Assembly: GCA_047495785.1 (NCBI GenBank) | Contig: JBLDXI010000013.1 | Coordinates: 4,663,704-4,727,703, forward strand | Length of the DNA: 64,000 nt | Source: Lepidodermella squamata | Taxonomy: Eukaryota > Animalia > Gastrotricha | Direction: 5' to 3' | Shown: positions 1-64,000 of the stretch, piece by piece | How the letters are laid out: each line of letters opens with the position of its first letter | Position numbering within the stretch: position 1 is the stretch's first letter | Notes under the pieces: model-generated | The model's database searches: none | What the model saw: the letters and a program-made list of their open reading frames with translations, nothing else | What the model was told of the DNA's origin: nothing | Translations under genes and position numbers: made by a program

Positions 1-947
1 AATTTGAATAGTGATTTCTTAGTATTTGAAAGTCGCATCTTTAACGAAATATCCCCAACTTAATCGACCGCATCGATAATTGATTTTCAAATTTCAGCAC
101 TTATGTTAGGGTTTAAACAGTAAAAAAAGAGATGTTGCGTATTCAAGGTTTTTCCTATTACTCATCCGAGACCCGAGACTTCAGTTTCAGTTATAGCGTA
201 TACCAATGGCTGTCAAATTAACAGGGCCGAAGTTCGCCTCCACGCCATGCAACACATTTTTGCACCAATAATCACTAATTTTTTTCTAAGATAAGTACAA
301 ATATGCAAATATTCCTCATGGCACAATTTCTCCTTATTCTAAAATGGGGCTTTTGAATTTTTTAGGAAATAATTAAGATCATACTTCTTGGGATCATTAC
401 TTTATTAAGTTTTGCCCCAACGTCAGCCTCATCTGACGACAAACCCAAACCGCGATGACGAGACGTGGTGACTGGCCCTGAGCGCGAACTTGGCCTTACG
501 TGACCGGCTTTAGCCGAGCTCGTGGGCCGTTGATGAACGTTCCGGCCTGGTGGCTCTTTAATTAGGGCCACTTCCGGAGGGGTCAGTCGCTTTCAGAGCG
601 GCTTTTAAAGAAAATACAAAATTCTGGCTTGCAATAATCCTCGATTTCCTATATTCCTTAAGGAATTCAGGCGATTTGTTGGGACTTTTGAATTCTGTGC
701 ATCAAGTTTGCCTTTAATCAACATTTCATGAGGATCGATTTTATCGAAAGTGAGAATGAAAAATCAATCACCCCGTGTATGCATGAAAAAGCTTACGATC
801 TCAAAGTCGCCAAAGAATTCAACGAAATAATTACTGGCAAATCTTGTTCCACCAAAATTTGATTCTGTTTCCAAGTTTTGCCAGTGTGACATATTCGGGG
901 TTTTTAGGCCGCATTTTTAGAACCTAATAGAAATTCGAATAAATTAC

Positions 948-3900
948 CTGCGAATTACGACAGATCTGGCGTCCCAATTTCCATCAATCATCGCCGCAAC
1001 CGAAGGTTCCGACTCCAACTGCTGCCAAGTCTGGCCGTTTGCGCTGAATGTGATGTAGTACCGCGAAATCCAGTGGTCCCACCGCCGCCGGCCCTGCAAA
1101 ACCAGGGCACTGATTTGGTAGGGTGCGCCAAGGTCTAGCTGTAGGAATCCGTCATTTTTATCGCACTCAGACGGACACCAGGCTTGTAACGCCGAGGATG
1201 TGAATAGCGCGTGAGTTGGGTCGCAAGATGCGCCGAAAGTGCCTGGGCATGTCGATCGCGGCTTGGCCGGGGCGCCCATTCTGGCCGAGCTCGAGGCTGC
1301 GAAAGTGATTCCGGCTGGAATTTCACTTGAAATCACTGAGCAGTGGTCGATAGCAGCTAATAAAGAGTGAAAAAATCGCAAAATTAGTGGTAAATTGAAT
1401 CAAGTTATATCAAATCGGGGTTTCACTTTCTATTCCATTTTTTTGCATGATACCTGTGAGATGCATAATCACTGTGAAACAAATTGACAAGTGATTTTAC
1501 GATACCAAATGAAATACAGGGTTTTGAATTGAAGTGACCGTCAATTTTCTCATATGAAAAAATCATATGAGTAAAAATAATCTGTAGATGTTATATCGAT
1601 TAGGAAAACTGATGGAAGTTCAACTTTCGAAATTTCGAATTGGAAAATATTTGGGCTTGGTTTGACGACTTGAGACCGAAAAACTGGACAGTTCGGTAAA
1701 ATGCATTATTTTCAAGGAAATTTTGAAATGCTCAGATTTTGTTTTCAGTTTGACTTCAGTTTCAATTTGATCGAAGCAAAATTATTCATGGCAATTTGTT
1801 TTCTTTTCGAACTATTAAAAAATTTATTATAAATATATTATGGTTCTCAAATTTTTGGATTTTCCATGATTAAATTCAAATAAAATCCCATCAAATTTTA
1901 CGTAATTTTCAGTACTTAAAACACGGAGTAAAATTGATTTGAGAAAATCCTTCGAAAATGACCCTTCAATTGATTGAATTTGACGTGAAGTTTGAAATTT
2001 GTGTTTCCGCTAAGGGCTCGAGGCACCGGAGCCTCATATTCGGTCCAAGCTCTTGGTTCCTCTAATTTTCAACTTCCGACTTCCCTGATCTACCCATGGG
2101 ATGAAGCCAATCGTTCACATCCAATAAAAAATGCAAATTTTATGAACTTACATATGCACATGAAAGTGACTTCGAGGTAGAGCGATCGCAACGGGCAGGC
2201 TAGATTCAACTTCTGGCAATTGCCAAGAATGTTATCACTCGCAAACACGCTGCAATTCGACTTGTCGTTACACAACGCCGAAACGAAGGGCTTCACATCG
2301 AAAAACCCGCAATCCGCCTCAATAGCGCCGTCATCAACCGGATTCTGTTGCCCACACGTCATTTCATTCGGGAAACTGATACGCCCGAAATGCGCCTGAA
2401 CGATGCGAATGACGTCATTCGACCGGCTGCCGAAAGGACCGCCGCAGCTCAACTGAGCAACTGTGTTGTAGCAGATTTGCCGAGTCGTCAGAATCGCCTC
2501 AGCTTGGGGTTGAGGGTTGTAGGGTCCATTCGGGGTGGTCGGTGCGATTGTCGACGTCATCGGCATTTGTGACATAGTAATCGGCATTGGCGTGGTCGTC
2601 GGAGCGCTAGTTGGGATAATCGGGCCGTCTAGGCGTTGGTAGAAGCGGAGATTCACGTCGTTGCTCGAGTCCAGATTGCAGGCCTGGGATTTCGGCAGGC
2701 AGTGCTGTTGGGCGAGGATGTAAGTGAAACCGACGCAGTTTGCCATTGACCGGCAAGTATCGGCGCACTGGTCGCTTGAACAGGGCATGCATTCGCCTTG
2801 GGGTATGGTTCCACTCCAGCAGTTTTGGTTCGGCACCTCCTGGAAGCCGCGCGGGGTTGGGAACCACGTTGTTGCCGTTGGCTGGTTTGTCGTAGGCGCG
2901 GGCGTGGTGGGCGGAGCTCCAACTGAAAAAATTCGAATTAAATAGAATTAAATTAGAGTAAAATCAGATTATCCACATGAACATGATTCCCTAACGCTAA
3001 TTAGAAAATAGGTTGATCAAGAATTAATCTAAACGATAAATCTTGCAAGCAGTAGCTAACTTCCAATACTATTTTTTAAATCAAGTTAGTGTTTTTTACT
3101 ACAGATTCGATTGATTTCGATGAGTTCTTCATCTCCATTATTTTTAAGCTCAAAAACTCTGAATATGACTCTAGTATCAAATCTAGTATCAAATCACCGA
3201 AAAATCTGGAAAAATACCGAAAATTATCGAAAAATTACCAAAATGTGACCTTCGGGGTTTTTATTCCCAATTGTTCTAGTCAATTGCGAAATCAACCTAA
3301 ACTTCGAAATATCGAACTCATCGAACTCCTTTATTTAATTTGATGGAAAACCCATTAGAAAGCAAAATAAAAGAAACTACAGCTGCCCCACAAGTTTTGC
3401 TACGTTTTGAGTTTTCACATTTTTGCTGACTAGTCAATTTTAACGCACTATGACAATGGTACTTAGATCGGTAATTTACGATATTTTACCAGATTAAACA
3501 AAAATTCTGCGCAGTTTTCAATCTTATAGATCATAAACCAGTTCCTACTAGCATTTTCATTGAATTTTGAATTCCCACTGGCCTGGATCGAACATCATAA
3601 ATGCATTTTCCCTTTATACATTTTTGGTTACGATTTGGACAAATATTGTGCCATTCAAAGTCCTTACTATATAGTTGATAACATAGTCACGGTGAAACAG
3701 GTTGACAAGTGATTTTACGGTTCCAAATATAAGACAGGGTTGTGAATCGAACTGACCGTCAATTACCACAGATGAAAAAATTATTCGCTGTTGTTTATGG
3801 ATGAGGCAAAAATAATATATCTTTATAAGTTATATCGGCTAGGCAAGGTCTTGAAAATGGATAGATCTGTTCAAATTTGTCCACGGCTTTTCGGAGACTT

Positions 3901-6900
3901 TCTATGGAAGTTTTATGGAATAAAATTGCTTTTTCGGCGTTAATTCACAAGAGAACTTTTTAACTAAATTTCGAATTTTAAGCTCAGAAAAAGGTGCTAT
4001 TTTCAAGGAATTATCAATTTTATGGTCGCGATTTAGACCAAAATTCAAAGTCCTCACTGATTTTTAGTTATTTTATAATCCTAAAATCATAACTCCATTG
4101 ATCCCAATTGATGCATCTTATTCTCCAGTCAATAATACATAATATATTTAAAGACGTGTTTGGTCAAGGTTGCACTAATTCGAACTAATTATAGCAATGT
4201 AGAAAATAAATTACGTCTCGAGTAGAACACAATATTAGCATCAGGCGAGGGTGTAAAGCACGGCGTGGACACGGGCAAGCAGGTGCGTTCTGGGCCGACC
4301 CAAGTGAAACCGACGCAGTTGGTACTCGCCCGGCAATTCGCGGCGCACTCTTCAATCGAGCACGCCTGGCAAGACAACTGCGCGAGTTGGATCGATGAAA
4401 AGCGGCAATCGAACAAGCTCGGCGGGGCAAAATCAGTAATCGCTTCAAATTATAAAAAAAAATCGTGAACACAATGACAAACAAAAATGTCTAAAAACAA
4501 CTTACGAGGTGGCGGGGTAGGAGCAACGGTAGTTGTGGTGTAGGCGGTTGAATAAACTGAAAATTAGTTATAAAAAATTGGTTATAAATCGGGAAAAAAT
4601 CATTTTAAAATCCCAAAAGCGGTGTAATTATTGACCCAAAAGCTGTTTTTTTCGTATTTTTTTACTTTCAAGCTCTTGCTCATGGGAGCGAGAGTGCTCC
4701 ATGGAGCCGTGGTGAGGGCGCCGGCGCGCACCTCCACCACCACCACCCTCGTGACTGCCGGCGCCGCCGCCGCCGCCCTGGAACATGTGGCGCATGCTGT
4801 TGCGGCGGTTCGAGCGTCCCATGAAACGGATACGCTCGCCCGGGTGGAAGTCGAAGAATACACCTGTGGGTTTTAGGGCGTCATTACTCGGAGCAGCCAT
4901 CGCCCGGGGCAAATTACGCCCGCGGGCTCTAGCCATAGGTGAGAGTGTGGGGACAAGTGAGTCTTGACAGGGTGAATAATGAGAAGCAAAATTAATTCAA
5001 ATGAAAAAAATTCAATTTTTTTAAATTGTTTAAAAAAAAAAATTTCAAACATACCCCGCTCATAGAATCGAATCTGCTCGTTAACAGTCGGGTTACTGCA
5101 TGTCCCACTTTTCGGGATACACCTGCGAAGTTGATACGGAATGTACGTGAAACCACCACATCCAGGTAAGCTATCGCAACGACGGGCGCATTCCTTAGAA
5201 ATTGGAAAAAAATCCATTTTAAAATAATTTATGAAATTAATTAAAATATTTACCAGTGCGCTGCAATCAACGCAACCGCCCTCGGATAGAATATTTCCAT
5301 AACAATTACCAGGCAACAGATGGTATCCAGGAACCTCTGAAAAATGAATGCATTTCTTTTCAATATTTGTCAAATAATTTCGAAAAAAAACATAAAAAAG
5401 CAGGTGAGTGTAGGGCAAAATTATTCATCAAAATTATATTGGGTAAAGCAAATTAAAATTGTTCGGCAAAATCAACGAAATTGCTGCTGGTGATCTTTTT
5501 TCCTCACTTGGAAACACTCTTCTTGTCCCATTTGCAGGTGGTTGCCTTCGAGCTTTCTCACTCACGTCGGCCTTGTTAGAACTCGACCTAGGCGATGGGC
5601 TGATTTTCAACGAGTTCCAAAACGACGCGATCTGAAGCGGGGTTTTATTGCTGACCTCAACCGACCCTGGTAGCCGCGTGAAATCGTGCTTATTATGCGT
5701 ACGAACCGACGCTACATTCCGCAATTCCTCCTCACGAGTCCCGGTCTTAGCGCGATTTCTAGGGCTGATATTCACACTAGGACCCGTTTTGCCTAACCAC
5801 GGCATTGGGGGTAGAGTCGGCCTTTCGCTGGTTAAAACGGGTTTTTTCGTCATGTTATCACTATTGCTATTACCCGACCGGGGATTAGCCGCGCTTCTAG
5901 CAGTAACCGGCAATATTTTCCGCTCTTTAATCGGCCCAATCGAGTAGGGATGTAAAGCACTACTTATCGTAGTCGGTTTTCTAAACACCCTGGGGGTACT
6001 AGTTGAAGTGGTCCTCATCCTTGGGGTAGTCTGTGGCATTGTTTTTACAGTCTGTTTTTTGGCAATTGGCGTTTTCAACGTTGAAGTCGGCGGGGTTTTA
6101 TACTTAATCCGAGGGTAGGGTATGAGACCGATAGGCGACGTTGAAGCTGTTGAATAATTCAATAAATTTCGGAAGAAAGGTTAAAATTTCCAAAGCGTTA
6201 GTTAATTTTTTCGCGATTTTTCTTACCGGCAAAAGTTGCTGGAGGTGTATTGCTATCTGTGGTTGTAATTTCGATGAAAGGCGCTGTTGTTGTTGTCATT
6301 TCGGTAGGCCGCGTTGTGGTCGATCGTTGGGTGGTGGTTGTGTCCGGGTTCGGAGCCCAAGTTGGCAGCGTAGTGCCTTGAGTTGGCCGCGCTGTTGTTG
6401 TGATGATTTCCTCCTTAACGTAGAATTTAACGTCCTCAGCTGGAGGAGGCGATTGGCAAGTTTCCGATTTCGGAACGCATTGACGCTAAAATATATAAGA
6501 ATATAATTTTTAAAAATCACTTCAAAGGGGAAAAATGGCTATTTTCGAATTTTTGAAAATTATTTTAAAATGCCAATTAAATTTATCTATCAATCATCGA
6601 TTAATTTATTTAACTTTTTAAATCGGGATAAATCGTGGCGAATTGTAAGAAATACTTTATTTGATATTACGACTCTAAAATGAGGTAATCCACGGCTAAA
6701 ATTTCCCATTATTCCAATTTATAAGCATTACTAGAAGACCACATTTACTAGAATTTAGCTCAGTGGAATCACCTTTTTAGGTCAAGAAAATTTGCAAAAA
6801 ATCACCTTTGCTAGAACGTAAGTGAAGCCAGAACAGCCGGGCAGAAGTGAGCAGCGTAACGCGCACTCCTCAATCGCGCAATTTTCACATCCCTGCTCGT

Positions 6901-9381
6901 CAATCGGCGAGCCGAAGCAGTTACCCGCCAGCTGTTTATAGCCCGGCAACGGCTTGAACCAAACCGCTGTAGTTGTCGGCCCTTCAGTCTGCGTGGTAGT
7001 CGACTGTGTTGTAGTCGTGGTGGTTGTTCGAGTCGTCGATGGAGTGGTCGTAGTAGACGACGTGGTGGAAGGCGTTGTGGGCGGGTTCGTTCGAGATGTA
7101 CTTACCACCCGGGTTGTGGTCGCATTCGTCTGACCGCCGGGTGTTACAGTACTGCCGCCCGGGTTCATTTTAACATACACGCGCTGCATGTCACTTGTGA
7201 TCTGCTCGCGACATGTTTGCGACAACAGGTCACATTTCTCATTACTGAAAAGAAGTTATCAAAAATTAAATTAAAAAATTGAAATTTTTGAAATTTGACA
7301 AGAAATCGAATTTTCATCGCAAAAATAGGTTTCTTAGAGTATATGCTTACTTGATATAATAAGTGAAGCCAGCGCAATCAGCCCTGCCATTACACCGCTC
7401 CTTACACTCATCGATTCCACAAGGCTGGCAATGGGTTGTCGTATTCGCCACAGGATCGCAATAGCCAGTCAGCAGCGTATAGCCATCGATCACTGAAAAA
7501 TCGAGAAAAAAGTAATGACAAATTCAAAAATCATATTCGCAATTCAAGGCGAAAAGCTGGAAATTTGTTCTTCTCAATCATTCGTTCATTTCAGTCTGGT
7601 TTTCTACTACATAGATTATAGTCAGGATTCTACTCGCGTTTGCAAGCTTTTGCTGTGTATTTTTTAAGCTTGAACCGCACATGTTGTGATCGCAAAGACG
7701 TTTTCCGAGGTCATCCTGCGAAACGCCGCTTTCCATCGAAACACCTCTACACATTTAGCAAGACATAAAAATCCCATATTATTATCCTGTAATAAAAATT
7801 CCAACATTAATCATCTACTAGAAAAGACTACATTTTTTAGTAAATTTCTACTGAAGAAAGCTACGTTATTATTTATCATTAATATTGGCATGCAATTTCA
7901 ACTATTATTTGAGATCAATATCCCACATTTCGCTTGTTAATTAGCATTTTAAGCGGCTTTTTATCAATTCTTACGCTGTAACATTCCCGGATCTTCTGTC
8001 AATAAAGTCTCGAAGACTATTTCGACAAGACAACACGCAAAGTTAGAAACGAACAGTCAAACAAAAATTACAACAAAAAAATTCGAATTTTTTTCCAACT
8101 CACATTTGAAGCTAGGCTGGCCAGGCACTGAAAATAAATTAAGGCGGATTAATCGAAAATTCGATTTAAAAAGTGAAAATTCCTACTTTTTTGGTAGAAT
8201 TTGGTGAATTCATTGGGGAACGGCCGATCGCATGTTTGCCACTTGAGGTAGCAAAGCCGGGTTTGAGAAACGAACGAAAACCCGGCACATCGGGCCGTAG
8301 CTGAGCAGAGCAGTGAGCAGTAATCCACCGTGCAATTTGAACACCCTCCATCGGGCACAACCGCACCAGGGCAGTTGCCGGCTAATAGTCTATAACCAGG
8401 AATCGCTATATAAAAAATTAATTGAGAATAAGAAATGACTTGGGAATTTTTTCAAAAAATATTGCACGCTAAAAAATAACAATGTGAGTACTAAAAAAAT
8501 TGGCGGGTTCAACATAATACAACAGAGTGACTTTTTTCGGTGTCAAAAACAGGCAAACAAACCCGGCGCGTCGGACTGGCGTTTTACACGAACTAAATCA
8601 AGGTTATGTAAGTTAACACATTTTGTTCCCAAAGCACTTTTACGGTAGAAAAATATGTACTTCTCGGGTGCTATTCTTGATACTTACCTGGGAAGACTTT
8701 ATTGTCGTATGCTTCTACGATAGCCTCAGCAGTTTGGCCCGCTTCTTCCTCGACCAATTTCGCATTCGCGTTCACTGCAGCGCTGTCATCGTGGGAAACT
8801 CGAGGCTGGATCAAATATTCCTCTGGAGGGGAAAAAAGAAAAACATTCAAAATCAAGAAAAATTCCGAAAAATTGCCAAAAATTTGGAAAAAAATGGAAA
8901 TCAATATTTAAATTTTTTTTGGAAATTGCATTAATTTCAATCAATTTCAAAGGAAAAATATCAAAATTTAATTAATACAAAAAATCAAAATATATTAAAA
9001 TAATAATTTTTTATTTCTTTTATTACAAATTTTCTCACCTTTTTTGCCGTAGTAATGAACGCGATCGCTGGCCTCTGGAGCGACGCATTTTTCGTTCTTC
9101 AGCAAGCACCGATTTTCGTCGAGGATATACGAAAATCCGACGCAAGTTTGGAGCCGCGAACACGCCGAAGCACAGTCAAGCAGCGTGCAGTAGACGCAAC
9201 TCTGCTCGGCCATCAAGCCGCCGCGGCAATTGCCCGGCAACTGTTCGTAGCCGCCAACGTGCTCGAACACCTTCGTCCACGGGATGTCAGGCCGGCCCAT
9301 TTCGTTGCCGGAAGCAGCAGGGGCTGAGGTAGAGAAAATAACGAAGATTAACGCGAGATGCATGAGCCTGGCGTGGCGCAT
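948..9381 (-). CDS. Secreted multidomain protein: signal peptide, 7 PAN/apple-like Cys repeats, Thr/Pro mucin-like linkers, SUEL/rhamnose-binding lectin domain, F5/8 type C (discoidin) domain; 3' end lies left of the window
   Basis: Phase-consistent GT-AG exons by eye: 9381-9039, 8822-8688, 8405-8187, 8127-8104, 7492-7351, 7244-6806, 6485-6227, 6146-5508, 5336-5254, 5193-5055, 4962-4666, 4556-4506, 4442-4215, 2922-2152, 1356-948. N-terminus MRHARLMHLALIFVIFSTSAPAASG. Repeated C..C..E.CA..C.....C.GF(T/S)Y......C..K...C..P.....FY motif. SUEL-like IRIVQAHFGR...C.DKSNC.V.A.D.ILG.C...YLEVTFMC. Discoidin-like AWCP...FLQLDLG.PYQISALVLQGR...W.SRY.I.FS.NG.TW. Confidence 0.85.
1468..1600 (+). repeat. 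Dispersed intronic repeat, copy 1 (paralog at about 3686-3840)
   Basis: tcactgtgaaacaaattgacaagtgattttacgataccaaat...cagggttttgaattgaagtgaccgtcaatt aligns by eye with tcacggtgaaacaggttgacaagtgattttacggttccaaat...cagggttgtgaatcgaactgaccgtcaatt. Confidence 0.7.
3686..3840 (+). repeat. Dispersed intronic repeat, copy 2
   Basis: Same-orientation diverged match to 1468-1600, in a different intron of the same gene. Confidence 0.7.
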
Positions 9382-11957
9382 CGCAGTTGGCGGACTCTGA
9401 TCACGACTTGTGTAATATCGCTTAAAACAAGTCATGTAATCTTTCTTTTTCGTAAACGCAGAAACAGAATCAAAACTCGTAACAGCGTACCACAACTATA
9501 TCATTAGTGGACGCCTATGTCTGGACGATTTTAAAAAGCTATAAATAGTAAAGAAAATATGAAAAACATGAATAGCAAACATTCACCAACATATATTTTA
9601 GAGTTGAGAGGGCCCACATTTTGCCTAGAAGCCCTACATTCAATTGTGCTAACGCGTTTTCGTTCAATTTACAGGATTAAGATACTTCTAATTATCTAAA
9701 ACTGTGAAAACGTGTGATATCGTATGAAACTCTGCTCTTTTTAGGAATTTAACCAAATTTCGAGGCTATAAATGCCAAAATACCCAAGAATCATAAGGAG
9801 GTTATAATGGCGAAAACCTAAAATCTGGACCGAAAATTAACATATAGCATAGCTAAAATAAGTAGAAATGAAAAGAAAGCGCGCTTTTTTATGGGAAAAC
9901 CAGTAATACCTGGGCAAGTAATTCAGCAAAAAACGAATGTTCTGAATTAATTTAACGAAGCCCGACTTTGTTGACGTCATTAGCAATTACTTTAAAATAG
10001 AATTAGTTTTTCTTATAGAGGACGTTCTGATAAATAAAACGAACTAACTCAAAGCGCCAAAGCGAAAGGGAAAAAGTGAAATCCGGATTGAGATTCAATA
10101 TTATATGGATCTACCTTATCTCCATATGTAAACCTCGCCAAATAAATTGATTAGTCCTTTACCTAAATTTCCGGTTCATAGTTTACCAATATTTTCTTGT
10201 TTACCGAAAACAGGGAATTTATTCAAAGGTAATAGCATCATCTCGATAGATTGAAAAAACTATCAACGAATAACGAAAAATCTTACAGCGGAAGATTTAC
10301 GGATAAAACGGTAAGTTATTGGGAATAAAAAAAATCTGACGAAAAAATTAAGGCGGCGTTAGAGACGCTATAATCGCGTGTATGACGCCAGGTAAGTTAA
10401 TAAACCTAAATTAAACTAAGCCGAAAAAATTAGGTCACGCTGTTAAAATTAGCATGTAAAAATGTGTATAAGTTTGGTGCTGGGGGGCTATGACTAGAAG
10501 CGACCAAGTCCCCCACTCACGAGAGGGGCGATGATAAAATTGAGTGAAATTTCGCGAAAAGGTCATCGCTGCGAAAGCCACCTCGCGGGTAAATACGGCC
10601 GCATATGAGGCGAAACTATTTATAGCTTTGACACGTCTATGTGACAAGTTAAGTTGGCCCATCATCATCATTATGGTCATAATTGCCCGCTCAATCGCGC
10701 TGTACACACGAGAGAAGTGCTCAAACACGTGGTGGTGGTGGTGTGGGTATAGTTATACACTATATGCGCCTTGTGTAATAATAAGACGAAAAACAAGCGC
10801 AATCATTGGTCGGCAAACTTTGACGCTCACAGAATGTTAAACGGATACATTATATTATACGCGAAATATACGCGCAAATATGCAAACACAGCAAACAGAG
10901 GCCACGAGACGATAGTGATGATGATGATGATGAGCGAGATAATAGCCGGGGCGGGTAATTAGCTTCTTCCTTTCTCACCGCCCCGCCCTCTCAGGAATTT
11001 CTCGAGCGCTGTAAGAAATCGCCGTAAATTTCGTGACTAAACGTTTTAGGCGTATAAACGTGCCACTACAATCACGCCCCATTAGCGCGAGTAAATATAT
11101 TATAAAGTGAAATTAAATAACAGGTGGTAAAACTGTGCGGTAAATTAAGAACGGCGCGACACGTGACGCGTTGACCTCGAAAAGGCGGCTGTGAATTCTT
11201 GAGAAAGGCGGCGTCGGAAACGCGCCAACAACTTGAGTGAATTGTAGAGAACGCGTCCCTACATTTCCGAAATGTAAAACTTGAGTTGTCGCTTTTGTTT
11301 ATCACTAGCGTTAGTTAGTTGGTCGTGTGTTGTTGTTTTTCGGGATCGTGAGACAAAAAATCGATTGATCGGATGTTTGCGGGCTAAAACCCGCCCAGGT
11401 TCGGGATCCATCGCGCAAACAAGGTAGGCTGGTTAGGTAGGCGGTTTTTAAGAGCACCCACTTGGCTAATATATTATGTTGTTCGTGTTGTTGGTTGTGG
11501 TGGTGGTGGTGGAAAATTATAACACACAAGGGCGTGTTGTTTGTATCGTGAGCTGCTTCTTCCCACCTCGATATTACTAGGCCGAGGAGCAGCGAAATAA
11601 ATGCATGAATAAAATATAGAGATTGTTTCTTCTGCAGCCACACAGCACATTTTGTCAACAGCCACCACAGCGATGCTATTATTATTATTATTATATTTTC
11701 AAGGCACCGCGACAACAAAGCGATCACCAACGAATGCGTCAGAGGGCGCTAAATATATACCTATACCTACCTAGCAGTGGCTATATAACAAAGAATGTGA
11801 AAAATATACGCGAAAAACGTTTTACAGCTCAAATAAACAAAAAATCGATGCAAAACGCGCCAAACACCTCAATTAAAAGTTTGATAACACATCAGAAATT
11901 CAAATATTATTATTGTTCTTAGACCCAAATAACAAAGCGATTTCCTCTCTTCCTTAC

Positions 11958-14900
11958 CTGAAGTAGGGCTTGTCGTCGGAACGTAGAAAATGCGAGGCGG
12001 CGGCGTGCTGTGCAGCGCCTCGGCCGTCGTCATCTTCATCAGCGGCCGGGCTTGTTTGACAACGGGCGCCGGGCGCGTCGCGGACATAGATTCGCGCACG
12101 CGGAACAGCGGGAAGCCGGCGTTCGGTAGGACTTGCTCGAAATTTGTGTGGAAGTCGTCGTTGCGAATCGAGCTGTCGCAGTAGCCGCAAGTCACGCGGC
12201 ACTCGCGCTCCATGTGCCGCCACTCGGGCGCGTCCCATCGACATGCACCCTAAAATTAATAAAATGAACAAAAATCAATCAAAATCAATCAAGGAAAAAC
12301 AAAGTGACCGCATTGTCACTCTATTCCATTTTTAATTACGCATAAACATTATCGAAAATTGAGCTATATAAGGACCGATCAAAAGATTTAAGAAATAATG
12401 CTGTATTTACATTTTTTTATCAAAATTCGCTGAACATTAAATTGTGCGAATTTCAGCCAATTATTGGCAATTATTAGGTACGCTAAAAATCTGTATTAGG
12501 CTATAAGTTAAATCAATGAAATACTAATTGGTCTCGTCAATAACGAAATTTTACCATATCAAAATATTAAATGGAGCGAGCCCTCACGAAGCTGGAAAGC
12601 GGGAATAAGAACCAACCTGAACGAGAAAAGCCAATTGGGCCACAGTGCTTTGGGTGTTTTGAATACGGATACATGCGATATCAATGCCCAAACGGTTCTA
12701 TATATAGATCTCGCGGTTCTACGATATTTGCGCCAAACGACAACTGAACAAAAGTTTATTTTAATAATAATAATTTATTATAGCTGCGTCTCCGCTAGAT
12801 AATCGGCCAGAATCCCCTTCACGTTGGACCTTTCTCAACGGCCGCAAGAATTAGCGAATCCATGATCGGAGCCAAGGCTCTTCAACGCGGCCTCCTCAGC
12901 TGCCCGCCGGCTGTGATTTTTAAGGTGGTCTATTCGCAGCGAAACCACGAAGGCATGAGATTTCACCATGTTCGGCGGGCGTAGAATGGTTTGTAGGAAT
13001 GGCGGGGCGTCGAAAAAAATAGCTGCAATTGCCGCATCCTGACTGAACCACGCGCCCCATCAACCGATTCCGGGCCAACAAGGCCAAGCGCATCAACATG
13101 CCCGATCCGATCCAAAGGGCTCAGGCAGTTCGGCATGGAATGCGTTAGCGAGCAGGGCGCTTAACTCTGGACCAAACTAATTTCATAATATCAGCGTCAA
13201 CCGAAAACTCGCCGCTCGAAATTCAAGATTGCCATTTGAGGCAACGCTCCAACGCTGTTTTCTTTGCGACTCAGCCATCACAGTCGACCTCGCCGGTTGC
13301 CTCTGACAACACTTTGTACGACTCAGGGCCAAGAGACCCTAGCAATTTTATGATCCAGGGCAGCCGCCGCTTTGTCAAACGACTACAACGCTATCGCCAC
13401 TGGGGTGTAAACGGCACGTTCGCCAGCTCTCCTGTAGGTTTCCCCTAGCTAGTCACGATTCGTGCGTACGTTGAATCCTACGTTGAATCTTCTAGAAAAG
13501 TGCTTGAAAACTTCAGTTCCAGATTCATATCACCTCCTATGGCTCCTCTCAAATATAATCAGAGGCTGCTCAAGTTTGACCTGCTGTACTTTAATCAAAT
13601 GTGGCTAATTCGTGATCTAGCGATGGCTTTTGAAATAATCAATAAATAGTCGCATTCGACAGTTTCTTTCTCAAACCCATAGAGAATAGGTCTGCAAAAT
13701 GCACTTTCAAGAGATGACGAAGAAACTTTGTTGCTAACCATTGCCACCTTTATGGATTGGCATCGGCTTATCAGCTGCCAAGAACTGCTGGCCATGACAA
13801 GCCGAATAGCTGATCGAGAGTTGGGGTTGGAGTGGTATCGGGGCCTGTTACACCGCTACACTGAGGAGGGTCAGCGAGTTCCGTCGAGTAAGAACTACCA
13901 CCGAAAAAACTCCAACGACGAAGATCAACAAGTTTTAGAGGTAACTCTATTCTCTATGATCAAACCTTATCTTCCTTCTACTCGGTAACAAACGTTCCTC
14001 AACATTCATCTTGTCCTGGATGCTTCAGCTTTGTTAGAACGGCCAAATTGTGGAACCTACTGCCCGCCTCTATCAATAGTCTTACATCGCTCAATCTACT
14101 TGCCAATTCGTGTAAACAATTGATATTGGAAAAATGGCCAGGCATTGCAAAACTAAATGAAAGTTATGCTAGCTGTATTTCAGCCTTGAGAGCCGATTTT
14201 CAATTTTCGATTTAAAAGTCAGTGATTTTTCCTATATCAGAATCGTAAAGAATCGCAAGCCGAAATCGTAAAGAATCGTTACAATTTAGAGCCGGGACGC
14301 TTTTATATTGACTCTACTCGACATGAAACCTTGAAATTCCCAGTCAGTTAAGTTTTTCGCCTAAGGATGAGTATGGATCCTTCAACACGTTTATACTCAC
14401 ATTAAATGCCACTTATCAATAAAAAAATATTAACAAAAAATTACCTGTTCTTGAAAAGCGGCGCAGTCAGGCCTGATGTCGGAACACGGTGCGCTACAAC
14501 GAGCGCCGCTCCATCCGGTGTGACACGTGCAGGAGCATGTCTCCTGATCGAAATCGCCGTGAGCGCATGTACTCGCATCAAGTTCGCACGCTAGCGTTAA
14601 AAAATAATTAAAATAATTAAACAATAAATAAAAAATAAAAGATTTGATTACGATGAGAACATTCCTCTTATCCTGGGCCTAAATCATGGATTTTGGAATC
14701 CGAAACTTGGCGAGGTTTTTATCTGCTCTTCCTAATTGCTCGCAATTTCAAGCTGGAAATTTATATTAGTCATATTTCTCCAAATGCGGAATTAACTCCC
14801 CCCGGGATGTAACGTAATCGAAATTTTCTGATTGCTTGTAAACAATTGTTCTCTTAGTTTTTTGAACATATTTGTCTCATTTTTCCGCTACATTGTGTAA

Positions 14901-15717
14901 TTTTCAGAGATAAAACACGTTGTCGCTCTTTGATGGGCAAATTTTAAAAAGGTTTCAGTCTTCAGCTATTCATGACAGAAAAATTTACTTTGAAAAGCTA
15001 CTTTTGATAACTTACCACACTGAGACTGTGTTTGCTCACAAGCTCGTTGACTCGCGCAAAGACTTTTCGCCATACAAAAGCCCAGACCGGCTGAACACCT
15101 CGAACAAGGCGTGCCATCGATATACGGCAACGCGGCAATTCGCCGCGGCGCACCGTCAGCGAAATAACAAACCAGCCGGCCGTCATCGCAAACATCGCTA
15201 TGCGAACAGCCGACAAACGCCGATTCAGCCCAAACCAGTTGAAGAAAGTTTTTACACGACAAATCAACACAGTCCCAAGTTATGTTGAAGTGATACTGCT
15301 TCCTCTCGATCAGCCATTTATTGAGCAGGGTCGACATATTCACGACCTGGCCCACCCCCAGAGCGACTACATAGCCGATCAAAGGGTAGGGCTTGAAAGG
15401 TATCGTCTTGCTGAGGGCTAACATTTGCTCAGAACCACAGCGGGTTATGCTATTTTGCAACCGAGATTGCGCTTCTAATCGATCGTCCCATTCCTAAATC
15501 GAAAAATCGGGCTGAAATAATACAAAAATTGTCCGCGCAGTCGACAAACCAAAACCCGCATATTCGCACTGGGCGGGAATTCTGAGAAATCACCGATCGC
15601 AACTCTTCGGCGCAGGTTGTTGATAACATTGAGAATTGTTTGTTTTTGCGGTTTCGATAAAACAGCCTCGGTAACAGGTAATAAAATCAGCAACAAAATA
15701 AACCGCCAACGAGTCAT
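11958..15717 (-). CDS. Secreted CAP/SCP (CRISP-like) protein with EGF-like and ShKT domains; last exon unresolved
   Basis: Exons 15717-15550, 15493-15016, 14590-14445, 12249-11958. Signal peptide MTRWRFILLLILLPVTEA. CAP motifs ILNVINNLRRRVA...PPSANMRVLEWDDRLE and QLVWAESAFVGC. Hinge PYIDGTPCSRC. EGF CAHG.FD..TCSCTCHTGWSGARC. ShKT CSDIRPDC.....GAC......HMERECRVTCGYC. A donor at 11957 implies a further exon, or read-through to the stop at 11869. Confidence 0.85.
12571..12747 (+). mobile_element. Degenerate Gag-like zinc-knuckle remnant in the CAP-gene intron
   Basis: Translates to ...PIGPQCFGCFEYGYMRYQCPN..., a CX2CX4(H>Y)X4C pattern, with no accompanying pol ORF. Confidence 0.5.
13500..14130 (+). 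mobile_element. Decayed non-LTR retrotransposon (CR1/L2-group-like) ORF2 C-terminal remnant
   Basis: LKYNQRLLKFDLLYFNQMWLIRDLAMAFEII (about 13548-13640) and FSFVRTAKLWNLLPASINSLTSL (about 14023-14092) resemble the typical Y..RL..L.L..L..RR...DL...FKII and F..R....WN.LP motifs; interrupted by stops. Confidence 0.65.
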
Positions 15718-15899
15718 TCTTTTTGTAACAACAACAACATGACCTTGAAAATTTAAGAAAAATTTCAAAAAAGAGACAAGAATTTTAATTAGGCTTTTAT
15801 TGCTTTCGTATATCCGATAATGAGCGGCTATAAGGCGTGCATAATAACACATCCGCGTTAATAAAAACACGTGTAGAAACAATTAAGGCTACATAGGTA

Positions 15900-16283
15900 T
15901 TACAGGCGAATGCTGTCGAGATACTTACGCATACGCGCGACAGCCTGTTCGTATAGCGAAATATCAAGATCGGGTACGCTGCGCATAATTGTCGCGCTAA
16001 TAGTATACGCGGCTAACGAAGTCGGCGATGCACCGGAAGTCGACGCCACGTTTAATGCGCCTACTATTTGAACAAGTTCACCTGGCTGGGCGCGTTGATG
16101 GCCGACGACGCCGGACAAATCGACTCCAATCGTATGGCCACGATCCGACAAAGACGACATGCCGCGTTGCAGGACACCCGTCGTGCGTATTGTTTGCCCG
16201 AGTATCAGCTTTCCCGACTTAACAAAATCGACGACTTCTGGTAGAAAGACTATAGTTGCGTAATTAGGCAGAGGTGCGTCCAT
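15900..16283 (-). CDS. TEN1: CST complex subunit TEN1 (telomere OB-fold), intronless
   Basis: 127 aa; LP...VFLPEV...GQTIRTTGVL...G.LVQIVG.L...ATIMRSVPDLDISLYEQAVARMRKYL parallels the TEN1 pattern (RTFGRL...GSLYIVLGEL...ARVLTCVEGMNLPLLEQAI) from memory. Confidence 0.8.
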   Translation of the reverse strand: MDAPLPNYATIVFLPEVVDFVKSGKLILGQTIRTTGVLQRGMSSLSDRGHTIGVDLSGVVGHQRAQPGELVQIVGALNVASTSGASPTSLAAYTISATIMRSVPDLDISLYEQAVARMRKYLDSIRL

Positions 16284-16310
16284 ATTTGCGAAAATCTGTT
16301 CGGTAAATAA

Positions 16311-16610
16311 TTACGACGCTGGGGCGAAGCGGCGAGCAGCTGATCGAGAATTAGCCGGGCCGTTGCTTGAAAGGTCTCGAATAATCTCGGCAAGGGCCTC
16401 TGGGTCGACGCCGCGTTCGATCAACTGAACGCAAATGCTCAGAGTTTCGCGATCGAGCCCTGTTTGAAGAATCGTAGATAATTCGAACAGCAGATCTAGC
16501 GCTTGGCGCCCAGCTAGACTGGCTGATTGGCTGGACTGAGAAGGCGGGTTTGTTCCGAATGAACGAGGAGCACCGGTAGCTTGGTTTTCTTGGTCCAGCT
16601 CAGCAGGCAT
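16311..16610 (-). CDS. MZT1: Mitotic-spindle organizing protein 1 (MOZART1), intronless
   Basis: [43 protein letters not shown] is the MOZART1 signature. Confidence 0.93.
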
Positions 16611-18135
16611 ACGAGAAAATAACGTTTAAAATGGATCTAAGAAAAGAACAAATGGGGAAGATGATCGACATAAAGTAATATAGAGCGACAGTTAAAAATA
16701 ATATGCTTGATAGCACGTTAAAGCGCTATCAATTTTCTTGTCAATTTTAAACTTTCAGTCATAGAGAACAAATGGTATTTTCTCTATGCTTTCAGCATAC
16801 GTTTGGTGTAAAATAAGTTTAAACCAACCCATATATCAGCAAACAAGCTTCACTGCAATGAATAATAATTTAATTGCTTTAATACCATAGATTAGCTTTA
16901 CTTTATAAATCTCCAAGATCAGTTCGTTTCTTGTAATGAAGAGAAAATTTACCCCAATGTCGGCATCAGATATAATTCATACTTTCATGGGTGTATCTGA
17001 TTGCTGACTGTGTGTGCTGCTTCCGGACGCGAGATCATAGAGTGCACTCGATTTACCATGTAGCATGCATAAGATTAATCGCCATTGATGAAGTGGCATG
17101 CTAGTAATATCGGCGAATTCACGTGAAAATTAATCAAGGTTATCCAACTATCGACGGTTTTATTCTAATTAGGCTATTCTACTTAATCGAATTGATGAGT
17201 TGTGGATCAACAAAACCATCAACCAAGCCGATTGGAGAGAGAATCTATCCAACATAATTATCACAAATTGAATGCTGAATGTGCTGAAGAATTTGTTTTA
17301 TTTCTAAAGAATCTGGAGACTGTTTCCAATAGGCCTCTAATGAATGAAACAACTACTAGCTGGCCCTACCTTCACAACATCCACACAGGCAAAATGTTGG
17401 AAGCTAGAAGTGAGACGGTTGGTAGAGTTACGTGATAAGAGGTAAGAGTAATTCACTCCGGAGAGATTAGCAGCCGCGCTCCGAACTCAGTGGCGGGAAA
17501 GTTAAATGATATTGACGACCGTCCAACAGCCACCGACCCTAGAGGAGGCGGGACATGTCTGTATTCAGTATTTAGTTCAGTAAATAGTTTGTATTCACTA
17601 TTCAGTGCCCGCGACGGGTAAATTATTGTCGATGGCTTCGATCATCCTCGATCATCGTCTTTTAAACCCACCTCGTTTGACGTTATAAAGGCTTGAGAGA
17701 ATGGATTGTTCAACGATAAGAAGTTTGACTTTACAGTTAGTAAGCATTCTCCAAGCAAACCGCTAGCATCGCATAAATATAACCTGTCAATCACCCAATA
17801 AAACTTATAGTTCGAATGCCTGATTGTAATCATTATCAGACCATTAAGCCTAATGACGGCCTAACTATCAGTCAACTAACTGTCAAATTTAGTAAGCGAG
17901 ATGCATTATCGGTTGTTAACTCGCAAGTCAAAGTCCCGAATAGCCCACCCTTTAGCGCCCTACCCTTATGCCTAGGGAACCCGGGACCCTTTTGCGACAA
18001 AAACTCTCGTCACGGAAGCTTCAGCTAATGTTTCGCGCCATGATTTAAAAAATGACTTTCAACAACAAATACTATTAATCATTACACTTAAATAACATAA
18101 GTATTTTAATTCAAAAATCAAATATAAAATTTTAA

Positions 18136-18162
18136 GTAGCAACGTTTTCCCTCGTTACTATG
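18136..18162. promoter_or_regulatory. Possible RFX X-box half-sites upstream of HYDIN
   Basis: GTAGCAAC and GTTACTATG about 300 bp upstream of the ATG of a ciliary gene; half-sites only, no full palindrome. Confidence 0.3.
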
Positions 18163-18460
18163 CCCTGTCCTCACGCAAATCTCGCCGGCGTCATACAGGC
18201 CAACCAAGCATCGGCAAGCGGACCCAGGCCACTTACTGCTGAAGTATGAAGTCGTCAATATAAAACTCCGAAGATTGGATGGAAAGCTTATGTGTGTTAG
18301 ATTTTACTTACAATGTGAGCGAAAGACACTCCACATTTTGTTTTGACCAGCATTTCTTCTCGTGTTTCTTATCCGACTCACCGAATCTTTTCCAAATGCA
18401 TTCAAATTTCACCTTATTGTTTAACAATTTGAATTTTACAACGGCTAGGTATATTATTAA

Positions 18461-21400
18461 ATGGCTTCGGCTATATCGAAGCCTCCCGATTTGGCAGCAG
18501 AGCCTAGCTCTCTGCAGAAAACTTGGCTGTTGGATCCCAATATTGGATTCAAAAGCAAAGTAGCTGTTCCTAAAAATCCCAAACTTCTGAAAGGCGAAGC
18601 TGCTAAAGTTCAGCCCAAAACCTCTCCTTCAGCTTTCATGTACAAGATGTCGTTAGATACAAGGCAAATTCTTGACGAAACTCACGAGATGCGAGTTCCT
18701 AAGAAAACGAAACTCCTTGATATGGGCGATACCAGCTATCAGCGCTTTTCGATCGTTAACGTTGACGAGTGCATGTTTCAGCCCTTTCCTTCCGAAATCT
18801 ACTTTCAGAAATACAAACCTTTTGAGACTTACGAGATCCCTCTCCTATTTCGCAACAACGATTCTGTTCCTCGTCTGATCAAAGTTACACAGAAAGATTC
18901 GCCCTATTTCAAGATCATCAGTCCTCACGATGTTGGTCATAAAGTAGGCGCAGGTTTGGCCACTATCTTCCGTGTTCAGTTCATTCCAGAAGATACCAAA
19001 GACTACGTCCACGAAGTGCAGTGCATAACCGAGCGCGAAGAGTTTGTCATACCGATAAAGTGCATCGGAGCAAGGGCGATTCTTGACTTCCCGGATGAAG
19101 TTAACTTTGGTTCGGTGCCTGTGAAGCATATTACCAGTAAGACGCTCTATGTTCGTAATATTGGAACTTGCGATGGCAAATTTCAACTGACGTGCGATGG
19201 CCCGTTCAAAATTGACCCATGGGAGGGCGTTGTTTGCGTGAACGAGGCTATCCAAATCACCGTTTATTTCCGCCCTCAGACTTCGGGTTTTCACGGTGCA
19301 GACATGAAGCTTCATTTAGACACAGGCGATGACATATACATCAAGATGTCTGGAACTGCAAATGATGCAAATGTTCGTCTTGACAAGAATCAAGTCAAAA
19401 TCGACAAGACTTACATCTCGCTCGCCAATCAGCGAACTGTCACAATTTGCAATAGCAGTGATTTCGTCGCCAAGTTTAAATGGACAAATTTATCTACTGA
19501 AATGGAGGAGGAGCTAGAGCGCCAAAAGCGGCGATTGGCTCTTGCTGTTGAAGAACAGCGCGACTCTGAGCGTGCCATTCAACAAGCTGATATAACTGCT
19601 AGGGACGAGTTATCTATTGTCAAGCAGCTATACAAGAATAAGCAGCGACAGTTGAATGATGACCGCTTCCTTTTCTCAGACGACGTGATTCAGATCTCGC
19701 CGCTTGAAGGCGAAGTTTGGCCGAATAGTACATGCGATGTCGCTGTGTTATTCAAGCCTTTCTCAGCTCAAAATTACTCTCGAACTGCTTATCTCGACAT
19801 AACAGGCCGCGAAAGTAGGATTCCTCTTAAAATTCAAGGCGAAGGCATTGGGCCCAAAGTTCAGTACAGCTTTGATGTATTAGACCTCGGTCACGTTTTC
19901 GTTGCCTCAACGCATACTTATGAGGTAATTCTAACAAACCGAGGTGACATTGATGCGATGTATTCGATAAAACAATCAAACACGGCATTTGGTCGATGTT
20001 TCTCATTCAATCCAACCGAGGGGATAATCACAGCCAATAATGACTCATCGTATCAGGCTATCGAAATAACTTTCGCTCCACCTCTCGGCCTACTTGGAAG
20101 TTTCGAGGAGGAATTTGAAACTGTGATAGATGGCCTACCGCAAACTATGAAATTGCGATTCCGAGGTTCAGTTATCGGCCCAACTTGCGGCTTCAATGTG
20201 AATGAGCTGGCTTTCGGACGCATTCCTTACGGTTTCGTGCAAACTCGAAACTGTGTCTTGCAGAATACCTCTCTTGTACCAATGACGTTTCACCTGAGAA
20301 TGCTCGCTGATGGCAATGTCGACGTTTTCAGCACAGCTACTGAAATCATGAGCGCTGAGATTACTAATCCGAAAGAATTCAGGATCACTCCAGAAAGCGG
20401 GGTGTTAGAGCCTGAGTCTTCCGTCGAAATCAAAGTGGAAGTGCTTTCGCTTTCAAAGCACGACCGTCGCTATACAACTGCGCTTGTCGTTGACGTTGAT
20501 GGCGTTGGAAGTGAAGTTCTGAACCTGCCAGTTTCTGGAGTTTGTATTGTCCCGCAGTTGACAGTTCGCAACGCTGTTATCCACGCGGGTCGATGCTTTT
20601 TGGAACACCCCTACTCCGTCAATCTTATGCTGTACAACGAGTCCGATTTGCCATGCAGATTTCAGCTGCTTCAACAGCCAATGAATTCGAATTCACCGAT
20701 TTCCTTCCAAACTCCAACCCCGAACGGCTTAGTCGATGGGTTAACCGACGTTCAAGTTCCTGTTGTGATGAGGGCGAGACAGTTGGGTGATGTCTCCTCG
20801 GTGTTGTACGTGATGGTCGTCGGAAATCGCGACCCGCCCTCAGCTGTTCATATCGAATGCTGCGGCCAGGGCCCAGTGGTTAACATCCATCTGCCTAACC
20901 CTGAGCTGAACTACGGCAAACTTCCAGTTTTGAAAGATTGCCCGAAAATTATTCAATTATCGAACGAATCGCCGATTCCAGCGAAATTTCGGGCTTTTCT
21001 TCAAAAGGCTGACACATCACAATGGCGAGTTGATACGGGCGAATCGGGAGAAATTCCGCCTGAATCGTTTTACAATCTAAACTTGGTCGCAAATTTGAAC
21101 GATACTGTCAAGTTTCAAGACCGACTTGTCGTTGAAGTTACCCATAGCCAAACTCACACGGTTAATCTAGCCGCGACTGGGGTTGGTACCACGATTGTTT
21201 TCGAGCCGAAAATTGCGCCAACTTTCCACGCTGGTTCGGTTTTCTGCAAGCGAATGATTGAGTGGCAATTTACGGCAACAAATCGCGGTCGTAGAATTCA
21301 CGATTTGAGGCTGAAAAATATCTCCCACGCCCCGAGTCAATACTCGAAAACGCAGTCGAAAGACAGCGAAATTCTCGAGCAAAACGCGATTTTCCGCATA

Positions 21401-24400
21401 AATCCACGCCATATGGAGGTTCAGCCAAACGAAAGCCGGCCGATAACGATTTCGGCGTATTGCGACGACGCTCGTCCTGTAACTGAATCGTTCACTGTCG
21501 AGGCAATTGTCGGTAAACACGGCGCGAAAATTTTGCTCTTCAAATTTGACTTCAGCGCTGATTTCGTCAATCCAATTCTCAATATTCTGCCTAAACAGCT
21601 TTATTTTCGAATCGATCGATACCCTGGGTCGACTTTGACGGAACAACTGGCTAAATTAGCCCTGCAAAACATGACGCCGTTGCCCTTGACCCTAACAATG
21701 ACCCTGCCTAACCCTTTCCACATTTTACCAGCGATTGAAGGTGGTTTGGATCAAAGTTTGACTCAGGTAGAAAATGGCGAAAAATTCGTTCGGCATTTGA
21801 AGCCTGACGAGGGCGTTGAACTTGATGTTCAGTTTAATATTGCCGATAAGGCCGATCAATACTCGGCGATTTTCGACGAAACCGTAACGGTAACGTTTGA
21901 AGAACACCCAACTGAAGAGAATTTCCGGGTTCGCGGCGAAGTTTTCTTTCCGAATTTATCGTTCGATCGAACTGTTGTCGATTTCGGTTGTATTGTTAAC
22001 GACACGGAGGTGACTCAAATCGTCAGCATGACGAATACAAGTCCGATGGATGTTAAATATCGGTGGTATTTCTTGATCGATGGCCAGCCGATAAGTTTTA
22101 ACCCGGATATTGAGAAATTGATGGAGGGCTTCACGACAGTCCCGGCTGTTCCTCTTAAACCAGTTGCGTCGTCACACAAGGAATTATCAGGGCTGACAAC
22201 CGCGTTTGGCGAAGTCCCGGACCAGGAAAACGGGGACGGATTTTCGCCGATTAAATTCACCCAGGGTGATGCGGAGGGTACTGTTGAGGGTGAGCCGGAA
22301 GCTGAATCCGAGCATCACGTTAGCCAGGAGAATCAAGACGGCCAGGAACAGGGTTTCCTTCAGATGTTGAACCAAAACGGGGAGAAGGAGGAGAAATATC
22401 AGAATGAAGCTATGGAGAAAGACCTAACCCCGCCAACCGATCAAAATACTGACCAAGCTCTTGGACCTAGGGCTCATACTATGATGGAGGGGGCGAGTCC
22501 TGATGTTATGGATGATTCAGCTCGAATTCCACCTTTAGCCCTCCACCGAGCTAGAACTACCCTTCAACTCCATTCCAGGACATCAATGGCCCCACACGGC
22601 TTCAAATCGACCTATAGGAAGCGAATTATCAACGAAAATCTCGCATCGCTAATGCAGAACCCATTCGGCCCGAAAGAGCCTAACGTAGCTATCGAAGAAG
22701 TTTTCGACATTCGCCCATTATTTGGGACATTGAAGCCAGGCGAAACTGAACGCGTTACCTTCGCATTTTTCGGCCACGCTTTTGTCAACGGCCGCGTTAA
22801 GGCGATTTGCGAGGTAGTTGGTGGTCCTAAATACGAAATGCAGCTATGCGGCCAGGCTTCACTGATGAAGTACGAACTCGACCAGTTTGAAATCGATTTT
22901 GGGTCGTTTAATTTCGATACAGTCGGCGAGAGGACGTTTCACATTATCAACAGCGGTGATGTTGGGTTTAATTTTACAATTTCGCCTAATAATTGCCCGT
23001 TGATTGACGAAGGGTTCATCCAAGTCCAGCCTGGTTGCATCAAAGTTAGCCCTGTTAGCGGGTATCTAGCCGGGAATAGTAAACAAGCCGTTAAGGTTCA
23101 ATATCTCCACGGAATGCCCGATTTTTTCGTCAAGTCGTTCAAGCTTCAAGTCGCTCATTTCCCGCCTGAAATCGTGCAAATTTTCGGCGAAGCTTCCTAT
23201 CCTAGGGTCGCGTTGAATTTGCCGTTTTTCGACGAGGAAAGCGTCTACCGGCCACTGGCGAAGAAAGTTCGCGATTTGGTTGAAAGCGAACGCCCCAAAA
23301 CGTTCTACCCCAGCGGAAATTTCGCCCCAAGTGAGGATGAAGTTCAGGCTGAAGTCGAGAAAATGTTGATCAAAGACTTGCTAGCTCTAAATGGGTCTTT
23401 TGTCCTGAAAACTGGCACTGGCATTCGAAGGCCGCGAATTCTGGACTATTTGCTCGATTTTGGTCACGTTATTATGGGTGCGATTCGGACGAAGTACATC
23501 AAGATTACTAACGCTGGGCAAGCTCCGGTTTCGATCAACTTCGACTGCAAAGCTCTGTCGAAGAAAGGATTTCAGGTAGGAGCGTAACATAAATTCAATT
23601 TCTTGCAAGTCTTTTCAAGTTTTATTTAAAGTTCTCTTGTTTTGCAAGATCAGCATACATTTCAAATTCCAAAATCAATTTTAATTTTTTTTAAAGTTTT
23701 GAAAAACTTAAATTAAAATTTAAAAAATTCCAAAAATTAATTTAATTCAAATCTGGAAAAATTGGAATTTTTGTCTTATTATCAGCATTTTTATGATTGA
23801 ATTGCTAAAATTTCCAATTTCCAAAATTGGGCGAGAAAATGGATTTTATGGATAATTTGATGATCAAGCTCGAATGTTTTTTCTTCTCTAGATTGAGGTG
23901 GATCGGATTCGAAATTTGCCCCCTGGCGAAACTCTGGACGTAATGGTTGGTTTCGACCCACGTTGGGCCAACCTTGAATTCGGCCCAGTCGAGGCCCATC
24001 TACCCCTCGAAGTCAGCGACGGCCTTGAATACTACATCCACTGCCGGGCTAACGTCACCATGCCCGAGTTCATTTTCAACCAAACCGTCGTCAGTTTCGA
24101 AGAAGTGCGCGTCGGCGAGGTGAAACTCATCACCATTCAAATGATCAATTCAAAAGAAATCCCGTGCGAATGGAGCGTTGTTAGCCGATCAGCGCTAGAC
24201 GCGGTTAAAATCGATAAACACGTCCCGCTTCACCTGCGTAAGAAAGCGATCAAAGCCGCGTTGCAATCGAAACCGCCTAATGTTTTCGAAATTTTACCAT
24301 CAAGCGGAATTTTACTACCCGGCCAACGATTTAACGTCCAGGTGAAATTCATGCCGCTGGAAGAGCGGGCTTATGACGATAAAATCACGGTTAAAGTCAA

Positions 24401-27400
24401 TCAAAGCAGTACTAGAGTGACTCTTCAATGCCGCGGAAGTGGCATGGAGCCGCGGATTGAGTTCGACCCGACTCTGGTCACCCTAGGCCCGATCTTACCG
24501 CACAGCTACGGCGATGAAAAGGACGTGATTATTCGAAATCCTTGCCCTTTCCCGATCGAAATCTACAACTTGGAGCATGATAAGCAATATTTGCAAGACG
24601 AGCAAATTTTGCGCTTAGTCCGCGGCTGGGATGCGAACAGTTTGTTGCTGCTACCCCCTAGACCGGCGGGGGACCGTTTACCGAGTGAATTGCTCGAGTA
24701 TTATGACGATCATTTGCGCAAGTTGAGCGATGTTGAAAAGTCTGAATTTGAAGCGGCCATGTATGGAACGGCGCCGTCTTTGCCGTCGGCTGCTGCTACG
24801 ACGGCAACAGTCGTGGTTCCGCCTGAAGGATCGCCGACTGCTGACCGCGACGACGCTTTCATTATGCCGGGTGCGAAATCGGAAAAGGCCGATGCAAGCT
24901 CTGAAGGCAAGTTTTCTTAAATTTCGAGTTTTAACCACGGAAATGAGCAATTTTCTTTTAGGAATTCTAGCCATTCAAATTTTAGGTTGTCAAGTTGAAA
25001 GTTCTAAAGTTTCAATTCTTATTTTGAATTCAATATTATTGAAAAATTTGAAATTTTAACTTTTTAAAACACGAAATTGTTGGTTCAAAAATTTGAATTT
25101 TTTTACAATTGACCACACTTTCGAATATTGATATTTTCAAGTCGCTTTTAAGTTGTTTGTTCGTCGTGAATTGGGACATGTAAGTAACAAGACGAATTTT
25201 GCTCTATCGAAATGGCGCGTTTCAATCGAAATTTATGTTCAAAAACATTCGGGGCTTTTTGGGGGTGAATAAAACACGGAGAAAAAGGCTGAATTTCGCA
25301 ATTATTTATTTATTTATATTATTAAAATTTACAAAGTGAGTAATAATTGAGCGATTATTTACACAAGCGTTTGATTAGGAAGTAGAGAACAATGATAGCG
25401 AAGTTAACGTAAATTTTCGGAGCAACGATTCGAAAGCTGAGTTTGATTTCGTAGATTCGATTTTCGTGTTGCTGATCGTCGAAATTCGCCAATTCGTAAT
25501 TGATTTCGATCGTTCGACTGATCAAGTGACCGCCTTGCCAAATTAGCGGCACATCCGGATTTAAAGCCGGGTGAAAATCATCCACAATGCGGCGAAATTC
25601 TGCACCGATTTCTTGCAATATCTGAAAAAATTATAAATTCATAATTTGAACAAAATTATGCAAACAAATTACCTGAATTGGCGAGAATTGGCCGTCATTC
25701 ATTTTTGGTTGATGATGCGTGGTAATTAAGCTAGTTAATTTTGCGCGTTAATTAACGATGTTGCACTTGCGGCACAAATAGCAATAAATGAGCGCTTTAT
25801 AGTCATTGCTTTACTCTTATGCATCCGCATATACCAAGGTATGTGAAACAATATATGTACTAATAATATCAATGTTATTAGTAATTGAATCACGTGCTAA
25901 GTGGTTAATTAGTTGAGTCTCTCGAAGCAAAATAAAAGCGGCCAGGGTGTCGTAAAACTTAACGATTTTGCGCGTCAAAGGTGCGCACCGGCTCGTAAAT
26001 TAGGCGCGGTTTAATTGCCGTCCAATAAAAGTGTCGACCGCCTCACTTTTTTGTGTACTCGCTTACCTGTCGCAGGCGCCGGATCGACGGGTCGTAAATC
26101 ATTATCCGCGTTTATTGCGTTGCCAGGTGTTGCGAGGCGTCAGGTGCGCTCTTCAAGACATTGTACTCAAGTCAAGGATTATTGACCTGCCAATAAGGAC
26201 TCGCAGAGAAGAATCATAAATTTCTCACTCCATTAGCCTATTTTAATAGTTTACAGATAAACAATAAAAATTGGACAACTTGTGACTGTCGTAGTCAATA
26301 GCGATTGCCTTTTATGATGTCACCTGCAAAATTGACATTAATAGAAGGAGTCGTAAAATAGATGAGAGACTAACTCGTGAAATTGGAATTAATGATTAAT
26401 TGAGACGAGAAGATATAGAAATGACGGGAAACAGGAAAGAAAAATAATTTCTGTATCAGACCGAAAAAGTCTGTAATCAACTCGGACTTTCAAGACAGAT
26501 GTAGTTATAGCGTGTCCCATAACTAACGCTAGCAAAGATGGTACACGGAAAAGGGTTCAGAAACTAAAATGAGAAAGGAATGGCCAGAAAAATTCGAAAA
26601 ATTCAAAAAATCACGAGAACAGTAATCAATTATGTCACGTTTTGGGATTAAAAAAAGTCAGGAGAAATTGGGTCCAACCGGGTAAAATACCGAAAATTAC
26701 CGAACCTATTACCGTCGGGGGTTTCCAGGTTTTCTTCGGTATTTTCGGTATTTCTTCGGTTAAATCGCGATAATATTCTCGTGGTAGGTTTAATTTAAAA
26801 TAATTAGTTGAATTTCCAAATTTAAAAAGTTGTTGCGCTACTTCTGGGACACGCTCTGTATTAACGTTATAGGTATTGAAGAGTAAAAATGTTTGGAAAT
26901 TTGTTAATAATTCTGAGTCCTTTTCGACAAAAGATGAAGTATTTTTTTAATACCTAGAAATTTCCATTTTAAAATTCAGAATAAAAATGGTCAGCCAAAC
27001 TGATTAATTTTTTTCGATTTTATTTATTGCCGGTATTACTCTCTAAAAATCTTATTTTTCTACTTACAGAAGTCATGAAAGACGTTGGCGAGTTGGAACT
27101 GACCCCAGTAACGCGATCGATCGCGCGTTACCTTGGCATCGACCTGTCACCGGAAGGCCGAACGGCCCGAAACCGGCGCGGCATAACCATCGTAATCAAC
27201 GGCCCGCCAAAATCCGGCAGGTCAACCCTGGCGCAACAGCTAGCCGCCAACTACAACGGCGCGTTGCTAACAATCGACGGCGTTGTGACGGAAGCAATCA
27301 TCCGTGGCACAACCCCCGCGGCCATTCGAGCCCGTGAAATGTGCCAGGAGGCGGCTAGGCGGCGATTGGAGGAAATTCGTGCCGCTGAAGAGGCCGCGCA

Positions 27401-30400
27401 ACAAGCCGCGATGCTAGCCGAGGGTGTTTTATTACCCCCTGGCCTGCCCGGTCAGAGTAAGGACGCCAATCTCGGCCACGGCCACGGCAACCTGCGAAAA
27501 CCGTCCAGTTTAGCCGATCAGCGAAAACCAGCCCGTGGCGGCCAGCAACAGGCGCAACAAGCTCAACAAGCCCAACAGGCTGAGCAGCAGATCATTCAAG
27601 CCAGCGCCTTTGCCCCCGAGCCGCGTTTTCTCGATGTCCCATCCGAGGTTGGCGGCGATTCTGGCCTGATGTCCGTTATTCTACCCGAAGATATGCTGAT
27701 CGATATTTTGAGCGAGCGATTTCAGAGCGTTGATTGCTACGAAGGCATGATTATCGATAGTTTGGACACCCTGTTTCTGCCGACTCCTCTCCACGCCAGC
27801 CTATGCATTCTCAAGGCCTTGAATAATCGCAAATATCTGTATTTTGTCACGCTGAAGTTGGACATGTTGACGCTGAAAGAACGCGAGCGAAAGGTCAAAG
27901 AAGAACAAGGTAATAATTTATCAATTATTTAAAAAAAATTATTGAATTTTGAAATTTGAAATTGTATTCAAAAAATATTAATTTCAAAATTTTTCAAAAT
28001 ACCGAATTTTATCAACATTTTTCGATTATTTTATAGAAAAATTGGATAAGGAACGCGAAGAACTGGAGCGAAAATGGCTTGATGAAATGGATGAAGAGGA
28101 GTATGAATTGTTGACTCCAGAAAAACGAGCCGAAGTCGACTATAAGCGGCTGTGTATCAAACGTGAGCGAATGCAACGTGAGCGTGAAGCTGCTGAAATC
28201 GAACGGCAAAAGCGTGAGGCCTTGGAGGCCGAGCAACGGCGACTCGAAGAAGAAAGGTTTGAAAATTTATAAAACAAAATTTTAAAATGCGATTAAAATC
28301 TCATTATAAAATCGACATCTGATAGAGATGACAGCAGGCAAGTGACGCATTTCTCTTTCAGTTGACATGAATTTTTATTTCGGATTTTTGAAATCACCAT
28401 CTCATTTACTGCTTGAAATGTTCAATAATTTGTTTTCTAACCCTGATCCTCCTTTCAATAAACGAAATTTCCGATGATTTTTAGAAATGCCAAGAAGAAG
28501 AAAAAGCCCGGAGAAATTGCGGCTAAGGACCCGAAAGCAGGAGCCGCTGCACCCGGAGCACCCGGCGCCAAGAAACCCGGCGAGCCCCCGGCTAAGGACG
28601 CAAAAGATCCGAAAGATCCGAAAGAAAAGGACAAAGATAACCGCGATAGCAAGGCTGGTAAGCGAGACGAGCCGCCCAAAGCTCCCCCAGGAGTCACCCT
28701 GACGAAACCTGGAGAGCCTCTGAAGGGCCAGCTCTCCGTTCAACCGGGTGCCACGCCGGGTACTGATAAACTCCAGATACCAGGTGCGTCGGAGGAAGAT
28801 GATAAGAAGAAGAAGAAACCAGTCCCTGGTAAGGGTGAAGAGGCCGCTGTGGTAATGGGTGACCAGGCGCCCCCAGTCCCGGAGCCACCGAGCCCAGCCG
28901 AACAGGCGCTGATCGCCCGATTCCGGTGTTTCGACCACTTTCTGCCTGAAATTTGCGACTTACTCGACCAATGGGATAGGTCGACTTTGACAGCCATCCA
29001 TATGGTCCCAACTATGGACGGCGATCACGACCACCCGCCATCAGCCGCTCAACCTGTCCGGCGTAACAAAGGTGGCCGGCAAGACCCGAAGGAAAAAGAT
29101 TCCAAAGAAAAAGAGAAAGAAAAGGACAAAGACAAGGATAAGGATAAGGACAAGCATGACAAGCATCGCGGTACCGGGGCTAATACCACAGCTGATCAAG
29201 CCGCCTCAGTTGCCGATCGCCAACATGCAGAGGTAAGTAACACATTTTTTGACCTGGATATAGACAATTGCTAAAAAAATCGCTATTAATCATAAAAAAA
29301 TTCGAAAAAATACAAAATGTCAGAAATTAGGTCATTTTTTTATGATTGATAGCGATCATCACAAACCAGTTTGCCGTTAATTTTAATATTTCATTTTGTT
29401 TTCATTTACAAGCTTGAAATACCAAAGTTGCCTAAACGGCGTCAAAGTGTGATGTCCGTAGAAAATCCGCTTTCTTATAGAACGGTTTTACCCTCACCCG
29501 TAATAACGGTATAATACCTATATTTGATGATTTTTTAAAAATATTAGTCCGGCGTGCTTACATTATACTATGGATTTTTATTAGTCTATTTACAAAAATT
29601 TCGCACGTATTTGTCTGCTTTTACCTGTACTTTTTACAAGCTTTTTGGATCTCATGTCTTTGGATCTGGATTGAACCTGCAACTTTGTGTGCTTTAAAAA
29701 CTAATTTTTCATTTTTTAATTGATTTTTTTTTTATTTTTTCCCACAGAGCCGTATTGATGACTACAACGAGGCTAGTAAATCGAGTAGCCAGCATACTGA
29801 AATTGGAGTACCTAATGTGGTACTCGATTGCGGCCTCGAGCCTCACCCAACGGTTGAAAAAGTGACAACGGCCGGTAAAATGCCGACCCGCCAGGAAATT
29901 TTGGACGGCCTCGGAATCGGAAATAAAGGCCCTCCCATCCCACCACCTGTTGTCCTGAGCGTGGTGAATTATCCTATCAAACGAAAACCGCCACCAGCTG
30001 AGTTCGATCTGCACTACACCTTTGTCCAAATTCCGGGTATGCCTGGTTCGGATTTGACCCTGGATGCCGAGGGTCGGGGGTCAGATTCGGTTAGCATGGC
30101 GGCTACTGAAGCGCCAACTGCGCCTTCAACTCCGCCGAAATCGCGCCGAGAAACTGCGAAGGATAAGGAAAAGAAGGGCAAAGATGATAAGGAGGAAAAA
30201 GTAAAAACTGGCAAGTCCGATAAAGATTCGACCAAATCAGGCGATACTAAGGACAGCAAGAAAGGTTCGATTTCTTTTTAATTGATTTTTTTTTGTTTAT
30301 GAAATTATTTATCGGGAAGGCTATACAGCTGTTTCGCATTCATCTTCGCTGACGTCGATTGAGACGTCAGCAGATGAAGCAGGTAAAAATAATTGTATAA

Positions 30401-33400
30401 GAAGCAGATGGCATGAAAATTACTCACCCGCATGAAATTTTAGAAAAATCACGGAAAATTCAGAAAAAACTCGGCATTTTCCCCCTTTCATAAAAATTGA
30501 AAAATTCGAGAAAACACAGTACCTGTAACTTGCATGAATTTTTATTAATTATTTGTGAATACATTTAATTTATTTTTCAATTCATTTATTTTAGGAACAA
30601 CTTCAACCGGGGCTGCTGCTGCGGGTAAGAAAGCCCGAGGAAGGGCGACTACCGTCTCGCCCCCACCTGGAGCTGATGGCGCCGATGGTACTATGACTGG
30701 TGATTTGGAGGGCGGTGGAAATCGCGGTATCCCTGTCACAAATTTCAGGTGGATCATTCCGCCAAAAGGCGAAGCTGTGATGCGGTAAGTAAAGCCTAAA
30801 ATGGTCAGAATTAGGAAAAAAAATGAATTAAATCGGAAATTTCAATTTTGAGTTTGTTCTTCGGAATTTGAAAATTTGAAAATCGAAACTTCAAAATTCG
30901 AATTTAAATTATTGACATTTTTTTGATTGCTTTGAAAAATTCGGAAAATTGACAATTCAATTTTTTTAAATTTAAAAATTGATCTAATAATTCTATAAAA
31001 TTTGTATTTTTTCTTCAGAATTCACTTCCATAGCGATGACACTGGCCAATTCGATCAAGTCTACAATTTCGAAATCATGGGCACATCCCGTAAATACCAG
31101 CTATTCTTACGCGGAATCGCCTGTTTCCCAAGCATCTGCAAAGAACCACGCGTTCTATTCCCGAATCGCAAAAAGAACCGCGCCAAGGACGAAATCGTGT
31201 GTAAAAAGTACGTCATACAGGAGGAGCTATTCGACTTTGGCCCGTTGCTGATCGGTAAATCGCGCGATGGCTTCAAAGACGCAAGCCGTTTCCCTGAAAA
31301 CAGTTCAACTTTCGTCATCATGAACAACAAATCAATCGACGCCGAATGTACTTTCTGCTTCTTAAACGACGCTAAGGGCGATATTTTCCTATTAAATCCG
31401 CCTCAAATGACGTTGAAGCCGAACGAGCAGCAAGAGTTGAAGGTATGGGCCTTCCCGAGAACAGTCGGTGAATTTGAGGACACCCTGGTTTGCTGTGTCC
31501 GGGAGAACCCGGAGCCTGTTACGTGGAAGCTGCGCTGCTTTGGCGCTAGGCCTGAGCTAGAATTGGACAAGAAATTGCTGGCGTTCGAGAAAATTCTACT
31601 TTTCCGAAAGGAGACAAAATCAGTCACCCTGCGTAATAAAACCTTGATACCAGTCGCGTGGAGGTTAACCGGCCTCGACGCCCTGGGTGACGATTTTTCA
31701 GTCGCCTCAGACTCCGGAATCATCCAGCCGCGATCTGAATACCAGCTTCATTTGCATTTCAAAGCATCCCGCCCTGTTATTTTACAGAAAAAGTACATCC
31801 GCATCGAAATCTCTGATGCGGAAAACGTACTCGGCGTCATCCAAACCGAGTCGATTCAGGTCCAGGCCGAGTGTTACGACGTAGCCCTGGATTTGATGTT
31901 CCCGAAAGAGCGGGGCGGTCAAGATTACTTGGATTTCGGGACGCTGCGGGTCAATGCGGAAGACAAGCAGCAGTTGACGTTGAAAAATCGCGGAAAATAC
32001 GAATTTCAGGTCCTTTTCGACCTAGTTCAACCCGAGGGCGTTAAAATGCCTGATGTTAAATCGCTGTTCCAAATCATCCCAGCGCATGAAACACTACCGG
32101 CAACGGCTTCGAAGACAATAACCGTTGTTTTCTGCCCGAAACAAGAGGTCAAAATTTTGGATGCGCCGATAATTAAATGCTACATCAAGGAGCCAAGTCA
32201 ACCGGAACAGAGCCAGAAAATCGGTGAAATTACGATCAAAGTCTCAGGCCGGTCGCTTTACTCGAAATACCGCCTAACCCCATCGACTGATATCAATTTT
32301 GGCACGTTGTTGGTCAACGCAAGGAAATCAACGAAATTCACGATTGAAAATACGGGCGAATTCGAGTTTAAATACACGATTTTTTCGGTGTCGCCCAAGG
32401 CGCCGGCTGATGCGAATAAACAGGCGGCGAATGCGGCGCAAAAAGCTGGCCGGGGCCTGGCGTCGCGTGTTTCGTCGCGAAGTATCAAAGATGGAACGGT
32501 GACTGGCAGTGTTCAGGCGATTGATAAGTCGCAGTTGATAACTCAGACGAGATTGGCCGTGGATATGTTCACGATTGCGCCTGGTTTCACGTCGACGCCG
32601 ATTCCGCCGAATTCTTACCAGGAAATCACTGTCGAGTGCCTGGCTGACCGGGAGGGAAAATCTGAAACGGTTTGTGCTGCTTGAATTTTAAAATGGCAAA
32701 TTCATTTTGATTAGTGAAGTCATCATTCATAGTTGTAGCCGGTTTAAATTGAATTAGCTTGACGCTCAACATTGGAAAGAAGCATCAGATCGCTCTTGTG
32801 ATGAATGTGATCTTTGCTGATTTTGAGTCATGGATACCTTGAATGGTTTCCACCTTTTTTCGACAATCTCTGTAAATTTCGCGCAAACTTGAACGCGGTA
32901 AATTTCACTTTACGAGATGCACACGGCAAGCATTTTACTGAAATACTATATTCACTCGGATCATAGGTCATAGGTATATTGAATATTTCCCAACACCATC
33001 AAACATGATAAGCTTGGCGAAAATTCCTGACTCTAAAACCCCACTCTGGTTTCCTCAAAGCGAGAGTTAATAGCCGTACTCATTATTTCATGCAAGGCTT
33101 GCTCCATATTTAACGGCCTCCTTTAATGTTTCCTTTAATGGCCAACTGGGGGTTATCAGGGCTACCGTCGAGTAAGAGACGGGCTGAGGGTTCCTCGAGT
33201 GAGAGCCTTGCAGAGGGTTCATCGATCGAGAGACGGGCAGTGGGTTCCTCGAGTGAGAGCCTTGCAGAGGGTGCATTCCAAGCGGCCCGGATGGAGCTTG
33301 CTGGATTAGCGCTCCACACTGCTACTGCTGCCTGAGAGTATCAAGTAGTTTTTGCATTCGAACTGAGCCCTATCAGCTAAAGAAACTTACTATAAGCAGC

Positions 33401-36400
33401 ATTGCATCCAAGACCTTGTTCATTCTACTAGAAGTGGGTAAACGGGAAATAATATTTTAGATAATGAAGCATGCATAGCATACCTCCTAATTTATAGGCC
33501 GAGCCGATTCAACTTTGCATCTGTATAAACTTTTCAGATATCTCCCGTGAAATTCACGTTTCGTTCATGTGAAATCAACAAGGGGTGAAACGGAAGGCTT
33601 AGCGTCAGTTAGCATACTATTTACATTTTACATTGTCAAATTATCTGACGCAAAACAATTCTCTTGACCTTTTCGAACTCAAAATAATTGCTGTAAAACA
33701 AATTCTTCTTAATTATTTAAGTGCATGTAAATTATATACGAAAATTAGAAATATAATGATCATGCTTATAACATTTTCTCAAAATTTTGAGCGTTTACTT
33801 CCGTTATCATACGGCTCCTTTCAATGTTTACTCAAGATTCTTGTAAAAAATTTCTTCCTGACTAGAAACGTTCTACTTGCGTTGCTTATGCGCGTTTTTC
33901 GCACTGAGAAGCGCGATATATTTCGCCTCTGTTAACCCAGCTCCTTTCAATATTTACTTAAGGGTCTGATAATACATCCGCTGTAAGTCTCTGCCGTTGA
34001 TGACAATATGCTTATGCATGTACAAAATTGATAATTAAATTAATTTTTAATTGTGAACTTTGAACTTAGACAATTTTTTCCATTTCAGACCCTCCTGATC
34101 GAGATAACCGACCGCGACCCTGGCAACAACCCCGGCGGTATCCCGTACCGCCTCGTTGCCGAAGGCTGTGCGCCAACCATCAACAATTCCGACTACCGGG
34201 ACGTTTTCGAAGAGCACACAATCATCAAAAGCATCATGGGCTGGCAGAGCCTACTGCGGCCGCACATGGGCCTCGCCGAGTTCGTCGGCGGCGTGTTCGG
34301 CGAGAGCGAGAAACGCTTCGTATTCCCGCCGGTTCTCGTCTCGAAACGCGCGACAGCTCGGTTCAAGCTATCAAACAACAGCCGAGTGCCGTCAGACATC
34401 GCCATCGCAGTTCGGCCGGTCTCAATGACGCAAACCACGTCGTCGAAGCACAGTCAGGCCGCCGCAGCCGCTGCCGCGAAAATCGTCGATGTTTTCGACG
34501 TCTCCCCCGCCCGGGCTCAGATCCCACCGAAAGGCAGCGTCTACGTCGACGTTTCATTCAGCCCAGCGGCTATTCATCAGTACATGGCTGTGTTCGAGGC
34601 GGGTCTCGAGGGGGCGAATGCCGCTAAATCCGTCCCACTTAAATTCGATATAATGGGCGAAGGTCACCTGCCGCGAGTCTCAGTGATAAAACCGACGATT
34701 TTGAATAAACGAGGCCAACCCGCCTTAATTTTCCGCCGGACGCTGCTAGGGTGTTCAGACGAGGCGACGTTCGAGTTGTCTAACGACGGGACTCTACCAT
34801 CGAAAGTCACGATCGATATAACCGACCCAGTCTCGTGTTTCCGGGTCGAATCCCTCCAACCGACCCCGTTGGAAATTACCGAAATCACCGATGATTCACC
34901 CCCAGTTACAGCCCTGAAGACTAAAGCGATAACTGAGACAGTCTTAGTCGGAAAAACAGCGTTGTATAAGGTGATTTTCTCGCCAACCAGCGCTGTTCGT
35001 TCGATAGGCGGGGTGCGAATTCGTGTTGAAGATAACCCGTACGAAGACACGGTTATCCAGCTGATCGGCGAGTCCTACGACGAGCCGGTTTCACTCGCGA
35101 ATGTTCGCAGCGCCCTAGGCATCACCGACGCGCCGCCGCCCCCGCCGCCGCCACCTGCGCCGGGTGATAAAAACGCCGCGGCGGCGGCTGCGGCAGCGAA
35201 CCAGGCCAACTCGGCGCTGCGTGAAATCGACGAGCGTTCGGAGCCTGTCCGGAACCAGGTCATGAATTTCGGCGACACAAAACTCAACGAACCGTCGACT
35301 CTAACGTTTGATATCGTCAACAAATCTGACCAGTTCATTCGATTCGTCTGCCCGGACCATCCGCATTTGAAATTTTCGCCCCATATCGGGCATATTGCGC
35401 CGAAAAAATCGAAAGAAATCAGCGTGACGCTGTACGTCGAACAGCCGGTCACGCATCGTGAGGTCGTAGTACCGATCAAATTTTCGCGAATTGTCCCCGA
35501 AAATGCGGACTTGTCGCTAGATTGGGATGATAAGAAAAAGCTGGTTCGCTGGGTCGAATCAACCGCGGCCCGGGTCCCGGGTGCGAAGCGTAAGGTCACC
35601 GAAGCGGAACCTGAACCGCCGTACAGCGACGTACCTGAGAGTAATAAAAACCTTGACCTCCGCGTATCGGCTATCGTCCAATACGCGAAAATTAAGTGTG
35701 AGACGAAGCAGATTCATTTCAAGGACACCCTGATGTTCCAAACCCGGGTTGTTGAGGTCAAGGTGTCTAATGCGGGTGACGTGCGGGCGCATTACAACTG
35801 GGTACTTGACCTACCCTCCCGGCCAGCTACCGACCCGGCTGAGATAATGCCAATGTCGCGACCTGTGACCCCGAGTATCATGACCCCGCGACCTTTCAGC
35901 GGAAATCGGTTCTTTTTAGACGTCAACGGAGCTGCGGCGATTGAGACACCCTGGACGGCTCTTGACATGTCGACACCTTCGTATGACCCGTTTGTTGTCG
36001 AACCACCGTTCGGGAGTATTGAACCGAATCAGAGCCAGGTGTTTAAAATCAAATTCGCCCCGCTTGACCTGGGCGATATTTCCGGAAATATCCAACTCCA
36101 TGTGTCAAACGCGAATCCTGAAAACAGAATTTTCCACACTATCGCGGTTAAGGCGAGGAGTTTACTGCCGTGGTGTCACTTCGAGTTACCAGATTCTGAG
36201 TATTTAGTCAAGCGGAACGTTGAGCTACCCGGGCCCCAGGGTCGACCGCCCGGCACCAAGCTGGACCCTAACACCCGGGCGATTGAGTTCAGCGTAGTCG
36301 GGGTCGGACTTACTACAACGAAAATTTTCTCGGTTTTGAACCCGACGAATAAACGGTACCACTTCGAATGGGTCAACGACGATATGGATGACCCGAAACG

Positions 36401-39400
36401 GGTGCCTTGTGTCACCTGCCGCACCCCACATGGCATCATCGGGCCGGGTGAAAAGGTCCATATGCAGTTCGATTTCGTGTCGAATGGCATTGGGCTATTT
36501 GAATCTTTCTGGAACTTCGCGATTCGGGAATTGAACATCATTGTCCCGTTCGTAGTCGTGGGTGAGGTCGCGGATCCTCGGGTGATTTTCGCTCAGACCC
36601 AGGTTAACTTCAAAAACATGTTGGTCGGTTATGAGGCGAATGAAACCGTTGAATTGGTCAATATGGAAACCGCCCCGTTGGCTTTCACCGTCGATCCGAA
36701 TACTGTCTTCACGCAAGGCTTCGCTGCGAAATTGGAGGTCGACCCCATGAGTGGGACGATCCCGGGCAAGGGTGTTGTGCCGATCAGGGTGACGTATCGC
36801 CCGGCATCTGAAATGGCGGTCAACTTCAATGTTTCGGTGAAAATCGAGCATAAAGTTATGCCGGTCACGCTCAATGTTAAAGCTGAAGGCTTCACGATGC
36901 ATGCGCTCGCGGCGGTTATCGATAATGCTGGAAATCGAACCGAACTCACGACGAAAGGCATCACTCAGGTCTGAAATTTTTCCAAAATATTTCTTTAAAT
37001 TTTTTAGAATTTAATTTAATTTTAAATTTTAAATTTTGAATTTCAATTTATTTTCAAAAATTATCCGAAAAGAAATTTTAAATTTTCCTAGAACTTTGAG
37101 ACAATTTTCAAATTTTTGGAGAAATTTTCATTAATTTTTGGAAATGTAATTTTTTTATAACTTTCTAGGTCAATTTTATGGAAGTTCAAATCAACGAGAA
37201 GGCCGTTCGAACCGTTTCGATCGTCAACAACGGAAAATTCAACTTCGCCTACCGCTGGGACACGAATTTCCCGAAAGTTTTCGCCGACGCCCTCACAGTT
37301 GAGCCCGCCGAGGGCATTATTCTAGCCCAGGGCAAGGGCGAGTGTCTCGTCAAATTTTGCCCGCGCCAGAAAATGGCCCTTCAAAAATGCGAAGCGCGCC
37401 TCGTTGTAGTCGACGGGCCGTCATTTGGCGTTCACTTCAGCGGATCAGCCCGCGAGCCCGGGCTCCACTTTTCGTTCATCGAACACGATTTCGGACCGTC
37501 CTTCGTGTTCAAACCCGGCCTTCCGCCTAAAACAGCCACGTTGACAATCACAAATCGCGATCAACGTGAGCATAGCCTCGAATGCCTCTACCAAACGACA
37601 CCGCATTTGGTACATAACATGGAGCAAGTCTACCTGGTAAAACCCGACCAAACGGTAGATATCGTTTTCAACTTCTACCCGCGCGAGGTTAGGAAGTACA
37701 CGGAGAAAATTGTCTTTGAAATGAACGGAATCAGCCAGCAAGTTGTGACCATCCGCGGCTCGGGCAGTGAGTTCAGCCTAGTCTGCGCCAACCCGAAGCA
37801 ACGCCTCGTCAAATTAGGCGCGCTTAAAACCGGCGATTCAGTCAAGCGTGTCGTTCCGATAATCAATCAAACTTCGGTTGATTTGAAGTTTAAACTCAAT
37901 CTAATCCCATCTAACGCGTTGTTGAAGAATTATTTGAGCCTAGACACGAAGAGTAAGAGCCTAGAGTTGGTTTTGAAGCCTCGCGAACAGCATAACGTTG
38001 AGGTTTCATTCTCGCCGCATAGCAGGGTGCCTCAATTTACGGAAGAGGTCGTGGCTGAGTGCATCGGAATCACGCAGCCGATTTTCGCCGTAACCGGGTG
38101 TTGCCAGGCTGTTGAAGTCTCGCTAGACATGGAGTACATTTCATTCGGCGCTGTGGTACTAAGATCCCAAGCTTCGCGGCGTGTCCTAATGCAGAATAAC
38201 GGCGATATCGGGGCGAAATTTGAATGGGAACAGGGAAAATTCTCGCCGAATTTTACCATGTCGCCCATGTCCGGGTATTTGACCCCGGGTATGTCTGTTG
38301 AGTTGGAAGTCACCTACCACCCGACTTCAACCACCTTGGAATGCCGAGTTGATAAGGCGAAGTGTATCGTCGAAGGTATGAAAAAGCCGTTGTCTATGAC
38401 GCTAACTGGTAGTTGCGTTCAAATGCCTGTCCCTCAACGTGAATCTATCCATTTTTCGACGGTTGTTCGACAAAAGGAGACTAAGCCGTTGCTAATCGGA
38501 AACCGGACCAATCAACTATGGACGCTGAGGCCTGTTATCGAGGGTGAGTACTTCAGCGGCCCGGAGCTGGTGGTTGTCGAGCCGCAGCAGAATAAGTCGT
38601 TTGAAGTCAGCTATCAGCCGCTGACCATGACAACCGAGGGCAAGAAGCATACCGGGTCGATATTTTTCGCCACCCCAGACGGCCAGGGTCTGTTGTACAC
38701 CGTTACCGGGTCGGCTGATCCGCCTAAGGTGTCTGGTCGGATCCAGCGGGAGGTTCCGTTCAAAACTCAATATGTCGAAGTGCTGCAGGTTGAGAATTGG
38801 TTGAAGCGGCCGCAGAGGTTTAAGATGAAGATGGAACCGATAAAGCCGGATAAATTGGACCCGGGTACGACAATCAAGGGCTTGGACTACATCGATGTGC
38901 CGGGTCTGGTGAAGAAGGACTACCGTCTCACGTTTTTCGCGTACAAGGAAGCGACTTACCTGGTCAAGGTAAGCGCAATTATTCTGAATTTTACGATTTG
39001 TTAAGGTCTAAAATTGAGCAAAATGAGAAATCCAACATGCATTGGATTGAATTAAACATGTAGAAAATAAAAAATCAAAAGGATTCAAAAAAGGATCAAT
39101 CTAGGATTTAAGTCACACTCGTTATCGGGATTCCAAAATTAGATCAAAGAGATCAAAAATAGCGAACTTGTCTTAATTTTTGAAAAATCGATGAATTTTC
39201 AGCAGATATTAAATGGAACAGAAACAAGAAAATGTGAAAATTTGGGAAAAATTCCAATTATTCCTAAAAATTACGCCAACATTTGGGATTTTCATAAAAA
39301 TTTTCAAATTTCGAACTTTTCAAATAAATTTAATTGAATGTTTAATCCTATGATGTTGCAGCTAAAAAATGTCTAAATTTTCCTCTAGAAATATTTTTTT

Positions 39401-41180
39401 CACAATTTTGATGACCCGGAAGATATTAAAAAATCTCATGATTTTTCAATTTTTTGAAATTCCATTTCAAGTTTTGATTTTCATTCATAAGTGGTAGAGC
39501 TTCAAAATTCAATTTTTCCAATTTTTCAACTGTATTATTTTAATTTTAACTATACTTCAGGTCACTTTCATCAATGAAGAAACCGGCGAGTACCAATTCT
39601 ACGAGCTCCAGTTCAAATCGGTCCGAGGCTCCCCGCTCCAGACCATCCGCCTAACTACCCCAGTTCGCCTCGCAACTTTCCACTCACTCCTCCTCCAAAA
39701 CCCACTCGCTAACGACGTCACTATGTCCGTAACAGCAACAGCCCAGGAACTTCAATTCCCGAGCCAGTTGACGTTGCCAGCCAAAAGCGAGGGAAAACTG
39801 ACGCTGGAGTACAAGCCATTGAAAGTCGGCGAGGTTCGCGGCAAACTAGAATTGTCGCACCCTGAACTTGGCGCCTACGTCTACGACCTGGTTCTCAACG
39901 CAATAACGCCAGCGCCTGAGAAGCAGCTTGTTTTCACGACCAGTCTCGGCCAGTCTCAGGTTCAGCAGGCCGTTTTTCTGAATTTCGCGAAACAAAAAAC
40001 GGAATATTCATGCAAAATCGAACACGCTGATTTCCACGTCGATAAAACGGTATCAGCAGCTGCGAGTACGCAGAACGCTGGTACGGAGGTTAGCATCGAT
40101 GTGACATATGAGCCGAGCCAGCAGGGCGAAGTTCGAACGCAGATGTTGGTTTCATCGACGGTGGGCGGCGATTACGTGTTCCCGATTGTGGCGACCTGCA
40201 CGCCGCCTAAGCCGCAGGGGCCGTTTGTAGTGTCGGCCGGCAGCCAGACGGCGATCATTTTCCGCAATGTTTTCCATCAGTCGGTCACGTTCAGCTTCCA
40301 CGTTGACAATCCGCTGTTCCACGTGGCGAAAGCGACGGAAACTGTTCGAGCCGGCAAAGACTGCAGGTAAACATAATTTTTTTGAGAACTTTTTTATTTT
40401 TCTTTTCCTATCGAGTCGCGCTATTTCGGTAGAGGAAAATTCGGGGATTAAAACAATCAACCCCCCATATTTTTATGATATACGGTTGCGGAGATATTCC
40501 AGTTAAAAGTTGGTCACGTGACCTTACCTGTTGTCACACCTGAGTGATTATCTCAAAAACGGTGATAGCTAGGTAGCCGCTCTCAAAGAAAAAGGTCATC
40601 AGCGGGATGATATCTACTTTGAAACACATCCACATTGGTGACAGGTGATAATAATTTTTGCGAAATCCATTTTGATGGCATGAGATAACTCTAGGCTCGT
40701 CACACTTTTTTATTCACTCTCAAAAAATTTGTTTTTTTTTGTTTTGAAAAACCGTCTGGCTGAATTGAGAGGTTTCAATGCCCAAGAAAGAGCTATTTAA
40801 TTTTCCGTTGGCCAGGGTACCAGAAAACTGTACAACAGTCCCAATTTATAGCTCAACTTATTTCGATAGTGTTGAAACAATTTTCTTTTATTTTTCAGGA
40901 TAATGATTGGTTTCGACGGGGTACAAGATGGGTCGCCATCGACTGGAAAACTGGTCATCGCAACGTCCGCAACGCCCCCACCTGCGGGCCCAACCGGAGG
41001 CGGTTCGCAGTCTGAGCGAGCAGCCGCAGCCGCAGCTGCAGCCGCTGGTATGTTCCATCTTTATTGTTTCGAATTTTCCGACATTTATATTTCAATATTT
41101 TTCCAGCTGCTGCCGCCGCAGCTCAACAGCAAGCGATCGGTGCCAACCAATGGGTCTACTACCTGAGAGGGGTGTCGTAA
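18461..41180 (+). CDS. HYDIN: HYDIN axonemal central-pair protein, complete, 13 exons, about 5334 aa
   Basis: Exons 18461-23575, 23892-24906, 27070-27909, 28037-28256, 28485-29232, 29748-30264, 30595-30784, 31019-32669, 34089-36968, 37169-38968, 39561-40366, 40899-41047, 41107-41180; total 16005 nt, in frame. FQPFPSEI.FQ.Y.P N-terminal motif, many ASH/PapD-like repeats, adenylate-kinase-like segment (GPPKSGRST), charged coiled coil, C-terminal WVYYLRGVS*. Confidence 0.96.
25355..25702 (-). CDS. Nested antisense orphan gene in HYDIN intron 2; 98-aa protein with C-terminal hydrophobic anchor
   Basis: Exon 25702-25673 (MNDGQFSPIQ), 51-nt GT-AG intron (gtaatttg...ttttttcag), exon 25621-25355 ending IYVNFAIIVLYFLIKRLCK*. 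AATAAA on the minus strand near 25305-25315. Confidence 0.65.
26504..26860. mobile_element. MITE-like element with Tc1/mariner-type terminal inverted repeats
   Basis: Left tatagcgtgtcccataactaacgc versus reverse complement of right end tacagagcgtgtcccagaagtagcgc; TA ends; internal inverted repeat ataccgaaaattaccgaa / ttcggtattttcggtat. Confidence 0.5.
33110..33423 (-). CDS. Nested antisense secreted peptide precursor in HYDIN intron 8 (84 aa, four 9-aa-type repeats, C-terminal GGR*)
   Basis: Exon 33423-33391 (MNKVLDAMLLI), 59-nt gtaagt...ctctcag intron, exon 33331-33110 (AAVAVWSANPASSIRAAWNAP-SARLSLEEP-TARLSIDEP-SARLSLEEP-SARLLLDGSPDNPQLAIKGNIKGGR*). TATAAA near 33491-33496. Same structure in the paralog. 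Confidence 0.8.
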
Positions 41181-41524
41181 GGAAACATCCTGAAGGAAAA
41201 CTTACCAACAAAATTGATCTCATTCATTATACTCCAACTGTGATATCATTTTTAATAACAAATCCATTCATTATAAATGATTTTATTGCAACGTATGTAT
41301 TGCTTATAATCTTAGCGATTTTAAAATGATAGGTAACACTGCTTATGATTTTCTCTGAGCAACACGATACTGTGATTTTTGACTGATGGTATACTTATAC
41401 AAAGATCAAACAGGCGTCTGTCATTTGAAATATTCGTAATATATTTAAAATAAAGCAATTGCTTATCTATCCAGTAAAATGACCAGAAATGCGAACACGT
41501 CTAATTTCTGTTTAAAATAATGCC

Positions 41525-41646
41525 TCATACGTCTTCTACTTTCCTGAACCTCAACCAGTCAGGTACAGTAAAATCGTCCAGGGAAAAGTTCTCAGTAGAG
41601 TTCGAGGAACAAGGCCTGTTAAGGAACTGACCGCCGATTCGGAACC
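41525..41646 (-). pseudogene. Orphan 3'-terminal fragment of the P4HA-like gene
   Basis: Encodes WFRIGGQFLNRPCSSNSTENFSLDDFTVPDWLRFRKVEDV*, paralogous to 45431-45552; no upstream coding sequence. Confidence 0.8.
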
Positions 41647-42285
41647 AGTTCCGCCAGATTCAACATTATTGAGATACAGCACAAGCATTGAGATACAGCA
41701 TAAGAGTCGCCAATCGACCGCCCAACTCCCTGTTTTCAACTTTCGAGGAGAAGTAGTCAGAATGAGGCCTGTAATGGCCTCCTATACCGTAATTTCCATC
41801 TTGGAATCAAGGTTTGTGTAGTTCAGTTTAACATACATAAACATAATTCGACGCTCAAAATTGAAAAGTAACCTATCAGATTGTTCTAATGATAAATGTG
41901 CCACAAATAAGCGATGATAGTCTTGATTTTGAGTCATGAATAGCTTGAATGATTGAATAATTTCCCCACGTTTTCGACGATCTCTGAATTTTTCGCTGAA
42001 AATTTGAACGAAGGAAATTGAAGTTCACTTTGCAAGATGCCCACCACAAACTTTATTAAAATACCATTCACTCGGATCAATTCAATTGAATAATTTACCA
42101 ACACCATCAAACATGATATGCTAGGCACGAAATTCACGATTTTACGAAGTGGCTGACGCTAAAACCCCACACTGGTTTCTCTAAAGCTAACGTTGATAAA
42201 TATATATAGTACTCATTATTTCACGCAACGATTGCTCTCAGGTTTTCGTAATGCTCGTCCTCTATTGGCGGTCTTAAGGCGGTCC

Positions 42286-43204
42286 TCAGGGTACCTCGAT
42301 GGAGAGACGAGCTGAGGGTTCCCCAACCGCGAGACGTGCTGAAGGTTCCTCGATGGAGAGACGAGCTGTGGGTTCCCCAACCGCGAGACGGGCTGAAGGT
42401 TCCTCAATCGAGAGACGAGCTGAGGGTTCCCCAACTGCTAGACGAGCTGAGGGTTCCCCAACCGCGAGACGGGCTGAAGGTTCCTCAATCGAGAGACGAG
42501 CTGAGGGTTCCCCAACCGCGAGACGGGCTGAAGGTTCCCCAACCGCTAGACGAGCTGAGGGTTCCCCAACCGCGAGACGGGCTGAAGGTTCCTCGATGGA
42601 GAGACGAGCTGTGGGTTCCCCAACCGCGAGACGGGCTGAAGGTTCCTCGATGGAGAGACGAGCTGTGGGTTCCCCAACCGCGAGACGGGCTGAAGGTTCC
42701 TCGATGGAGAGACGAGCTGAGGGTTCCCCAACCGCGAGACGTGCTGAAGGTTCCTCGATGGAGAGACGAGCTGTGGGTTCCCCAACCGCGAGACGGGCTG
42801 AAGGTTCCTCGATGGAGAGACGAGCTGTGGGTTCCCCAACCGCGAGACGGGCTGAAGGTTCCTCGATGGAGAGACGAGCTGTGGGTTCCCCAACCGCGAG
42901 ACGGGCTGAAGGTTCCTCGATGGAGAGACGAGCTGTGGGTTCCCCAACCGCGAGACGGGCTGAAGGTTCCTCGATGGAGAGACGAGCTGAGGGTTCCCCA
43001 ACCGCGAGACGGGCTGAAGGTTCCTCGATGGAGAGACGAGCTGAAGGTTCCTCAATCGAGAGACGAGCTGAGCCAGTTGGATTCGCGCTCGTGGACCACA
43101 CAGCTACTGCGGCCTGAGAAAATTACCTAGTTTTACAACAAAACATGAACCTATCACGGAATGAAACTTACTACTAGCAGCATTGAAACCAAACGCTTGT
43201 TCAT
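42286..43204 (-). CDS. Secreted repeat-peptide precursor, paralog 2 (286 aa, 29 x 9-aa repeats)
   Basis: Exon 43204-43172 (MNKRLVSMLLV), 58-nt GT-AG intron, exon 43113-42286 (AAVAVWSTSANPTG then SARLSIEEP / SARLAVGEP / TARLSIEEP x29). TATAAAA near 43278-43284. Confidence 0.8.
42289..43071. repeat. Coding minisatellite, 27-bp monomer with 54-bp higher-order alternation
   Basis: gagacgagctgwgggttccccaaccgc alternates with gagacgggctgaaggttcctcgatgga. Confidence 0.95.
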
Positions 43205-45430
43205 TCTGCTAGAAGTGGATTTAAGAGTAAGAGAAATACAAAATTGAAATGATGAAATATGCATTCGTTACCCCCAATTTTATAAGCCTGACTGATTCAA
43301 CCTTGCATCTGTATAAATATTCCTGATGTTTCACGTGAAATTCACCTTTTGTTCACATGTGAAATCATCAACGGGCGAAATTGAAGGCTTACTGTCAGTT
43401 AGTATGGCTATTTACATTGTTAGCGTTAACTTGGTAAATTTTCTGACGCAATATTTATGCTTATAAAACTTTCTCGAACTTTGAACGGGGATAGCTTTCG
43501 CATCCCTTCTCATACGGCTCCTTTCAATATTTACTCAAGATTCAATTATGATGAATTATATCTTGTTTAAAAATTGTCTTCTTGACTCGATAACAGCGAA
43601 ATTCTACTTGCTTGTACACGTTTTTCGAGCTGAGAAGCGCGATAATTTTGCTCCTGTTAACCTAGCTCCTTTCAATATTTACTGAATAGTCAAATAAAAT
43701 ACATCCGCTGTAAGAATTGTCTTCCCCGCAGGAATAATTAATTAATCAGGTTAATCTAATCTCTAGGGCAGGAATAATAATATGATAATAACATTATCAT
43801 AATATTATTATATCAAGTTTTCAGCATGCAAAAATTGATGATTAAATTGAATGCTTATATAATTATGAACTTGGACAATTTTTTCCATTTCAGACCCTCC
43901 TGATCGAGATAACCGACCGCGACCCTGGCAACAACCCCGGCGGTATCCCGTACCGCCTCGTTGCCGAAGGTTGTGCGCCAACCATCAACAATTCCGACTA
44001 CCGCGACGTCTTGGAAGAGCGCACCATCATCAAAAGCATTATGGTCTCAGTGTCAGGACAAGCGAGTCTCAGTGATAAAACCGACGATTTTGAATAAACG
44101 AGGCCAACCCGCTTTAATTTTCCGCCGGACCCTGCTAGGGTGTTCAGACGAGGCGACGTTCGAGCCGTCAAACGACGGAACTCTACCATCGAAAGTCACG
44201 ATTGATATAACCGACCCAGTCTCGTGTTTCCGGGTCGAATCCCTCCAACCGACCCCGCTGGAAATTACCGAAATCACCGATGATTCACCCCCAGTTACAG
44301 CCTCAAAGACAAAAGCGATAACTGAGACAGTCTTAGTCGGAAAAACTGCGTTGTATAAGGTGATTTTCACGCCAACCAGCGCTGTTCGTTCGATAGGCGG
44401 GGTGCGGATTCGCGTTGAAGATAACCCATACGAAGACACGGTTATCCAGCTGATCGGCGAGTCTTACGACGAGAATCACAGACGCGCCCTCGCCCCCGCC
44501 GAAAATCAGATTCGCCCCACTTGACCTGGGCGATATTTACGGGAATATCTAACTCCACGTGTCGAACGCGAATCCTGAAAACAGAATTTTTCATACAATC
44601 GCGGTTAAGCGAGGGGTTTGCTGCCGTGGTGTCACTTCGAGTTACCGGATTGTGAGTATTTAGTCAAGCGGAATATTAAGCTACTCAGGCCTCAGGGCCT
44701 GCCCGCCGACAGCCGGGCTCCTAGCTGGACCCTAAAACCCGCGCGATTGAGTTCAGCGTAGCCGGGGTCAGAATTACTACAGCCAAAATTATCTCTGTTT
44801 TGAACCCGACGAATAAACGGTACCACTTCGAATGGGTCAGCACTGATACACTGATACACTGATTTATTTTTGCAATTTGTCTCGCGACGTTTAGCAATTA
44901 AAAAGGGTCGAGGCGCCTCACCACTGATATAGTATATTGTTCTAGTTCACAGGCAATGCTTCTAGTATATTTTACGAAATTAAAATGAGAGCTATTTACG
45001 ACCTCACAGGGTATAGACGCAGCTCAACAGCAAGCGATCGGTGCCAACCAATGGGTCTACTATACCTGAGAGGGGTGTCGTAAGGAAACATCCTGATGGA
45101 AAACTTACCAACAATATTGATCTCATTCATTATACTCCAACTGTGATATCATTTTTAATAACAAATCCATTCATTATAAATGATTTTATTGCAACGTATG
45201 TATTGCTTATAATCTTAGCGATTTTAAAATGATAGGTAACACTGCTTATGATTTTCTCTGAGCAACACGATACTGTGATTTTTGACTGATGGTATACTTA
45301 TACAAAGATCAAACAGGCGTCTGTCATTTGAAATATTCGTAATATATTTAAAATAAAGCAATTGCTCCTTATCTATCCAGTAAAATGACCAGAAATGCGA
45401 ACACGTCTAATTTCTGTTTAAAATAATGCC

Positions 45431-46285
45431 TCATACGTCTTCTACTTTCCTGAACCTCAACCAGTCAGGTACAGTAAAATCGTCCAGGGAAAAGTTCTCA
45501 GTAGTTTTTGAGGAACAAGGCCTGTAAAGGAATTGGCCGCCGATTCGGAACCATTTGTTAGTCACCCATTTTTCACCCCGCAAAACTGGACATCCGCTGT
45601 GGAGCGTCCGCTCATCTGCCACCTCGTTTTTGCGATAGTTGTACCAGAAAATACCGGCCTTCTTAGGAATAAAATCATGCCATAACACGACAAGCGGGTC
45701 CAAGTTGATAACTTCTTCCTTCACTGGTGATAGAATCAGCAAAGGATGCCGACCTCTGTCATCGTAGCGGCAGAAGCGTTTCGGGTCTCTCGCGAGGGCT
45801 TTTAGCTGCACATTTGCTTCGCCATCTCGACATATCTCGTACTCTGATGTCGCTGCTAATTTCTCGGCCGCGGACATCCTTTCCTCCAGAGGCTTTGTGT
45901 CGAAGTCATTTGGCTCGGCAGGTGTTTTCACCTGGGACATGTAGTAATTCTTCCAAGAAGTCAGGTGTTTTAGCAAGTTATCATCGGTTCTTGGCATCTT
46001 GTTTAATGCAAGGTTGCAAAGGAAAAGAGCCTCCAATTTTTTACCAAGGCCGAATGCGGCGTACTGCATGTAGTCGAGGATTTCCGATTCTCGTATCGAG
46101 CCAATTTCGCTGGCATATGTACTGTTGAAAACTCGCCAAGCATTGAGCGCTGCTGCGTAGAGTTCTTCGAACTTCTTGGCATCTGACAGTTCCTGCAACG
46201 GTTTGTACGCTTCGTAGAGTTCAGTTGAAGTTTCTGAACCAGTTGACAACTTGAACGTTAGCAAAAGGATGAGGGCAATACTCAT
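45431..46285 (-). CDS. Prolyl 4-hydroxylase alpha-like protein, intronless, with in-frame deletion of the catalytic core (predicted inactive)
   Basis: Signal peptide; TPR-like substrate-binding region (EILDYMQYAAF..G...EA); YEICR, FCRY....HPLLILSPVKEE....DP.VVLWHDFI; then directly FWYN...DERTLHSGCPVLRGEKWVTNKWF...GQ...RPC. No HxD segment. Confidence 0.8.
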   Translation of the reverse strand: MSIALILLLTFKLSTGSETSTELYEAYKPLQELSDAKKFEELYAAALNAWRVFNSTYASEIGSIRESEILDYMQYAAFGLGKKLEALFLCNLALNKMPRTDDNLLKHLTSWKNYYMSQVKTPAEPNDFDTKPLEERMSAAEKLAATSEYEICRDGEANVQLKALARDPKRFCRYDDRGRHPLLILSPVKEEVINLDPLVVLWHDFIPKKAGIFWYNYRKNEVADERTLHSGCPVLRGEKWVTNKWFRIGGQFLYRPCSSKTTENFSLDDFTVPDWLRFRKVEDV

Positions 46286-46350
46286 TGTAAAAACTTGATA
46301 ACCAGATTTTTGGAGTACTAATGGTTGATGAAATTGAGCACTATAAGTTT

Positions 46351-46395
46351 ATATCCAACGTTTCGGTTATTTTCCATAACCTTCTTCAAGGATAT
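46351..46395 (-). ncRNA. Minimal type-I hammerhead ribozyme-like motif (Penelope type), present in every array unit
   Basis: Minus strand reads atatcc-TTGAAGA-a-GGTTAT-ggaaa-ATAACC-GAAA-CG-TT-ggatat: 6-bp stem I, core with C3U, 6-bp stem II, palindromic AACGTT in place of stem III. Confidence 0.7.
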
Positions 46396-46591
46396 CAAGG
46401 GTAACATTTCCGCATGAAGTTGATATTATAAAATTAAGGCGGAAATTTTAAATTAGCGTTAGTGAGGATTATAAGCCTAATCTGATCCAGTAAGTTGAGC
46501 TATTCTAACTAAAATTTTCTCGGCTTGTTCGACTGCACTTCTCATGAAAGATGGACTCCGTGAAGAGTTTCGCCTTAATCGAATCGAATTG

Positions 46592-46636
46592 GTATCCCTG
46601 AAGATGGTTATGAAAAAGAACCGAAACGTTGGATAT
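46592..46636 (+). ncRNA. Minimal type-I hammerhead ribozyme-like motif (Penelope type), opposite polarity, present in every array unit
   Basis: gtatcc-CTGAAGA-t-GGTT-atgaaaaag-AACC-GAAA-CG-TT-ggatat: canonical CUGANGA/GAAA core with stems I and II. Confidence 0.72.
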
Positions 46637-47213
46637 AAACTTATAGCGCCCAATCTCTTTGTAAAAGGATGTATAATAGGTACTAATAGTCAGTAATTTT
46701 TACATCTTTGCGCCCGAATGAATTTTTTAACCGCTATTTGTTGAATCACCTGCCTGTGTTATTGAATGATGACTGCGTAGAGTTCTTACATCTTTGTAGT
46801 CCGTTAACGCACGCAGCGAACCTATCTGAAGGATGGCGGTCATTACAAAGCATGACAATGGACGGCACCGCAAATAATAAGACTCTCAAGGAGAACTCGG
46901 CGAGCTTCATAGTATCTGAGGATGGAAAAGGCTGAAACGATCGAATTACTTGTGGTCTAATATTTCTCACCTTCAGTTCTATGTATCAGGTGCTTCACCA
47001 AATCTCAACTTTTTCATATCAATATTGATGTAACATTGCTCTCACAATTTTTAAGTGCTATGCTATGCTTGCGCTTGGATTTCAGGATAGATGAGCGATC
47101 AGTATGTGAAGGATCCAGCCTATAAATTCATGTCAATCTTGCAGTTTCTCTCGAAATTCTCGCCGGCAAATATAACGTGAACGCTCATATGATGGATCGC
47201 CCTTCTGGCACTA

Positions 47214-47972
47214 TCAGACCCCAGAAAGTTTGGAAACGCCCAACAAGCTGCCGGTGCTCAGCCGAGGGACTAACAAGTATGGCAAAGAGTTAAAGCAGGC
47301 TTGTCGAAATTTAGCCGTTGCTTTTTCGATCAGCTGTGTGCCGTACTTCTTAGGAATAAAATCATGCCATAACACGACAAGCGGGTCCAAGTTGATAACT
47401 TCTTCCTTCACTGGTGATAGAATCAGCAAAGGATGCCGACCTCTGTCATCGTAGCGGCAGAAGCGTTTCGGGTCTCTCGCGAGGGCTTTTAGCTGCACAT
47501 TTGCTTCGCCATCTCGACATATCTCGTACTCTGATGTCGCTGCTAATTTCTCGGCCGCGGACATCCTTTCCTCCAGAGGCTTTGTGTCGAAGTCATTTGG
47601 CTCGGCAGGTGTTTTCACCTGGGACATGTAGTAATTCTTCCAAGAAGTCAGGTGTTTTAGCAAGTTATCATCGGTTCTTGGCATCTTGTTTAATGCAAGG
47701 TTGCAAAGGAAAAGAGCCTCCAATTTTTTACCAAGGCCGAATGCGGCGTACTGCATGTAGTCGAGGATTTCCGATTCTCGTATCGAGCCAATTTCGCTGG
47801 CATATGTACTGTTGAAAACTCGCCAAGCATTGAGCGCTGCTGCGTAGAGTTCTTCGAACTTCTTGGCATCTGACAGTTCCTGCAACGGTTTGTACGCTTC
47901 GTAGAGTTCAGTTGAAGTTTCTGAACCAGTTGACAACTTGAACGTTAGCAAAAGGATGAGGGCAATACTCAT
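47214..47972 (-). CDS. Truncated P4HA-like ORF (252 aa), array copy
   Basis: Same N-terminal 209 aa as 45431-46285; P4H-like to ...ATAKFRQA, then an unrelated tail. Confidence 0.65.
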   Translation of the reverse strand: MSIALILLLTFKLSTGSETSTELYEAYKPLQELSDAKKFEELYAAALNAWRVFNSTYASEIGSIRESEILDYMQYAAFGLGKKLEALFLCNLALNKMPRTDDNLLKHLTSWKNYYMSQVKTPAEPNDFDTKPLEERMSAAEKLAATSEYEICRDGEANVQLKALARDPKRFCRYDDRGRHPLLILSPVKEEVINLDPLVVLWHDFIPKKYGTQLIEKATAKFRQACFNSLPYLLVPRLSTGSLLGVSKLSGV

Positions 47973-48900
47973 TGTAAAAACTTGATAACCAGATTTTTGG
48001 AGTACTAATGGTTGATGAAATTGAGCACTATAAGTTTATATCCAACGTTTCGGTTATTTTCCATAACCTTCTTCAAGGATATCAAGGGTAACATTTCCGC
48101 ATGAAGTTGATATTATAAAATTAAGGCGGAAATTTTAAATTAGCGTTAGTGAGGATTATAAGCCTAATCTGATCCAGTAAGTTGAGCTATTCTAACTAAA
48201 ATTTTCTCGGCTTGTTCGACTGCACTTCTCATGAAAGATGGACTCCGTGAAGAGTTTCGCCTTAATCGAATCGAATTGGTATCCCTGAAGATGGTTATGA
48301 AAAAGAACCGAAACGTTGGATATAAACTTATAGCGCCCAATCTCTTTGTAAAAGGATGTATAATAGGTACTAATAGTCAGTAATTTTTACATCTTTGCGC
48401 CCGAATGAATTTTTTAACCGCTATTTGTTGAATCACCTGCCTGTGTTATTGAATGATGACTGCGTAGAGTTCTTACATCTTTGTAGTCCGTTAACGCACG
48501 CAGCGAACCTATCTGAAGGATGGCGGTCATTACAAAGCATGACAATGGACGGCACCGCAAATAATAAGACTCTCAAGGAGAACTCGGCGAGCTTCATAGT
48601 ATCTGAGGATGGAAAAGGCTGAAACGATCGAATTACTTGTGGTCTAATATTTCTCACCTTCAGTTCTATGTATCAGGTGCTTCACCAAATCTCAACTTTT
48701 TCATATCAATATTGATGTAACATTGCTCTCACAATTTTTAAGTGCTATGCTATGCTTGCGCTTGGATTTCAGGATAGATGAGCGATCAGTATGTGAAGGA
48801 TCCAGCCTATAAATTCATGTCAATCTTGCAGTTTCTCTCGAAATTCTCGCCGGCAAATATAACGTGAACGCTCATATGATGGATCGCCCTTCTGGCACTA

Positions 48901-49659
48901 TCAGACCCCAGAAAGTTTGGAAACGCCCAACAAGCTGCCGGTGCTCAGCCGAGGGACTAACAAGTATGGCAAAGAGTTAAAGCAGGCTTGTCGAAATTTA
49001 GCCGTTGCTTTTTCGATCAGCTGTGTGCCGTACTTCTTAGGAATAAAATCATGCCATAACACGACAAGCGGGTCCAAGTTGATAACTTCTTCCTTCACTG
49101 GTGATAGAATCAGCAAAGGATGCCGACCTCTGTCATCGTAGCGGCAGAAGCGTTTCGGGTCTCTCGCGAGGGCTTTTAGCTGCACATTTGCTTCGCCATC
49201 TCGACATATCTCGTACTCTGATGTCGCTGCTAATTTCTCGGCCGCGGACATCCTTTCCTCCAGAGGCTTTGTGTCGAAGTCATTTGGCTCGGCAGGTGTT
49301 TTCACCTGGGACATGTAGTAATTCTTCCAAGAAGTCAGGTGTTTTAGCAAGTTATCATCGGTTCTTGGCATCTTGTTTAATGCAAGGTTGCAAAGGAAAA
49401 GAGCCTCCAATTTTTTACCAAGGCCGAATGCGGCGTACTGCATGTAGTCGAGGATTTCCGATTCTCGTATCGAGCCAATTTCGCTGGCATATGTACTGTT
49501 GAAAACTCGCCAAGCATTGAGCGCTGCTGCGTAGAGTTCTTCGAACTTCTTGGCATCTGACAGTTCCTGCAACGGTTTGTACGCTTCGTAGAGTTCAGTT
49601 GAAGTTTCTGAACCAGTTGACAACTTGAACGTTAGCAAAAGGATGAGGGCAATACTCAT
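48901..49659 (-). CDS. Truncated P4HA-like ORF, array copy
   Basis: Translation identical to 47214-47972. Confidence 0.65.
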   Translation of the reverse strand: MSIALILLLTFKLSTGSETSTELYEAYKPLQELSDAKKFEELYAAALNAWRVFNSTYASEIGSIRESEILDYMQYAAFGLGKKLEALFLCNLALNKMPRTDDNLLKHLTSWKNYYMSQVKTPAEPNDFDTKPLEERMSAAEKLAATSEYEICRDGEANVQLKALARDPKRFCRYDDRGRHPLLILSPVKEEVINLDPLVVLWHDFIPKKYGTQLIEKATAKFRQACFNSLPYLLVPRLSTGSLLGVSKLSGV

Positions 49660-50587
49660 TGTAAAAACTTGATAACCAGATTTTTGGAGTACTAATGGTT
49701 GATGAAATTGAGCACTATAAGTTTATATCCAACGTTTCGGTTATTTTCCATAACCTTCTTCAAGGATATCAAGGGTAACATTTCCGCATGAAGTTGATAT
49801 TATAAAATTAAGGCGGAAATTTTAAATTAGCGTTAGTGAGGATTATAAGCCTAATCTGATCCAGTAAGTTGAGCTATTCTAACTAAAATTTTCTCGGCTT
49901 GTTCGACTGCACTTCTCATGAAAGATGGACTCCGTGAAGAGTTTCGCCTTAATCGAATCGAATTGGTATCCCTGAAGATGGTTATGAAAAAGAACCGAAA
50001 CGTTGGATATAAACTTATAGCGCCCAATCTCTTTGTAAAAGGATGTATAATAGGTACTAATAGTCAGTAATTTTTACATCTTTGCGCCCGAATGAATTTT
50101 TTAACCGCTATTTGTTGAATCACCTGCCTGTGTTATTGAATGATGACTGCGTAGAGTTCTTACATCTTTGTAGTCCGTTAACGCACGCAGCGAACCTATC
50201 TGAAGGATGGCGGTCATTACAAAGCATGACAATGGACGGCACCGCAAATAATAAGACTCTCAAGGAGAACTCGGCGAGCTTCATAGTATCTGAGGATGGA
50301 AAAGGCTGAAACGATCGAATTACTTGTGGTCTAATATTTCTCACCTTCAGTTCTATGTATCAGGTGCTTCACCAAATCTCAACTTTTTCATATCAATATT
50401 GATGTAACATTGCTCTCACAATTTTTAAGTGCTATGCTATGCTTGCGCTTGGATTTCAGGATAGATGAGCGATCAGTATGTGAAGGATCCAGCCTATAAA
50501 TTCATGTCAATCTTGCAGTTTCTCTCGAAATTCTCGCCGGCAAATATAACGTGAACGCTCATATGATGGATCGCCCTTCTGGCACTA

Positions 50588-51346
50588 TCAGACCCCAGAA
50601 AGTTTGGAAACGCCCAACAAGCTGCCGGTGCTCAGCCGAGGGACTAACAAGTATGGCAAAGAGTTAAAGCAGGCTTGTCGAAATTTAGCCGTTGCTTTTT
50701 CGATCAGCTGTGTGCCGTACTTCTTAGGAATAAAATCATGCCATAACACGACAAGCGGGTCCAAGTTGATAACTTCTTCCTTCACTGGTGATAGAATCAG
50801 CAAAGGATGCCGACCTCTGTCATCGTAGCGGCAGAAGCGTTTCGGGTCTCTCGCGAGGGCTTTTAGCTGCACATTTGCTTCGCCATCTCGACATATCTCG
50901 TACTCTGATGTCGCTGCTAATTTCTCGGCCGCGGACATCCTTTCCTCCAGAGGCTTTGTGTCGAAGTCATTTGGCTCGGCAGGTGTTTTCACCTGGGACA
51001 TGTAGTAATTCTTCCAAGAAGTCAGGTGTTTTAGCAAGTTATCATCGGTTCTTGGCATCTTGTTTAATGCAAGGTTGCAAAGGAAAAGAGCCTCCAATTT
51101 TTTACCAAGGCCGAATGCGGCGTACTGCATGTAGTCGAGGATTTCCGATTCTCGTATCGAGCCAATTTCGCTGGCATATGTACTGTTGAAAACTCGCCAA
51201 GCATTGAGCGCTGCTGCGTAGAGTTCTTCGAACTTCTTGGCATCTGACAGTTCCTGCAACGGTTTGTACGCTTCGTAGAGTTCAGTTGAAGTTTCTGAAC
51301 CAGTTGACAACTTGAACGTTAGCAAAAGGATGAGGGCAATACTCAT
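50588..51346 (-). CDS. Truncated P4HA-like ORF, array copy
   Basis: Identical translation. Confidence 0.65.
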   Translation of the reverse strand: MSIALILLLTFKLSTGSETSTELYEAYKPLQELSDAKKFEELYAAALNAWRVFNSTYASEIGSIRESEILDYMQYAAFGLGKKLEALFLCNLALNKMPRTDDNLLKHLTSWKNYYMSQVKTPAEPNDFDTKPLEERMSAAEKLAATSEYEICRDGEANVQLKALARDPKRFCRYDDRGRHPLLILSPVKEEVINLDPLVVLWHDFIPKKYGTQLIEKATAKFRQACFNSLPYLLVPRLSTGSLLGVSKLSGV

Positions 51347-52274
51347 TGTAAAAACTTGATAACCAGATTTTTGGAGTACTAATGGTTGATGAAATTGAGC
51401 ACTATAAGTTTATATCCAACGTTTCGGTTATTTTCCATAACCTTCTTCAAGGATATCAAGGGTAACATTTCCGCATGAAGTTGATATTATAAAATTAAGG
51501 CGGAAATTTTAAATTAGCGTTAGTGAGGATTATAAGCCTAATCTGATCCAGTAAGTTGAGCTATTCTAACTAAAATTTTCTCGGCTTGTTCGACTGCACT
51601 TCTCATGAAAGATGGACTCCGTGAAGAGTTTCGCCTTAATCGAATCGAATTGGTATCCCTGAAGATGGTTATGAAAAAGAACCGAAACGTTGGATATAAA
51701 CTTATAGCGCCCAATCTCTTTGTAAAAGGATGTATAATAGGTACTAATAGTCAGTAATTTTTACATCTTTGCGCCCGAATGAATTTTTTAACCGCTATTT
51801 GTTGAATCACCTGCCTGTGTTATTGAATGATGACTGCGTAGAGTTCTTACATCTTTGTAGTCCGTTAACGCACGCAGCGAACCTATCTGAAGGATGGCGG
51901 TCATTACAAAGCATGACAATGGACGGCACCGCAAATAATAAGACTCTCAAGGAGAACTCGGCGAGCTTCATAGTATCTGAGGATGGAAAAGGCTGAAACG
52001 ATCGAATTACTTGTGGTCTAATATTTCTCACCTTCAGTTCTATGTATCAGGTGCTTCACCAAATCTCAACTTTTTCATATCAATATTGATGTAACATTGC
52101 TCTCACAATTTTTAAGTGCTATGCTATGCTTGCGCTTGGATTTCAGGATAGATGAGCGATCAGTATGTGAAGGATCCAGCCTATAAATTCATGTCAATCT
52201 TGCAGTTTCTCTCGAAATTCTCGCCGGCAAATATAACGTGAACGCTCATATGATGGATCGCCCTTCTGGCACTA

Positions 52275-53033
52275 TCAGACCCCAGAAAGTTTGGAAACGC
52301 CCAACAAGCTGCCGGTGCTCAGCCGAGGGACTAACAAGTATGGCAAAGAGTTAAAGCAGGCTTGTCGAAATTTAGCCGTTGCTTTTTCGATCAGCTGTGT
52401 GCCGTACTTCTTAGGAATAAAATCATGCCATAACACGACAAGCGGGTCCAAGTTGATAACTTCTTCCTTCACTGGTGATAGAATCAGCAAAGGATGCCGA
52501 CCTCTGTCATCGTAGCGGCAGAAGCGTTTCGGGTCTCTCGCGAGGGCTTTTAGCTGCACATTTGCTTCGCCATCTCGACATATCTCGTACTCTGATGTCG
52601 CTGCTAATTTCTCGGCCGCGGACATCCTTTCCTCCAGAGGCTTTGTGTCGAAGTCATTTGGCTCGGCAGGTGTTTTCACCTGGGACATGTAGTAATTCTT
52701 CCAAGAAGTCAGGTGTTTTAGCAAGTTATCATCGGTTCTTGGCATCTTGTTTAATGCAAGGTTGCAAAGGAAAAGAGCCTCCAATTTTTTACCAAGGCCG
52801 AATGCGGCGTACTGCATGTAGTCGAGGATTTCCGATTCTCGTATCGAGCCAATTTCGCTGGCATATGTACTGTTGAAAACTCGCCAAGCATTGAGCGCTG
52901 CTGCGTAGAGTTCTTCGAACTTCTTGGCATCTGACAGTTCCTGCAACGGTTTGTACGCTTCGTAGAGTTCAGTTGAAGTTTCTGAACCAGTTGACAACTT
53001 GAACGTTAGCAAAAGGATGAGGGCAATACTCAT
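52275..53033 (-). CDS. Truncated P4HA-like ORF, array copy
   Basis: Identical translation. Confidence 0.65.
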   Translation of the reverse strand: MSIALILLLTFKLSTGSETSTELYEAYKPLQELSDAKKFEELYAAALNAWRVFNSTYASEIGSIRESEILDYMQYAAFGLGKKLEALFLCNLALNKMPRTDDNLLKHLTSWKNYYMSQVKTPAEPNDFDTKPLEERMSAAEKLAATSEYEICRDGEANVQLKALARDPKRFCRYDDRGRHPLLILSPVKEEVINLDPLVVLWHDFIPKKYGTQLIEKATAKFRQACFNSLPYLLVPRLSTGSLLGVSKLSGV

Positions 53034-53961
53034 TGTAAAAACTTGATAACCAGATTTTTGGAGTACTAATGGTTGATGAAATTGAGCACTATAAGTTTAT
53101 ATCCAACGTTTCGGTTATTTTCCATAACCTTCTTCAAGGATATCAAGGGTAACATTTCCGCATGAAGTTGATATTATAAAATTAAGGCGGAAATTTTAAA
53201 TTAGCGTTAGTGAGGATTATAAGCCTAATCTGATCCAGTAAGTTGAGCTATTCTAACTAAAATTTTCTCGGCTTGTTCGACTGCACTTCTCATGAAAGAT
53301 GGACTCCGTGAAGAGTTTCGCCTTAATCGAATCGAATTGGTATCCCTGAAGATGGTTATGAAAAAGAACCGAAACGTTGGATATAAACTTATAGCGCCCA
53401 ATCTCTTTGTAAAAGGATGTATAATAGGTACTAATAGTCAGTAATTTTTACATCTTTGCGCCCGAATGAATTTTTTAACCGCTATTTGTTGAATCACCTG
53501 CCTGTGTTATTGAATGATGACTGCGTAGAGTTCTTACATCTTTGTAGTCCGTTAACGCACGCAGCGAACCTATCTGAAGGATGGCGGTCATTACAAAGCA
53601 TGACAATGGACGGCACCGCAAATAATAAGACTCTCAAGGAGAACTCGGCGAGCTTCATAGTATCTGAGGATGGAAAAGGCTGAAACGATCGAATTACTTG
53701 TGGTCTAATATTTCTCACCTTCAGTTCTATGTATCAGGTGCTTCACCAAATCTCAACTTTTTCATATCAATATTGATGTAACATTGCTCTCACAATTTTT
53801 AAGTGCTATGCTATGCTTGCGCTTGGATTTCAGGATAGATGAGCGATCAGTATGTGAAGGATCCAGCCTATAAATTCATGTCAATCTTGCAGTTTCTCTC
53901 GAAATTCTCGCCGGCAAATATAACGTGAACGCTCATATGATGGATCGCCCTTCTGGCACTA

Positions 53962-54720
53962 TCAGACCCCAGAAAGTTTGGAAACGCCCAACAAGCTGCC
54001 GGTGCTCAGCCGAGGGACTAACAAGTATGGCAAAGAGTTAAAGCAGGCTTGTCGAAATTTAGCCGTTGCTTTTTCGATCAGCTGTGTGCCGTACTTCTTA
54101 GGAATAAAATCATGCCATAACACGACAAGCGGGTCCAAGTTGATAACTTCTTCCTTCACTGGTGATAGAATCAGCAAAGGATGCCGACCTCTGTCATCGT
54201 AGCGGCAGAAGCGTTTCGGGTCTCTCGCGAGGGCTTTTAGCTGCACATTTGCTTCGCCATCTCGACATATCTCGTACTCTGATGTCGCTGCTAATTTCTC
54301 GGCCGCGGACATCCTTTCCTCCAGAGGCTTTGTGTCGAAGTCATTTGGCTCGGCAGGTGTTTTCACCTGGGACATGTAGTAATTCTTCCAAGAAGTCAGG
54401 TGTTTTAGCAAGTTATCATCGGTTCTTGGCATCTTGTTTAATGCAAGGTTGCAAAGGAAAAGAGCCTCCAATTTTTTACCAAGGCCGAATGCGGCGTACT
54501 GCATGTAGTCGAGGATTTCCGATTCTCGTATCGAGCCAATTTCGCTGGCATATGTACTGTTGAAAACTCGCCAAGCATTGAGCGCTGCTGCGTAGAGTTC
54601 TTCGAACTTCTTGGCATCTGACAGTTCCTGCAACGGTTTGTACGCTTCGTAGAGTTCAGTTGAAGTTTCTGAACCAGTTGACAACTTGAACGTTAGCAAA
54701 AGGATGAGGGCAATACTCAT
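53962..54720 (-). CDS. Truncated P4HA-like ORF, array copy
   Basis: Identical translation. Confidence 0.65.
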   Translation of the reverse strand: MSIALILLLTFKLSTGSETSTELYEAYKPLQELSDAKKFEELYAAALNAWRVFNSTYASEIGSIRESEILDYMQYAAFGLGKKLEALFLCNLALNKMPRTDDNLLKHLTSWKNYYMSQVKTPAEPNDFDTKPLEERMSAAEKLAATSEYEICRDGEANVQLKALARDPKRFCRYDDRGRHPLLILSPVKEEVINLDPLVVLWHDFIPKKYGTQLIEKATAKFRQACFNSLPYLLVPRLSTGSLLGVSKLSGV

Positions 54721-55648
54721 TGTAAAAACTTGATAACCAGATTTTTGGAGTACTAATGGTTGATGAAATTGAGCACTATAAGTTTATATCCAACGTTTCG
54801 GTTATTTTCCATAACCTTCTTCAAGGATATCAAGGGTAACATTTCCGCATGAAGTTGATATTATAAAATTAAGGCGGAAATTTTAAATTAGCGTTAGTGA
54901 GGATTATAAGCCTAATCTGATCCAGTAAGTTGAGCTATTCTAACTAAAATTTTCTCGGCTTGTTCGACTGCACTTCTCATGAAAGATGGACTCCGTGAAG
55001 AGTTTCGCCTTAATCGAATCGAATTGGTATCCCTGAAGATGGTTATGAAAAAGAACCGAAACGTTGGATATAAACTTATAGCGCCCAATCTCTTTGTAAA
55101 AGGATGTATAATAGGTACTAATAGTCAGTAATTTTTACATCTTTGCGCCCGAATGAATTTTTTAACCGCTATTTGTTGAATCACCTGCCTGTGTTATTGA
55201 ATGATGACTGCGTAGAGTTCTTACATCTTTGTAGTCCGTTAACGCACGCAGCGAACCTATCTGAAGGATGGCGGTCATTACAAAGCATGACAATGGACGG
55301 CACCGCAAATAATAAGACTCTCAAGGAGAACTCGGCGAGCTTCATAGTATCTGAGGATGGAAAAGGCTGAAACGATCGAATTACTTGTGGTCTAATATTT
55401 CTCACCTTCAGTTCTATGTATCAGGTGCTTCACCAAATCTCAACTTTTTCATATCAATATTGATGTAACATTGCTCTCACAATTTTTAAGTGCTATGCTA
55501 TGCTTGCGCTTGGATTTCAGGATAGATGAGCGATCAGTATGTGAAGGATCCAGCCTATAAATTCATGTCAATCTTGCAGTTTCTCTCGAAATTCTCGCCG
55601 GCAAATATAACGTGAACGCTCATATGATGGATCGCCCTTCTGGCACTA

Positions 55649-58600
55649 TCAGACCCCAGAAAGTTTGGAAACGCCCAACAAGCTGCCGGTGCTCAGCCGA
55701 GGGACTAACAAGTATGGCAAAGAGTTAAAGCAGGCTTGTCGAAATTTAGCCGTTGCTTTTTCGATCAGCTGTGTGCCGTACTTCTTAGGAATAAAATCAT
55801 GCCATAACACGACAAGCGGGTCCAAGTTGATAACTTCTTCCTTCACTGGTGATAGAATCAGCAAAGGATGCCGACCTCTGTCATCGTAGCGGCAGAAGCG
55901 TTTCGGGTCTCTCGCGAGGGCTTTTAGCTGCACATTTGCTTCGCCATCTCGACATATCTCGTACTCTGATGTCGCTGCTAATTTCTCGGCCGCGGACATC
56001 CTTTCCTCCAGAGGCTTTGTGTCGAAGTCATTTGGCTCGGCAGGTGTTTTCACCTGGGACATGTAGTAATTCTTCCAAGAAGTCAGGTGTTTTAGCAAGT
56101 TATCATCGGTTCTTGGCATCTTGTTTAATGCAAGGTTGCAAAGGAAAAGAGCCTCCAATTTTTTACCAAGGCCGAATGCGGCGTACTGCATGTAGTCGAG
56201 GATTTTCCGATTCTCGTATCGAGCCAATTTCGCTGGCATATGTACTGTTGAAAACTCGCCAAGCATTGAGCGCTGCTGCGTAGAGTTCTTCGAGCTTCTT
56301 GGCATCTGACAGTTCCTGCAACGGTTTGTACGCTTCGTAGAGTTCAGTTGAAGTTTCTGAACCAGTTGACAACTTGAACGTTAGCAAAAGGATGAGGGCA
56401 ATACTCATTGTAAAAACTTGATAACCAGATTTTTGGAGTACTAATGGTTGATGAAATTGAGCACTATAAGTTTATATCCAACGTTTCGGTTATTTTCCAT
56501 AACCTTCTTCAAGGATATCAAGGGTAACATTTCCGCATGAAGTTGATATTATAAAATTAAGGCGGAAATTTTAAATTAGCGTTAGTGAGGATTATAAGCC
56601 TAATCTGATCCAGTAAGTTGAGCTATTCTAACTAAAATTTTCTCGGCTTGTTCGACTGCACTTCTCATGAAAGATGGACTCCGTGAAGAGTTTCGCCTTA
56701 ATCGAATCGAATTGGTATCCCTGAAGATGGTTATGAAAAGAACCGAAACGTTGGATATAAACTTATAGCGCCCAATCTCTTTGTAAAAGGATGTATAATA
56801 GGTACTAATAGTCAGTAATTTTTACATCTTTGCGCCCGAATGAATTTTTTAACCGCTATTTGTTGAATCACCTGCCTGTGTTATTGAATGATGACTGCGT
56901 AGAGTTCTTACATCTTTGTAGTCCGTTAACGCACGCAGCGAACCTATCTGAAGGATGGCGGTCATTACAAAGCATGACAATGGACGGCACCGCAAATAAT
57001 AAGACTCTCAAGGAGAACTCGGCGAGCTTCATAGTATCTGAGGATGGAAAAGGCTGAAACGATCGAATTACTTGTGGTCTAATATTTCTCACCTTCAGTT
57101 CTATGTATCAGGTGCTTCACCAAATCTCAACTTTTTCATATCAATATTGATGTAACATTGCTCTCACAATTTTTAAGTGCTATGCTATGCTTGCGCTTGG
57201 ATTCAGGATAGATGAGCGATCAGTATGTGAAGGATCCAGCCTATAAATTCATGTCAATCTTGCAGTTTCTCTCGAAATTCTCGCCGGCAAATATAACGTG
57301 AACGCTCATATGATGGATCGCCCTTCTGGCACTATCAGACCCCAGAAAGTTTGGAAACGCCCAACAAGCTGCCGGTGCTCAGCCGAGGGACTAACAAGTA
57401 TGGCAAAGAGTTAAAGCAGGCTTGTCGAAATTTAGCCGTTGCTTTTTTCGATCAGCTGTGTGCCGTACTTCTTAGGAATAAAATCATGCCATAACACGAC
57501 AAGCGGGTCCAAGTTGATAACTTCTTCCTTCACTGGTGATAGAAATCAGCAAAGGATGCCGACCTCTGTCATCGTAGCGGCAGAAGCGTTTCGGGTCTCT
57601 CGCGAGGGCTTTTAGCTGCACATTTGCTTCGCCATCTCGACATATCTCGTACTCTGATGTCGCTGCTAATTTCTCGGCCGCGGACATCCTTTCCTCCAGA
57701 GGCTTTGTGTCGAAGTCATTTGGCTCGCAGGTGTTTTCACCTGGGACATGTAGTAATTCTTCCAAGAAGTCAGGTGTTTTAGCAAGTTATCATCGGTTCT
57801 TGGCATCTTGTTTAATGCAAGGTTGCAAAGGAAAAGAGCCTCCAATTTTTTACCAAGGCCGAATGCGGCGTACTGCATGTAGTCGAGGATTTCCGATTCT
57901 CGTATCGAGCCAATTTCGCTGGCATATGTACTGTTGAAAACTCGCCAAGCATTGAGCGCTGCTGCGTAGAGTTCTTCGAACTTCTTGGCATCTGACAGTT
58001 CCTGCAACGGTTTGTACGCTTCGTAGAGTTCAGTTGAAGTTTCTGAACCAGTTGACAACTTGAACGTTAGCAAAAGGATGAGGGCAATACTCATTGTAAA
58101 AACTTGATAACCAGATTTTTGGAGTACTAATGGTTGATGAAATTGAGCACTATAAGTTTATATCCAACGTTTCGGTTATTTTCCATAACCTTCTTCAAGG
58201 ATATCAAGGGTAACATTTCCGCATGAAGTTGATATTATAAAATTAAGGCGGAAATTTTAAATTAGCGTTAGTGAGGATTATAAGCCTAATCTGATCCAGT
58301 AAGTTGAGCTATTCTAACTAAAATTTTCTCGGCTTGTTCGACTGCACTTCTCATGAAAGATGGACTCCGTGAAGAGTTTCGCCTTAATCGAATCGAATTG
58401 TATCCCTGAAGATGGTTATGAAAAAGAACCGAAACGTTGGATATAAACTTATAGCGCCCAATCTCTTTGTAAAAGGATGTATAATAGGTACTAATAGTCA
58501 GTAATTTTTACATCTTTGCGCCCGAATGAATTTTTTAACCGCTATTTGTTGAATCACCTGCCTGTGTTATTGAATGATGACTGCGTAGAGTTCTTACATC

Positions 58601-59780
58601 TTTGTAGTCCGTTAACGCACGCAGCGAACCTATCTGAAGGATGGCGGTCATTACAAAGCATGACAATGGACGGCACCGCAAATAATAAGACTCTCAAGGA
58701 GAACTCGCGAGCTTCATAGTATCTGAGGATGGAAAAGGCTGAAACGATCGAATTACTTGTGGTCTAATATTTCTCACCTTCAGTTCTATGTATCAGGTGC
58801 TTCACCAAATCTCAACTTTTTCATATCAATATTGATGTAACATTGCTCTCACAATTTTTAAGTGCTATGCTATGCTTGCGCTTGGATTTCAGGATAGATG
58901 AGCGATCAGTATGTGAAGGATCCAGCCTATAAATTCATGTCAATCTTGCAGTTTCTCTCGAAATTCTCGCCGGCAAATATAACGTGAACGCTCATATGAT
59001 GGATCGCCCTTCTGGCACTATCAGACCCCAGAAAGTTTGGAAACGCCCAACAAGCTGCCGGTGCTCAGCCGAGGGACTAACAAGTATGGCAAAGAGTTAA
59101 AGCAGGCTTGTCGAAATTTAGCCGTTGCTTTTTCGATCAGCTGTGTGCCGTACTTCTTAGGAATAAAATCATGCCATAACACGACAAGCGGGTCAAGTTG
59201 ATAACTTCTTCCTTCACTGGTGATAGAATCAGCAAAGGATGCCGACCTCTGTCATCGTAGCGGCAGAAGCGTTTCGGGTCTCTCGCGAGGGCTTTTAGCT
59301 GCACATTTGCTTCGCCATCTCGACATATCTCGTACTCTGATGTCGCTGCTAATTTCTCGGCCGCGGACATCCTTTCCTCCAGAGGCTTTGTGTCGAAGTC
59401 ATTTGGCTCGGCCAGGTGTTTTCACCTGGGACATGTAGTAATTCTTCCAAGAAGTCAGGTGTTTTAGCAAGTTATCATCGGTTCTTGGCATCTTGTTTAA
59501 TGCAAGGTTGCAAAAGGAAAAGAGCCTCCAATTTTTTACCAAGGCCGAATGCGGCGTACTGCATGTAGTCGAGGATTTCCGATTCTCGTATCGAGCCAAT
59601 TTCGCTGGCATATGTACTGTTGAAAACTCGCCAAGCATTGAGCGCTGCTGCGTAGAGTTCTTCGAACTTCTTGGCATCTGACAGTTCCTGCAACGGTTTG
59701 TACGCTTCGTAGAGTTCAGTTGAAGTTTCTGAACCAGTTGACAACTTGAACGTTAGCAAAAGGATGAGGGCAATACTCAT
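55649..59780 (-). pseudogene. Three further P4HA-like array copies with single-base frameshifts (probably consensus errors)
   Basis: Starts at 56408, 58094 and 59780; indels mostly in homopolymers (gattttcc, gcttttttcg, caaaaggaaa). Confidence 0.6.
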
Positions 59781-61002
59781 TGTAAAAACTTGATAACCAG
59801 ATTTTTGGAGTACTAATGGCTGATGAAATTGAGCACTATAAGTTTATATCCAACGTTTCGGTTATTTTCCATAACCTTCTTCAAGGATATCAAGGGTAAC
59901 ATTTCCGCATGAAGTTGATATTATAAAATTAAGGCGGAAATTTTAAATTAGCGTTAGTGAGGATTATAAGCCTAATCTGATCCAGTAAGTTGAGCTATTC
60001 TAACTAAAATTTTCTCGGCTTGTTCGACTGCACTTCTCATGAAAGATGGACTCCGTGAAGAGTTTCGCCTTAATCGAATCGAATTGGTATCCCTGAAGAT
60101 GGTTATGAAAAGAACCGAAACGTTGGATATAAACTTATAGCGCCCAATCTCTTTGTAAAAGGATGTATAATAGGTACTAATAGTCAGTAATTTTTACATC
60201 TTTGCGCCCGAATGAATTTTTTAACCGCTATTTGTTGAATCACCTGCCTGTGTTATTGAATGATGACTGCGTAGAGTTCTTACATCTTTGTAGTCCGTTA
60301 ACGCACGCAGCGAACCTATCTGAAGGATGGCGGTCATTACAAAGCATGACAATGACGGCACCGCAAATAATAAGACTCTCAAGGAGAACTCGGCGAGCTT
60401 CATAGTATCTGAGGATGGAAAAGGCTGAAACGATCGAATTACTTGTGGTCTAATATTTCTCACCTTCAGTTCTATGTATCAGGTGCTTCACCAAATCTCA
60501 ACTTTTTCATATCAATATTGATGTAACATTGCTCTCACAATTTTTAAGTGCTATGCTATGCTTGCGCTTGGATTTCAGGATAGATGAGCGATCAGTATGT
60601 GAAGGATCCAGCCTATAAATTCATGTCAATCTTGCAGTTTCTCTCGAAATTCTCGCCGGCAAATATAACGTGAACGCTCATATGATGGATCGCCCTTCTG
60701 GCACTATCAGACCCCAGAAAGTTTGGAAACGCCCAACAAGCTGCCGGTGCTCAGCCGAGGGACTAACAAGTATGGCAAAGAGTTAAAGCAGGCTTGTCGA
60801 AATTTAGCCGTTGCTTTTTCGATCAGCTGTGTGCCGTACTTCTTAGGAATAAAATCATGCCATAACACGACAAGCGGGTCCAAGTTGATAACTTCTTCCT
60901 TCACTGGTGATAGAATCAGCAAAGGATGCCGACCTCTGTCATCGTAGCGGCAGAAGCGTTTCGGGTCTCTCGCGAGGGCTTTTAGCTGCACATTTGCTTC
61001 GC

Positions 61003-63983
61003 CATCTATCCTGAAATCCAAGCGCAAGCATAGCATAGCACTTAAAAATTGTGAGAGCAATGTTACATCAATATTGATATGAAAAAGTTGAGATTTGGTG
61101 AAGCACCTGATACATAGAACTGAAGGTGAGAAATATTAGACCACAAGTAATTCGATCGTTTCAGCCTTTTCCATCCTCAGATACTATGAAGCTCGCCGAG
61201 TTCTCCTTGAGAGTCTTATTATTTGCGGTGCCGTCCATTGTCATGCTTTGTAATGACCGCCATCCTTCAGATAGGTTCGCTGCGTGCGTTAACGGACTAC
61301 AAAGATGTAAGAACTCTACGCAGTCATCATTCAATAACACAGGCAGGTGATTCAACAATAGCGGTTAAAAAATTCATTCGGGCGCAAAGATGTAAAAATT
61401 ACTGACTATTAGTACCTATTATACATCCTTTTACAAAGAGATTGGGCGCTATAAGTTTATATCCAACGTTTCGGTTCTTTTTCATAACCATCTTCAGGGA
61501 TACCAATTCGATTCGATTAAGGCGAAACTCTTCACGGAGTCCATCTTTCATGAGAAGTGCAGTCGAACAAGCCGAGAAAATTTTAGTTAGAATAGCTCAA
61601 CTTACTGGATCAGATTAGGCTTATAATCCTCACTAACGCTAATTTAAAATTTCCGCCTTAATTTTATAATATCAACTTCATGCGGAAATGTTACCCTTGA
61701 TATCCTTGAAGAAGGTTATGGAAAATAACCGAAACGTTGGATATAAACTTATAGTGCTCAATTTCATCAGCCATTAGTACTCCAAAAATCTGGTTATCAA
61801 GTTTTTACAATGAGTATTGCCCTCATCCTTTTGCTAACGTTCAAGTTGTCAACTGGTTCAGAACTTCAACTGAACTCTACGAAGCGTACAAACCGTTGCA
61901 GGAACTGTCAGATGCCAAGAAGTTCGAAGAACTCTACGCAGCAGCGCTCAATGCTTGGCGAGTTTTCAACAGTACATATGCCAGCGAAATTGGCTCGATA
62001 CGAGAATCGGAAATCCTCGACTACATGCAGTACGCCGCATTCGGCCTTGGTAAAAAATTGGAGGCTCTTTTCCTTTGCAACCTTGCATTAAACAAGATGC
62101 CAAGAACCGATGATAACTTGCTAAAACACCTGACTTCTTGGAAGAATTACTACATGTCCCAGGTGAAAACACCTGCCGAGCCAAATGACTTCGACACAAA
62201 GCCTCTGGAGGAAAGGATGTCCGCGGCCGAGAAATTAGCAGCGACATCAGAGTACGAGATATGTCGAGATGGCGAAGCAAATGTGCAGCTAAAAGCCCTC
62301 GCGAGAGACCCGAAACGCTTCTGCCGCTACGATGACAGAGGTCGGCATCCTTTGCTGATTCTATCACCAGTGAAGGAAGAAGTTATCAACTTGGACCCGC
62401 TTGTCGTGTTATGGCATGATTTTATTCCTAAGAAGTACGGCACACAGCTGATCGAAAAGCAACGGCTAAATTTCGACAAGCCTGCTTTAACTCTTTGCCA
62501 TACTTGTTAGTCCCTCGGCTGAGCACCGGCAGCTTGTTGGGCGTTTCCAAACTTTCTGGGGTCTGATAGTGCCAGAAGGGCGATCCATCATATGAGCGTT
62601 CACGTTATATTTGCCGGCGAGAATTTCGAGAGAAACTGCAAGATTGACATGAATTTATAGGCTGGATCCTTCACATACTGATCGCTCATCTATCCTGAAA
62701 TCCAAGCGCAAGCATAGCATAGCACTTAAAAATTGTGAGAGCAATGTTACATCAATATTGATATGAAAAAGTTGAGATTTGGTGAAGCACCTGATACATA
62801 GAACTGAAGGTGAGAAATATTAGACCACAAGTAATTCGATCGTTTCAGCCTTTTCCATCCTCAGATACTATGAAGCTCGCCGAGTTCTCCTTGAGAGTCT
62901 TATTATTTGCGGTGCCGTCCATTGTCATGCTTTGTAATGACCGCCATCCTTCAGATAGGTTCGCTGCGTGCGTTAACGGACTACAAAGATGTAAGAACTC
63001 TACGCAGTCATCATTCAATAACACAGGCAGGTGATTCAACAAATAGCGGTTAAAAAATTCATTCGGGCGCAAAGATGTAAAAATTACTGACTATTAGTAC
63101 CTATTATACATCCTTTTACAAAGAGATTGGGCGCTATAAGTTTTATATCCAACGTTTCGGTTCTTTTTCATAACCATCTTCAGGGATACCAATTCGATTC
63201 GATTAAGGCGAAACTCTTCACGGAGTCCATCTTTCATGAGAAGTGCAGTCGAACAAGCCGAGAAAATTTTAGTTAGAATAGCTCAACTTACTGGATCAGA
63301 TTAGGCTTATAATCCTCACTAACGCTAATTTAAAATTTCCGCCTTAATTTTATAATATCAACTTCATGCGGAAATGTTACCCTTGATATCCTTGAAGAAG
63401 GTTATGGAAAATAACCGAAACGTTGGATATAAACTTATAGTGCTCAATTTCATCAACCATTAGTACTCCAAAAATCTGGTTATCAAGTTTTTACAATGAG
63501 TATTGCCCTCATCCTTTTGCTAACGTTCAAGTTGTCAACTGGTTCAGAAACTTCAACTGAACTCTACGAAGCGTACAAACCGTTGCAGGAACTGTCAGAT
63601 GCCAAGAAGTTCGAAGAACTCTACGCAGCAGCGCTCAATGCTTGGCGAGTTTTCAACAGTACATATGCCAGCGAAATTGGCTCGATACGAGAATCGGAAA
63701 TCCTCGACTACATGCAGTACGCCGCATTCGGCCTTGGTAAAAAATTGGAGGCTCTTTTCCTTTGCAACCTTGCATTAAACAAGATGCCAAGAACCGATGA
63801 TAACTTGCTAAAACACCTGACTTCTTGGAAGAATTACTACATGTCCCAGGTGAAAACACCTGCCGAGCCAAATGACTTCGACACAAAGCCTCTGGAGGAA
63901 AGGATGTCCGCGGCCGAGAAATAGCAGCGACATCAGAGTACGAGATATGTCGAGATGGCGAAGCAAATGTGCAGCTAAAAGCC
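61003..63983 (+). repeat. Inverted continuation of the 1687-bp array (about 1.8 units; P4HA-like ORF starts at 61810 and 63496)
   Basis: Sequence from 61003 is the reverse complement of sequence ending at about 60586; plus-strand ORFs mirror the minus-strand ones. Confidence 0.95.
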
Positions 63984-64000
63984 ACTCTCACGAGATGTGT

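Follow-up and report, generated by a model that had tools for sequence, protein, structure and literature searches.

A putative secreted nonapeptide-repeat gene nested antisense in a HYDIN-like intron of Lepidodermella squamata

An unannotated two-exon gene, here designated copy A, was found on the minus strand of the 64,000-nucleotide stretch of DNA analysed (the window), inside an intron of a HYDIN-like gene. With a probability of about 0.5, we consider it a genuine protein-coding gene whose secreted repeat product would act whole outside the cell. Copy A is probably a real gene for a secreted repeat product; the proposal that this product acts whole, and is not cleaved, falls slightly short of even odds. 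The gene architecture, the structure of the family to which copy A belongs and a codon-level constraint on the repeat frame are directly observed in the DNA; we infer transcription, splicing, secretion and whole-protein action of copy A. Cleavage into hormone-like peptides is judged less likely than action as a whole polypeptide.

Gene structure and host intron

The initial annotation had proposed an 11-codon first exon spliced onto a repeat ORF, with repeat units and a tail ending Gly-Gly-Arg-stop, the whole nested antisense in a HYDIN intron. All of these elements are indeed present on the minus strand, as follows:

33110-33423, minus strand: copy A gene, two exons, unannotated, with the ORF frame joined across a small intron
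33424..33693, minus strand: promoter and 5'UTR, aligned across all nine loci of the family
33496-33491, minus strand: TATA box (TATAAA), 70 nt upstream
about 30 nt downstream of the TATA box, minus strand: initiator-like motif TTCAT, conserved across the nine loci
33423-33421, minus strand: start codon ATG
33391..33423, minus strand: exon 1, MNKVLDAMLLI, 11 codons (n-region and first half of the putative signal-peptide hydrophobic core)
33332..33390, minus strand: intron, 59 nt, phase 0, GT-AG (gtaagt...ctcag)
33110..33331, minus strand: exon 2 CDS, 73 codons plus the stop at 33112-33110
33188..33268, minus strand: three full 27-bp units of 9 aa each (SARLSLEEP, TARLSIDEP, SARLSLEEP)
33113..33187, minus strand: degenerate fourth unit SARLLLDGSP and unique tail ending KGNIKGGR, limited to copy A and its allele on the other haplotype
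32920..33109, minus strand: conserved 3'UTR, alignable in every family member, even the one whose payload is unrelated
31002..32669, plus strand: upstream HYDIN-like exon, donor GT near 32670 (Pfam and sequence)
34089..36974, plus strand: downstream HYDIN-like exon, acceptor ...tttcag at 34088

The copy A unit lies wholly inside the host intron (about 1.4 kb, from around 32670 to 34088) and antisense to it, and the host was recognised as HYDIN-like by the match of the exon ORF 31002-32681 with the Ig-like and ASH domains of HYDIN/CFAP65 (Pfam). The 5'UTR, of approximately 42 nt, contains no upstream ATG. In-frame stops (tga tag) occur within the 59-nt intron, which therefore must be spliced out. 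In exon 2, AAVAVW and then SA/NP close the putative signal peptide; a short linker follows, and after it the repeats (33168-33272, period 27, 3.9 copies by Tandem Repeats Finder) and the tail. The 3'UTR shows a tgaaataat motif (AATAA-type signal) followed by the gaaaccag.gtggggtttt and tcatgtttgatggtgtt blocks.

A signal-peptide-like N-terminus completed across both exons had also been predicted, and an n-h-c layout can be read by eye across the junction throughout the family: exon 1 encodes M-N-K and a hydrophobic run (mean Kyte-Doolittle 2.3-3.7), and exon 2 continues with AAVAVW (2.15) and then small residues, which suggests a signal peptide.

A local family of five genes

When the whole 121-Mb assembly was searched with three DNA queries, each gave the same nine local loci (contig C13 and haplotig C74), which represent five genes (A-E), four of them present on both haplotypes, within about 180 kb. 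Common to all nine are the TATA box, the ATG, a 33-nt exon 1, a GT-AG phase-0 intron of 58-62 nt with conserved gtaagttt and ctc(t)ag ends, and an exon 2 opening with AAVAVW(S/T)..ANP. Exon 1 is the best conserved compartment (79-88% identity between paralogues), and the differences among paralogues in the AAVAVW(S/T) region are largely synonymous. Homology extends upstream for about 270-400 nt and ends about 190 nt past the stop; beyond approximately -270/-400 identity drops to background, save where a segmental duplication continues. One of the paralogues, B, also lies in the window:

42286..43204, minus strand: paralogue B gene (exon 1, 43204-43172; 58-nt intron, 43171-43114; exon 2, 43113-42286)

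Here the TATA box, the ATG, both splice sites and also the reading frame are kept, as had been claimed for a diverged paralogue, and the same architecture in all nine loci upholds the argument that conservation of these gene signals reflects selection.

The repeat payloads differ among the genes and their lengths vary between haplotypes. In paralogue B, SARLSIEEP and SARLAVGEP alternate over 29 nonapeptide units, and the stop directly follows a unit; the allele of B on the other haplotype has 46 units. By script count, full units between haplotypes are 29 vs 46, 5 vs 14 and 3 vs 6, and two- to three-fold differences in repeat number of this kind are common among secreted repeat proteins with a structural or adhesive role. 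Full units number only 3-6 in copies A and C. In copies B, C and E alike the stop comes right after a repeat (...EP-stop), and in the alignment the copy A tail occupies the position of their 3'UTR. Copy A is, judged by its sequence, the most diverged member of the five-locus family, with an Asp in the signal region, a loss of two codons before ANP, an inserted linker and the fewest units.

Copy D has an unrelated payload, built on a 28-residue unit that is very hydrophilic, with 14 Gly-Arg sites, and on the other haplotype the second exon of copy D is down to 30 codons. Even so, copies D and D' again show the (E/D)-(P/A)-S-(A)-R motif. Two features of the family run counter to action as a whole protein: the Gly-Arg payload of copy D looks more like a processed precursor, and the invariant Arg of the units described below, together with the (E/D)-(P/A)-S-(A)-R motif, would be in keeping with a conserved site of cleavage.

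Searches of known precursor families and public protein sets gave no homologue, in a protein collection from which the source species is absent and in which a neighbouring Ten1-like ORF, searched as a control, likewise had no match. An Rfam search of the locus gave no match. As far as these searches reach, the family is confined to this invertebrate.

Constraint on the repeat frame

Among the 36 distinct 27-nt units of the family, the minimum numbers of changes at first, second and third codon positions were 9, 4 and 18, and synonymous differences made up 27 of 95 codon-pair types in the claimed frame, vs 3-21 in the other five frames. An excess of both third-position and synonymous changes, as expected under purifying selection, was thus present in the claimed frame only, and since the differences between units fall mostly at third positions, the frame was under protein-level selection. 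In agreement, the Arg is invariant in all 36 distinct units, although encoded by either AGG or CGT (in copy A, one unit type each), and Ala, Ser, Leu and Pro of the units use three to four codons each. The two unit types of copy A differ at 9 of 27 bases, yet the only replacements are S/T, L/I and E/D. The repeat periods (27, 54 and 84 bp) are without exception multiples of three, and every length difference between alleles is in frame.

Between the two haplotypes, the copy A alleles show 4 non-synonymous and 2 synonymous differences, and the coding part of copy A is no better conserved than its flanks, so that the evidence of constraint does not reach present-day copy A. Both haplotypes nevertheless keep the ATG, the TATA box, both splice sites, the open frame and the same stop.

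Processing signals

The locus had been interpreted as a secreted multi-copy peptide precursor. The two-exon gene, the signal-like N-terminus and the tandem repeats stand; the processing expected of a peptide hormone finds no support in the sequence. No dibasic site occurs in copies A, B, C and E, and no Gly precedes Arg in the SARL-type units. The single Arg of each unit had been read as a convertase site, and the usual monobasic context, as set out by Devi in 1991, is said to be a basic residue at P4, P6 or P8 with no aliphatic residue at P1'. The SARL-type units depart from it, having Pro at P4, Glu or Gly at P6, the previous Arg only at P10, and Leu or Phe at P1'. Monobasic Arg sites are, still, used in invertebrate precursors (PMC7179676).

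The Gly-Gly-Arg-stop end, taken before for an amidation tail, is confined to copy A and its allele, at a place where copies B, C and E have 3'UTR, and is the only case of Gly before a basic site apart from the 14 in the unrelated payload of copy D. As to the X-Pro and X-Ala dipeptides, proposed as marks of dipeptidyl-peptidase processing, the order within a unit is E-P, S-A, R and then L-x-hydrophobic-x-E: the dipeptides precede the Arg instead of directly following a basic site as spacers would. Being N-terminal to the Arg, they would come to lie, after cleavage, at the C-terminal end of the product, out of reach of a dipeptidyl aminopeptidase. The peptide-hormone reading is not supported by these sequence features, a neuropeptide or toxin role being possible.

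Structure and proposed action of the product

The SARL-type copies (A, B, C and E) are predicted to encode cysteine-free proteins with pI 4.7-4.9. For exon 2 of copy B, the AlphaFold2 model is a beta-solenoid of regular build in which every 9 residues form one strand (pLDDT 87, pTM 0.84); an antisense-frame ORF of the same DNA, used as control, gave pLDDT 44. The lack of dibasic sites and cysteines, the low pI, the copy B model and the variable repeat number count in favour of whole-protein action. The solenoid may be an artefact, as AlphaFold2 has a known bias on repeats (PMC11795689), a concern that one negative control does not dispel. The best structural match of the copy B model was 3p4g_A (Z 20.6, rmsd 2.9 over 248 residues), and the matches are generic beta-solenoids. 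The 3-6 full units of copies A and C are too few for a stable solenoid.

We propose that each gene would consist of a constant "secretion cassette" (TATA/initiator promoter, 11-codon exon, 58-62-nt phase-0 intron splitting the signal peptide, and shared 3'UTR) with a fast-changing tandem-repeat payload attached. In copy A, the exons would be spliced and the N-terminus would steer the product into the secretory pathway, the signal peptide being cut off near the (S/T)SA-NP boundary. The exported chain would be made of acidic, cysteine-free P-(S/T)-A-R-L-x-hydrophobic-x-E nonapeptides. Arrays may lengthen and shorten by unequal crossing-over, with selection preserving the nonapeptide. The product could be a whole extracellular repeat polypeptide of gland, coat or adhesive type, which in the long copies might take a strand-turn or solenoid-like form.

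Alternative explanations

The main rival is a multi-copy precursor of bioactive peptides, be they neuropeptides, pheromones or some other secreted signal. Cleavage after each invariant Arg and trimming by a carboxypeptidase would release octapeptides of the form L-x-hydrophobic-x-E-P-(S/T)-A and, in the case of copy A alone, an amidated tail peptide. We regard both the cleavage and these products as rather doubtful. The layout itself fits, with a putative signal peptide ahead of short tandem units that hold one Arg each, conserved in 36/36 distinct units through two codon families, and cleavage after it would leave a shared C-terminal E-P-(S/T)-A behind a variable N-terminal half, as is usual for peptide families. 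A constant signal cassette with swapped payload is likewise typical of secreted peptide families, sister copy D has acidic spacers between its 14 Gly-Arg sites, reading frames are intact even in short arrays, and the Gly-Gly-Arg-stop end of copy A is present in both haplotypes. The products so released would, however, be acidic and unamidated. Dibasic sites and Gly before Arg are missing from the SARL-type units, whose non-basic P4, P6 and P8 and aliphatic Leu at P1' go against what are reportedly the classic monobasic rules; the X-Pro/X-Ala pairs upstream of the Arg escape aminopeptidase trimming; and the amidation-type tail is absent from copies B, C and E, which have 3'UTR there. A 30-codon second exon in copy D on one haplotype would be unusual for an essential neuropeptide, and the known precursor families searched hold no homologue. 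On the side of the precursor reading stand also the variable repeat number, which yeast MFalpha1 and other polyprotein precursors share (PMC5850478), and the lone Arg, given its use in invertebrate precursors (PMC7179676).

That copy A is instead a decaying or silent duplicate in a once functional family, whose tail reads into a former 3'UTR, whose Gly-Gly-Arg-stop is accidental and which yields little or no product, seems quite unlikely. Its outlier features (Asp in the signal region, two-codon loss, linker, fewest units, tail in 3'UTR position), the 4 non-synonymous against 2 synonymous allele differences and coding DNA no better conserved than its flanks would all be accounted for; but both haplotypes keep every gene signal from TATA box to stop, the 81-bp allelic indel is in frame, and unit types that differ at a third of their bases show conservative replacements only. 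A non-coding minisatellite in a mobile element, or another non-genic repeat, with the open frame a by-product of a stop-free repeat, is very improbable and close to refuted. Element-internal minisatellites do occur in repeat-rich genomes, and in the long array of copy B several frames are open on both strands. Codon-position bias is, however, limited to the claimed frame, the start codon joins the repeats only through splicing in a conserved ATG-exon-intron design, and Rfam gave no match. The transposon-internal minisatellite, which the initial annotation had named as its refuting case, was checked and rejected: the nine loci are all local, none is dispersed, and no fixed element ends are shared. 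Homology limits differ between copy pairs and include HYDIN exon pieces, and the A-to-B and A-to-C homology carries over into fragments of HYDIN exons, a sign of segmental duplication.

Comparison with known systems

Our preferred reading, a secreted protein acting whole, recalls gland-product genes such as the Drosophila salivary glue genes Sgs-3/-7/-8, a small local cluster (68C) with strong TATA promoters and short tandem repeats of a length that differs among alleles and members, where a very short first exon starts the signal peptide and a small intron interrupts it. The local cluster, the intron-split putative signal peptide, the TATA promoter and the variable repeats are all paralleled here. 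The glue repeats are Thr/Pro/Lys-rich and heavily glycosylated; ours are acidic nonapeptides with an invariant Arg and have no known sequence relation to them. In frog-skin peptide and conotoxin superfamilies, a conserved signal-peptide exon and flanks accompany diverged or swapped payloads, similar to the constant secretory cassette and variable payload proposed here, but their payloads are single, mostly cationic or cysteine-rich, and released at dibasic sites, in contrast to an acidic, cysteine-free tandem array.

Among two-sheet beta-solenoids and beta-rolls, the copy B model, with about 18 residues (two nonapeptides) per coil, is nearest to 3p4g, from the Ca2+-dependent antifreeze region of Marinomonas primoryensis. 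RTX repeats are nonapeptides too; the calcium motif GGxGxD is, however, missing and identity is 13%. As beta-helices of every kind score Z 12-19, this match is generic. The precursors of alpha-factor, honeybee apidaecin and melittin carry Lys-Arg or Arg-Arg sites, and in them the dipeptides follow the basic site for aminopeptidase trimming. With MFalpha1 (PMC5850478), apidaecin and promelittin our family shares a signal peptide, putative here, many short tandem units whose number is polymorphic within the species, and X-Ala/X-Pro dipeptides plus basic residues in every unit, but it has one Arg, no dibasic site, and the dipeptides before the Arg.

The only Pfam family scoring on the repeats is DUF6470, which represents YviE, a function-unknown protein associated with the bacterial flagellum (PMC13277936), with 79 bits for copy B, 43 bits for copy E and 19.6 bits, below the cut-off of 28.9, for copy A. 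The match covers only profile positions ~1-65 of 178, repeatedly (six stretches), and copies B and E pass by summing. Membership was rejected, since the resemblance is one of periodic P-x-A-x-L-x-I type and a bacterial family contrasts with the intron, TATA promoter and putative signal peptide found here. Finally, the rotifer mate-recognition protein motif repeat (MMR) genes mmr-a and mmr-b encode a signal peptide and 1-9 tandem repeats that are almost identical, the last one shortened and with a few terminal codons that are non-homologous, and exist in several copies under concerted, rapid evolution (PMC3495898). Their repeats of 261-276 bp, in a globular glycoprotein whose function has been shown (PMC3495898), differ from our 27-bp units, but the layout, on which alone the two are likened, is the same: signal peptide (putative in our family), tandem repeats, altered last repeat and several gene copies.

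Gene structure of copy A

The sequence features that the initial annotation had attributed to copy A, the two-exon gene under study, were all recovered where it had placed them on the minus strand, and are the following.

33496-33491, minus strand: TATA box TATAAA, read from the sequence
About 30 nt downstream of TATAAA, minus strand: TTCAT initiator-like motif, kept in all copies
33423-33421, minus strand: ATG start codon, read from the sequence
33423-33391, minus strand: exon 1, 33 nt, encoding M-N-K and then a hydrophobic run
33390-33332, minus strand: intron of 59 nt in phase 0 (gtaagt...ctcag), with in-frame stops inside
33331-33110, minus strand: exon 2, 73 codons and stop, opening with AAVAVW followed by small residues
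33168-33272, minus strand: repeat array (Tandem Repeats Finder, period 27, 3.9 copies)

Exon 2 proceeds from a short linker through the units SARLSLEEP, TARLSIDEP and SARLSLEEP and a degenerate fourth unit to a unique tail, terminating with KGNIKGGR and the stop codon. The gene is contained entirely within an intron of a HYDIN-like gene (donor near 32670, acceptor 34088), the flanking exon of which codes for HYDIN/CFAP65 Ig-like and ASH domains (Pfam). Exons of this HYDIN-like gene reach 1,708 codons, and introns in this DNA measure about 59 nt. Having an 11-codon exon 1, a short repeat-rich exon 2, no homologues and an antisense position nested within a gene that is large and conserved, copy A would easily be missed by standard annotation.

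A constant cassette with variable payloads

DNA queries from three family members were run against the whole animal assembly (121 Mb, 151 contigs), and all three retrieved an identical set of nine loci, with no further match. Four copies are located on the contig of the window (C13, of which the window covers 4663704-4727703), with C lying 17 kb and D 13 kb ahead of the window, followed by A and B; the haplotig C74, whose identity with C13 in the region of copy A is 97-99%, carries alleles of all four plus a fifth gene, copy E. The design is common to 9/9 loci: a TATA promoter, the 11-codon exon 1 (MNK...), a phase-0 intron of 58-62 nt whose ends are conserved, an exon 2 that opens with AAVAVW(S/T)..ANP and a 3'UTR of about 190 nt containing conserved blocks. 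Exon 1 is the best conserved compartment among paralogues (79-88%), and outside the family unit identity is at background, save where a larger duplication runs on. The payloads, that is the repeat arrays of exon 2, are reported below.

Payloads of the five family members on the two haplotypes (copy; repeat unit; C13; C74)
A; SARLS(L/I)(E/D)EP; 3 full units; 6 full units
B; SARLSIEEP alternating with SARLAVGEP; 29 units; 46 units
C; SARLSIEEP and SARFSMGEP; 5 units; 14 units
D; unrelated 28-residue hydrophilic unit with Gly-Arg; 14 units; 30-codon second exon
E; SARLEL(N/S)(E/Q)P; absent; 9 units

The C74 allele of copy A is 81 bp longer in frame, corresponding to three extra units, and has the same tail. 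At copy D the two haplotypes (L007, C13:4650358, and L008, C74:77199) have exon 1 and intron in common and a wholly different exon 2, made of fourteen 28-residue units with Gly-Arg in the former and of 30 codons with a lone SARRL-like remnant in the latter; the payload of copy D is a large presence/absence polymorphism between haplotypes. Copy E, with its SARLELNEP units, was detected on the C74 haplotig only (L009, C74:242490-242820), and no counterpart on C13 was found in the three whole-genome DNA searches. Conservation of the family intron approaches that of the exons (58-85% among paralogues, 85% for A against D), with a nearly invariant block tgatagg, whose gatagg core is present in 9/9 copies (33332-33390 and 43114-43171 being the introns in the window); this conservation could reflect either gene conversion or a role for the intron itself.

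Origin of the copies and neighbouring loci

The homology that links A with B and A with C continues into pieces of the neighbouring HYDIN exon, thus pointing to a segmental duplication that took in the intron and part of the exon as the source of these copies. A transposon-internal minisatellite was rejected, the copies being few, local and without common ends, and no RNA family was identified by Rfam in 32700-34050.

Pieces of the HYDIN exon 34016-36375 were located beside B (window 43824-44839) and, outside the window, on C13 about 1 kb upstream of C; these are 87-96% identical to the live exon, against only about 70% for the adjoining non-coding DNA. Within a 412-nt block of HYDIN fragment, 12/18 differences fall at third codon positions, and the ORF 43961-44524 is open. 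The fragment beside B is either still coding or kept alike by gene conversion.

Elsewhere in the window, positions 45431-56305 are occupied by tandemly arrayed repeats of about 1687 bp each, with five near-identical 252-codon minus-strand ORFs, flanked by variants of 284 and 218 codons, the former without any Pfam match. Three further minus-strand ORFs (2090-2836, 14966-15460 and 15900-16283) contain a SUEL-type lectin domain (below cut-off), a CAP/cysteine-rich secretory domain and a Ten1 (CST complex) domain, respectively; two of these three domains are of secreted proteins, like the family of copy A.

Evidence for a coding gene

Among 36 distinct 27-nt units, at least 9, 4 and 18 changes are required at first, second and third codon positions, respectively, and 27 of 95 distinct codon-pair differences were synonymous in the claimed frame (3 to 21 in the other five frames). 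Arginine is invariant among the units, yet encoded by either AGG or CGT; alanine is encoded by GCA, GCC or GCT, serine by TCA, TCC, TCG or TCT, and leucine by four codons. Paralogues differ mostly by synonymous changes where exon 2 encodes the signal region. Repeat periods (27, 54 and 84 bp) and every allelic indel are multiples of three, and the repeats can be reached from the start codon only after removal of the intron. Codon pattern, maintenance of the frame and need for splicing make the gene model well supported by comparison, and we estimate a probability of about 0.8 that copy A is a genuine gene, belonging to an orphan family of putatively secreted tandem-repeat products. A small share of probability is assigned to copy A being a drifting duplicate, because it is the most diverged family member and its two alleles differ by four non-synonymous and two synonymous changes.

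Search for relatives and predicted fold

Protein searches and fold prediction were performed on the exons separately. Exon 2 of copy A gave no match at E <= 10 in a word-index protein search, and a protein atlas queried with exon 2 of copy B gave a best score of 0.77 and no lead. The same exon of copy B retrieved 555 matches at E <= 0.001 by exhaustive phmmer against 1.84 billion representatives; the top matches inspected were unrelated proteins carrying acidic or proline repeats of 9 residues (e.g., PSKEDEVEE, AECGEPSTA), and neither the cassette in the best 150 of the 555 nor a self match was found. A control search of this collection with the neighbouring Ten1-like ORF gave no match. As the collection does not include this species, blank searches are uninformative on expression of copy A. 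A metagenome scan with a degenerate exon-1 pattern returned no match in a collection from which this genome's own records may be missing. The blank searches of public protein sets do show the absence of any annotated or assembled relative elsewhere. The sole Pfam match was DUF6470, known as YviE, a bacterial flagellum-linked protein (PMC13277936); it was repeat-driven, with copy A under the cut-off and the long copies repeatedly matching a single third of the profile, and membership was rejected as a periodic resemblance.

Each unit consists of a five-residue amphipathic stretch (R-L-x-hydrophobic-x) alternating with a Pro-containing turn. AlphaFold2 modelled exon 2 of copy B as a regular solenoid in which every unit forms one strand (pLDDT 87, pTM 0.84), compared with pLDDT 44 and pTM 0.12 for the control, an antisense-frame ORF of the same array. 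Foldseek of this model against the PDB gave nothing at E <= 0.001; a wide structural search retrieved beta-solenoids of all kinds, the top one being the calcium-dependent antifreeze protein 3p4g_A (Z 20.6, rmsd 2.9, 248 residues). The model is taken as weak support for a product acting whole, since AlphaFold2 over-predicts solenoids for near-perfect repeats (PMC11795689), and the solenoid reading is inapplicable to the short arrays and to copy D.

Whole product or peptide precursor

The initial annotation had proposed a secreted precursor of multiple peptides, based on a C-terminal amidation signal, single Arg convertase sites and X-P/X-A dipeptides. Four observations count against this proposal. 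The Gly-Gly-Arg-stop tail is confined to copy A and its allele, sits where B, C and E, which stop right after a unit, have 3'UTR, and ends 24 nt before the common 3'UTR motif. The SARL-type payloads are acidic (pI 4.7-4.9), without cysteine, dibasic sites or Gly before Arg, and the residues around their lone Arg are Pro (P4), Glu or Gly (P6), the prior Arg (P10) and Leu or Phe (P1'), a context outside the classic monobasic convertase rules reportedly formulated by Devi in 1991. The E-P and S-A dipeptides, moreover, stand before Arg; those of the alpha-factor, apidaecin and melittin precursors come after the basic site, where a dipeptidyl aminopeptidase can remove them from the new N-terminus.

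Cleavage into peptides is regarded as somewhat less likely than export of the whole chain. In its favour, a cut after the invariant Arg would leave each product with E-P-(S/T)-A conserved at the C-terminus and an N-terminal half that varies, an (E/D)-(P/A)-S-(A)-R-like motif recurs in copies D and D', copy D has 14 Gly-Arg sites and the short arrays retain intact frames. Invertebrate precursors with monobasic Arg sites are known (PMC7179676), and repeat number is polymorphic in true polyprotein precursors too (PMC5850478). Export of the product as a whole polypeptide is slightly preferred, albeit tentatively; products acting whole would be candidate gland, coat or adhesive material, proteins of a kind hardly known in this animal group. 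More speculative still is that the family constitutes a new secreted signalling-peptide system in a little-studied invertebrate lineage, with arrays that a constant secretion cassette would deliver and that would be cut between R and L of the invariant P-S-A-R-L. Such a system, with its unusual processing site, would release x-x-x-x-E-P-S-A octapeptides plus an amidated tail peptide from copy A, and fast payload turnover would make individuals and haplotypes differ in peptide dose and repertoire, e.g., for mate or kin recognition.

Comparison with known systems

The family illustrates how a small lineage-restricted set of putatively secreted proteins arises and is renewed: local segmental duplication multiplies a constant cassette of promoter, signal exon and 3'UTR, and the payload arrays expand, shrink or are replaced. 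The practical value is modest ahead of proof of expression. The Drosophila Sgs gland-product clusters and the polyprotein peptide precursors are alike in design, with no sequence relation found. A likeness in design, by description only, extends to the rotifer MMR genes (PMC3495898), in which a signal peptide precedes 1-9 tandem repeats, the last of them altered.

Follow-up and report, generated by a model that had tools for sequence, protein, structure and literature searches.

A tandem array of a P4HA gene segment with Penelope-type hammerhead motifs probably arose by DNA-level duplication

Introduction

Minimal type-I hammerhead ribozymes have been described from the pseudo-LTRs of Penelope-like elements (PLEs), mostly in truncated relics, where two motifs on opposite strands lie 100-700 bp apart and cleavage in vitro needs dimers and is poor even then (Cervera & De la Pena 2014, PMC4209133). 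PLE insertions have an architecture of their own, in which a 5'-truncated copy with a one-sided tail of 30-40 bp is joined by an adjacent inverted 5'-truncated copy (Craig et al. 2021, PMC8557442). Hammerheads are also found in animal non-LTR retrozymes, which are tandem type-I hammerhead repeats that give rise to circular RNAs (bioRxiv 10.64898/2026.07.22.740005). Tandem arrays can, in addition, be generated by ordinary segmental duplication, that is, by non-homologous joining and then unequal crossing-over.

Here, we describe a tandem array in Lepidodermella squamata, located in a window (the whole stretch of DNA analysed) of 64,000 nucleotides at the end of contig C13. A first-pass annotation of the window had proposed that the repeat was a 'retrozyme/Penelope-like gene amplification unit' carrying a captured host ORF. 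The data below argue that the array very probably represents an in-place, DNA-level tandem duplication, later expanded by unequal exchange, in which the hammerhead motifs are passengers.

Results

The existence of a 1687-bp tandem array was borne out. Nine direct units of 1687 bp each occupy positions 45654-60833 and are 99.6-100% identical; units 1-6 show no differences, and nearly all of those in units 7-9 are 1-nt homopolymer indels. A partial tenth unit (60834-61007, unit coordinates 6-174) stops at an inversion joint, which is asymmetric and carries a 5-bp CATCT microhomology, and the array then continues as a reversed block of ~1.8-2 units (60999-64000), with reverse-orientation units at 60999-62435 and 62441-63995. 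The first-pass annotation, which placed the repeats at 45659-63983, had overlooked the reversal from 60999. This block is either a true template-switch inversion or an assembly chimera. The end of the window coincides with the end of contig C13, inside the array, and at least 11 units are assembled.

A single-copy counterpart of the array was found on contig C74, which represents either a large duplicate or the second haplotype. Over ~47 kb, C74:87074-134989 and window positions 52-47305 are colinear at 92-97% identity, and the unit is represented there by one copy of 1673 bp (97.7% identity). When the two are compared, the sole new joint in the array is that at 47305-47308, which recurs every 1687 bp and connects C74:134989, the upstream breakpoint, to C74:133317, the intragenic breakpoint. 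The joint is non-homologous, contains a 2-nt filler, and lies within the ORF, 12 codons past PKK. It is ~650-950 bp from the predicted hammerhead cut sites (~675 bp from 46630/46631 and ~950 bp from 46357/46356), and the single-copy sequence is contiguous around both of these. Because C74 is colinear and single-copy, the breakpoints of the amplified segment can be placed, one inside the ORF and the other ~1 kb upstream, and neither is at a hammerhead site. A whole-genome search with the 647 bp of the unit that lie outside the gene and the PLE relic identified only the array and C74, and the dispersed unit copies that the first-pass annotation had proposed to look for were not among the matches. 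An amplification unit of the retrozyme/Penelope kind does not fit a filler joint away from the hammerheads and a unit present at no other locus.

The gene within the array is a prolyl 4-hydroxylase (P4HA) paralogue that is intact on C74, where the same PLE relic is followed by a single-exon gene with an uninterrupted ORF of 413 aa. This ORF matches Pfam 2OG-FeII_Oxy_3 (6e-13) and PDB 7zsc (2.5e-39, residues 151-390), and has the organisation of a collagen-type P4HA alpha protein, with an N-terminal/peptide-binding region followed by a C-terminal 2OG-Fe(II) oxygenase domain containing HxD...H and Lys. The copies in the window depart from this organisation. The terminal copy (45431-46285, minus strand) encodes 284 aa, joining the first 212 aa of the protein in frame to the last 72 aa; ~376 bp have been deleted at a CTAAGAAG microhomology (45654-45666), which takes ~129 aa, among them the HxD motif, out of the 2OG-Fe(II) catalytic core. 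Each unit also contains an internal ORF of 252 aa (47214-47972 in the first, minus strand), comprising P4HA residues 1-224 and then 28 unrelated codons, where far-upstream sequence is read across the joint. These internal ORFs lack the catalytic domain, and Pfam searches with the terminal and internal ORFs of the window gave no match. With the catalytic core gone from the terminal copy, the C13 chromosome is left with truncated P4HA frames only. The units had been thought to hold a whole, captured host ORF; what each holds is this truncated 252-aa frame, and the array occupies the native locus of the gene, with the last unit running in frame into the gene's own unique 3' end.

Next to the start codon, each unit carries a 366-bp relic of a 5'-truncated PLE copy with an adjacent inverted fragment (46293-46658, minus strand). 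An 8-bp direct repeat, TTGTAAAA, borders the relic on both sides (46285-46292 and 46659-46666) as a target-site duplication (TSD), and the inner end of the relic is 8 bp upstream of the P4HA ATG. It is made up of the last ~26 codons of an RT-endonuclease (RT-EN) ORF, a 3'UTR with a hammerhead motif, a 35-nt tail and an adjoining inverted fragment of 69 nt. The ORF remnant, with its stop codon, is at 46505-46585 (minus strand). Translated, the window at 46529-46591 (minus strand) shares 81% identity, over 21 aa, with residues 785-805 of the PLE protein (809 aa) encoded at locus L046. The tail (46294-46329, minus strand) is present at the ATG-proximal end only and is common to a dispersed copy, L020. 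All the features of a PLE insertion (an adjacent inverted 5'-truncated copy, a one-sided tail and a TSD) are present together with continuity into a PLE RT-EN ORF. The hairpin belongs to a dispersed family of ~80% identity, the longer members of which run into PLE ORF remnants, and in two of these (L014 and L015) the similarity reaches residues 643-801 of the L046 protein. The ORFs of L046 and L049 both match RVT_1, and that of L049 additionally matches GIY-YIG. At L046 the 809-aa RT ORF is flanked by paired hammerheads in the (-,+) order also seen in the unit, a layout that recurs at many other loci. The genome does contain autonomous PLEs with a near-identical hammerhead core, and the first-pass annotation is correct that no RT is encoded in the window, where the sole trace is the relic of the RT-EN C terminus (21-26 codons).

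The hairpin arms (46330-46398 and 46589-46657) are 69 nt long, 88% complementary and 190 nt apart, and both motifs are present in every unit. The sense-strand minimal type-I motif (46333-46396, minus strand, as P4HA) has a predicted cut at 46357/46356, while the antisense motif (46591-46654, plus strand, opposite P4HA), which is the inverted 69-nt PLE fragment, has a predicted cut at 46630/46631. Both sites had been correctly placed by the first-pass annotation, as had the 71-nt distance from the minus-strand cut to the ATG (46285). The plus arm reads stem I, CUGAAGA, an extra U, helix II GGUU/AACC (4 bp), GAAA, CG, UU and stem I; the minus arm is laid out in the same order but has UUGAAGA (U at core position 3, giving U3.G8) and an extra A, and its helices I and II are each 6 bp long. 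The core boxes CUGANGA...GAAA...UH are in type-I order between the helix I strands, with the full consensus in the plus arm and U in place of C3 in the minus arm. Both arms have an unpaired nucleotide separating A9 from G10.1, pair G10.1 with C11.1 and carry a palindromic ACGU (15.2-16.2) in the place of helix III, and the minimum-free-energy fold of each 50-nt arm has the hammerhead topology (z = -3.9 and -1.5). The two arms fit the published PLE consensus, in keeping with the idea that they are minimal hammerheads of the Penelope type, inverted relative to each other in the manner of pseudo-LTRs.

Across the whole genome, a strict motif pattern found 33 sites and a looser one 118, with none in the reversed control in either case. 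Among the matches listed, at least seven fully paired variants of helix II could be recognised by eye (GGUUAU/AUAACC, GGUCC/GGACC, GGCUC/GAGCC, GGUAC/GUACC, GGCAC/GUGCC, GGCCAC/GUGGCC and GGGUAC/GUACCC); judged in this way, compensatory helix changes exist within one genome, as in a PLE minimal hammerhead family. The Rfam hammerhead models, including Hammerhead_1 (RF00163), returned no match in the window at the gathering score or at E <= 10, and the best score in the whole genome was 18.7 bits, outside the window, against a cut-off of 34. This is expected because the motifs lack helix III. The differences between the arms had been read as preserving pairing. Of the eight differences, one turns an A-U pair of stem I into G-U, one breaks the fifth pair of helix II, one converts the catalytic C3 to U and three fall outside the motif, and such a set carries no statistical weight. 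Taken together, these are real-looking ribozyme motifs.

Discussion

These data very probably mean that the array was built in place in three steps. A 5'-truncated PLE copy first inserted just upstream of the start codon of the intronless P4HA paralogue, with duplication of its 8-bp target. The locus survives in that condition on C74, where there is one copy and the 413-aa gene is intact. A 1.69-kb segment, from codon 224 to ~1.05 kb upstream of the ATG, was then duplicated head to tail on C13; the joint is observed and the process is inferred from it. Unit number went up later, presumably through slippage in replication or through unequal exchange between homologues or sister chromatids, which keeps the units near-identical. 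The gene-proximal copy also lost 376 bp of the catalytic core, in frame, at the short CTAAGAAG repeat. On this reading the hammerhead motifs were copied once per unit and had no role in defining the unit or building the array. The first-pass annotation had itself named a dispersed insertion passively duplicated by DNA recombination as an outcome that would refute its model, and this is the picture given by a TSD-flanked PLE copy of a dispersed family that is single-copy on C74. It could in principle be that C74 is a collapsed derivative and not the ancestral state; the event would still be at the DNA level.

It could also be that the relic, with no part in amplification, has been exapted to provide the P4HA copies with a promoter or 5' leader, the sense hammerhead trimming or destabilising the 5'UTR or the antisense one cutting antisense read-through. 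In that case the motifs would be of importance to how the array is expressed. With only 8 bp between the relic and the ATG, transcription has to start within the relic or beyond it, and the Penelope pLTR is known to contain a transcription start (PMC8557442). Moreover, the 328-bp hairpin is 100% identical between C74 and the window while the remaining unit differs by 2.3%; however, 328 bp free of differences at that divergence is a mild excess, for which gene conversion could also account. In the sense motif the core is changed to U at position 3, and the X2 contigs, if they are RNA, include the ORF and not the relic, the match ending at 46292. Exaptation is accordingly considered improbable, though it survives better than the other alternatives.

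An assembly artefact, in which long-read mis-assembly at a contig end produced the whole array, or a large part of it including the inverted end, and the real copies number one or a few, is very unlikely. The contig does end inside the array, the distal units have homopolymer indels typical of poor polishing, the inversion joint has the asymmetry and microhomology noted above, and the k-mer depth of unit contigs is only ~4-7 times that of flank contigs, compared with at least 11 units in the assembly. However, X1 and X2 are assembled contigs of two runs from different studies, and the tandem joint is spanned with zero mismatches by an X1 contig (record 5), at the depth of the remainder of the unit, and by X2 (record 16). 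The joint in both sets and the several-fold greater depth of the unit contigs indicate that the multi-copy array is real, and doubt is limited to its exact length and the inverted block.

The coding, ambisense retrozyme-like unit, in which hammerhead-cut 1687-nt monomers were reverse-transcribed in trans by a PLE enzyme and so amplified a captured gene fragment, draws on the PLE-type motifs on both strands of each unit, on the autonomous PLEs with near-identical cores, and on the tandem or inverted structures that PLEs make and their reported occasional retrotransposition of host genes in trans (PMC8557442), but as an origin it is largely refuted, and the least probable reading of all, given the position of the joint relative to the colinear single-copy locus, the in-frame fusion at the parent gene, the lack of dispersed unit copies, the U3 opposite G8 in the sense motif, the poor cleavage reported for such hammerheads, and the presence of only one motif per strand at the single-copy locus, which means that no unit-length RNA was possible before the first duplication. 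It is similarly very doubtful that the array, once formed by duplication, now acts as such a locus, with read-through RNA cut into 1687-nt pieces and possibly circularised. If it did, each RNA would encode a signal-peptide-bearing, catalytically dead P4HA N-terminal protein, an accidental first step to a gene-carrying ribozyme element.

Had the array been a coding ambisense retrozyme amplifying a host gene, it would have represented a new class of element, but the evidence shows otherwise. What the array offers is a clean, fully dissected case in which a Penelope-type hairpin relic, holding two minimal hammerheads in opposite orientation very close to a start codon, was copied 11 times or more through a structural variant that the colinear counterpart lacks. 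The variant inactivates a P4HA paralogue on one chromosome, in a species where the P4HA gene family is very large. For surveys of ribozymes and retrozymes, the case is a caution that tandem repeats with a hammerhead in every unit may arise passively, and comparison of the array joint with a single-copy allele provides a test for such an origin.

Relative to the systems described previously, the motifs resemble the minimal hammerheads of PLE pseudo-LTRs in their CUGANGA and GAAA boxes, the G10.1-C11.1 pair, the palindromic ACGU replacing helix III, the longer helix II (6 bp, in one arm here), the spacing of two motifs on opposite strands and their location in a truncated relic; they differ in that one arm combines U3 with G8, whereas the reported covariation is U3-A8 (PMC4209133). 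Helix I is longer in the array motif (6 bp) than in the genome's related autonomous element (3 bp), and the similarity between the body of the relic and the intact PLE is confined to the ORF end and to 40 nt of hammerhead core (85%). The published PLE insertion architecture (PMC8557442) is matched by the extreme 5' truncation (last ~26 codons plus 3'UTR), the inverted 69-nt fragment abutting the 5' end, the 35-nt tail at one end and the target-site duplication, although the relic has no RT. Animal non-LTR retrozymes (bioRxiv 10.64898/2026.07.22.740005) likewise have a type-I motif in every tandem unit, and the derivation of that motif from a PLE is also shared. In contrast to them, the array unit is 1687 bp of mostly unique host sequence including a gene fragment, is confined to one locus (plus the C74 counterpart), is neither non-coding nor itself a mobile element, and has its joint away from the ribozyme site, where retrozyme phase is set by the cleavage site. 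The closest likeness is with ordinary tandem segmental duplication, which likewise gives an array that lies in situ and has a colinear single-copy allele, a joint with filler or microhomology, units that are nearly identical, truncated copies of the gene and a secondary deletion at microhomology. Nothing essential sets the array apart from that process; its unusual points are a count of at least 11 assembled units and the inverted block at its end.

Results

Structure of the array

Searching one unit against the window with blastn gave nine head-to-tail units of 1687 bp at 45654-60833, each holding the front half of a prolyl-4-hydroxylase (P4HA) gene on the minus strand and upstream DNA with a relic of a Penelope-like element (PLE). 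The period is beyond Tandem Repeats Finder, and the units were delimited by repeat search and blastn instead. By blastn, an incomplete tenth unit breaks off at 61007, and units in the reverse of the array orientation extend from 60999 to the window end (64000). Since the window end coincides with the end of contig C13, the assembly stops within the array. Units 1-6 showed no differences among them. The unit-to-unit differences, found only in units 7-9 and the inverted units, were nearly all 1-base indels in short homopolymer runs; there were only two substitutions, one of them common to unit 9 and the first inverted unit. The inversion joint, at 61003-61007, links unit coordinate 174 asymmetrically to 1445 reversed and has a 5-bp CATCT microhomology, and the inverted block at 60999-64000 may be a real inversion or, alternatively, the product of a chimeric read. 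Two 'opposite strands' joints were seen in contigs of sequencing run X2, linking window 47169-47209 with 48743-48790 at a depth of ~7.6, and neither matched the inversion joint of the assembly.

The single-copy counterpart

Contig C74 of the same genome is colinear with the window at 52-47305 (~47 kb, 92-97% identity). It would most simply be the other haplotype, a large segmental duplicate being possible. The sole counterpart of the unit there, C74:133317-134989, is 97.7% identical to it, with a hairpin 100% identical to that of the unit, and the P4HA gene on C74 is a single uninterrupted exon coding for 413 aa that include the whole 2OG-Fe(II) oxygenase domain. Compared with this single-copy state, amplification took in the DNA between codon 224 of the gene and a point ~1.05 kb upstream of the ATG, and the two ends of this segment are fused at 47305/47308 with two filler nucleotides, which is the sole novel joint of the array. 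This joint is ~675 bp from the predicted hammerhead cut site at 46630/46631 and ~950 bp from that at 46357/46356, and both cut sites lie in contiguous sequence in C74. The array occupies the native locus of the gene, whose unique 3' end follows it in frame; thus nothing was captured, contrary to the 'captured host ORF' of the first-pass annotation. That annotation had also proposed a search for dispersed unit copies. The 647 bp of the unit outside the gene and the PLE relic were absent from the rest of the genome, beyond the array and the C74 counterpart, and so the unit never moved.

Elsewhere in the window, a complete U3 snoRNA gene is present at 375-602 (plus strand; Rfam RF00012, 107.7 bits, E = 5.6e-23), and a 54-bp tandem repeat (14 copies, 94% matches) occupies 42304-43071, its copy number differing in the C74 counterpart.

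P4HA reading frames

The first-unit ORF (284 aa) gave a two-piece match to the human P4HA2 catalytic domain (PDB 7zsc, E = 2e-17), chain residues 73-204 being skipped between the pieces, while the internal-unit ORF (252 aa) diverges past residue 224 and ends 28 codons on. Pfam gave no match for either window ORF, and the P4HA identity was taken from the PDB sequence matches together with the intact C74 gene. The copy nearest the gene lacks 376 bp of the catalytic core between two CTAAGAAG repeats, an in-frame secondary deletion. A second, isolated P4HA 3'-end fragment, with 84% amino acid identity to residues 241-284, was found at ~41117-41807 (minus strand), ~4 kb downstream of the gene; C13 and C74 share this fragment, which therefore predates the array. 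The P4HA family of this genome is very large, with 137 six-frame matches to the query, clusters on C2, C42, C10 and C15, and many members that are single large ORFs.

Support from sequencing contigs

Three sequencing runs were used in the form of Logan contigs; for none of them is RNA the recorded source. In run X1, unit contigs were several-fold deeper than flank contigs, and a 307-nt contig spanned the duplication joint with 0 mismatches at a depth equal to that of the rest of the unit. Run X2, from another study, bears the label of a different organism; its contigs include one of 79 nt across the duplication joint and one of 95 nt across the in-frame deletion. Both junctions are therefore real features of the DNA. 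At least 11 units were assembled, as against a unit/flank depth ratio of ~4-7 from contigs that give no ends, strand or reliable copy number. The X2 contigs covered the ORF and left the PLE relic and the upstream 650 bp uncovered; X2 might conceivably be RNA.

The hairpin upstream of P4HA

Each unit contains an inverted repeat with arms of 69 nt and 88% complementarity. The hairpin region matched ~15 dispersed genomic places at ~80% identity, the copies consisting of a single arm plus ~200 bp, and in the longer dispersed copies L014 and L015 the sequence continues upstream into PLE protein remnants. In the unit, 46529-46591 (minus strand) codes for the final 21 residues of the PLE protein of locus L046 (81% identity) and then a stop codon. 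The PLE insertion occupies 46293-46658, with an 8-bp direct repeat, TTGTAAAA, on either side and a 35-nt tail on one end only. The hairpin has the arrangement described for PLE insertions (PMC8557442), in which an extremely 5'-truncated copy has a tail of 30-40 bp on one side and adjoins a second, inverted copy that is likewise 5'-truncated. It is therefore a dead PLE copy, 8 bp upstream of the P4HA start codon.

A PLE-borne retrogene origin of P4HA was ruled out, since the target-site duplication puts the relic into pre-existing upstream sequence and other paralogues, too, each consist of one large ORF. The reading of the inverted repeat as a MITE was ruled out because the dispersed copies are one-armed and run on into the PLE ORF.

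The match of one X2 contig over the ORF start ends exactly at 46292, where the left target-site duplication has its inner edge, and 30 more letters follow. The sample may have the site in its empty, pre-insertion state, or the break may be a transcript feature.

Hammerhead motifs in the unit and the genome

The sense arm (46333-46396, minus strand, as P4HA) and the antisense arm (46591-46654, plus strand) share one 5' to 3' layout: a helix I strand, YUGAAGA, one unpaired nucleotide, helix II (first G, last C), GAAA, CG, UU and the second helix I strand. Each arm folded alone was predicted to adopt hammerhead topology, and the predicted cleavage sites (46357/46356 and 46630/46631) and the 71-nt gap to the ATG proposed in the first-pass annotation were correct. 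Rfam reported no hammerhead in the window at the gathering score, in two units at E <= 10, or with Hammerhead_1 across the whole genome; we attribute this silence to the models, which are limited for motifs that lack helix III, and do not count it against the motif. Motif pattern searches matched the genome at 33 and 118 sites, and the reversed controls at 0, which excludes a chance origin of the motif. The matches group into families in which helix II varies in sequence yet remains fully paired, and the (-,+) paired layout is common among them. Opposite-strand motif pairs 100-700 bp apart are known for PLE minimal hammerheads (PMC4209133).

The two arms differ at eight positions, too few to demonstrate selection for pairing. 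In the sense arm, core position 3 is U, opposite G8. A lone C3U change was strongly deleterious to hammerhead cleavage in classic mutagenesis. For a U3.G8 core, the literature search gave nothing citable besides the natural variant at this position, a U3-A8 covariation (PMC4209133). As such minimal hammerheads are only weakly active in vitro (PMC4209133) and the sense arm bears the U3 change, efficient present-day cutting of array transcripts would be unlikely.

An autonomous Penelope element with a similar hammerhead, the other target of the proposed genome search, was found at L046 (G000:C13:1588001-1596000; C13:1.59 Mb). At 2262-5625 this locus holds an 809-aa RT ORF (RVT_1, 2e-11) flanked by inverted repeats of 222 and 185 bp that are 100% identical, each with a hammerhead whose core is nearly identical to that of the window, and L046 is apparently a young PLE. 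The layout recurs, with a hammerhead of its own, in a second PLE family (RVT_1 + GIY-YIG). At G000:C46:1252680-1256535, one minus-strand hammerhead core is followed by three plus-strand cores at a spacing of exactly 1350 bp; candidate readings of this series are a genuine partial tandem of a PLE and a retrozyme-like array phased by the ribozyme.

Discussion

The best-supported history of the locus has four steps. The sequences themselves show the first two: a PLE copy landed upstream of a P4HA paralogue that was still intact, and a 1.69-kb segment was tandemly duplicated via a non-homologous joint. Because the units are nearly identical, we infer that the array then grew through unequal exchange or slippage during replication. 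The last step, again seen in the sequences, was a microhomology deletion that took the catalytic core from the last copy.

The first-pass annotation had proposed a coding, ambisense, retrozyme-like unit, cut into monomers by the hammerheads, that amplified a host gene fragment. Its observation of the array and motifs was accurate, and its PLE and hammerhead identification was right. The retrozyme-type amplification itself fails, as the 47305/47308 joint is away from the ribozyme cut sites, each strand held a single motif before the first duplication, a second locus is absent, and array and parent gene are continuous.

The locus is a fresh instance of known things, namely a tandem structural variant that passively multiplied a PLE relic with minimal hammerheads. 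The locus serves as a worked caution that tandem hammerhead spacing alone is insufficient to call retrozymes.
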